Below are positions 1 through 40,935 of a stretch of 40,935 bases of DNA, piece by piece. Position 1 is the first letter of the stretch, and every line of letters starts with the position of its first letter. Below the pieces are notes generated by a model. The model had not been told where the DNA came from and ran no database searches. It saw nothing but the letters and a program-made list of their open reading frames with translations. Position numbers and translations under genes: made by a program. Source of the stretch: Chrysochromulina tobinii (lineage: Eukaryota); contig JWZX01001827.1 of NCBI GenBank assembly GCA_001275005.1, forward strand, positions 1-40,935. The letters run 5' to 3'.

Positions 1-151
1 GGTGCTACAAGTTGCGAGGAGCTGTGAGAATGAAACTCACAGCTGCTCGAACTTGAGGAGCTGTGAGAAAAAATTTCACAGCTCCTCAACTGGTGGAAAA
101 CACCGTTAACCTTCCGAAACGGTACAAAAGTAACGCGTGACGCGCGTAAAT

Positions 152-2127
152 ATGATACATGGCGAGAGAACGCGGCTCCACCCCGGCACGGTGTGCATCC
201 TTTCGGCTCCGGGCCGCCCCTTCGACGGGGATATGTGCGTCGTTGAAAAGTATGACTCTGCGCGCAGCAAGTGGCAGGTGCGACTGCGCGCGCCGGAACA
301 CAACAGCAAGCAGCTGCTGGTGCCTGAGGCGGTGATGAGGCTCGCCTTCTGCATTTTGCCCTCGTCGATCACCTTGTTGAAGCGGCACGCCGCGCTGCGC
401 GACGATGCCATGCAGGGCTCATGCGGCCGCGGCTTCATCCTCGGCGGCACCGACATCATCGAAAAAGGCACAGTGCTCTACGAAGAGCCTCCACTCTTCA
501 TCACGCCCACGGGCACGCCGAACCAGCACAACGACCGCTGGCGAGCCTACCTTACGATGTCGATGTCGGCCTCCGAGGGCCAGATCGGCATGCCCGAGGC
601 TCTCAAGGCGTTCGACGACCTGGGCATCGCCGACCGCGTCCAAGATTCGGTCACTGCGGCCGCGGCCAACATCGTCAACGACGCCATCCGCTCGGCGGGT
701 GCATCGATGAGCGTCGGGGAGCGCGAGGTGCAGGTGCAGCGCGTGCGCGACGCGCTCATGCGCTTCCAGTCCAACCAGTTCCGGTTCGAGAACAGCGCGG
801 TGCCAGACCAGTCAGCGAACTTCTCCGCCTCGGCCGTCTTCATCCTCACTTCGCGTCTCAACCACGCATGCCAGCCGAACACCTTCGTCGATACGAAGAA
901 GGTGTGAATGCCTCGTGTGATGGCCTCGTGAATGCCACACTGTACGCGCGCTTGAGCGCCGCCCTGAGCGCCGCCCTGAGCGCCGCTGATTGCCTCCCTC
1001 CTCAGGCGTGCATGCTGATTGCCTCCCTCCTCAGGCGCACTTCTTCCCTGGGAGCATCGTCAAGGACGATGGCATCCTAACCGCGAAGGCACTGCGCCCG
1101 ATCGAGCCGGGCGAGCGGCTCACCCTGTGCTATGGGCCCAAGGACCTCCCGTCATGGCCGCTGCAGAGGCGTCGCGAGTATCTGCTCGAGAAGAACGGCT
1201 TCCTCTGCTGCTGTGCGCTGTGCGTCGCCGAGGAGAGGGACGGTCCATCCGTCGTCGTGCGTACGGGCGCCGAGACGGGCGCCGCTGCCTCGGTCACAGA
1301 GGCGCCCGGCACGGCGCCCATCCCGGTTACGGCGCAGACGGTTACGGCGACGCCAACGCTCACGCCAACGCTCGAGGACAAGGAGGAGGCCATCAGACGA
1401 TCCTTTCTGCCCTCCTTTCTCCAGGAGAAGGCCGGCGCCCGGACTGGCGCTGTGGCGGGCGCCTCTGTGGTCGCGAAGGCCACGTCGCGCTCGAAGAGTG
1501 GCTCGAAGAGTACGAGCTCGTCCGAGGGCCGAACGCGCGCCTGATTGCCTCCCTCAGTGCATGCTGATTGCCTCCCTCATCAGGTACGAGCTCGTCCGAG
1601 GCTCGAACGCGCGCCTGATTGCCTCCCTCATTGCATGCTGATTGCCTCCCTCATCAGGTACAAAATCGTCCGAGGCCCGAGCACGCGCCAAGGCCAAACT
1701 CTCCTCTGCAGCCGCCCTCGAGCCAACTGCGGAGGATCTGGCGGCGGAGAGAGCGGCTGCGGCCCTCATCGCTGAGGAGGAGGCGGAGAAGGCAGCTCGT
1801 GCGAAACACACGGCGAGGACGAGCAGGGCTGAGGCCGGCACGGCGGCTGCAGTGGCCAGCGTGCACAAAGTCGTACCTCGAAAGAACGCGATCGCCACTG
1901 GCAGGGCCCCCGACGCTGTAGTGACCAACGGCGCGGAGAAGCGCCAGCCGGAGTGGGCTTCCAATTCCACAGAGCCCTCGCCGCAACGAGCACGCCGCTC
2001 TGAGCGGGAGCCGCCGCCGCTGCGCACTCCGAACGAAGGTCGGGCTGTGCTCGTGGGTGCACTTGTCCTGGGCGCCACCGTGCTGCTCGCAGCGGCGTTC
2101 CTCGCCCGTCGGAGATCGGCACGCTGA
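152..2127 (+). CDS. SMYD-type SET domain methyltransferase with C-terminal hydrophobic anchor; exons 152-901, 1035-1509, 1658-2127
   Basis: SET motifs GRGF, RLNHACQPN and ALRPIEPGERLTLCYG, plus post-SET GFLCCCALC. GT-AG introns 902-1034 (phase 0) and 1510-1657 (phase 1) join ORFs 137-907, 990-1544 and 1642-2127 in frame. C-terminus AVLVGALVLGATVLLAAAFLARRR. Confidence 0.85.
902..1034 (+). other. Spliceosomal intron 1 of SET gene, with a duplicated 3' acceptor module
   Basis: AAG|GTGTGA donor; GCTGATTGCCTCCCTCCTCAG|GCG occurs twice (ending 1005 and 1034); only the second restores frame. Confidence 0.8.
1510..1657 (+). other. Double intron (2 x 74 nt) of SET gene
   Basis: Units 1510-1583 and 1584-1657 each start GTACGAG and end CTCATCAG; removing both restores the frame. 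Confidence 0.8.
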
Positions 2128-2214
2128 GCTCGCCCGTCGGAGATCGGGGCACGCTGAGCTCGCCCGTCGGAGATCGGCACGCAGAGCTCGCCCGTCGGAG
2201 ATCGGCACGCTGAG
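2101..2214. repeat. Four tandem copies of a 28-30 nt unit spanning the SET gene stop codon
   Basis: CTCGCCCGTCGGAGATCGGCACGCTGAG x4 with minor variants. Confidence 0.95.
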
Positions 2215-2585
2215 GCGGTGTGGCGCGTAGAGCGTCCTCCACAGTGCACTGCAGTGAGTGTGCGCGGCGCTCGGGGAAAGTGCTCTGGGTCGCGGGGTCG
2301 TGATTGGGCTCCGCCGCACGTGATCTTGGTCGCGCGAACTCGTGATTGGACGTGTGGACCAACCAGCAACCCCCCCTTCCGTACACTGTAAGTTTGCATG
2401 TCCTCACGTCTAGGGCACGCTGTGCGCGCGAGGAGCTGGCTGCTCGAGCGGCTCGTGTTTCCATGATTATGAAATTTTTGGAAAGTTCATTGACGAATTG
2501 CCATTTGCTGAGGCACGCAAACTTATAAACGCGAGCGCCCCCAAGCCCGTTTTTGTGATTCGAACGCTCATCGCCCAAAACCGAA

Positions 2586-4199
2586 ATGCCCGCTCCGCTG
2601 TCGGAGCGGAACAACTCGTCGCGGCTGAGCGCCATGACGTCCGCGACGGGCACGTCGGCGCTCGAGCAGCTGCAGCAGCGCCTGCGGGATCTTCAGCAGC
2701 AGAGGCAATCGCTCAAGAATCCCGAAGTCGCGGCAAAGCCCCGCCCAGCCTCAGCGCAGCAGATCAGCGCCAAGCGTGTCGTTCCGCCCGGCAAGCCGAA
2801 GACCCCTGGGGTCTTGATGCCGATGACCTCAGGGTTCACGGGCAGCCCCATCCATCACGCTCTTCCACCATCCGGCATGAACGCACCAGCTTCGGACTCG
2901 AAGCTTTTGAGCGCCCGTCCTTCAACGCAGGGCGGGGCTAGGCCGAGCTCAAAGCTGGGACCCCGGGGCAGCTTCGGGCCGGCGTGTGGGACGGTTCCAC
3001 CGCTGTTTGCCATTTCGTCGACGCCGCGGCTCGACATTCGTCCGGACTCGTCGGGCCCCCTTTCGACGGATCGTGAGCGCACGGCTCTTGTGCACCGGCA
3101 GCGCAAGCTCATCCGCGAGGGGTACACTCGGCACGGCCTCCCCGTGCCGACCATCACGGAGGCGACCTCGCTGGAACCGTTGCTGTATCGGTCGGAGAAG
3201 GTGGTTGGCAAGGGTGCGTTTGGCCTCGTGTCCCTCGCTCGTTCGATTGTGACGGGGGAGCTGGTGGCCATGAAGACCATCGATCGCGCGAAGCTGCACT
3301 CGGAGAACCTCAAGAAGGCTGTGGAGCACGAGATCCGCATCCTTAAGAAGATCAAGCACCAAAGCGTGGTCAAGCTGTATGAGGTCTTCGAGACGCCGCG
3401 CTCGATCCACATCATCATGGAGTACGTGGATGGTGGCACCGTCCAGCAGCTTGTGAAGAAGAACAAACGGATTGCCGAGGAGGACGCGGCGATGCTCTTT
3501 GCGCAGCTCGTCGACGCGGTGAGCCACTGCCACGAGCACCACGTGTGCCACCGCGACTTGAAGCTGGAGAACTTCATGCTCGGGCGCAACGGGCGCACGC
3601 TCAAGCTCATCGACTTTGGGCTCAGCGTCGTGTGGAAGCCGGGCCAGAGCCTTTTCAAGAGCTATGGTACGCCGTGCTACATGGCGCCCGAGATCATCAA
3701 GGGGGCCAATTACTCGGGCGCACACGTGGATGTCTGGTCGCTCGGGGTGGCGCTTGCGACGATGCTGACGGGTTCGCTCCCCTTCCAGGGCGCGGGCGAC
3801 ACGGAGCTCAAGAAGCATATCCTGCGAGGGACGTTCCCATGCCCGGAGCACGTGACGGCAGAGGCGCGGGATCTGCTCGCGCGCATGCTCGCGCTCAATC
3901 CAGCTGAGCGCATTTCAATGGAGGCGATCAAGCAGCACCCGTGGCTGCGAGGGGCGGCCGACGCGGCCGCACGCAGCGGCGCGACTTGCCCGGCCCCGCT
4001 GGTGGCGTCGGAAGTGGCTCCGCTGGACGAGGGCATTCTGGCGCAGCTCGAGCAGCTCGGGCTCGAGCGGGGGGAGGTGGAGCGCTCGGTGCGAAGCCGC
4101 GCGTACAACCATAGCTCGGCCTGCTACGAGATGCTGCTCACGGCCTCGCAGGCGGACAAGGGCCGACCCAGTGCACGGGGCGAGAGCTCAGCGCGTTGA
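2586..4199 (+). CDS. CAMK-group Ser/Thr kinase (AMPK/SNF1/MARK-like) with UBA-like domain
   Basis: GKGAFG, VAMK, HRDLKLEN, DFG, GTPCYMAPE, DVWSLGV; C-terminal LDEGILAQLEQLGLERGEVERSVRSRAYNHSSACYEMLL resembles the MARK/AMPK UBA domain. Confidence 0.93.
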   Translation: MPAPLSERNNSSRLSAMTSATGTSALEQLQQRLRDLQQQRQSLKNPEVAAKPRPASAQQISAKRVVPPGKPKTPGVLMPMTSGFTGSPIHHALPPSGMNAPASDSKLLSARPSTQGGARPSSKLGPRGSFGPACGTVPPLFAISSTPRLDIRPDSSGPLSTDRERTALVHRQRKLIREGYTRHGLPVPTITEATSLEPLLYRSEKVVGKGAFGLVSLARSIVTGELVAMKTIDRAKLHSENLKKAVEHEIRILKKIKHQSVVKLYEVFETPRSIHIIMEYVDGGTVQQLVKKNKRIAEEDAAMLFAQLVDAVSHCHEHHVCHRDLKLENFMLGRNGRTLKLIDFGLSVVWKPGQSLFKSYGTPCYMAPEIIKGANYSGAHVDVWSLGVALATMLTGSLPFQGAGDTELKKHILRGTFPCPEHVTAEARDLLARMLALNPAERISMEAIKQHPWLRGAADAAARSGATCPAPLVASEVAPLDEGILAQLEQLGLERGEVERSVRSRAYNHSSACYEMLLTASQADKGRPSARGESSAR

Positions 4200-4628
4200 A
4201 GGGGCAGGGTCTGTGCCACGCGTGCCAGAGTGCTGCTTTAACAGCGCTGCGATCGATTGCGATCGCGGGAGCGAAATGCTTCAAGAGGGGTGGCCGCATT
4301 TGGATTGCCCCCCGCAGCCACGCGCACACTCACACACGCCACTCACACACGCCACTCCTTATTCGAGCCGGCTGCACTTCCGGTCAACGTATACATTCAA
4401 CGTACATTGTATCCGGTCAATGGATGTTCCGGGGTACGGTGGGTCTTTGTGCTTATGTGTGCACACTGTGCGCGTGCCAGTATACAATCTTGACTGTCAC
4501 TGCACTTGTACATTCGAGGTTTCCCAAACTTGAAATGAAACGAGAAGGCGGCCGGCCCGAACAAGGTTTGCACGATTCGGTTTTTGTGAGTGTGTGCTGG
4601 GAGAGGGGCGCGACACAACGGGCCCGCG

Positions 4629-5303
4629 ATGGTCGCGATGGACGCGCTGATCGCAGACCTGGCGGGCACCCACGACGCGACGGCGCCCACGTACGTCTTC
4701 GGCGGCGTCCACTTCGTCCCCTTGACGAGGTCACCGCCCAAGGGAGAACAAGTCCCCGGTACATTGGACGAGGATGGTGATGCCGTCGAGTCCCAGGCGC
4801 CGTGCCTCACGCGCTTCGAGCTCGACGAGGACGCTTCGGCTTCCGAAGGAGACCGCGTTGCGCTCGCCGCAGAGGACGAGGACGAGCTGGAGCCAGAAGA
4901 GGAGGATGAGCTGCTCGCCTCGGTCGACGACGTTCTCCCTGTCTTCGGCGGCTTTTCGACCTCCTTGATGGACGCCTTGCGGGACAATCTCAGGTTGCAA
5001 GAAGAGGAGGATTCGCGGCTGGCCGCGAAGAACGCCGCGCGCGCCAAGCGGGAGGAGGAGGAGTGGGCGATGGAGAAGCGGTTGCGCGAGGCGGATGAGC
5101 GGCGGCTGCAGGAGGAGGAGGAACGTGACTTGGCGGAGGCCGAGGCGCAGGAGGCGGATGAGGCGAGGAGGCGGAGGGCGATGGCAGAAGTGAAGGAGGG
5201 GGGGGGGGAGGAGGGGGAGGATCTCTCCCCGAAGAGCACCATCACCGCATTAGAAGCAGCAGCAGCAGAGGCGGAGGCGGAGGCGGCGGAGGCGGAGGCG
5301 GAA

Positions 5304-5343
<40 letters not shown>

Positions 5344-7016
5344 AGGCGGAGTCGGAGTCGGAGGCGGATGCTGCGGCTTTGGCGCAGGCGGAGGCGGCTG
5401 AGGCAGCGATCCGCGCGGAGGAGGTGCAGCTGCAGGATGAGGATCTCAGGGCATCGAGTGCGCACGCGTTGCGCGCGAGGAGTAACGCAGCACGCGTCGA
5501 GGCTCAGCGCGCGCAGATAGCCGCGCTCGTCGACGCGGAGCGTGGGGCGACGACGTTGGGGATGGCGCTCCAAGAGGCGATCCTTGCAGTGGGGGCGCGT
5601 CGCACGCACCGCGCGGAGGACGAGCCCAAGAGCGACGGCGAGCTCAAGGACGAGATGGTGGAACTGATGAGGAGGAAGAAGGAGTACCTGGGCCAAGCGA
5701 AGCTCAAGGGCGCGGAGCTGGCCGTGGTGCGCAAGGAGATGCAGGCGGCGGATGCGCTGTGGCTGGAGGAGGCGAGGCTTGAGGAGGGGAGGCATCGGCT
5801 GGTGGCCGAGGCGCTCAAACGGCTGCACCAGCGGCCAGACCAATCGTTCACGTTCACAGACCAATCGTCCGCCGTCGACGCGACGCCGGGGATGGATCCA
5901 CGGCTAGCGCGGCTCCTTGGGCTCAGGGACGGCAGCGGCGCGCCGAGAGGGAGGGTGACGGACGAGCTGGATCCGGTGCCGGTGCTGCCGCCGCCCGCGC
6001 CGGCGTCGCAGCGCCCTCTCTCTCAGCAGAGCGCGGCAGCAATGGTGAGGCGAAAGGAGAGCGCCAACCTGGGGAGTACGCGCATGATGGAATCCGACCC
6101 GGTGCCGATCATGCCTCCGCCTCGACCGATCCGAACGCCGAAGAATGCCGCCCCGTTGACGCCCAAGAAGGGGGCGTCGCCGCCGCCGAAGCTCACTTCG
6201 GCCAAAGAAGCCGGTAAGAAGGCTGCCAGCCTCTTTTCGGGTAGCGGGCTCGCCTCGATCTTCGAGGCGGCGGCGCCGTCGGCGGCGCCGACCAAGCTGC
6301 TGACCTCGCCTCGGCTTGCCAAAGCCGCGACCGCTCGGACCGCGCTCGTCTCGGGCGCCGTCTCGGGCGCCGTCTCGAGCGCCGTCTCGGGCGCCGTCTC
6401 GGGCGGCGAGTCCTCGGACGAGGCGGGCGTCGTCGCGGGCGGCCACGTGAAGCCGGCGCTGAAGCTGAAGACCTCGAGCGCGAAGCTCGCGTATGACAAG
6501 CAGTACAATCTCAAGGAGGCGGGCTGGGAGAGGCCGAGTCACATCAAATGGGACCCGTCGACTAAGCAGGTCCTCCGGCGTGCGAAGCAGGCAGCGAAGG
6601 AAAATAGGGGGGGCACGATTGACCTGACACCGCAGGGCAACACGCATCGCGTCGTCTATGGCAAGGCGAGCGATGCGGTCATCAACCGAGTCGCGCCCTC
6701 CAGGCCCGTCCTCGATCTCGAGGACGGTGAGATGCCGCTCCAGGGCCGCGAGTGGCTCGCGAAGCAGATCGAGCTGACGGCGGCCCTGAATCAGGGCTAC
6801 GCATCCAAGAATCCGGTGCAGGATGAGTCCAACGTGACAGACACGCCCGCGGGCTCCTACGTGCCCAAGGCGCGCAAGACCGTACGCGCCAACCAAAAGG
6901 GCAAGGTGTCTGCACGCCAGTTGCGACCTACCGGGCTTGGCGTCGAGGGGCACGTCAAGATCGCCACAGGTCGCCGAATGAAGACGGGCCGCCGGTGTAC
7001 GCGTGTCGACATGTGA
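4629..7016 (+). CDS. Hypothetical low-complexity coiled-coil protein
   Basis: About 795-codon ORF with coding-like codon use, E/A/R-rich helical N-half, poly-Ala, Pro-rich middle and AVSG repeats; no family recognised. Confidence 0.7.
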
Positions 7017-7598
7017 TGACGAAGTGACTCTCTTCTCTCTACCAGTGTGCGCCTGAGCGGTGTGTGGTGTGCGTGCTTCCGATTGATCGATCGATATCCG
7101 CCGCCGCGCGAGCTGTCGCAGCTCTGGCCTCTGCGTGCCACGTACCCGGTGCCGTGCGCCCCCGGGTGGGGCGCGGTCGTGGCTGGGTCGTGGCCGGGGT
7201 GCGGCGTCATGCCGTGCATAAGCAAAATAGCAATGGCGGTGAAGTGGGTTTATATGATGATCCACATATGTTACATGTACACATGATGCGCACATGCTCT
7301 TCAAGTGCCACAATGACCTCAAACCTAGCTCCTCCAGCTGTCACCCACGGCTCGGGACGCGCTCGACACGGCGCGGGTCTTACGAGGACACGAACGTGGC
7401 CCGTCACGACCATGGCCCGACACGCCCCGCGACGGGCACAGAACTGGCGCAGAGCCCGTTCAGAGAGCAAGGTTGCTGTACAGTCTCTGACTCTGCGCAT
7501 CGATTCGGCTGGGCCCCGGACCGTCGGTTCAGGCATCGCCTGCCGATCTGGGATCTGCACACCGCCGCGTCCACCACAGCGGCCGCTGCCGCCGCGAC

Positions 7599-8239
7599 TC
7601 AATCGTCGTCCACGTACTCCTCCTCCATCATCTCCTTGAGCACCACGCGGATCTCCGTGACCTCGTCCCCCCAGAGCGCGTCCTTGGTGAGCGAGCACTC
7701 GACCCGCATCTGCACCATCTCGAGCGCGCCGCGCAGCACCCCGCACAGCATGTTGTTGTAAGCGAGGCTGCCGTACTGCTCGGGCAGCTCGACAAACTCG
7801 GCGAGTGGGTTCTCGGGCAGCTGCAGGCTGAATTCCTTTTCGCTCACGCCGACGACCTCGGCCGTAATCCCGAGGAACATCTTGAACCCCACCTTGGCGA
7901 TCACCTCGGCGGTCTCGCCAAAGTTGCCACAGTTGCCCACCTGCGCCTTTGCAAGGAACTCATCGATCAGCCGCACGCCGATGTTGTAGCCCCTGCCCTA
8001 GCGCGAGCGCGAGCGCGAGTGTGTCAGCGAGCTGCGTGGACGCTTGGCTGATGCGGGGGACAAGGTCGGCGCTCCTCGCAAGCGGCGCGTGCGCACATCT
8101 TCTCGAGCTGCGTGTTGGTCGCATCCACCTCCTCATAGTCCTTGAGCAGCTGCGTGACGATCGCGCCATACGTGAGGGAGAAGAGCTCTGAGTTTATCTT
8201 CTCGACCTTGCTGAAGGCCGCCTCGCCCACTCGGCGCAT
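7599..8239 (-). CDS. BET3: TRAPP complex subunit BET3/TRAPPC3; exons 8239-8097, 7992-7599
   Basis: INSELFSLTYGAIVTQLLKDYE...LEKM|GYNIGVRLIDEFLAK...NPLAEFVELP...YNNMLCGVLRGALEMV; GT-AG intron 8096-7993 restores the conserved LEKMGYNIG. Confidence 0.95.
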
Positions 8240-8466
8240 GGCGATGGCCTCCAAGCGCCCAGCCACAGAAGCGCGAGGAGGCGTCGAGCGGTGTTGCCGT
8301 ACGTACAAGTTCACTATAATATGAATACACGTACACGGTACAAGTTCACACCGACACCGTATGTTCGAAAACGTTCACCTGGGGGGTTCCAGAAGGGCGG
8401 GATTAGAAGGGCGAGAGGCCCATCGCGAGCTTAAAGCTCATGGCAGGAGCGGCGAGAAGCCCTAAC

Positions 8467-8567
8467 TAAACAACAGAACCCGGTACGGAAGCCTATCGAA
8501 TGTGCTCCGGAGGCCAGCAGTGGTTGAAGGGAGTGGGCGGAGACTTGACTTGACTTGACTTGACTTG
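8467..8567. mobile_element. MITE-family copy lacking the left terminus, ending in (GACTT)5
   Basis: Shares TAAACAACAGA...TACGGAAGCCTATCGAATGTGCTCCGG.GCCAGCAG with the copies at 24968 and 30082. Confidence 0.8.
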
Positions 8568-8653
8568 ATGTGACTATCAACACAACGCGGCGCGCGCGCG
8601 CAAACTTGTTGCTCGTCGCCCAAAGCGACGCGGCTTCTAGGGCACTCCCGAGC

Positions 8654-10477
8654 ATGGAGCCACCTATCATTGCGGACGAGGCGCATCTCGTCGCCGCCGA
8701 TCTCCTCGCCCTCGGCGCCTCGCGTGCAGAGGAAGGTGCGAAGGCTCCTGCGCCTACCGCAGCCCCCCAGCAGAGCATTGGATTGGCAGGCCCCGTTGCA
8801 GCACAGATGGCCAGCCTCGAAGCAATGATCGGCACGGTGCCCGCAGGCATGCAGATTGCGTGGCGACCCGTGCTCGTGCCCACGCCCAACCTTGGGCTCG
8901 TGCAGCTCGCGGGAATGCCCGGAATCCCGCAGCTCCCGCAGCTGTCTCCAGCGCGGCAGCACGCTGCTGCAGTCGCATCGCCAGGCGTGGCGGCCTTGGC
9001 CGAGGGGCAAGGCGCGGCAGCGACGAGCGCCGATGCGAATGGCGAGACCAGCGGCGCGGCGGATTTGCTGTCAGCGTATCCGCCAGCGCCCTCGCCGGCG
9101 GTGGCGCAGCCAAGGCTCGCGGCGCCGAATGGTGCCAAGGGCGAGGTCGTGCGCGCAGAATCGAGTGCGGCCCCGCAGGAGCCGGGCGTGGTGGTGCAGC
9201 ACGGGCTGATGGGCGCCGTACTGGGCGCACCTTCGCTGCTGCGCTTGCCTGCAGCTCTGGGGCTGCCCGGCTCGTCATGCCGACGCGGCGCGCACGGCAA
9301 GCAGGGCTGGACCCGCGAAGAGGACCAGCAGATCCTGCAGCACGTGCAGACGACAGGGCCGAAGTGGTCGTCGATCGCGGAGGCGCTGCCCGGGCGCACC
9401 GACGACGCCGTGCGCAACCGATACCTGCGCCTCGTCAAAAAGGCTACGCGCAAGGGCGTTGGTCAAGGTGGGCTCACGCAGGCGTATCTGGCCGACTGCG
9501 CGTCGATAAAGAACGGCGACATGTGGACTGCGGAGGAGGACGCGGCGATCATGGACGGCGTGATGCGCATCGGCCAGAAATGGCAGCAGATCAGCGACAT
9601 GCTCCCCGGCCGCTCGGCGAACGCCGTGCGCAACCGCTACCTGCGCTGCGAGGGTGTCCAGGGTGTCCCGGCCGCCGGTGGTCTCGTGGGGGTGGCTGGG
9701 CAGCAGCAGCCGGGGCTGGACGAGAGCGCCGATGGGACACTCGTGCTGACACCACAGGGCGTCATAAGCGTGAGCGGGCTGCAGGCGGCCAGCTTGAACG
9801 CCATCTTGAACGCCATGCAGACGGCCTGGCAGAACGCCGCCGTGCTCAACGTCGCAGGCCAGCAAGCGCCAGCGGCGGCTCAGCAATCGACCGGGCTCAC
9901 CGCTGTTCAGGCGGCCGGGCTGCAAGCGCTGCAGAAGCAGCAAGCGGCCGGTCTGAACGCGCTGCAGGCCGCCGGGCTGAACGCGCTGCAGCAGGCCGGC
10001 TTGCAAGCGCTGCAGGCGGCCGGCTTGCAATCGCTCCAGGTCGCTGGTCTGAATGCAGTCCAGCAGGCAGGTCTGCAGGCGCTGCAGGCACAGGCAGCCC
10101 TGCAGGTGAGCGGAGGGCTCGGGCTCACTGTGAATGTTAATGGGCTCGGGCTCGCTGGACTCGCCGGGCACGGCACGGCCGGGCTCCACATGGCAGGGCA
10201 GAATGCGCTCGGGTTGAACGCGGTCCAACTGGCGGGACTGCAAGCGCTGCAGGCCCAGGGTCTAGCTCAGATGCTCAGCGGCGCTGCCACGGGCGCTGCC
10301 GCGGGCGCGCCGACTGGACTCGCGTTGGCGCCGCAGCTGCTCGGGCCCACGGCCATCAACGCCGTCGGCGTGTCGGCCCCTCTAAGTCCAACGGCCGTCT
10401 CCGCCGGCGGTCTCGCCTTGTCGCTAGGTATTGCCTCGCCCGCACTGGCCGCTGCCCCTGAGCATCTTGCCACGTGA
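8654..10477 (+). CDS. Two-repeat MYB transcription factor with Q/A/G/L-rich repeat tail
   Basis: WTREEDQQIL...KWSSIAEALPGRTDDAVRNRY and WTAEEDAAIM...KWQQISDMLPGRSANAVRNRY; QAAGLQAL-type repeats follow. Confidence 0.92.
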   Translation: MEPPIIADEAHLVAADLLALGASRAEEGAKAPAPTAAPQQSIGLAGPVAAQMASLEAMIGTVPAGMQIAWRPVLVPTPNLGLVQLAGMPGIPQLPQLSPARQHAAAVASPGVAALAEGQGAAATSADANGETSGAADLLSAYPPAPSPAVAQPRLAAPNGAKGEVVRAESSAAPQEPGVVVQHGLMGAVLGAPSLLRLPAALGLPGSSCRRGAHGKQGWTREEDQQILQHVQTTGPKWSSIAEALPGRTDDAVRNRYLRLVKKATRKGVGQGGLTQAYLADCASIKNGDMWTAEEDAAIMDGVMRIGQKWQQISDMLPGRSANAVRNRYLRCEGVQGVPAAGGLVGVAGQQQPGLDESADGTLVLTPQGVISVSGLQAASLNAILNAMQTAWQNAAVLNVAGQQAPAAAQQSTGLTAVQAAGLQALQKQQAAGLNALQAAGLNALQQAGLQALQAAGLQSLQVAGLNAVQQAGLQALQAQAALQVSGGLGLTVNVNGLGLAGLAGHGTAGLHMAGQNALGLNAVQLAGLQALQAQGLAQMLSGAATGAAAGAPTGLALAPQLLGPTAINAVGVSAPLSPTAVSAGGLALSLGIASPALAAAPEHLAT

Positions 10478-10717
10478 CTGGCCACGTGGCTGGCCTTATC
10501 GGCGCACGGTCAACCACCGTCACTCGAACGGTCTCTGTCCACAGGCAGTAACGGCAGGGCGGGCAGCGGCACGTGTTCAGCACGCAGGCCGTGGAGCGCA
10601 ATCTCATGTGAAGTTCATGGGTCTCGCCGCACTGTAGTCCACGGTAGTACCGTTTACGTGTTGTTTGTATTCATATGAAGTTCGAGACGGGATTTTCCAA
10701 GGAACTTCGCGTGGAAT

Positions 10718-11827
10718 ATGCCGACCGCCCTCGCAATCACCTTCACGATCAGCGCGCTGCTGCACGGCAAGGCCTCTAATAGCCGTTTGACTGATGCGCC
10801 TATGCGGAGTATTGCGGCTGTCCGCCGCGCCCACGTGGCCGCAGTCGTCATGGCCGCACTGGACCGTACCTTTGTCTCGGAAGTCTACGACCGCATCTCG
10901 CCGTCAGTGGCACTCATCATGCCACGAGGCGTGCGCAACACGAGCGCACAAGGAAGCGGCTTCGTCGTCGCCGTCAACGGCACCCGCTACATTCTGACGA
11001 GCGCTCACGTAGCGGCCGGCGGCATGACCGTCGAGGTAGCTTTTCCTGCCGATGGTTTCACCAAGCGGCACAACGCATCGGTCGTCGGCCGCGCACCCGG
11101 CGGCGAGGACCTCGCCTTACTTGCGCTGAACGACGCCAAGGTCGTCGAGAGCCTGGCTCCTCTTGATTTCGGCGATTCGGGATCGTTGCGCCCTGGTTGC
11201 TTCGTGATTGCTTTGGGCCATCCTTCGGGCATCAGGGGCGCTGTGACTCTGGGCGTGCTCTCTGGCCGCATGGAGCTGCCCTCGTTTGGCTCCGCAACTG
11301 GCTCGGCGGAGCAGGACGGCGGCGAGAATGATGACGACGACGCCGCCGCAGGCACCAAGAAGACGCCCTTCCTCGTGACCGACGCTGCCCTTGCCGGTGG
11401 CATGTCGGGCGGCCCTCTGTGCGGTGACGATGGGCGTGTGTATGGCGTCAACACCCTTGTCGACGGTCGGCTGCGCGGGCTGGGCAACCTGGCGATCAGC
11501 AGCGATCGTGCGCGCGAGGTGGTCCTCGCCATCGCCGCGCAAAAGGAGGTTGAGTCCCAGTCCCGAGCCATCAGGCTACTCCTCTTCAACGACCGTTTCA
11601 ATTCGCGTGCTCGCGTTCTAGGCGTGTTGCAGGAGTCTGGGTTGAGCGAGGAGGAGGCGAACGCCGCGATGATGGGCGCGCACACGAGCGGCCGAGGCGT
11701 CGTGCGTGTCTTCGGCAGAGCCGCGGATGGCACGCCCTTGACCGATGAGACCCTCGAGGCGGCCGAAAAGCTCCGTGCTGATCTGGCGGCGCGAGATCTG
11801 CTCGTGGAGCTCGAGCGCGTGTACTGA
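10718..11827 (+). CDS. Deg/HtrA-like trypsin serine protease fused to a C-terminal ClpS-like domain
   Basis: GSGFVV, ILTSAHV (His), EDLALL (Asp), TDAALAGGMSGGPL (Ser), VIALGHPSG, GVNT. C-terminal IRLLLFNDRFNSRARVLGVL...LSEEEANAAMMGAHTSGRGVV...AEKLRADLAARDLLVELE matches the ClpS pattern. Hydrophobic N-terminus. Confidence 0.88.
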   Translation: MPTALAITFTISALLHGKASNSRLTDAPMRSIAAVRRAHVAAVVMAALDRTFVSEVYDRISPSVALIMPRGVRNTSAQGSGFVVAVNGTRYILTSAHVAAGGMTVEVAFPADGFTKRHNASVVGRAPGGEDLALLALNDAKVVESLAPLDFGDSGSLRPGCFVIALGHPSGIRGAVTLGVLSGRMELPSFGSATGSAEQDGGENDDDDAAAGTKKTPFLVTDAALAGGMSGGPLCGDDGRVYGVNTLVDGRLRGLGNLAISSDRAREVVLAIAAQKEVESQSRAIRLLLFNDRFNSRARVLGVLQESGLSEEEANAAMMGAHTSGRGVVRVFGRAADGTPLTDETLEAAEKLRADLAARDLLVELERVY

Positions 11828-12209
11828 GAGACGCGAAGCTGCCGCGTGGATCTCGAGCGCGTGTACCGCCTGTGAGCTGCGGAGTACGCTGCTCGAGTTA
11901 CGGTTTCCAGCGCGTCGTCCTCGTGTACGGTTTCCAGCGCGTCGTCCTCGTGTGAGAGCGCCTTCTGCGTCTTGGTCTTGAAGCTCACGAGTGAACCGCG
12001 CTCCCGTCTCCTGAACTGAGACGAGACTTAGCTATGCACGTATAGACGGAGAGAGACCGGTGCTGCTTTACTCGCGGGGCATGTGTGGGTACTGGGTACC
12101 ACTGCACACAGTCACACACTGGTCTTTCCTCACACCGCCGTCTGCTTCGGATCAGGTTTCTAACAATCTAAGCGCGGAGACGTCATAGACGAGATATAAA
12201 CAGAAAGCC

Positions 12210-12239
12210 TAGGTGAGGAATCCGCGGATTCCTCACCTA
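12210..12239. repeat. Perfect 30-bp palindrome
   Basis: TAGGTGAGGAATCCG|CGGATTCCTCACCTA. Confidence 0.95.
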
Positions 12240-12714
12240 CGCGGCGCGCGTTTCGAAACGTTCGACGTGTATGAAGAATGTGGGGAATCGGCTGATTGTA
12301 TTCGATCCCGCAATGATTTGAACCGAATTGTCAATTGGCACGTCCTGCTCGAAGCGCGCAGGGCATTCATCAGGAGTAAAAGCACAGAGTTACATTCAAC
12401 ATTGATCTTTTAACTTTTATGAAGCTGAATTTGCCAGGTGGAGGGTCGGCCGGTCGGGCTAGGCCGGGTCCCGAGACCCGACCCGGATGGTTCGGTTCGG
12501 TTACCATTGGCCATGACTCGGAACGCCTCCATGATAAATATCATGAACGTGGATCAACAAAACTAGGTCCACCAGAACATACATCATCCAGCCACCAAGT
12601 TGTGTAGTTGACCAGTGGGTCCATCAACCTTCACCTTGAAGGAGTGGGGCTCTAACCTGGCTTCTCTCAGCTAGTGCTAGATCCCAGTCTTAGACCTCGT
12701 GTTACCTCGTGTCT

Positions 12715-12965
12715 TCTCGTGTCGAGGTCTGTCGAGGTCTGTCGAGCTGTCGAGCTGAGTGTCGAGCTTGACACTTGACAGGCCGGCACATGGAGTCAGA
12801 GGGGTTTCTGTCGAGTAGCTGTCAAGGTCTGTCGAGGTCTGTCGAGTAGCTGTCGAGCTATCAAGAGCTATCCTGTCGAGTAGCTGAAGCTGTCGTAGTG
12901 TCGAGTAGCCTGTCGTGTGTCGACGGTTCAATCGAGTTCCTGTCGACGGTTTCCTGTCGAGTTGT
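12715..12965. repeat. TGTCGAG-rich degenerate minisatellite, possible transposon subterminal repeats
   Basis: More than 15 copies of (C)TGTCGA(G)/TGTCAAG variants spaced about 8-13 nt apart in intergenic DNA. Confidence 0.8.
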
Positions 12966-13204
12966 GGCGAGGCCAGGGCTCAAATCATGTTTTAACTATG
13001 TCGCGTTCATACCGACTGATAGATAATTTTCGGTCGTTCTCCGCCGTCCGTTCATGGTCTAAAGACTCGGAATACGGTGCATGCGTGCCCGAGCTCGTAC
13101 GTCGTAGCGACGTTGCGTCAAGATCGCGCGACTTGTACCTCGACAGGATGTTGCTGCTGTGAGAGATGCATGCGTGTGGGGTGGGCTCGCCGTCCCGCCC
13201 ACCT

Positions 13205-16200
13205 CTACTCCCCCTCTCCCCTCGGTGAGCCCGGCGTGAGGGGCCGTGCATCGCCCAAGGGACCCAGTCCCAGTCCCTTGGCATCGCCACGTGACACGGG
13301 CCGTGATAACCGACTCGAGCCGACTCGAGACACGGGCCGAGGAGACACGCTGCCCGCCGGCTGCCCGCCGCGAGACACGGGCCTGCCCGACAAGTCTCCG
13401 CCGCGAGACACGGGCCGTGATGTGAGGAGCTGCCCCGCGCCGCTCCTCGCGGGCGCAGGCTCCTCCTCGGGTGGCAGTGAGTCGTCCACCTCGAGAATCG
13501 TCACCTCGTGCATCTTCTTGATGACCGTACGCGGCTCCTTGAGCTTCTCCTGAAAATCTACGATGGTGGCGTTGAGCTCGTTGAGCACTTGTATGTTGGG
13601 CATCGGCCGAAGCGTATCGTGGACGCCGGCGGCGCGCTGCACGTCCTTGAGAGGCCGCAGCTCGAGCGAGGCTTCTGGGTCTTTGCCCGATTCCCTCAGC
13701 CGCTGCTGCAGTACCTGACATGCTGCGTCCGCTTTCGTGAACTTATCCGCGAGCACGGCCGCCTCAGCCTTCTTCTTCTCGTGGGCCGCCTGCAACAGCT
13801 CGTGCTGAGCCCGCAACAGCGCTTGTTGCTCCTCAGCCGTGGTCGCCGCCTGCTTGGCCTCCAGCGCCTGCTCGCGCGTGAGGGTGAGGCTGCGCTCGTT
13901 CCGCTCCGCCGCGCTGTTCAGCTCCGCCAGCTGCTCTTGCAGCTTCGTGAGCTCTACCGCCTGCTCATTGCTTAGCGTCTCCTTACCCGCCAGCCTTTCC
14001 CGCAGCTTGGACGAGTCCTGCTCAAGCCGCTTGACCTTGAGCTCGAGCTCAGGGATCAATCTGCCCTTTTGCTCGCAGTTTTCCTGCACGTCGCGCAGGT
14101 CCTTGCGAAGCTGATCATTCTTGAGCTGCTCGCGCTTAATGTCGTTCGCTGCGCTCGCCTGCTCGCCCTGTAGCTTCTTCAGGCGTTGGTGCAGCTCCTC
14201 GGACTCCTCCTTCGCCTTGAGGGTCATCTGCTGCTGTGCTGAGAGCTCGCGCTGCGCCTCGCCAAGCTGCTCGCGGATGCCGGCAATCTTCTCCTCGTTC
14301 GGCGCAGCGGCGACGATAGCCTCGTCGAGCGCCTTTTGTAACCGCTCGTTCTCAGCCTGCAGTCGGATCACCTCTGCCTTGCGTACCTTGTGCACCTTCG
14401 GGTTGCTCGTCTCGGCAGTCAGCGGCTCGGCATCGTCCTCGGCGCCCTCCTCAAGGCCCTGCAACTTGGCGCCCAGCTCGCTCACGTGCGTAAGCAGCTC
14501 AGCGTTCCGGTCATGCAGCGCCTTGGCCTCCTCTCGCGTCTTGGACAGGTCATCGCGGGCGACCGCGAGCGCGTCGTCGTGCGCCGTCTGCTTGCCGAGC
14601 GCCTCTTTTTTGAACGCCTCGAAGGCACTCTTGGTCTCTTGCAGCTGCTTCTCGAGCTCGCTCGCACTGCTCTTTACGTTGTTGAACTCGATCTTCTTCA
14701 GCTCGATCTGCTGCGTGAGCCCCGCCTTGGTGACCGCAAGCTGCTCCTGGTGAGCTTCCTCGAGCCTCTTGGCCATCATCTCTTTCATGCGCTTCAGGTA
14801 CTCTTCGAGCGGCTGGTCCTGCTCGCCCGCGGGCGCGGCCCTCTGAAAATCGTGCAGCGCGACCATTACGTCGTTCGTCACCTGCTGCTTGAACACGTAA
14901 CGCGACAGTATGGAGTTGACCACCTGGTTCTCGGCGAAGCTGCTGATCTCCATGCCACTCACTGGGCACACGGGCGGCACGCCCTTGGCATTCGCTTCGC
15001 TCACGAGCTCATCGAGCGTTCCGCGTGAGTACGTGACGCCGCTCGGAGAGACGACCACAGGATTGACGAACAGCTTGGTCGTCTGTGGGTCCGTCAGGTC
15101 GATCTGCAGCGCTTCGTCGATGAAGAGCGCGAAGGCGATGGTATTCTTCATTAGACCGAGCTGCACCTTCATGTCAGTCTCGCGCTTCAGAATCTCGCCC
15201 TGGATCTGGCTCGCAAAGTTCGCCATCTTGGCCGTGTGCCCTTGCAACGCGGAGAGCGAACCTTCCATCTCGGTCACCTCCCGCTGCTTGCGCACCACCT
15301 CCTCATCATAGGCCGTCTTTGCGCTCACCAGCCGCTTTTGCATCGCGAGCAGGTCGGCGCGCTTGCGCTCGAGCTGGTGCTTGAGCCCGTCAATCACCGC
15401 CTCCATCTCCCTTCGATTCGTCTCCTGCTGCCGCTGTCGCTCGGCCTCCTCCTCTGCTGCCTTGGCGTTACGCGCTTTGAGCGCCTCGATCTCCTTGAGC
15501 AGTTCCTCGATGCGAACGTCGCGCTTCCTGATCTCCTGGCGTAGGCGCTCGCCCTCCTTGTCAACGTCCGCGATCACACCGTGCATCCTCTCGACCTCCG
15601 CCTTCATGTCCTCATTCTCCTGCTCGAGGGCGCGCATGCGCGCCTCCGCGGCCTCGATGGCCGCAAGCCGCGACGCCAGCCCTGCCATCTTCGCCTTGAA
15701 GCGCTCGTCCAGGCCCTGAACGTCCTTCTGATGGGCCAACGCGAGCTTGGCCACCTCCTTCTTCATTACCTCGTACTGCTTCTTGACCTGATCCTCGAAG
15801 AGTCGGTTCAACTGCCTCGTTCGTTCGAGCACCGCCGCCTCCACCTGCGAGCGCTGCGATCCACCGAGCGACTGGGCGACTGTCGGGTCCATCGGAGGCA
15901 GACTGTTGACGCCCGCGGGCCCCGGCGGCTGGTACGAGGCGAGCGGCAGCCCGGCGGCGTTCTCGACGCCCGGATGCGACGCTATGAGCGACTGCCGAAA
16001 CTGCTCCTCGGTGGATAAGAGTGCTTCCGAGCCCTCGGCCGTACGGACCGGCAGCTGGTCCCGGCCCACGTCGGCGTACACATCGCGGCGCGTCTTCCTG
16101 ATCGCTTCCTCGGACGGAGCGTCATGGCTGGCGAGCACGAGAAGCTGCGACGTGCGCCGCGCTGCACGAGCTAGTGCCACGCGCCCGCCTTCGGCGCGCG

Positions 16201-16576
16201 GCGCCATGGCGGTGGTCCGCCTCGAGCTCATCGAGGACCCCATGCGAGGCACGCCTGGCGGGCTGGGCTCAATGGCAGGTGCGCCGCCTGGTGCGGTCAG
16301 CGGCGGCAGCGGCAGCGGCGGCAAGATTTCAGGAAAGTTTCCCAGCGCAGCTCGCTGCTGCTCCGCGGTGCGCTGGGCGTTCTCGCGCTCCGCCTGCCGC
16401 AGGTCTGCCTCCGCAGCAGCCAGGATGGCGGCCGGAGTCTCGTGGGCGTTCAGCCGTCGCACCTCCTCCTGTGCAGGTGCGAGTGCTGCGGCAGTCACGC
16501 GCGGTGATGCCGCTGGCGTGTACGCTCTGCTGGAGGGCCTTGCCACCTCCGGCAGCATCGGGTCTAGCATCGGCAT
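13205..16576 (-). CDS. Long coiled-coil protein with central U-box domain (putative E3 ligase)
   Basis: About 1120 aa ORF; LTDPQTTKLFVNPVVVSPSGVTYSRGTLDELV...CPVSGMEISSFAENQVVNSILSRY fits the U-box pattern; heptad-rich flanks; C-terminal RPVSR repeats. Confidence 0.82.
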   Translation of the reverse strand: MPMLDPMLPEVARPSSRAYTPAASPRVTAAALAPAQEEVRRLNAHETPAAILAAAEADLRQAERENAQRTAEQQRAALGNFPEILPPLPLPPLTAPGGAPAIEPSPPGVPRMGSSMSSRRTTAMAPRAEGGRVALARAARRTSQLLVLASHDAPSEEAIRKTRRDVYADVGRDQLPVRTAEGSEALLSTEEQFRQSLIASHPGVENAAGLPLASYQPPGPAGVNSLPPMDPTVAQSLGGSQRSQVEAAVLERTRQLNRLFEDQVKKQYEVMKKEVAKLALAHQKDVQGLDERFKAKMAGLASRLAAIEAAEARMRALEQENEDMKAEVERMHGVIADVDKEGERLRQEIRKRDVRIEELLKEIEALKARNAKAAEEEAERQRQQETNRREMEAVIDGLKHQLERKRADLLAMQKRLVSAKTAYDEEVVRKQREVTEMEGSLSALQGHTAKMANFASQIQGEILKRETDMKVQLGLMKNTIAFALFIDEALQIDLTDPQTTKLFVNPVVVSPSGVTYSRGTLDELVSEANAKGVPPVCPVSGMEISSFAENQVVNSILSRYVFKQQVTNDVMVALHDFQRAAPAGEQDQPLEEYLKRMKEMMAKRLEEAHQEQLAVTKAGLTQQIELKKIEFNNVKSSASELEKQLQETKSAFEAFKKEALGKQTAHDDALAVARDDLSKTREEAKALHDRNAELLTHVSELGAKLQGLEEGAEDDAEPLTAETSNPKVHKVRKAEVIRLQAENERLQKALDEAIVAAAPNEEKIAGIREQLGEAQRELSAQQQMTLKAKEESEELHQRLKKLQGEQASAANDIKREQLKNDQLRKDLRDVQENCEQKGRLIPELELKVKRLEQDSSKLRERLAGKETLSNEQAVELTKLQEQLAELNSAAERNERSLTLTREQALEAKQAATTAEEQQALLRAQHELLQAAHEKKKAEAAVLADKFTKADAACQVLQQRLRESGKDPEASLELRPLKDVQRAAGVHDTLRPMPNIQVLNELNATIVDFQEKLKEPRTVIKKMHEVTILEVDDSLPPEEEPAPARSGAGQLLTSRPVSRGGDLSGRPVSRGGQPAGSVSPRPVSRVGSSRLSRPVSRGDAKGLGLGPLGDARPLTPGSPRGEGE

Positions 16577-17341
16577 TCTTAGTGGGCTTCGACTGCGGAC
16601 CCAGTGTCGGGAAACAAGGAACGAAAGGTCGTTCAGGTCGGCCGTCGCTCTTCGCACAAGTGGTCCCAAGAGAGAGTGGTGGTTTCATTCGGTGCGGACT
16701 TCGCGATAAGCGAAACTAAAGCGAAACTTGTATGTTTGTCCGCGCCTTTCATGAGCGGCGAAGATAGTGTACGACTGAAGATGTGCGTCAGCAACGATCC
16801 CTGCGACGCGCACGACGGGTATGACGTATGACGATGAATGGACGCCTAGCTTCCTCCGCTGGCGGACGATTAGGACGAGCCTATCTGGCACTAATCGTTC
16901 GAACTATTCGTACTGCATGGAAGTACACTGCAGTTGACGTATCGAATCAAGTCATGCACGGCGCCGGCATGTGGTGAGGTTTCCAAAAATCATTTTACAA
17001 AAATGATAAAATCTGGATAAAATGATTCACTCAATGATTGAGATTTTTGTTGAATGATGAGGTGACGGCCCAGTTGTACAGCTCCTGGTCGACCGTAGCA
17101 AACTGCAGCGCAGGCTTGGCTGCCTTTTCGTGGCATTGAGACAAATTGTACTCGGGGCTTCCGACGTTCACACCTTTCACAGCCAATGTTTATAACTCGA
17201 CACCCAAGATACCGGACCGGCGTACATACGTGTGCGGTTACAACTAGATCGGGGACCCCTGGACCCCCTATCACAGCCTTTCACAGCCAATGTTTATAAT
17301 TCGACACCTACTGTAGGAATATTCCTACTGAAGGCGTCGAA

Positions 17342-20264
17342 ATGCCGCCCCCTCTCTTCGAGCTCTGGCAGGAGCGCGCATGCACATGGCCTCCCTTTGG
17401 AACCACGCCGCTACCCGAGGCCGAGCTAATCGCCTTCCTCACGCACAGTAAGCGATGGGTTGGGCGCTCACGCAAGGCCGACGTCCTCGCCACCTTTGAG
17501 GACTGGGCTGCGTGCATGCGCACACTCGCAGACAACCCATTCGTGATGCTGCGCGAGGCGGCGGCCGAGCACATCGTCGGTGGCACACTGGCCATGCTTC
17601 ACAAGGTGGGAATCGATGAGACTGATGATGCCGTGCTGCTGGGGCGTTGTACGCTCGCCGAGCGCTGGTGCGCCGAGTTCCTGCGCAGCATAAGTGGCGC
17701 GGGCTGTGCTCCTGGACCGAGCTTTGCGAGCCGCGTCGACGCGGCGTTCGCCTTTGAGGCGGACGCCCTGCTCATAGCGCAGCGCCATGCCATGACATCG
17801 AGCGTCGTGCGCGAGCTGCGCGCTGCTCGAAGCAGCCCACGTCGTACGGACTCCAGCAGCGGCGGCGGGCCTGCGACGCTCCTCGCACCGCTCGCGGTGG
17901 AGCTGGCGAAGAGTGCGCGAGCGTCGTGCCGAGCGGCGTGGCCGCTCGTGGCGGAGCTGTGCCAGCACGGCATGCGCCTGCCCCCCGAAGCGGCACGTGC
18001 GTTGCTCGACGCGTGGGCACCGCACGCCGACGCCGCCTCGCACCGTGCCTGCCTCGCTGGGCTTCTGGTCGCGCATCCGCCACTACTGGTCGCGTGCGTG
18101 GAGGAGTTACTCAGCCTTCTGCAGGGGAATCTCGCCCTCGTGGCCCTTGCGAACGCGTCGATGCTTGCTCCGCTGACTAGTCGAGCCGTTGCTGCCGCCG
18201 CCGTCGTCGGCACTGTCACCGCCTCCCCCACGCGCCGCCGCTGCCGCCCTCGGTGCGGGCGCCGCCGTGGGCGCACCGCGGGCGGTGCTGGCCGACGGCC
18301 ACGGCGACGAGGGGTGGCATGCGCTCAAGCGGCAGGCGACCGGGGGTGCCGGGGGTGCCGGGGGCACGCCGTCCCCATTCTCGCGGCTCGAACGCGCCGT
18401 GTCGGGCGCATGGGCGGCTCTCGCACTCGCGCTGCCTCCGCTGCCGCTGCTGGCGGCTGCGTGCGCGGCCTCCCGCACGGCACGCGCACAGGCGGAGGCG
18501 GCTCTGTGGCCACTCGCGAGAGGCGAGGTAGTGGGCGGAGCCGAGGCGCAAGGAGCTGCTGCGCCCGCAGCAACGACGCCCGTGCCCACGACGGCGCCTT
18601 CGCCGAAGCGCCAACGGCTGACCGAAACGGCGCCCGTGCCGTCCGAAACGTCCGCCGCGGCCCTTACGCTGCTGCGCTTGCTGCGGTGCGCCCATGCCCT
18701 TGGCAACACGGGCGATGCGGCTGGCGCGGCCGAGGAAGGTGACGCAGACGAGCGAGACGACTTACGGCAGCTCCGATGGCGCCTTAACCTCGCATGCACG
18801 CCCGCAGCCTTGGCGCTCGTGCACGCGGAATGCGTGCGGCTGCTGCGGAGCGCGGCGGGACGGGCTACGGAAGCCGAGCGCCGCTACGATCGCATCATCC
18901 AGGATGCAACTGCGGCGATGGAGGCGGCTCATGTGGCGGCGTGCGCGGCGGCGGCACGCGTGGACGGGGCAGACCCTCATAAGGAAGGTAGTGGTGGTGA
19001 GGCGGCGGCGTGTGGCGACCCCAATGAGGACGGCGACGACGAGGAGGAGCCGGATCAGCTGGCGGCGGTGATGCGGGCGGTGGCAGCCGAAGCGGCAGTT
19101 GAGGAGGCATCACGGCGGCTCCGACGCTCTTACGGCGCGGCAAGCGCCGAGGCGGACGCAGCCGTCGCGTCGGCGCATCGGCTGCGCGTGCGTGTGTGGA
19201 GCGCCGTCGCGCTCACTACTGGCTGGGCTCCTCTTGCTTTGAGCGAAGCGCTTCGCCAATCAGTGAGGCCCCGAACCGGCGCCGTCGTGGGCGGTCACAC
19301 CTGCGCAAGTGTGGCCGGTGACGAAGCCGAGCATACAGCCGAGCACGCCCCCAAAGGGCACTCCCTCGAGACCGCTGCATGCATCGACTTCGTGGCATGG
19401 TGCGCGTGCCCCGTGGCGGGGCTGCTCGAAGGCTGCCCGCACCCGATCTCGCACCCAATCTCGCACCCGATCTCGCACCCAATCTCGCACCCGATCTCGC
19501 ACCCGATCTCGCACCCGATCTCGCACCCGATCTCGCACCCAATCTCGCCTGGCCAAGGCTCAGCTTTACCGGTGGCCGTCGCGGGTGGCGCCGGCGGCGA
19601 CACCACGTCGAATGGAGAGACGTCGCCGCCGCCGCGGGCACTTGGCGCAGAGCTGCGCGAATGGCTCTCGCTGTTGCTACCGGTGGTCGCGCAGGCAGCA
19701 CTGGCGGCGCAATACGCGAACGGGTCGGTCGAGGCTCCGGACGCTGTGAACGACGCTGCGAACGACGCTGTGAACGACGCTGCGAACGACGCTGCGAACG
19801 CCACTCAAGCCGCGCACATCTTGGGACTGGCGAGAGAGTGGCGAGCGCGGCGCGGCGCACACGGCGGGCTGCTCTGGCAGGCGTTGCTCGCGGCGACGCC
19901 TCTCGCACCGAGCCCGCATTGGTGGCTGCGTGCAGTGCTCGCCGCAGCGCGCACAGCCTCAGCTGCGGCCGGCTCGAGTGCCAAAGTGCTCGGCACAGCG
20001 CGCTTCGAGGGCCAAGTGCTCGGGTGGCTGTGGCAGCTGGGTGCCGCGAACCTGATGGCGCCTTTGGTGGACGGAGGCGCCCACGAAGGCGTCCACGGAG
20101 AGGATGAGCAGCGGCCGCCGTCGAAAGCACGGGCAGAGGTGAATGCTGCGATCTTCGAGGTGGCTGGTGCGCTGCTGGTTGGTGCTGGCCAAGAGCGAGA
20201 GGACCGTCGAGCAGCAGTGCGGAAGAGCGTGGAGCTGCTGCGAGAACTACTTGTAGAGGCATGA
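17342..20264 (+). CDS. Large Ala/Leu-rich helical hypothetical protein split by one frameshift near 18225-18230
   Basis: ORF 17342 reads coding-like to about 18229 and ORF 18189-20264 reads coding-like from about 18231; +1 frame offset at a C5 run. Confidence 0.55.
19440..19548. repeat. 12-nt tandem repeat (CACCCRATCTCG)x9, reading (HPIS)n
   Basis: Direct inspection. Confidence 0.95.
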
Positions 20265-20411
20265 CACATGAGAGTTTCGAGGAAGGAACATGTAGTAGAC
20301 ATGGGTCGCTAACCACCCAAGACGCAGCATCCGGCGGACCCGGTGGTGCACACCTACATTCACACACATGGTTCACACTGGTTCACACTCCGGCTCCCCT
20401 GAAGTCTTTCC

Positions 20412-20909
20412 ATGGTCGAACCGTCACCTCCGCCGCCGCCATGGCCTCAGCCACCGGAGCCGTCTCCGCCATCGCCTCATCCACTCGGCCACATCGTGCT
20501 CGGCTCGCTGCTCTCAGGCGAACAAGTGTTCGACCTGGGAGATCTGGAGGTCCACCGTGGCATCACAAACGGGCCAGATGTACTATTGCACTCGATCGTG
20601 TCCATGATGAGTGCGGTCGTATTGCTGGTGCTTGCATGCTCATTGCGCGTGCAAGCACAGCCGCGACGGCGTGCGCCCGTAGCCAACGCGTATCCAGTGA
20701 TGCTCGCCTACGGTATGGTGCCGACAAGTGAGATGACCATCGCCACCTCGGAAGATTTGGGCGAGGTTGGCATCCCGATAGCTGTCGGCCAACGAATCGA
20801 TCTCATCCTGCAACCGATAGCGCCCGTCGTAGACGCACGGGAGACTTTGGAGGAGTCGTCATCGGTTGCTCCTGAACGAGCGTCGAACCCTAGGCGAGAA
20901 GAAGGGTAG
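20412..20909 (+). CDS. Small single-pass membrane hypothetical protein
   Basis: ATG-start 165 aa ORF; Pro-rich N-terminus and one hydrophobic segment (VLLHSIVSMMSAVVLLVLACSL). Confidence 0.5.
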   Translation: MVEPSPPPPPWPQPPEPSPPSPHPLGHIVLGSLLSGEQVFDLGDLEVHRGITNGPDVLLHSIVSMMSAVVLLVLACSLRVQAQPRRRAPVANAYPVMLAYGMVPTSEMTIATSEDLGEVGIPIAVGQRIDLILQPIAPVVDARETLEESSSVAPERASNPRREEG

Positions 20910-22140
20910 CACACATGCTGCCCTCCACTACCTCCACAGAGCCGCCGTCGTGGAGAAATTGAGGGGAAATCCGAATATGTGTCTGAAAGTCGCCCCGTGG
21001 AGGCCGAATTTGGGGGTGCGGGGCGGTAGCCCCGCGAAATTTTTTCGGACGCGGACGGTCCGGATTTCTCGGAAAATACTAAATTTTCGACTCGGATACT
21101 GGGAGGGATTGCGGCCCGTGGCTAGAGCTTAGAAGTAACAACTTCCATGATCTACATGCAAGCATGGATCACATGTTCACATCAAGGCCCTTAAGCCGCG
21201 CACCACACGCTTCACTACTAAGTCACTTCAGGCAAAGCGTTGCAATGCGAAGATATTGCCAAAATGACGGGCTCAAGAATAGCACTTACCGAACGCGGGC
21301 CGGGCGCCAAGTGAGCTCACAACATCGCAATGGCTAGGGAGCTTTGGGCCCGGCTGCAGCTCAGCAGCTCAAATGCATCTAGCTGGCGTCAGCGGCTCGA
21401 GCAACACACCTCTTGTGTCACGGAGGAGCTCGAGGAGGAGGACGGGATCCACACGATCGAACGCGAGGCATGAAGCCGTGCGTCGCACGCGACAGTGCGC
21501 ATGCGCACCACGCTCGGCTCCACGCGTTCAAGTCCCTGCGAGCGACACGAATCAGTCGCGCACGCTTCAGTACGGGGAAAGCGAAAACACCGGGAAATTG
21601 ACAGGCTCGAGAAAGGCACTTATCGAACGCGGCCTAGACGCCAAGCCAGTCAGCTCAAAATCACAAAATCACATGCAAAGGCACACAGTGCAAGCTGCAG
21701 CTTAGCAAGAGCTACGCATCAGCAAGAGCAGTGGTTCGATCCTCGGAGCGGTGGTGACTGTGCCCATGGGTGGCCAGCACGTGCTGCTGGCGATCAGGAT
21801 CGAATACAAGCGTCGCATTCAATCTGAAGACTGGCTGGCTGGCGAGAGGCGGACGCGCGGGCGGCTTTGTGCCGCCCACGCTGCCTCCATGGGTTGCGCC
21901 AAGAGGCGGGTCTGTGGAAAAGGGCCTTGCCGATGTGTCCATAGATTGCTTTCGCCATCAATGAACTCGGGGCGCCGCCCCGAGTCGATTGCCGCATAGA
22001 TGGGTCTATGGACACATTCCTACACCCCCCTATTAGGAAACGCGCCGTACCGAGCGCATCCGGCCTCCGTTCGTACACATATTCGGATTTCCCCTCAATT
22101 AATAGACTCGAACGCATGCGCGGTACTGAATAACCACGAC

Positions 22141-22144
22141 ACGC

Positions 22145-22188
<44 letters not shown>
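22141..22188. repeat. (CA)n microsatellite
   Basis: ACGCACACGC followed by a long AC run. Confidence 0.95.
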
Positions 22189-22520
22189 CGTACGGCCCAA
22201 GAACGAAGGGAAGGTGCAGTGTGCCGGGACCCGGGCTCGGCTGACAAATCCCCTATTCCGGTGTACGGCCGTTTACGACGTGCCGTGCTCGTAGCCCGCC
22301 GCTATCTACATTCTGATGTTCCCGCGTTGCACTCTGATGGCCCCGCCCAAAGAGGCGTTCAACACACAAGTCTTCCCTCCCGGCAGCGCACCGACAGCGG
22401 AGTGAGCTGACGAAGCTGACGAAGCTGACAGCGGAGCGAGCCCTCTAAGGCACTAGCGCCGTGCCGAGCAGGATACTGAGCTGACGAAGCTGACGAAGCC
22501 GTGACAGCGGAGCGAGCCCT

Positions 22521-23561
22521 CTAAGGCGCTAGCGCCGTGCCGAGCAGGATACGTCCCTTCTCCTCGGCTCGAGCGGCCCACTTTTCACTCGCAGAGGGCG
22601 CAGAGGGCGCAGAGGGCGCAGCGGGGGAAGGCAGCGCCGGCGCCGGCGCCGGCAGTGGAGGAGGCGGCGCGTAGGCAGACTTCGCTGGCGCTGCGACGAC
22701 GCCACCGCCGCCGCCGCGGCCGCCGCCGACGCCGCCGCCGCCGCCGACGCCGCCGCCGCCGACGCCACCACCACGGCCCTGCCAGAGGAGGTAGCCGTTA
22801 AAGAGGCCCCACGCCGCGAGCCCGACGAGACCGAGCGCGAGGGCGCTCGACAGCAGGTCGAAGTGCCCAGTCGAGCTTGGGGGCTGGGCCGAGGGCGGCG
22901 GCGAGGGCGGCGGCGAGGGCGGCGGGGGGCTGCACGCGTACGACCACACGCCCCACCCACAAGATGGCGGGATGGCGGGCGGCGGCATCGAAGGAGGCGG
23001 CGGAGAGGGCGATGGGGGCGAAGGAGAGGGCGAGGGCGGCGGGAACGGAGGCGGCGGCGTGGGTGGCGGCGGCGTGGGTGGCGGCGGCGTGGGTGGCGGC
23101 GGCGTGGGTGGCGGCGGCGTGGGTGGCGGCGGCGTGGGTGGCGGCGGAGTGGGTGGCGGCGGAGTGGGTGGCGGTGGCGTGGGTGGCGGTGGCGTGGGAG
23201 GAGGTGGCAGCGGCGGCGGCGAGGGTGGCACTGGTGGCGGAGGAAGAGCTGGCGGCGGCGGCGGCGGCGGGCACTCAGTCCCGAAACCGAGCCACCAAAA
23301 GCCGCACTGTACTCGGGCGTCGATTATCGGCACGTGGCTCATGGCCTTCATGCCGGTCGACGACTCGACGCTACCCACACTCCTTGGCTGCACTCGCAAT
23401 GGTGATTCTGATGCTGACGACCATGCCGCCACAGCAGTGGCAGCGATGATGAGGCCGGTGCCTGTGAGTCCGACGAATCTCAACATCGGTGCGCATGAGA
23501 CAGGCGCATCGTCCGTGGGTGCCAGCGCGACGTACTGCGTCTCGATCGCCGTCGTTGCCAT
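22521..23561 (-). CDS. Proline-rich (extensin-like TPPPP/SPPP) membrane protein
   Basis: Two hydrophobic segments flanking (TPPPP)n and SP repeats, with two small CGxWW..C motifs. Confidence 0.7.
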   Translation of the reverse strand: MATTAIETQYVALAPTDDAPVSCAPMLRFVGLTGTGLIIAATAVAAWSSASESPLRVQPRSVGSVESSTGMKAMSHVPIIDARVQCGFWWLGFGTECPPPPPPPALPPPPVPPSPPPLPPPPTPPPPTPPPPTPPPPTPPPPTPPPPTPPPPTPPPPTPPPPTPPPPTPPPPFPPPSPSPSPPSPSPPPPSMPPPAIPPSCGWGVWSYACSPPPPSPPPSPPPSAQPPSSTGHFDLLSSALALGLVGLAAWGLFNGYLLWQGRGGGVGGGGVGGGGGVGGGRGGGGGVVAAPAKSAYAPPPPLPAPAPALPSPAAPSAPSAPSASEKWAARAEEKGRILLGTALAP

Positions 23562-23737
23562 CGCGGCAGAAATCGGCACCCCGCCATTGGAAGGCGGAAA
23601 GATGCAAGAGAATCTCCTATCGCGCTGCGTGAATAGACACGTTTCGTCAAATCACCCGACCGTTTCCAGCCGCGGGTTGGTTCGTGGTCTTCAGGAAAGC
23701 AAATCCGGACGAGCTAGAATTACGCGCGGCGCCGAGA

Positions 23738-24622
23738 ATGGTTATCCACGACGTGAGCTCGGCCAGTTGGCGCCCGCCCACCGAGGGAACTGCCTACGAG
23801 GTGCTCGGCGTTGCACCTTCAGCCGACGCACGCGAGCTCAAGGCGCGCTATTACAAGATTGCGCGTGCGTGGCATCCGGATGTGTCGAAACATTCAGACG
23901 CGCCGGTCGTCTTTGCGCGCATCACGCAGGCGTACGAGATCGTCACACACCCACAGCAGCGGCTCGTGTACGACTTCGTACTCGCCAACGAGATCCCGCT
24001 CACCACGCCGGATCGCTTCCTGTCTTTTTATGCCACCGCCAATCGGATCGATGCGCTCATTCGGTACCGACACAGCATCGGCTGGGCGATCGCGGGCACT
24101 GCCGGCGCGCTCGTGGTCGCTGCGCGGTGGCGAAGCCTGCGGCCTCCGCCCTTGGCAGAGACGGCCGAAATGGCCGATGCGCCAGCGACGCCAGCGGTGC
24201 CAGCGACGGCGACAGCTGCGCCACGGCCGAGCGTCGCCGCGGGTGGACTGCTAGGAGCTGCTGGCGGGAGCGGCGTGATGCTGGCGCTCGGTGTGGCAGG
24301 AGCGCCCGGCGCACGCTTCACGCTCGTCGCCTCCGCCGCCGGCGCGCTCGGCGGCCGTGCACTGACTGCGTGGCTCGAGGCTCGCGTGGGGCGCATGCGC
24401 ACGCTCAGCACGCGCACTGTGGAAGCGCTCGCCACCAACGGCCAACCGCTGTGCGAGGCTTCCGGAGCCGCCATCGGCCTCCTACTGCTGCGCCGCGCGA
24501 GCCCTGCGCTCCGGCTAGCCGAGGCGCACCTTCGCGCGGCGCGCGTGGCCCTTCTCGGCGCACTCGGTGGCCATGTCGTGGGCAGGCTGAGCGTACACAG
24601 TGGTGAAAGTCCTAGGGAGTAG
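23738..24622 (+). CDS. DnaJ (J-domain) membrane protein
   Basis: AYEVLGVAPSADARELKARYYKIARAWHPD...FARITQAYEIV...QRLVYD; hydrophobic G/A-rich segments downstream. Confidence 0.9.
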   Translation: MVIHDVSSASWRPPTEGTAYEVLGVAPSADARELKARYYKIARAWHPDVSKHSDAPVVFARITQAYEIVTHPQQRLVYDFVLANEIPLTTPDRFLSFYATANRIDALIRYRHSIGWAIAGTAGALVVAARWRSLRPPPLAETAEMADAPATPAVPATATAAPRPSVAAGGLLGAAGGSGVMLALGVAGAPGARFTLVASAAGALGGRALTAWLEARVGRMRTLSTRTVEALATNGQPLCEASGAAIGLLLLRRASPALRLAEAHLRAARVALLGALGGHVVGRLSVHSGESPRE

Positions 24623-24967
24623 GGACCCCCAGAGTCGGATATTCATAAGTGAGCTGATCCCATGGAACGAAGCGTGCGCGCACTTTGTGAACCGCCGGCA
24701 AATGCCCCAAACTTAATTTTATCATTTATGTGCGTTAATTTATGCGACGCGAAGGGCCAAGAAGGGCCTCTGGCGGCCTCGGGCTAAGCCTCGGCGGCAA
24801 CTCTCCCGGGAAACTGCATTAACTCTCCCATTGGGGCACCTCTACTTCTAGTAGCGTCTAGGAGCCACGGAGTGTCTCCACGGGACCGGTGATCGTGCGT
24901 CTAGGGCTCTAGGCCCGTGATTGCGAACATGAACGCAGGGATTCTGGAAGTTTGTGTAGTTGAAAGT

Positions 24968-25089
24968 CAAGTCAAATCTATACATAAACAACAGACAACC
25001 ATACGGAAGCCTATCGAATGTGCTCCGGCGGCCAGCAGTGGTGGAAGGGATTGGGCGAAGTTGACAAGAACTTGACTTGACTTGTCTTG
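24968..25089. mobile_element. Short MITE-family copy with both (CAAGT)/(ACTTG) termini
   Basis: CAAGTCAAATCTATACATAAACAACAGACAACCATACGGAAGCCTATCG...ACTTGACTTGACTTG; no clean TSD. Confidence 0.82.
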
Positions 25090-25093
25090 AAGT

Positions 25094-26852
25094 ATGTTGA
25101 AAAAAGATTTGAAGTCGAAAAACGGGCACATGCACGGAAACAGCAAAGTCGAAGCAAAGATGTCGGAAGGCGAGGCCCCTTTGCTCACGGTGGAGCCTCC
25201 CAACGAATATCGGCAAGAAGCGGCGCACATAGGTCACCAGCTGCCACAAGTGCTGATGCCAACGCCATACCTGCCAGCCATGCAAATGCCTCCCAGCGGC
25301 CAGCCCATGCCAGCGGGTCAAACCCCTCCGCAGTATGCCACGATCACCGATGCAAACGGCAACCCGATAGTCGTCCAGTATGTTCCGTGGGCTCCGATGG
25401 CGCACGCTCCCTCGCAAAACAAGGCGCACGAGGTTGCGCTGCCCCCACAGTCGCTGTCATCATCTGGGGCAGGTGCTTTCCGGCGGCCACTCGCCACACA
25501 GCAGCAGTTCGCGATGGTGAATCCCAATCTATTCAACGCCAGTGGCGTGCTGTCGTGGCAACCAATGGGGAATCATGCCGCTATCGCTAATGCGACAGCG
25601 GCAGCAGCAGCGGCAGCGGCAGCGGCCGCGGCAGCGGCAGCGGCAGCGGCCGCTGCGGCGGGTGCTCCGATGGCAGCAGATCGGAGCAGTGGCGGCGACG
25701 ATGGCGGCGCGCCGCTCTCATGGGGAGGAAGTGGCACTGGCGTCCCAAGAACTGTTCCGATGGCCGGATGGCCACAGGAGAGCAGCTACGATCAGACGAA
25801 ACGCTCCTTGACGGGATTGGATGGCCAGGGGATCGGATGGCAGGTGCGCATGACCAAACGGCCATCTGAGTGCCTCAGATGACCTCTGATGACCTCCGAG
25901 TACGCCCCTCATCAGGTGCGGATGACGAAGCGCCCGTGGGACGCCGAAGAGGATGCCGAGCTCACGGCGGTCGTCGCGCGACTCGGGGCGGGCGCGTGGA
26001 GCCGCGTGGCGCTCGAGGTGGGTTGCGGACGCTCCGGAAAGCAGTGCCGCGAACGATGGTACAACCACCTCGAGCCGGGCGTCAACAAGGGCGAATGGAC
26101 GGCAGAGGAGGACTTGCTGATCCAAGAGGGCGTGCGCTTGTATGGCAAGCGCTGGTGCGAGCTCGTCCAGCCGCCCTGAGCGCCATCTGATTGCCTTCTT
26201 TTCAGACAAGAGCAAACGTAGGTGACCTCTGATGACCTCCGATGACCTTCGATGACCTCCGATTACGCCCCTCATCAGGTGTGAAATCGTCAAGCTGCTC
26301 CCTCCGGGCAGGAGTGACAATGCAGTCAAGAATCGTTACAATTCCAACCTGCGCAAGAACCAGCGTGCAGATGAGCGTGCCGAGAAGATGGCCGAGAAGG
26401 AGGCGGCGCGCCTCGAGCGCGAAACAGATAAGGGAGCGGCGAGGGCTGCAGATCTGGGCATTAATCAACGGCAGCGGACCGCAGCAGGGTCTTCTGCCGC
26501 TGACCTGAGGGACGATTTTGAAGCCCTCGAGGCTAAAAGTCTCCTCGCCGTCAAGCAGTTCAAGGTTGGCAGCACCGTACGCGTGTCTGACGACAGGCCG
26601 AGCGAGGGTGGCGGCGCTGGTCGCAAGCGCATGCGTGCATCAGCCAAGGGCGTGGACGGTGGTGGCAGCTCTTCAACCCCTCAGCCCATCTTGTACGCTG
26701 AGAGCGAGATTCTCTTCCCCAAGGGGCAGCAGACCCAGGAGGCCTTAGTACCCCCTGACATTCCGCATCCGACGAGGGGACGGGATGAGGACGAGGTCGA
26801 GGGTGGAGAAGTGTTCGTCCTCGAGGCGTTCGCCATCGCGACCTCCCCCTAA
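25094..26852 (+). CDS. R2R3-type MYB transcription factor; exons 25094-25843, 25916-26154, 26279-26852 (start codon uncertain)
   Basis: KRPWDAEEDAEL...GRSGKQCRERWYNHLEPGVNKGEWTAEED...GKRW|CEIVKLLPPGRSDNAVKNRYN reconstituted by GT-AG introns 25844-25915 and 26155-26278. Confidence 0.92.
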
Positions 26853-27413
26853 GCTGACGAAGCTGACGAACTCGGCTTCGTCTGCTTCGTCAGCTCAGCG
26901 CCGGCGCGGCCTCCGAACCGCACGACGGGTTCGGACGCACGTGACGCGCCACAAGCATGGCACATGACACATCGATGTGACTGTGCCGATGTGACGTGGC
27001 TCGTGCGGCGTCGCGGCGCGCCGCGCACCTGTCCGCGATCTCCGATGGCGCTCGCGCTGGCCGCCCCCGATGTGCGTCATCTCGAAGGAAGTAGAGCGTA
27101 GAGCGGCATGCTGTCGGCATTACTACCAACTACCATCCGCGTCCCGTCCCCGCTGTTCGGCCCCGGCGGAGGCAAGATTCCGCATTCGCGAGGCGTAACT
27201 ATAAGAGACCGCCCCCGCGCCGCGCCGACCGAACGGTTACGCGGCACACCTTGGTACGCGGCGCGCGCGGGCGCGCGGTGTCACACTGGAGAGAAATATC
27301 ACGTCAGTTGGGAGAATAGAACAGTGTAGATTTAGCATGAATTTGCGCCAGACCTTCCGGTTACTGACCTTGATGTGCTTGACGATTTAACTTCATCGCG
27401 ACCCCGTTTGCCG

Positions 27414-28514
27414 TTAGGACCCGGCCTGCCAGAGCTTCACTGCGCCATCGTCTCCACATGATGCTAACCACCCCGCGCGCTCCGTACTTGCCGCTTGGGG
27501 TCGCGTCGGTCGCCAGCTAACCGAATTGACGTCTCCAGCATGCGCATCGGATTGAATCCCGATCAACTCGAGCTGGCTCTCGCCGCCGTTCCCGCCCTCC
27601 GTGCCGCTGCCGAAGTGGGCGCGCAGCAATCCGATGGCATTGTCGCCGGAGGCGGTGGCGATGTACCCCAAGCCGCTCGCCTCCGGTGCCCAGCTGACCG
27701 CGTAGACGGCACGCTCGTGCACGTCGGCCGCGGTGGCGGCGAGCACGTACCCGCACTCGCCCGTTAGGTCGCGCCAGAGAGAGACCGAACGGTCGTCCGA
27801 ACATGAGACCAGGCCACGCCCGTCAGGCGAGAAGGCGAGGCACCACACCGTGGACTGGTGGGCGCTCAGCGTGGCGAAGCATCGCCAGTCGTCGTCGTTG
27901 GGCGCGTAGAGCTTGAGCGTGTCGTCGTACGAGGCCGACGCGAGCACCTCTTGCTGTGGGTGCCACGCGACCGCCTTGACATCCGCAGCATGCGAGTGCA
28001 GCACAGCGGCAACCTCGTACTCCTCCTCCTCGGCCTCCCAGATGAAGACGCTTCTGTCGCGGCCGCACGTGGCAAGCATGGTGCCCGACGCGGCCCAGCT
28101 CACGGCCTTGACCTCGTTCTCGTGACCTTCGAGCGACGCTACGCAGTCAAAGTCTCCGTCATTGTACTCCCACACGGAAGCCATGCCGTCGAAGCTGCAC
28201 GTAGCCAAGTACCGTGCATTGGGCGACCACTCGCACCAGCGGATCGTGCGCTGGTGCGCGTCCTCCAGGACTGCGACGCAGTGCCACGCGGCCGCCATCG
28301 CCGCTGCGGTCGGCGCGGGCAGCGCCTCGGCAGAGAGCGCCCACAGCCGGATGGTGCGGTCTTCGCCACATGTGGCAAGCAAATCTCCTCGCGGATCCCA
28401 GGCGAGGTGCCACACGCGCGGCTCGGCGTGGCCGGTGAGCGTGCCGAGGAGCTTGATGAACTGGGAGGCTGGCTGCGCCTTTTCGGTACTCTGAGCGACC
28501 GCGTCGCCCTCCAT
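27414..28514 (-). CDS. CIA1: Cytosolic Fe-S assembly WD40 protein CIA1/CIAO1
   Basis: HQRTIRWCEWSP, CVASLEGHENEVKAVSW, LATCGRDRSVFIWE, DVKAVAWHP..EVLASASYDDT, HAGDVNSVSW. Confidence 0.93.
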   Translation of the reverse strand: MEGDAVAQSTEKAQPASQFIKLLGTLTGHAEPRVWHLAWDPRGDLLATCGEDRTIRLWALSAEALPAPTAAAMAAAWHCVAVLEDAHQRTIRWCEWSPNARYLATCSFDGMASVWEYNDGDFDCVASLEGHENEVKAVSWAASGTMLATCGRDRSVFIWEAEEEEYEVAAVLHSHAADVKAVAWHPQQEVLASASYDDTLKLYAPNDDDWRCFATLSAHQSTVWCLAFSPDGRGLVSCSDDRSVSLWRDLTGECGYVLAATAADVHERAVYAVSWAPEASGLGYIATASGDNAIGLLRAHFGSGTEGGNGGESQLELIGIQSDAHAGDVNSVSWRPTRPQAASTERAGWLASCGDDGAVKLWQAGS

Positions 28515-28794
28515 TTGCACTTGTGAACCTGTGATCGGAGTGATCCTACTATTGTAGAGCTGTGAAGTGTAAGGGGGATCTCTGACCCTGGTTCCCCACT
28601 CCCACGAAATCGCCCACGTACGACGTTCAGTGCCACAAAGGAACACACCCGATCCACCGGACTGGCACGACATGATTCGAGACGCGACCCGCACAAGCCG
28701 GAAGCCGCGGCAGGTCGCATTGACGTCACACGAGCACGATGTGGTGCTCAGTTTCGGCTCAGTTTCGGCTCGATTGGACCGGAGGACCGCACAC

Positions 28795-29874
28795 TCAGGC
28801 AAGATCAAGAGCTGCACCCGCTGCGCCGATGCCCGTCTCCGAAAAGACGAGCCACGCGGCGCCGATGGCCGCGCAGTCGGGGCCGAGGGACGAGCGCACA
28901 ATGCGGCACTTGCCTCTGGTGGCCGGCAGCGTCGAGGCATCAACGGCCGCCTCGATGCCCTCATATAGCTCGGGCGTGGACGATAGGCCACCGCCGAGAA
29001 CGATGACGCTCGGGTTATAGAAGGTCACCAGATTCGCAAGGCCCGCGGCGAGGTCAGCGCGGTAGGCAGTCCACGCCGCCTTCGCCATCGCGTCACCCTC
29101 GCGCATGCGTTGCACCACGCTGCGTGCGTCGTCCAGGCTGATCGCCGCCTCTGACCCTCCCAACGCTCGCCAGTGTCGCACCAGACCCGCCGCTGAGGCA
29201 TGGCACTCAAAGCAGCCGGAGTTGCCGCAAACACATTTGAAGGCGTCGGTGCCGGAGCGCATCACGTGGTGCCCAAAGTCGCCCGCATCGAAGGTGCACC
29301 CATCGAAAAGCACACCTCGGCGGCTCTGGCCGCCATCGTGGATGAGGGCACCACCGATCCCGGTGCCTAGCGTGAGCATCGCCATCACTGAGTGCTCCCC
29401 GCTCGCGCCGACGCCAAAGTGGCGCTCGGCAAGTGCTGCACACCGACCGTCGTTGCGGATATGAACCTTGTCCAACTTTGTGAGCTCGCGTACTGTAGAG
29501 GGCTTGTCGAGATCGTTGCCATCCGCTGCGCGGTCGAGCACCAACGCAGCCAAATCGACGGGCTCGAGCCACCCAAAGTTAGGCAGATAGCGCGCGAGGC
29601 CCTTGTTCGGGTCCACGTTCCCAGGGACTGCGATTCCTACACCCGCGAGCGGCAGGCAATCCGGGAACTCCTTGCTTGCATGCCGCCACACGTTGACAAT
29701 GCACGTGGCCAGCGCCGCCCCAATCAGGTCACGCGAGCCACGGCTCTCCGCGGAGAGGCTTTCACCATGACGTGCGTGCACAATGCCAGCTGGGTCTACC
29801 AGCGCCGCCAGAACGTGCGTACCGCCAAGATCGACCCCGATGGCCAAGACTTGCGGGTGCGAAGGCGCCGACAT
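28795..29874 (-). CDS. ROK-family sugar kinase (glucokinase-like)
   Basis: IGVDLGGT, GIAVPG, NDGRCAALAE, LTLGTGIGGA, GDFGH, CVCGNSGCFE zinc motif, NPSVIVLGGG, AAIGAA. Confidence 0.92.
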   Translation of the reverse strand: MSAPSHPQVLAIGVDLGGTHVLAALVDPAGIVHARHGESLSAESRGSRDLIGAALATCIVNVWRHASKEFPDCLPLAGVGIAVPGNVDPNKGLARYLPNFGWLEPVDLAALVLDRAADGNDLDKPSTVRELTKLDKVHIRNDGRCAALAERHFGVGASGEHSVMAMLTLGTGIGGALIHDGGQSRRGVLFDGCTFDAGDFGHHVMRSGTDAFKCVCGNSGCFECHASAAGLVRHWRALGGSEAAISLDDARSVVQRMREGDAMAKAAWTAYRADLAAGLANLVTFYNPSVIVLGGGLSSTPELYEGIEAAVDASTLPATRGKCRIVRSSLGPDCAAIGAAWLVFSETGIGAAGAALDLA

Positions 29875-30081
29875 GCGACGACCCGACCGAATCTCGTGGT
29901 CATCTCTGATACTCTGATCATGTTTTTACACATCCAAGCCGCCGACGCCCAAACCATCCTCAACGCCGCTAGCGCGCGCATGCTCCGCGTCTCATATGGG
30001 GTCATGTAAGGTGTGTGTATTCTGAGCGGGCAGTAACAGTGCCGTAGCACCGGTTTCTGTCGCGTCTGTCGTGTTAACGTT

Positions 30082-30369
30082 CAAGTCAAGTCAAGTCAAG
30101 TCTATACATAAACAACAGACAACCATACGGAAGCCTATCGAATGTGCTCCGGAAGCCAGCAGGGGAGGACGGGAGTAGGCGGAGATGACGGAGGGGGGTC
30201 CATAATGAGGTGACACGTCATAGATGCTGACATACGTGCCCTCGGAGAAGAAGTAGGTGAGAAGTAACGGGCCGATCTCGAGCCGATGAGCGCCACTCTT
30301 ACGCCGAAGAGGAAATCGGCTCGAGATCGACCGTGGCGTCAAGCATAAGACTTGACTTGACTTGACTTG
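30082..30369. mobile_element. Non-autonomous DNA transposon (MITE), 288 bp, with pentamer-repeat TIRs and 8-bp TSD
   Basis: Starts CAAGTCAAGTCAAGTCAAGTC and ends GACTTGACTTGACTTGACTTG; flanked by TTAACGTT at 30074-30081 and 30370-30377. Confidence 0.88.
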
Positions 30370-30586
30370 TTAACGTTCACATCTCTGATCACAGGTCGAT
30401 TTCAAACGTGAGTTGAATCCCAATTTTATTGGTGCGCTGCAAAGGCGCACGCGGCCGGGAGGGCCGCGAGACCCCAAAGATTTCTACTGTAAGATTACTA
30501 ATGTACTGAACATCCTATTAGCTTACAATTGTAGTCTACTTCGGCTACCTGTGAACGCTGTGTACGCCGCCGCAGCGAGAAACCAG

Positions 30587-30627
30587 GACTTGACTTGACT
30601 TGACTTGACTTGACTTGACTTGACTTG
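30587..30627. repeat. (GACTT)8 array, orphan right terminus of the MITE family
   Basis: Same pentamer as the MITE termini. Confidence 0.8.
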
Positions 30628-30713
30628 ATCCAAAAAGCGCCCCCGCCACTTGATGAGTCCCGAGGGACCCGAGGGCCGTCCAGCGCGTCCAGCCGAAGAC
30701 AAAGAACGAAGAC

Positions 30714-31500
30714 ATGGAGCTGCCTCGAGTAAATGCAGCCGCATCGAATGCTCGCGCATGCGAGCACACGCTCGCTCTCTCGTCCTCACCGTGTTTCTTC
30801 TCGCTGACCGTGTGTGTACGCTTCGTGGTCATCGCAGGGCGCATCAAGAGCGCCGGAGTTTGACAGCTCGCCCGACATGGGTGGCTTCACCATCTCTTTT
30901 TTTCTGCCATTCGTTGCGGACGATCTGTACAATGAGCTCCTGTCCGAGTTCCCGCTTGGTTCCTCGCCCAATGTCACGTTCACCATACTGCGCAGCGGCT
31001 ATTCGGGCCCTGTGATCTCGCCCGGCTGCGTGCGCAAGGTGACCTTCCCGGCACCTTACTTTGGCGAGACCATCTCGGAGCTGACGGTCGCCGAAAAAGG
31101 GACAGCCGGCAGCAAATCGACGATCGTGTGGCGGCAGCTCACCTCGTCGACGCGGCTCAATCTGCTCGGCCGCGACGGCATCCCTCCCGAGTACATCGTC
31201 ACGCTCGAGGGCAGCACGGGCGGAACACTCGTGCGCATACGCTACAACTTTCACAAGACGGACATGAAGGGGCCGCTCTTCTTCCTGTCATACTGCATGC
31301 CGTCGCTGCTGCAGTTTCAACTCTCCTTGAACATTGTCGACGTGTGGCATGCTGAGATGGTTCGCCGGCAGCACCTCCCGCAGGAAAAGCCCACCTTTAT
31401 TGACCTGCCTGGGGATAAGAGCGAGGAGAAGAGCATCCGGCTCAAGGCACTCCAGCAGCCTACGCATCCGTGCGCGAGGTGTCTCGGCGGCGGCGCCTGA
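30714..31500 (+). CDS. SRPBCC/START-like (polyketide cyclase-like) fold protein; exons 30714-30728, 30838-31500
   Basis: ATG GAG CTG CCT CGA|GTAAAT...GCTGAC...CGCAG|GGC joins in frame; PGCVRKVTF..GETISELT..IVW..VTLEGSTGGTLVRIRY resembles SRPBCC. Confidence 0.6.
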
Positions 31501-31508
31501 GCGAAACG

Positions 31509-31551
31509 TTAGGGCAGATTAGGGAGATTAGGGCAGATTAGGGAGATTAGG
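31509..31551 (+). repeat. Interstitial telomere-like repeat, TTAGGG(C)AGA x4 plus a partial copy
   Basis: TTAGGGCAGA TTAGGGAGA TTAGGGCAGA TTAGGGAGA TTAGG. Confidence 0.75.
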
Positions 31552-32085
31552 CGCTCCGATTCCGATTGCGCATATTTGGGGAGACTGCGGTCGCGGCTCA
31601 GAGGGCGGACCGGACGCGCCGGGCCGCGGGAGCTGAGAACCGACCGCCTTCCAACCGACAACGTGACCGGCTGACGCCGCGCGTGGACTTCGCTCCGCGT
31701 GATCAAGGGAGAAGGGAAACCCGGTCGCGGCCCGTAAAAATACCGGCCCCTCACCGTTGTTAGTCCGATTCAAGTCACTTGACCTCGCTAGTCGAACGGA
31801 TGCGAATAACGCGGCTTATTACACGAAAAGCGCGCCCGGAACACACCCGGAATGTTGGGACGCTTCGTCAACTCCCTTTACCCTTACACACACCCGACGC
31901 CCCCAGATCTTTGAGGAGTTCACACCCTTGGTAATTGCAAACCCCCAAAGAGGCGCTTGGCCGGCACAGCAAGGCCCAAAGCCTCGTGGTCGCCTTGATG
32001 GAGTATGGAGACGAGTATCGGCTTGATGGAGCATCGAGGGCGTAGCTTGGTGGAGAACCGTGGGCGTGACCCCCAGGCTGGACGC

Positions 32086-32664
32086 CTAGTTGTACAGGAA
32101 GGGGAGGCCGGTGATGAGTTTGTCGAGGCCGTCGAAGCCGGGCGAGACGAAGTTCTGCGAATCGTGGCGCAGGAGCTCGAGGGAAGCGAGCATGGCGATG
32201 CGGCCGTGCTGGAGCTCGCAGAGCTTGCGGCGCTCCAACTCCTCCTCGTCGAGCTGGGGCTTGCCAATGCTGAAGTCGCCGAGGACACCCCAGTAGTCGA
32301 CGGCGCCGATGAGGAAGACCATCTGCAGCCAGCCGAGCGACGGGATGGCGTTGATGGCGGCGACGCCGTTGGGGATATCGGCGAAGGCGACGCCCGGGGC
32401 GATCTCGCCGGGGAAGCGGTAGAACTCCGGCACGACGTAGCCGAGGACGCAGAGCTGCGCCACGCGGCCGTGCTTGAGCTCGGCCGTGCGGTACTGGGCG
32501 AAGGTATCCTCGTCAATGTCTGTGGAGAGGCCGAGGGGGTCAAAGAATCCGGTGGGAGCGATGACGCCGAGCTCGTTCTCGTACGTCATCGAGATCGGGC
32601 GCGAGCGCATGACCGGGGCCTGGAAGGCCTGGACGGAGGCGGCGAGAGCGACGATGGCGGACAT
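32086..32664 (-). CDS. Fucoxanthin chlorophyll a/c-binding light-harvesting protein
   Basis: Signal peptide with VQAFQAP (ASAFAP-like), GFFDPLGL, ELKHGRVAQL, ELQHGRIAMLA. Confidence 0.96.
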   Translation of the reverse strand: MSAIVALAASVQAFQAPVMRSRPISMTYENELGVIAPTGFFDPLGLSTDIDEDTFAQYRTAELKHGRVAQLCVLGYVVPEFYRFPGEIAPGVAFADIPNGVAAINAIPSLGWLQMVFLIGAVDYWGVLGDFSIGKPQLDEEELERRKLCELQHGRIAMLASLELLRHDSQNFVSPGFDGLDKLITGLPFLYN

Positions 32665-33298
32665 TTCTTTTGATTGCTGCGAGCGAGAGAAGAAGAGGAT
32701 GCGTGAACATCATGAAGGCATTTGACCAAGGCGTGCTGTCACAGGCGGTCTTGCGCGCGCGCGTGAGCTGCAAGTAAGGTGAACGGCCGGCTTGGAGATG
32801 TGCATGGCAGCCGCGCGCCCGTGTTGTGCACGCGGCGAAGCCACGGCACTGCTTGCGTTGCAAGGTGAAGCATCATCTCACATGAGGTGCGAAAATGAGG
32901 GAGAGCGAGGAGATGCGAATTGAGAATTTAATTTACGACGCGCCATGAAAGGCAAGTGGAGTCAACTATAGTCATGTTCATTGGGAACGCAGTCCGACAG
33001 ACGAGGCGCGGACGGCCTTATTTTTCGATCGCGATCGATTTTCGTTTTTTTATCCGTTCATTACGGCTCGCACCCACCAGCAAACAACATGCTGTGCGCA
33101 CATCGGACATCGCCGGCGGCGCTCGTCACCAATTCGACAGTCTGCCCGTAGTGGTTAGCGGGGCACACCCTAAGGCTCGACGCGTTCCGCGCGCCCCCAG
33201 CGCCCAGGATCCCCAACACGTCACAGAGAGCGACACCGCACGCGCGCACGAGCCTGCGGACGTGCATGTCGCACTGCTGCCGCGGACGTAGCAGCACC

Positions 33299-34180
33299 TT
33301 ACAGCGTCTCACCGATCGGGAAGACCGGGTTGCCAGTCAGCGACTCGTGGATCACCATACCCGTGATGCCCATCATGGCAGCGCGGCCGTTGTTGCGCTC
33401 GGCGTTGAGCTTCCACGTGCGGCCGAGGAAGAGCTCCTCCTTGCCCACCTTTTTCGTCGAGCCGTCGCCCAGCCACACATCGTAGCCGTCGGGGTAGCGC
33501 GCCCACCAATATCCCGCCGGGACTACATCGCCAGGCTCCTTTGCCGGATCCTGCTTAAGGAAGTTAATCTCGCAGAAGGAGATGAAGAGGATGATCTGGA
33601 ACCAGGCGGCGGTGGGGAGCGCGGCCCACGACGCGATCGCGCCGCCCGGAATGTCCGAGAACTTGATGTTGTCCGCGACGGACAGGTAACCCGGCCAGCG
33701 AGCGCCCGAATAGGTGGTGATGACGCCAAGGAAGGCGGCCATTGCCAGGCGGCCGTGCTTGATCTCCATCTCCACGAAGCGGCGGTAGCGGGCGGGGCCC
33801 TGCTCGCGGATCTGCAGCGGATCCCAGCGGCCGAGCGGCGGCAGCACGCCAACCTCGTCGTACTTCGGAACGAAAGTGTTCACCTCGTTGTACGACTTGC
33901 CGGTCACATCAATGAAGGTCGGGCCCGTCTTCTTGGCCGGACGCGGGACAGCCTTCTTGGCGGCCGGCGCCTTCTTGGCGGCCTGCGCCTTCTTGGCGCC
34001 CGGCAAGACGCCCGGCGGCGCCTTCTTGGCCACCCCCTTCTTCCCGCGGAAGTTGACGCGCGGGTCAGCGGTCACATCACCAGCGAAGAACATCTGCGGC
34101 GCCGCGGCGCGCATGCACTGCGGCTGCGGCATGATCTGGGAAACCAGGCCCGAGGAAGCAATCATCGAGAGCGAAAGCAT
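33299..34180 (-). CDS. Fucoxanthin chlorophyll a/c-binding light-harvesting protein with K/A/P-rich N-terminal extension
   Basis: GVLPPLGRWDPL, EIKHGRLAMAAFLG, AERNNGRAAMMGITG. Confidence 0.95.
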   Translation of the reverse strand: MLSLSMIASSGLVSQIMPQPQCMRAAAPQMFFAGDVTADPRVNFRGKKGVAKKAPPGVLPGAKKAQAAKKAPAAKKAVPRPAKKTGPTFIDVTGKSYNEVNTFVPKYDEVGVLPPLGRWDPLQIREQGPARYRRFVEMEIKHGRLAMAAFLGVITTYSGARWPGYLSVADNIKFSDIPGGAIASWAALPTAAWFQIILFISFCEINFLKQDPAKEPGDVVPAGYWWARYPDGYDVWLGDGSTKKVGKEELFLGRTWKLNAERNNGRAAMMGITGMVIHESLTGNPVFPIGETL

Positions 34181-34629
34181 GGCTGGGATCTGCGCAATGG
34201 GGCGGGTTGACGCTTACTCGTCAGCACGAAGCGAATTCTAAAGGCAGCGAAGGGCTCGTCTGGAACAAGGCAGCAGAATCGCAGCACGCCTCGGCTCAAA
34301 GGCCACCGCCGCTGGCGCCTCTGGAGAAGCGCGTGGCACCAGAGCGTTGGCGTGCACGCCATGCCCGCAGGCACGGCTGCTCCGCAGCTCGGAGCTCGCA
34401 GCAGGCAGCACAACAGCACGCAAGGCCGAAGTGGCGCACCGTCGCGAATTAGATCGTCCGACGAAGGTGATCTCTTGCAATCTCTTCGCAATGCCAAATT
34501 GAAGTATGAACGTAAAAGGTCCGCCGAGGTGTCGGGGGGAGGGTCCAAATACGCTACACGCGCTACTATTTTGGTGTGAGCAACTACGGACTGAACAGGA
34601 ACTAGACTCTAGAGACGCGCGGGGGCGGT

Positions 34630-37393
34630 TCAACACCTGACCAGCCTCCCTGCCACAGCCGCGAGCGTGAGCGCGAGCAGCATTGACGCCATCCCCGCTC
34701 GGTGGCGGCCGCCGGGCGGCGCGGCGCTGAGCATGCCGCCATCGCCGGGCCCACCCTCGCCAAAGATGTCGAGCGTCGCTTGCTGACGCGGCGGCGAGGA
34801 AGCTGGAGCAGGCGGGTTGACCCTCTGCGGAATTTGCGGAATGACGAGCCGGCAATAGCCGTCGGCCACGTCGACGTGCACAAGGCGTGGCGCGTACAGG
34901 TCGGTCGGCGGCGGCGCGCTCACGCCGGGCGGGCGTGCGGGCGGCAGGGGCGGCGGCGCTGGCGCGCTCGGACTCGCCGAGCCGATCAGGACGACGAGTT
35001 GCAGCGACTGCGCGCACGCGACGCCATCGTTCAGGACGGCAGGGCGGCCGAGGGCGCGGCTCTGGTCCATTACCTGGGAGAAGCGCACGGTGGCGCCGCC
35101 TGCCTGTGGCAACACGACCTCCGTACTCCCCCCCGCTGGCAGCGACGCACTCGCGTTAAAGAGCAGCGCCGTGCTGAGTAGAGCGCGCGCCGTCAGTCCG
35201 GGCAACGTCGCGCTGGTGCTGGTGCTGGTGCTCACCGTACCGCTCCGAGCACGCAGCTCGTTGATGACGAGCAACCTCACCGTGGACGCCGCTACCTGTG
35301 CACGGGACGAGCCCTCGTCCGCCACGCGCCAGCGCAGGGCGCTGGCACTTCTGCTGCTGACGAATCCGCAGCTGGCACTGCCGCCGCCGCCGCCGCTGTC
35401 GCCCGTGCTGCGCTTGAGAAGGAGCACGTTGCGGGCTTGATTGTGGATCGTGACGCAGTAGATGGGGCTGAGTGGCACGAAGGGCGGCTGCGTCGAGAGC
35501 ACGCGTGCAAATATGTTGCCCACGGCCACATCGGCGATGGTCACCGCGCCAAAGCCGAGCACCGCCGTCCGGTAGTTGAGAGCGAGTAACGACGGTCCCC
35601 ACTCGAGCCGAACCGCCTCGGTGCTAGGCTCGACGTTGAGCATCGCGAGCGAGGACGAGGCGCCCGCGTCGACGACGGAGGCGGGGAGCGAGCACGCCGA
35701 GCTCGTGCCATCGATGCGCATGAGAACTGGGTCAAAGAGGTCGAGGTGGGAGAGGGTGCCCACGAGCACGATCGCGTAGGCGGCGCCCTCGCAGAGAGTC
35801 GACAGGTCTATCCTAACATGGGTCGAGGCGGTGATACCGGGCATGATGAAGGAGAGTTTGAGCAGCTGAGCCGCCTGATGAGGTGCCACTAGCGGGTGGT
35901 CGAAGGCGGCGAATGAGCCCACTGCGACGCTCATCAGCTCGATGTCGTCATTGGCCACGACGGTCGCGTTTGGCATGGATAGCGCCGCATGCGAGAACAA
36001 CAGCCGAAAGTGGAACGGCGAGATCGCCGCCTCAGGCGCGGCGGATTGCTGCATGCGCTCGATGCGCAGGCCGCCGCTGACGCTCGACATGACGCCCATA
36101 ACGTTACGCCGCTGCGTGTGCACCATCAGCCGGTGCATGCTGATGAGGCTCGATCCCGTAGTGCTCTCGACTGCTACCCACAACTCACCCGGCTGGCGGA
36201 CGGTACGCACGCCGACCCCCATGTAGAGAAGGTTGCCTGTGCGCGTGAGCCGCGCGCGCGGCATAAAGGGCGAGACGCCGAAGGCGCTTACGAGCGTCGT
36301 GTTGGGCACCGCGTTGTACACGCTCAGCTCCGCATCGAACCTTGAAGCTGGGCCCGCGAGCTGTGCCTCGGTGTAGGAGCACCTGGTGGGGCCAGCACCG
36401 TCGAGGCGCAGCACCTGCATGCAATCCGTCGCAATCAGCCGCAATCAGAGGCAATTAGAGGCAATCAGGCACCGTCGAGGCGCAGCACCTGCATGCAATC
36501 CGTCGCAATCAGCCGCAATCAGAGGCAATGAGAGGCAATCAGGCACCGTCGAGGCGCAGCACCTGCAGCGGCAGATTGTCCGCAGGGCTGCCGATGAGGT
36601 AGAAGGCGGTGGTCGCCATCTCGCACGTCGTTCCCCACAGGTCCGTTGGCGGCGAGGGCTCGGCGGCGATGCCCGACGTCGGTGTCGCAAAGGTGATGCC
36701 GACAGGGCTGGACATGTCGCTGATCGTGAGCAGCCGCTGCTCGATCTTGATGGAGGTGCCCGCGCTCACGGTCGTGACGATCGACTCGCCGTTGGCGATG
36801 ATCTGCGCCGACGCACCCACGCCGATCGCCGCATGCCGGAAGATGGTGCGAAAGTTGCCCGGCTCGATCTCGCCAAGGCCCTGCTCGTTGATCACCTGAA
36901 AGCGGCTCGTGCAACCGGCGACGCTGCCCTGAGAGATGGCCGCGCCTATATGATTGCGCCGCTGCATCGAGAGGTACACGCGCGTCGGCGCCCGGAGCTG
37001 CGATCCATCGTTCGGGTTGATGATCGATATGTCGAGGTACAGCACGTCGCCGGCAAGTGTGACGTAGAGCTCGCGTCCGTAGCGGAGGAAGAGCTTGCAG
37101 CGCGGCGGATTGGGCACGCGGTATTCGATAGGGCAGCTCAACTGGCCAGCGGAGCCCGATCGCGCTTCGTCAGGGAACTGCAACTCGATGGCCTGCAGGG
37201 CGCTGCACGCAGCCACGTTGAAGAAGGAGAGGGTCGTGTTGCTCGGCGGCGCAGGTGGCGAGGGCGGCGGTGGACCACGTGGCGGCGAGGGCGGCGGCGG
37301 CGGGAAGATGATTCTCGGGATGCTCTGAGCGACACTGAGCGGGGAGCTGGCGAGGAGCAGAATGGACGAGCGTTGAATCGCCATTGGCCCCAT
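34630..37393 (-). CDS. Secreted/surface-anchored beta-rich protein with DUF4397-like repeats; exons 37393-36563, 36414-34630
   Basis: N-terminal signal-like SILLLASSPLSVAQS, Pro linkers, repeated motifs (TIFRHAAIG, LSVYNAVP, LLFSHAALS, AYAIVLVG), hydrophobic C-terminus. Phase-0 double intron 36562-36415 joins ORFs 36539-37396 and 34630-36444. Confidence 0.72.
36415..36562 (-). other. Double intron (2 x 74 nt)
   Basis: Units 36562-36489 and 36488-36415 each run GTGCTGCG...GCATGCAG and differ at one base. Confidence 0.85.
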
Positions 37394-38402
37394 CACTTGT
37401 AATACATGTCATGTACGAAATATGGGCCCAGGGGGCGAGCCGCGAGGGCTGGGGACCCGCTTTTCTTTTCGTCTCTCTATACAAAAACTTGCACACGGAC
37501 CCGGTCAGGAGCGGAAACCGCGGACGCCACCTACGGACGCCTCCCACGCAGCCGGGCGGATCGGCGGCGGGCGCAGGCCTGCGGCGCACGCCGCAGCCGC
37601 GCCGACATCGGTGCGAGGCAGCAGCCTCTGCGGGGAGGCGACGATGGCGGGGCGCGGCGCGTGGAGACTAGATGGCGGGGCGCGGCGCGTGAAGACAATC
37701 GCGCCATCGTCGCCTCCCCCGGTTCTGCTCGGACGTCGTCCCCACATCGCCTTGCACAATGCGCTGACGCTTCCTTTTACTACCGTCCCCGTCGGGGCGG
37801 CGTTGGAGACGCCGGCGGCATCGAACCTGCGTGCACCGACGCGCCCGATGGCGCGCCTCCCCCGTGGGGAACGCAAAGACGCACTCGACACCGTCGCATG
37901 ACGACGGTGTCGAGCACGAGTAGCTTCCGCCGCCGCCTCCTCCGTGGGTGTCAAGCCGCAGGCCGAGGCACCACATTCGGCGCCGGTTGCGCCGCGCGGC
38001 GCGCGGCGTCGGCGCCTTCGCCGCCGCACCTGCACAGCACGCGCGCGCACTCAGCGCCATCGTGCTGCGGGCACGAGCTGGCCCGCAGCTTGGGAATCCG
38101 AGCGCAGCTCCTCCGTAGCGCGCGCGCGTCAAGGCGCGCGGCGAACGGGGCGCGCGCAGGTCGATGGCAAATGGAGAGATTCTCGGGAGCAGCTCTGCTC
38201 TCCGACGCGCCTGGAGCCGGCCGCAGCGGTGCGGAGGCGCGCATCGTGCGGAGGCAAAAAAAGGTTGCACGGAGCACGAATTAAAGGGGGTCCGAGCCAG
38301 TACCCTGAAAGGCTGCTGCGCTCGCCTTTTTCAGGGTCCCCAGGATAACCATGGAACATGTATTCAACGTCATGCAAACTTGGTCCTGCCGTGTGTCTGA
38401 TG

Positions 38403-38436
38403 TCAAGTCAAGTCTAAACATAAACAACAGACAGTT
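38403..38436. mobile_element. Left-end fragment of the MITE family between 40-bp direct repeats
   Basis: TCAAGTCAAGTCTAAACATAAACAACAGACA, flanked by repeats 38363-38402 and 38437-38476. Confidence 0.75.
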
Positions 38437-38538
38437 TTCAACGTCATGCAAACTTGGACCTGCCGTGTGTCTGATGAAGGTCGACAGATGAATGCACATG
38501 TGCATGGTCAGATAAGAGGTATCGGCAGGCTTCGCCAT

Positions 38539-39471
38539 ATGTCGGCGAGCAACGTGGCTGAGGCCCTTCCCTTTCTCAATGACGCGCGCGCAAACGTGCG
38601 CGAGGTGGCGGCCGTGGGCCTCGCGAGCCTCACCTCGACGTCGGAGCCTCACCTCGACGAGTACGACGCCGACGATCGCAGCCGTGCCGTCGCGTGCCTG
38701 CCATCCGCGGGCCCGAGGGAGTCGGTGCCGCCATTCATATCCAAGCTCTATGACATCCTCTCCCATTCGAACGTTCCGACCGACACCATCAGGTGGGGCG
38801 CCAATGGCGACACGATCGTGGTGACCGATCAGGAGCGTTTTGCAACTGAAGTGCTGCCGCGCTATTTCAAGCACAACAACATCCGCTCGTTCGTCCGGCA
38901 GCTCAACAGCTACCGATTCCAGCGCTGCCGACCGGCCGCGGACGAAATGGGTGAGCACGGCCGGCTCGAGTTTTACTTGCCGACCTTCCGAGCCGGTCGC
39001 AAGGACCTGCTCTGCTACTGCACGCGCGGCAACGTGCCGCAGAGGCTGCCGCCTGGGATGTCGTGGTCGCCGCTGCCGCTCCACGTCGAGGCCCGGGCGT
39101 CGACGGCCTCCGCCCCCGCCCCCATCAGCCTCCCAGATGATACGCTTGCTCTATCGAAGGAGTTAATAAGCGTGCAAGAGGCCATCGCCATGCTTGACGC
39201 GCAGGTCAATCGGCAAGCAAGCGAGATGCAAGGGCGCGTCGGCATGCTCATTGACCTCCTCGGACTACGACCGCCGCCGCCTAACGTGCCTGCCGAACCC
39301 TTTCCCGCCGAGCCTGCCCCGCGGCCGCGGCATGGGCCGCAGATGGGGTTGCGGCACGCAGCGCCCCCGCATGCGACGACCCCGCATGCGCCGCAACCGC
39401 CGATAATGGCGCTCGCCGACCTGCCCCCATCCGCGGACCTCGGCTCGCAGCCGTGCACGATGGGCAGTTGA
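38539..39471 (+). CDS. Heat shock transcription factor (HSF DNA-binding domain plus short coiled coil)
   Basis: PPFISKLYDIL...IRWGANGDTIVV..ERFATEVLPRYFKHNNIRSFVRQLNSYRF...EFYLPTFRAGRKDLL. Confidence 0.92.
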   Translation: MSASNVAEALPFLNDARANVREVAAVGLASLTSTSEPHLDEYDADDRSRAVACLPSAGPRESVPPFISKLYDILSHSNVPTDTIRWGANGDTIVVTDQERFATEVLPRYFKHNNIRSFVRQLNSYRFQRCRPAADEMGEHGRLEFYLPTFRAGRKDLLCYCTRGNVPQRLPPGMSWSPLPLHVEARASTASAPAPISLPDDTLALSKELISVQEAIAMLDAQVNRQASEMQGRVGMLIDLLGLRPPPPNVPAEPFPAEPAPRPRHGPQMGLRHAAPPHATTPHAPQPPIMALADLPPSADLGSQPCTMGS

Positions 39472-39751
39472 CCTGAAACCAGAAGGCGGGCTCCGTCTTG
39501 CCAAAGCCGCTTGGCATGGCAGCAGGACGCCCGGCTCGCTCAGTATACCGAACGAACGAACGGTCCCGATTGCGCGATGTGTCCATGAGTGTGGTGGTAA
39601 TCTTGGAGTAATAATGCCACAGCCAATACTCCCAGATGAACATTATAGGCATCGTCGACGAGCTTCGACGGCAGCTGAGAGCTCGGATTTGTTTGCCCCG
39701 CGCCCGTCCACGCCATCCCGATGCCGTAGCGTGCTTGTGCTCCCTCAACCC

Positions 39752-40807
39752 TCATTCTTCGCCGGGCCCTCCGCCCAGGTGGCGCCGGCGCAGCTGGTCG
39801 CGGCGCTCCGCCTCTTCCTTGGCCTCCGCTAGCCAGTCGTCAGCGTCTACGCCTCCGTCGACCGTGACAATCGGTGTCCACTCGAGCGCCTCAGCCTCTG
39901 AACGCACCACGGGGGCGCCGGGCTCGATGGCGGGCTGGGCGGCCGCGCCCGTCAGGCGCGCCGCGAGCAGCTGCTCGCGCACCGCGATCGCCACCGCTCC
40001 CTCGAGATCAGGTAGGCCGAGGTCCGCGCAGAGCTGCCGTGCAAACTGCTCGGGGGTTGGCTCTGTGCGGCTCGTGTCCCATATGACGTGGTCGCGCAAC
40101 TCGACGCCTGACTCATGCTCCACGTGCAGCTCGAGCGCCACCACGCCGCCTCCCGCGCTCGAGGGGCCGCCGCCGCTGACGCCGCCGACGCCGCCGACGC
40201 CGCCGACGCCGCCGACGCCGCCGACGCCGCCGACGCCGCCGACGCCCCCGCCGCTCTCGGCTGCAGCATCCTGGGCTGCTATTGCCTCCTTGCCAGCCTT
40301 CTTGAGCTGTGCGGCGATGGCCTCCTCGAAGACGGCAGGTAGGCCGACCTCGACGCGCGTGTGCTTGGCGAAGGCGTCGGCCGTCGCGGCGCTCTCGTGC
40401 GCATTCCACAGCACGGTCTCCGTGTACGTGTGCTCCACGCTCGGTGAAAGCTTGCTGCCGTCTATGTCGAGTCGCACGAGCACAAGGAGCTCCGCCGCTG
40501 GCGAGACGGGGTGGAACGTTTCGCGGAGCTGCTCGCCGATGGTGTTGAACGCTGGGGTGCTGGGAAGCGTCACCGGCTCGGCTGCCGTCGCTGCAGCCAC
40601 CGCCGCGCGCGCCCTCGCTTTTGTCACCTCGTCGATCGCCATTTGCACGACCGGCGCCACCGGTTGCGGCTTATACGGCTCCGGCTCGGCCGGCGTGTCC
40701 GGCGGCAGCGGCGGCGGCGGCGGCGGCGGCGGTGCGGGCGGCGGCGGTGCGGGCGGCGGCAGAAGCGGCGGAGGCTGGTCCGCGCGCTTCTTTTTATACG
40801 TCGACAT
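39752..40807 (-). CDS. SNF5/INI1/SFH1-family chromatin remodelling subunit
   Basis: Two SNF5 repeats (VRLDID...ETVLWN...ADAFAK...GLP; LELHVE..LRDHVIWD...TPEQFARQLCADLGL...AIAVREQL) and C-terminal VRSEAEALEWTPIV...ERRDQLRRR. Confidence 0.85.
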   Translation of the reverse strand: MSTYKKKRADQPPPLLPPPAPPPPAPPPPPPPPLPPDTPAEPEPYKPQPVAPVVQMAIDEVTKARARAAVAAATAAEPVTLPSTPAFNTIGEQLRETFHPVSPAAELLVLVRLDIDGSKLSPSVEHTYTETVLWNAHESAATADAFAKHTRVEVGLPAVFEEAIAAQLKKAGKEAIAAQDAAAESGGGVGGVGGVGGVGGVGGVGGVGGVSGGGPSSAGGGVVALELHVEHESGVELRDHVIWDTSRTEPTPEQFARQLCADLGLPDLEGAVAIAVREQLLAARLTGAAAQPAIEPGAPVVRSEAEALEWTPIVTVDGGVDADDWLAEAKEEAERRDQLRRRHLGGGPGEE

Positions 40808-40935
40808 CAATGTTGTGTTCGTCGACACCTACCAGCTTAATCGGGGTTAAGGCCATCTTCTCTTCACGGCGCCGTAACAGCGCCTCAAAGGCCCGTTCCG
40901 ATGCTACCGTACTGTTCACCGGAACCATACAGGAC

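Follow-up and report, generated by a model that had tools for sequence, protein, structure and literature searches.

The window analysed here is a 40,935-nucleotide stretch of DNA from Chrysochromulina tobinii (contig JWZX01001827.1). The gene of interest lies on its forward strand between a Myb gene on one side and, on the other, a coiled-coil gene in the opposite orientation. As the first-pass annotation had described, it is a single intronless open reading frame, and its product combines a Deg/HtrA-type protease with a C-terminal ClpS domain. Its features, with the evidence for each assignment, are listed below; conservation is given over 97 family representatives, whose selection is described further on.

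10718..11827, + strand: Deg/HtrA-type protease-ClpS fusion gene (single ATG-to-TGA frame, 369 aa; RNA contigs collinear)
10718..10852, + strand: likely bipartite presequence, aa 1-45 (home-made heuristic, low pLDDT)
10859..11545, + strand: trypsin-fold S1C (Deg/HtrA-type) protease domain, aa 48-276 (Pfam PF13365, structure alignment, PDB sequence match)
11006..11008, + strand: catalytic His97 (H in 86/97, gap in 8)
11108..11110, + strand: catalytic Asp131 (D in 96/97)
11291..11350, + strand: acidic insert of sensor loop L3, predicted to be disordered, aa 192-211 (pLDDT below 50)
11405..11407, + strand: catalytic Ser230 in the family motif A-G-G-M-S-G-G-P, where the HtrA consensus is N-x-G-N-S-G-G (S in 94/97)
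11462..11494, + strand: family-specific motif, aa 249-259, consensus R-P-D/E-L-R-A-L-G-N-Y-A (R253 69/97, G256 90/97, N257 80/97)
11564..11824, + strand: ClpS core domain, aa 283-369, at the site of PDZ in HtrA proteases (profile, PDB matches, predicted fold)
11588..11617, + strand: pocket loop N291-V300 (mapped on E. coli ClpS and AtClpS1; conservation over the 97)
11681..11683, + strand: pocket His322, equivalent to E. coli His66 (H in 89/97)

The stretch is present in 19 runs, 14 of which are on record as RNA. Transcripts that split the two domains, a point flagged for checking in the first-pass annotation, were not seen. One contig from a polyA library (11022-11967) covers the catalytic Asp and Ser, the linker, the entire ClpS domain and the stop codon; contigs from two other runs also bridge the junction between protease and ClpS; and RNA-library contigs of four runs have no joint over 10500-12100, with DNA carry-over possible in such contigs. 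At 27 of 28 related metagenome loci the catalytic Ser motif and ClpS share one frame with no stop between them; two of the loci are the window itself or almost identical to it, and the 28th match stops at the edge of the DNA. On the strength of the bridging RNA contigs and the shared frame, a chimera of gene model or assembly was rejected.

Several repeats lie at and beyond the 3' end of the gene. Within 11803-11866 and 11899-11952, a 22-nt repeat (95%) of the gene's final codons lies 42 bases downstream, with two exact tandem copies of 27 nt after it; 17 and 5 bases of this region are missing from one RNA contig. At 12207-12271 and 12710-12962, in a lower-GC intergenic stretch, are an 18-nt near-perfect inverted repeat with directly adjoining arms, another palindrome and a series of repeats based on TGTCGAG, which are possibly the remnant of a transposon. 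The coiled-coil ORF (13205-16576, reverse strand) encodes 1123 aa and has a weak U-box match (E 0.064) that falls below the cut-off.

The protease domain is of the Deg/HtrA type, peptidase family S1C, a label that the JGI annotation also gives. The HMMER comparison proposed for this half placed Trypsin_2 at residues 79-244 (E 2e-21), NCBIfam HtrA and ClpS profiles matched below threshold only, and the best PDB sequence match of the protease is cyanobacterial HhoA. An AlphaFold2 prediction for the full-length protein (pLDDT 82, pTM 0.76) aligns over residues 41-276 with Deg1, DegQ and DegP at Z 26-27. An ESM Atlas search with the mature protein returned generic bacterial trypsin clusters and with the ClpS part gave no usable match. 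The complete trypsin-type triad claimed earlier is intact, with the His97, Asp131 and Ser230 codons beginning at 11006, 11108 and 11405, the last within GMSGGPL, and its residues are conserved across the 97 representatives.

As far as sequence and models can tell, the protein thus shares with the Deg/HtrA proteases (plant Deg1, cyanobacterial HhoA, E. coli DegP, DegQ and DegS, and human HtrA1 and HtrA2) the trypsin fold, the His-Asp-Ser triad and an ATP-independent design with a C-terminal peptide-binding domain. It differs from them in having ClpS in place of PDZ and GMSGG in place of GNSGG, and in the loss, in most members, of the L3 Arg, the LD aromatic residue and the L1 Asn. The usual arrangement of Deg/HtrA proteins is a protease domain followed by one or more PDZ domains (PMC3194040). 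No PDZ family was found here by Pfam at E values up to 1, and ClpS follows the protease and occupies the C-terminus up to the stop, so the proposed substitution of ClpS for PDZ was upheld.

In HtrA proteases activation passes from PDZ or substrate to L3, then to LD, then to L1/L2 (PMC11252331), and full activity requires trimers (PMC9445180; PMC3194040). The loop residues of the fusion were compared at the sequence level with those of 41 non-fused HtrA proteins from the same searches. The L3 Arg is present in 9/97 fused representatives versus 35/41 non-fused proteins and the L1 Asn in 2/97 versus 40/41, while LD position 170 is mostly Ala, Ser or Gly in the former and Phe, Leu or Tyr in 34/41 of the latter. 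The residue before the catalytic Ser is Met (M229) in 88/97 members of the family and Asn in 38/41 of the comparison set. In the alignment with HtrA2, the N-terminal Phe is matched by Phe52 and the LD Phe, Phe256 (PMC6172425), by Ser170. Since the relay-loop residues have been replaced, some other switch is likely to operate in the fusion.

Other parts of the protease are conserved specifically within the family, namely V-R-N at 72-74, Arg125 and residues 249-259. The last of these motifs is not conserved among the 41 non-fused HtrA proteins and is a candidate contact for ClpS or for a partner. L3 is mostly 8-64 aa long (78 scored of the 97 representatives), and because its length varies so widely the acidic insert is probably dispensable. 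The idea that an acidic L3 is an obligatory partner of a basic ClpS rim was rejected, as L3 measures just 8-14 aa and is little charged in several members. The sequence GNSGG or GSSGG is retained in basal fused members, as would be expected if the family arose from a Deg protease.

A search across algae for the same architecture, as had been suggested, recovered haptophyte, diatom and cryptophyte members. In the first search Trypsin_2 and ClpS occurred together in 46 of the best 120 of 458 matches, with PDZ in none of the 46. Searches with profiles built from the family itself enlarged the set to 567 proteins, 280 of which combine a complete protease with a ClpS domain behind it; these reduce to 97 representatives below 70% identity. 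Named haptophyte members are from Diacronema lutheri and Emiliania huxleyi (two partial gene models; the relative P0023 is whole), and named diatom members are from Cyclotella (two species), Stephanodiscus, Seminavis, Synedropsis and Attheya. The model from the cryptophyte Baffinella is truncated, and Ditylum and Amphora yielded protease-only fragments. Every named member comes from an alga with a red-derived complex plastid.

An unrooted FastTree phylogeny of 144 protease domains places 103 fused rows on one side of a branch with support 91, which is below the mark of 95, and a fused core of 96 rows has support 99. The protein of the window sits in a group of 28 rows with Emiliania and Diacronema sequences, a placement that together with a GC content of 65% points to a haptophyte as the likely host. 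Beside it, in this haptophyte-like group and far from other diatoms, nests the diatom-labelled P0006 (Stephanodiscus triporus, KAL3761909.1; 69% identity to the window's protein) with P0004, P0005, P0007, P0009 and P0010. This placement reflects either gene transfer from haptophyte to diatom or contamination of that assembly; a locus scan for P0009 found none. P0061 and P0443, each on short contigs, end in what is nearly the P0004-type ClpS tail behind unrelated N-terminal regions, ParA-like bacterial or other, and are probably assembly chimeras. A prokaryotic origin of the fusion was considered and not found. A scan of 185,579 GTDB genomes with one 9-residue pattern, which basal GNSGG or GSSGG members would escape and which is therefore weak, gave 65 stretches and no relatives, and plasmid tblastn with a family fragment gave no match.

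Both the triad and the pocket Asn-Asp-His are intact in 74/97 representatives. The protease is kept and the pocket changed in 12/97, the pocket is kept and the triad broken in 4/97, both are changed in 1/97, and the remaining 6/97 are fragments that have the pocket and lack the His region only. Four rows without the pocket Asn, Asp and His form one diatom-type clade (support 100), and the five rows with a broken triad cluster together with a single intact one (support 99). The existence of subclades without pocket or without triad indicates that each half can persist alone and that coupling is not obligatory; the halves can be uncoupled, yet most lineages keep both. The broken-triad proteins (P0235, P0240, P0251, P0260 and P0271) form a pseudo-protease-ClpS clade in which four have an intact ClpS pocket, and they could possibly be adaptors or regulatory subunits. 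The diatom-type clade with an intact triad and a degenerate pocket comprises P0051, P0193, P0205, P0215, P0187 and loci L084-L092, and its full-length members have long Gly/Pro/Met-rich low-complexity N-terminal regions. Three members (P0226, P0241 and P0245) and the relative P0316 place a Lon N-terminal substrate-binding domain together with protease and ClpS, and P0316 additionally has a PA domain.

The assignment of the C-terminal domain to ClpS has held up by both profile and fold. Pfam ClpS (PF02617) matches residues 283-334 at 28.7 bits against a cut-off of 23 (E 1.2e-6; 8.7e-8 when the domain is searched alone), while the domain falls below the NCBIfam ClpS cut-offs. A PDB sequence search with the C-terminal 90 aa gave ten matches, every one a ClpS protein and the best AtClpS1 (7d34). 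These 90 residues, modelled separately (pLDDT 90), show ClpS topology and are closest to 7d34 both by Foldseek (E 1.7e-6, TM 0.75) and by VIA-align (Z 12.4, rmsd 2.1, 77 residues aligned), followed in the structure alignment by four more ClpS chains and then Ubr1. The C-terminal sequence stretches quoted in the first-pass annotation were all found, with the His322 codon at 11681. Many IMG/VR viral contigs carry bacterial-type ClpS homologues (69 loci in all, including L007-L070), some of which may be host DNA on proviral flanks. A phage and bacterial ClpS control set fetched with E. coli motifs was circular and was left out of the evidence.

Residues of the N-degron pocket are among the best-conserved positions of the ClpS domain across the 97 representatives. 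Asn291, Asp292 and His322, equivalent to E. coli Asn34, Asp35 and His66, are conserved in 87, 90 and 89 of the 97, N295 in 91, and the lining residues L289, V300 and M318 (E. coli Leu32, Val43 and Met62) in 91, 91 and 93. The gatekeeper, position 297, is Arg in 60 and Lys in 31 representatives (Arg/Lys in 91/97), and it is Arg both here and in AtClpS1. AtClpS1, with its Arg gatekeeper, binds hydrophobic N-termini, namely Phe, Trp and, more weakly, Leu (PMC7966870). The fusion shares with this plastid ClpS1 and with apicoplast ClpS (4o2x) the fold, the Asn-Asp-x-x-Asn loop, the Arg gatekeeper and the His. It differs from them in lying behind a protease, in having no free N-terminal extension and in carrying extra basic residues at the positions of E. 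coli Asp36 and Phe42. At the first of these, position 293, Arg (39) and Pro (36) are the most common residues among the 97, with Arg in the window's protein and Asn in AtClpS1; at the second, position 299, Arg is found in 77/97 and is an added basic residue here too. The claim of a ClpS1-like pocket is supported, with one correction at the Asp36 site. The charge of the pocket loop averages +1.75 over the 84 members with an intact pocket, compared with 0 for AtClpS1 (from the alignment) and -3 for E. coli ClpS, so that by sequence the rim is more basic than that of any characterised ClpS aligned in the comparison.

The presequence has a moderate hydrophobic stretch at aa 5-14, followed by an Arg/Ala/Ser-rich, acid-poor part that ends in Met45. 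Met is frequent at position -1 of diatom stromal cleavage sites (PMC3774753). Among the 97 representatives, 66 have a Met start and at least 30 residues before the core, and the heuristic finds a hydrophobic N-terminal stretch in 52 of these. An [ASGT]F motif follows the hydrophobic stretch in 43/52, a number reached in none of 1000 shuffles (mean 26.9, maximum 37), and in diatoms and cryptophytes a motif of this type is the mark of import into the stroma (PMC4329603). The transit-like segments of the family are acid-poor, with 2.8% Asp+Glu versus 10.6% in the core. The Ala-Phe motif (Phe at +1) is absent from the presequence of the window's protein and from those of several of its nearest relatives. 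The earlier proposal of bipartite plastid targeting is accordingly well supported for the family and only plausible, hence partly sustained, for this protein. Targeting to the thylakoid lumen by the Tat route, which an RR at aa 36-37 might have indicated, was discarded because on inspection the relatives lack an RR followed by a long hydrophobic stretch.

The best explanation of these observations, to which we assign about an even chance, is that the protein is a stromal Deg/HtrA-ClpS protease whose ClpS pocket would bind free N-termini, take the place of PDZ and probably switch the protease on without ATP. After likely import into the plastid stroma, the pocket would capture free, probably hydrophobic N-termini and hold the bound chains beside the active site, where the protease would probably be activated in cis. 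ClpS would thus do for N-termini what PDZ does for C-termini, that is, tether and probably activate. Conservation of the pocket Asn, Asp and His, together with the closest predicted fold being that of AtClpS1 with a bound peptide, was counted in favour of N-terminal reading. A possible route for allostery in the fusion is suggested by analogy with M. smegmatis ClpS, in which N-degron binding orders the pocket loop and changes affinity for a partner about 30-fold (10.1101/2024.06.12.598358). With no unfoldase, the enzyme would be expected to clip peptides and unfolded or unstructured N-terminal regions in a limited way, not to degrade folded proteins processively, and so it would act on accessible chains and not replace ClpC-ClpP.

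The basic rim and the loss of Asp36 were counted against simple N-degron reading. The rim of M. smegmatis ClpS is acidic and is thought to attract the amino terminus (10.1101/2024.06.12.598358). It is possible, if somewhat unlikely, that ClpS has instead been repurposed as a regulatory or scaffolding module that lies against the protease or recognises a specific partner, or else a motif that is acidic or phosphorylated, with classical N-degron reading playing a minor part. Besides the altered rim, this would fit the clade that lacks the pocket residues and retains the rest of the ClpS domain, as well as conserved acidic residues near the C-terminal strand (D360 in 84/97, E364 in 86/97) that could be considered together with the family-specific, conserved Arg residues of the protease (R73 81/97, R125 89/97, R253 69/97). 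Covariation between the domains gave no clear signal (2 of the top 50 pairs) in an alignment too shallow to expect one. The pocket Asn, Asp and His, however, are kept in 84/97 representatives across haptophytes and diatoms, which is more than a purely structural role should require. For the main reading, the basic rim suggests that an N-terminus reader of this type prefers other residues after position 1 than bacterial ClpS does.

Another arrangement, in which ClpS attaches to plastid ClpC, and substrates trimmed by the protease or N-degrons exposed by it are handed on to ClpC-ClpP, is distinctly unlikely. In its favour, E. coli ClpS substrates are made by the cuts of unknown upstream proteases (PMC7966870), and upstream cutting in plastids is named as an unsolved question (PMC11371169); the Lon N-terminal domain of P0226, P0241 and P0245 and the pseudo-protease members with an intact pocket, which could act as adaptors, would also suit it. 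The ClpA/C-docking acids are each kept in about half of the members (47/97 and 51/97), the position of E. coli Lys84 is hydrophobic and never Lys among the 97, and AtClpS1 too departs from E. coli ClpS at this face, so the fusion might still bind ClpC. The face is far less conserved than the pocket. Delivery to ClpA requires a free N-terminal extension of ClpS (PMC9663308). In the model the ClpS core is preceded by a linker helix (aa 262-281) and the folded protease, leaving no free unstructured extension to thread into the pore of an unfoldase. The lost extension and the weakly conserved ClpA/C face together favour action in cis. That this member is located outside the stroma (in the ER, the periplastid compartment or along the secretory route), or is an unregulated peptidase for which ClpS no longer matters, is very unlikely, since its merely moderate hydrophobic stretch, the missing Phe at +1 and the replaced HtrA regulatory residues are set against the family-wide Ala-Phe motif, the acid-poor transit-like segments, a ClpS of the plastid ClpS1 type and a strongly conserved pocket.

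If the protein is a stromal protease that reads N-termini, one class of substrate may be proposed. In diatoms the first residue of a transit peptide has to be Phe, with Tyr, Trp or Leu in some cases (PMC3774753), and these are the four residues that ClpS binds (10.1101/2024.06.12.598358). Because the residue exposed after signal-peptide removal falls within the ClpS degron set, and the named members all come from algae with red-derived complex plastids, the fusion could recognise and eliminate stromal transit peptides after their release, or precursors left unprocessed, and so tie import quality control to the N-end rule. We regard this extension as unlikely, and the net positive charge of transit peptides (PMC3774753), taken with the basic pocket rim, was counted against it.

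Both domains are well known, and the fusion is a variant within the Deg/HtrA kind. A search for an existing characterisation of the architecture found no published description of a protease-ClpS fusion in a literature that was mostly open-access and represented by main texts and largely by titles and abstracts; the available portion of PMC8889267 makes no mention of it. Automatic JGI annotation already gives some members both domain names.

Two known systems help to place the family. The E. coli ClpS-ClpAP system has the same recognition fold and pocket-lining positions, but there the adaptor is separate from an ATP-driven unfoldase-protease, whereas the fusion joins recognin and peptidase in one chain that has no ATPase. 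The E3 ligases UBR1 and UBR2 likewise contain a ClpS-like domain inside a larger enzyme (7mey, Z 8.8), one that reads hydrophobic N-termini (PMC11371169). They tag proteins with ubiquitin in the cytosol, whereas the fusion would cut its substrates directly in the plastid.

PDZ domains read C-termini, and the fusion can be described as the exchange of such a reader for a domain of the type that reads N-termini. In the literature cited here N-degron pathways lead to an ATP-driven machine, either ClpA/C-ClpP or the proteasome, and a protease equipped with an N-recognin of its own would depart from that design. Which N-degrons plastids use in vivo, and which proteases generate them, are listed as unsolved problems (PMC11371169). 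As a single chain, the protein lends itself to direct expression and assay, and among its natural relatives are variants in which the pocket or the active site is dead. The hosts, diatoms and haptophytes, are major primary producers, and N-degron-gated cleavage, if proven, would constitute a new kind of N-degron pathway.

What the first reader, a model, noticed from the sequence alone, without database searches (positions are those of the whole stretch)
25844..25936. MYB intron 1 begins with a synonymous-only copy of the next exon
Seen: intron start GTG CGC ATG ACC AAA CGG CC versus exon 2 start GTG CGG ATG ACG AAG CGC CC. Identity is 16/20 and all four differences are synonymous third positions (both read VRMTKRP). 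The intron is 72 nt and ends in GATGACCTC repeats plus CCCCTCATCAG. A neutrally decaying intronic copy should mutate at any position. Inference: the intron copy preserves an older or other-allele coding state, or is translated in an intron-retained isoform that stops at 25882, before the MYB domain.
Basis: partly seen in the sequence, partly recalled or inferred. Interest (0 to 1): 0.7.

Follow-up and report, generated by a model that had tools for sequence, protein, structure and literature searches.

The report
Introns that copy their neighbours
In a freshwater haptophyte alga about half of the introns sampled begin with a 10-55-base copy of the next exon and some carry a tail nearly identical to a neighbouring intron, which suggests that new introns are likely made by a local DNA copying error; the "synonymous-only" pattern flagged in this MYB intron is likely chance.

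Summary
Intron 25844-25915 is spliced in RNA contigs of 3 of 4 runs, and its first 20 nt match exon 2 at 16 positions, with four synonymous differences. The interpretation mostly fails. In 74 other frame-called introns of this kind, 29 of 78 mismatches are synonymous (37%). That exceeds intron-only decay (25%, P=0.009) but equals what drift of both copies gives (34-40%). This intron is the only all-synonymous one of 18, and MYB intron 2's copy alters conserved residues.

The larger feature is the architecture. About half of the G[TC]-starting introns sampled open with a variable-length duplicate of the next exon, joined with microhomology to a repeat-rich acceptor tail. Tails resemble nearby introns: the two MYB introns hold 2 of 3 copies of a rare acceptor among 182, and adjacent introns are alike in 11 of 44 pairs against 8 of 110. 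Best reading, inferred: local template switching copies a neighbour's 3' end and duplicates the target. The scan noted this class before in the same genome (e1-2577349), read there as a mobile element. Intron gain was not polarised.

The parts
25094..25843 (+). MYB gene exon 1 (low-complexity N-terminus; start codon taken as first ATG of the frame, inferred)
   Evidence: RNA pieces 25666-25840 and 25147-25578
25844..25915 (+). Intron 1, 72 nt, GT..AG, phase 0
   Evidence: (joint in X12, X14, X16)
25844..25863 (+). 20-nt copy of the start of exon 2 (16/20); supplies the donor
25864..25915 (+). 52-nt decamer-repeat tail with acceptor; homologous along its length to the tail of intron 2 and sharing its rare acceptor variant
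   Evidence: 0.85 ungapped identity
25880..25882 (+). Stop codon met if intron 1 were retained (262-aa product without the MYB domain)
25916..26154 (+). Exon 2: first MYB repeat and start of the second; its first 20 nt are the duplicated target
   Evidence: Pfam PF00249 E=2.3e-22, two stretches
26155..26278 (+). Intron 2, 124 nt, GT..AG, inside the Trp codon
   Evidence: joint in X12, X14, X16
26155..26171 (+). 17-nt copy of the start of exon 3 (13/17; two synonymous and two non-synonymous differences)
   Evidence: homologues keep the exon residues
26279..26852 (+). Exon 3 to stop
1510..1657 (+). Second window example: two tandem 74-nt units, each opening with a 32-nt copy of the next exon (6 mismatches, 2 synonymous)
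   Evidence: splicing inferred from piece ends of one X12 contig, the joint row itself was not shown
36415..36562 (-). Third window example: two tandem 74-nt units, each opening with a perfect 20-nt copy of the next exon
   Evidence: RNA contigs of X12 and X16 skip 148 nt

Best explanation
Intron 1 is an ordinary spliced intron whose first 20 bases duplicate the start of exon 2, likely made when DNA synthesis switched template to the tail of a neighbouring intron and back, and its four synonymous differences are likely the chance result of both copies drifting. Shown: the duplication, the splicing, the frequency of the architecture, the synonymous share, an excess of microhomology at the copy-tail junction, and resemblance of tails to nearby introns. 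Inferred: a nascent strand 10-55 nt past a G|GT site anneals by a few bases to the decamer repeats of a nearby intron, copies through its AG, then re-anneals at the G|GT site and copies the exon start again. The first copy supplies the donor and the captured tail supplies branch point and acceptor, so the mRNA is unchanged. When the template is the intron's own tail, one slip adds a further unit at the 3' side and gives the tandem two-unit introns. Afterwards the intron copy mutates freely and the exon mainly at synonymous sites. The confidence figure is for the copying mechanism; for 'synonymous-only is chance' alone I put about 0.85.
For: Frequency: 74 of 161 G[TC]-start acceptors have a copy scoring 10 or more near the intron start (null 0.1%). 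Among acceptors not picked by the scan pattern it is 22 of 55, and 48 of 64 are followed by GT against 5.5% after any AG. Copy length varies, 10-36 nt for the 5th-95th percentile; 38 of 102 are perfect. Junction microhomology: mean 2.07 against 1.27 nt, 14 of 41 with 3 nt or more against 16.7%, P=0.0016; 41 of 61 units were evaluable. Local tails: the rare acceptor occurs in 3 of 182, two of them the MYB introns. Adjacent introns share 24 or more of 31 nt in 11 of 44 pairs against 8 of 110 more distant pairs on the same contig, P=0.004; within-contig permutation gives 7 of 37 against 3.8, P=0.039. The best template is local in 6 of 31 against 0.34 expected (5 distinct pairs, two are ties). L041 has a 48-nt tail identical to the intron 590 nt away, between unrelated exons, behind a perfect 25-nt copy. 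In 25 chains the 5' copy is shorter in 11 and longer in 0. The synonymous share fits drift of both copies.
Against: No intron-less allele or orthologue was found, so gain is not polarised; paralogues spanning the junctions were only 40-52% identical. In 25 of 31 cases the best tail match was not local, and only 2 of 12 young tails had any sibling at 95% or more. The sample is 0.89 Mb from several strains or species, chosen by an acceptor motif, which lowers similarity between loci. The permutation P is modest. Local resemblance could come from later gene conversion between introns. Donors in the loci are inferred from the copy and from coding scores, not from RNA. In chains the 5' copy is not more diverged (2 against 3, 20 ties).
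Confidence: 0.5

Rival explanations
1. A dispersed short mobile element (non-LTR-like, target-primed insertion, or reinsertion of excised intron RNA) carries the acceptor and takes its donor from a long, variable target-site duplication.
For: Geometry equals introners that carry the 3' site and co-opt the 5' site. The 3' end is fixed: one 19-mer ends 69 of 182 acceptors, a count inflated by the scan pattern. Variable 5' ends and variable duplications are typical of non-LTR insertion (recalled). An E. huxleyi family is annotated '10bp terminal direct repeats, co-opt 5' carry 3'' (PMC12130899 supplement). Reinsertion near the transcribed site could also give a local bias.
Against: Young tails have no near-identical siblings on other loci: median best identity 0.78, and both matches at 0.95 or more are on the same contig. 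There is no fixed 5' end or TIR (3 of 41 with 7 nt; offsets -3 to +55). Tails are only 28-257 nt of decamer repeats.
Confidence: 0.2
2. Renewal of old introns: tandem duplication across an existing acceptor adds a unit that starts with the exon copy, and the older 5' unit is later deleted between G|GT repeats. Positions are old and only the sequence is replaced.
For: 17 of 102 most-upstream copies follow an acceptor-like end; several first units carry little or no copy; the 5' copy is shorter in 11 chains and longer in 0. Tandem two-unit introns occur twice in the window.
Against: It does not explain tails shared between different introns of one gene (MYB, L041, L022, L026) without added conversion. 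85 of 102 copies have no acceptor-like end directly upstream.
Confidence: 0.2
3. One reading: the intron copy is under coding constraint because a retained isoform is translated, or it was converted from another allele.
For: 4 of 4 synonymous here; class-wide excess over intron-only decay, P=0.009. Retention cannot be excluded from contigs.
Against: The excess matches drift of both copies; 49 of 78 mismatches are non-synonymous and 3 are stops. No other all-synonymous copy among 17. Intron 2 of the same gene breaks conserved residues. Homologues keep only KR-W in this stretch (RIAKRAW, RVPKRAW, KVPKRAW, IIPKRAW), and a retained product would lack the MYB domain.
Confidence: 0.07

Closest known systems
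Introners that carry the 3' site and take the 5' site from the TSD (Symbiodinium; Polarella classes 4/5 and 6/8/10; bioRxiv 10.1101/2020.10.14.339549, parts 1-2 of 4 read; bioRxiv 10.1101/2022.06.06.494994, passages)
   Same: Donor comes from a duplicated target, acceptor from the inserted part; exons start with the donor dinucleotide; phase-0 bias (53/13/9 here).
   Different: Those have fixed 3-8 nt TSDs, and the Symbiodinium elements have inverted repeats. Here the duplication is about 10-55 nt and variable, the 5' end is not fixed, and the closest siblings are local.
Haptophyte introner families (Chrysochromulina sp. MAG family with 4-bp TSD; E. huxleyi fam24 with '10bp terminal direct repeats', PMC12130899 supplementary file 8)
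   Same: Same phylum; fam24 has the same co-opt-5'/carry-3' geometry with a longer direct repeat.
   Different: The Chrysochromulina example has the opposite geometry. fam24 has 5 members and class 'Unknown', and I saw only its table row. C. tobinii is listed with 0 families. Whether any catalogued family is this class was not tested.
[quoted passage not shown]
   Same: A direct repeat of adjacent exon sequence at the opposite end of a new intron; internal repeats in young introns.
   Different: Daphnia repeats are 4-12 bp around AT-rich inserts. Here repeats are longer, occur in about half of the sampled introns, and the insert is another intron's acceptor tail.
Tandem genomic duplication and intron transposition models (PMC3443670, section 6 and passages)
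   Same: A duplicated exon start gives the donor; a new intron is homologous to an existing one.
   Different: Tandem duplication makes the whole intron from exon sequence around AGGT. Transposition by reverse splicing moves a whole intron and, as described there, involves no target duplication. This case is a hybrid of exon copy and another intron's 3' part.

Membership tests
Introner / MITE-derived intron | Fixed-length short target-site duplication | tested here: not met
   Near-perfect copies span 12-34 nt with no mode (41 cases)
Introner / MITE-derived intron | Terminal inverted repeats with a fixed 5' end | tested here: not met
   3 of 41 have a 7-nt inverted end, 31 have 2 nt or fewer; junction offsets are spread. 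Many introner families also lack TIRs
Introner / MITE-derived intron | Dispersed near-identical copies in unrelated genes | tested here: inconclusive
   Shared 19-nt end and decamers, but 0 of 12 young tails reach 95% on another locus; the sample is a small part of the genome
Introner / MITE-derived intron | Recent gain shown by an empty orthologous site | not testable with these tools
   No genome held; paralogues too distant
Introner / MITE-derived intron | Autonomous partner (transposase or reverse transcriptase) | not tested
   No whole genome available
U2-type spliceosomal intron | GT..AG ends and exact removal from RNA | tested here: met
   Joints of 72 and 124 nt in three studies
Break-repair / template-switch insertion | Microhomology at the junction | tested here: met
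   2.07 against 1.27 nt, P=0.0016; a modest effect
Break-repair / template-switch insertion | Insert templated from nearby sequence | tested here: met
   holds for a minority of introns, and later conversion is not excluded
Tandem genomic duplication intron (Rogers model) | Whole intron derived from duplicated exon sequence | tested here: not met
   Only 20 of 72 nt match the exon; the rest matches intron 2
Translated retained intron / constrained copy | Synonymous share above drift of both copies | tested here: not met
   37% against 34-40% expected
Translated retained intron / constrained copy | Retention and ribosome occupancy | not testable with these tools
   Only contigs were available

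The most novel reading that the evidence does not exclude
In this haptophyte lineage introns breed introns with no transposon: a microhomology-driven double template switch copies a neighbouring intron's acceptor tail into a G|GT site and duplicates 10-55 nt of exon. This makes about half of the genome's introns, and the flanking repeats also allow exact loss or tandem growth. It would be a genome-scale, datable, ongoing case of self-propagating spliceosomal introns.
Probability: 0.35. Interest if true: 0.85.

Novelty: new variant of a known kind. Interest (0 to 1): 0.55.

Why it matters
How new spliceosomal introns arise without transposons is a long-standing open question; a 2012 review lists only a handful of cases for transposition or break repair (PMC3443670, Table 1). 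Here many introns carry a built-in clock (copy against exon) and, in some, a traceable donor intron, so gain, loss and renewal can be tested with one good assembly and a few strains. The copies also give a paired neutral-against-synonymous comparison. On the practical side, long exon-intron repeats make junction placement ambiguous (25 bases at one window intron). The specific synonymous-only claim does not matter in itself.

Tried and rejected
Whole genome: none held; records behind the loci not held. Viral contigs: 0 matches to the acceptor motif. One search had a one-base offset in one motif and was redone; its counts are not used. Donor optimisation as a cause of early mismatches: 13 toward and 5 away from my working consensus, P=0.096, not significant. 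GC-ward bias of intron copies, suggested by two window introns: rejected, 30 against 29. The exon keeping preferred codons, or the intron keeping them: 14 against 15. Polarising gain with paralogues among the loci: hits only 40-52% identical. Strain pairs L004/L006, L016/L072 and L026/L037 showed repeat-length changes but no intron presence/absence in the blocks displayed. TIR reading of the inverted heptamer: rejected as a fixed end. Folding: intron 1 z=-2.17, intron 2 z=0.11, so no shared structure. A ROK-kinase homologue search gave no named close relative. X13 lacked the joints, which is no evidence either way. Rows dropped: 27 of 102 copies lacked a confident frame, the focal intron was excluded, and the last 4 matched bases of each copy were trimmed; MYB intron 2 scored below the cut-off of 9 and is not in the 78; 12 overlapping loci were dropped.

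Full report
Observation. The intron runs 25844-25915 (72 nt, GT..AG) and its first 20 bases match the start of exon 2 at 16 positions; all four differences are synonymous. RNA contigs from three studies (X12, X14, X16; 3 of 4 runs laid) join across it and across intron 2, 26155-26278. Exon 2 encodes MYB repeats (PF00249), and the spliced frame is 520 aa. The window is from a haptophyte by best named hits: a light-harvesting protein is 80% identical to Prymnesium parvum, with Chrysotila, Tisochrysis and Diacronema among the next named hits. Holders are mixed-culture and freshwater metagenomes. The genus is not determined.

It is one of a class. Intron 2 also starts with a copy of its next exon (13/17), as do introns at 1510-1657 and 36415-36562, each made of two 74-nt units. 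A scan of metagenome contigs with a degenerate acceptor motif returned 138 stretches, from 2 of 64 parts of the collection; with the window the scripts held 0.89 Mb. Of 290 terminal acceptors, 102 have an upstream copy scoring 9 or more. With a stricter set and a swapped-exon null, 74 of 161 G[TC]-start acceptors score 10 or more (null 0.1%), and 22 of 55 among those not picked by the scan pattern; the excess share at lower scores is 50-64%. Median copy length is 21.5 nt and 38 of 102 are perfect. These loci come from several strains or species, and their donors are inferred, not RNA-mapped.

Frames were called from a self-trained codon model on sequence outside the copy; 75 of 102 were confident. 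Without the focal intron, 78 mismatches in 35 introns fall at positions 1/2/3 as 21/24/33, and 29 are synonymous (37%). A null that keeps the base changes and lets only the intron mutate expects 19.7 (P=0.009). If the exon also drifts at synonymous sites, the expectation is 34-40% (P=0.55-0.91). Subsets gave 33-44%. Three mismatches make stops. Only the focal intron is all-synonymous among 18 with three or more mismatches; the chance of at least one is 0.48, or 0.08 among the 7 with four or more. Intron 2's copy reads L and Q where the exon and four homologues have I and K. Two strains share an identical exon start while their intron copies differ at two sites (L088/L114). So the copy is not constrained, and 4 of 4 is a tail event. 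A retained product would stop after 262 aa, before the MYB domain; retention was not measurable from contigs.

Mechanism. The copy-tail junction has more microhomology than simulated random joins (2.07 against 1.27 nt, P=0.0016, 41 of 61 units evaluable). There is no fixed 5' end or TIR. Tails resemble neighbours. The MYB introns hold 2 of the 3 copies of a rare acceptor among 182, and the 52-nt tail of intron 1 aligns along its length inside intron 2. Adjacent introns are alike in 11 of 44 pairs against 8 of 110 more distant pairs on the same contig (P=0.004; permutation 7 of 37 against 3.8, P=0.039). The best template is local in 6 of 31 cases against 0.34 expected (5 distinct pairs, two ties). 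In L041 a 48-nt tail is identical to the intron 590 nt away, between unrelated exons. Against this, 25 of 31 have a better match elsewhere, as older or repeat-expanded tails might.

For the MYB gene, the exon 1/2 junction and the intron 2/exon 3 junction share six bases, and a six-base word at 25929-25934 recurs at 26179-26184 just before the shared tail. These would be the two switch points (inference). If so, the exon-type bases at the last two differences were the original ones, and one difference may be a small insertion, not a substitution. This is weak, because the same word occurs in a repeat variant at 953-986. In 25 multi-unit introns the 5' copy is shorter in 11 and longer in none, and 17 of 102 most-upstream copies directly follow an acceptor-like end, which points to units being added at the 3' side by slippage across the acceptor. 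I put 0.5 on local template switching with gain, 0.2 on a dispersed element or RNA reinsertion, 0.2 on renewal of old introns and 0.07 on coding constraint.

Comparison with print. Introners with this geometry have fixed 3-8 nt TSDs (10.1101/2020.10.14.339549, parts 1-2 of 4; 10.1101/2022.06.06.494994, passages). Daphnia neointrons have 4-12 bp repeats (PMC4202315, passages). A survey of 213 introns reports 4-30 bp direct repeats near borders (PMC11782384, abstract only). Mechanisms are reviewed in PMC3443670 (passages and section 6) and PMC11282704 (passages). PMC12130899 does not name haptophytes in its main text, but its supplement lists an E. huxleyi family with 10-bp terminal direct repeats and this geometry, and zero families for C. 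tobinii (files 13-14 not searched). PMC9860276's supplement lists many haptophyte families (30 of 155 places seen, file cut when stored). Passages in three haptophyte genome papers said nothing on this (PMC4580454, PMC12480563, 10.1101/2024.01.29.577497). Nine searches listed no paper whose title or abstract start describes long variable exon-start copies with local tail sharing. The library lacks most subscription papers, and bioRxiv supplements were not seen, so this is not proof of absence.

Earlier scan notes. e1-2577349, on another piece of this genome, reported the class and read it as a mobile element; I had found the class before seeing it (precede), and my local-sibling tests came after and argue against a purely dispersed family. 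e1-9545050 reports a similar 3' unit duplication in Rozella, unchecked here.

Verdict. The flagged synonymous-only signal is ordinary. The intron class behind it is a real, frequent and testable variant of duplication-flanked intron origin, with new evidence for local copying but no proof of gain. Interest 0.55.

Noticed in passing
window 902-1034 and 1510-1657 (+): Two introns of one gene share a double-acceptor layout (acceptor-like block, short spacer, second acceptor); the first has no long exon copy. Another possible case of local tail sharing.
   Followed up: partly
window 25873-25915; tails generally: The first seven bases of the common decamer are the reverse complement of the last seven bases of the intron, so the acceptor can pair with an upstream repeat; both MYB introns fold this way in the predicted structures.
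   Followed up: partly
L021 about 2600-2717; L088; L100: Mirror duplications: a copy of the upstream exon end plus donor sits inside the intron, so slippage occurs at both boundaries.
   Followed up: no
L026 10001-10284: Seven head-to-tail 44-nt acceptor units, each followed by GG, not GT; how they are spliced is unclear.
   Followed up: no
L063, L093, L096, L126, L131: Exon starts GC while the intron copy starts GT (5 cases, one reverse): possible selection for a stronger donor after duplication.
   Followed up: partly
window 8542-8575, 25070-25090, 30081-30102, 30349-30369, 30587-30628: Arrays of a 5-nt repeat (GACTT/TCAAG), one just upstream of the MYB start; DNA depth at 8011-9078 is 40-90 times single copy. 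Possibly a promoter-linked or mobile repeat.
   Followed up: no
window 31509-31551: TTAGGG-containing repeat inside the contig, telomere-like by recall.
   Followed up: no
window 32086-32709 and 33299-34213 (-): Two adjacent light-harvesting-type genes; the first is PF00504, the second judged by eye from its translation.
   Followed up: partly
window 23633-24622 (+), 27414-28500 (-), 28795-29925 (-), 38401-39471 (+), 39752-40828 (-): Neighbours: DnaJ, WD40, ROK-family kinase, HSF-type and SNF5-domain genes, each domain within one open frame.
   Followed up: partly
window 22403-22552 and 26851-26895: A 9-nt repeat (AGCTGACGA) follows stop codons; at 26851-26895 it forms an inverted pair right after the MYB stop.
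   Followed up: no
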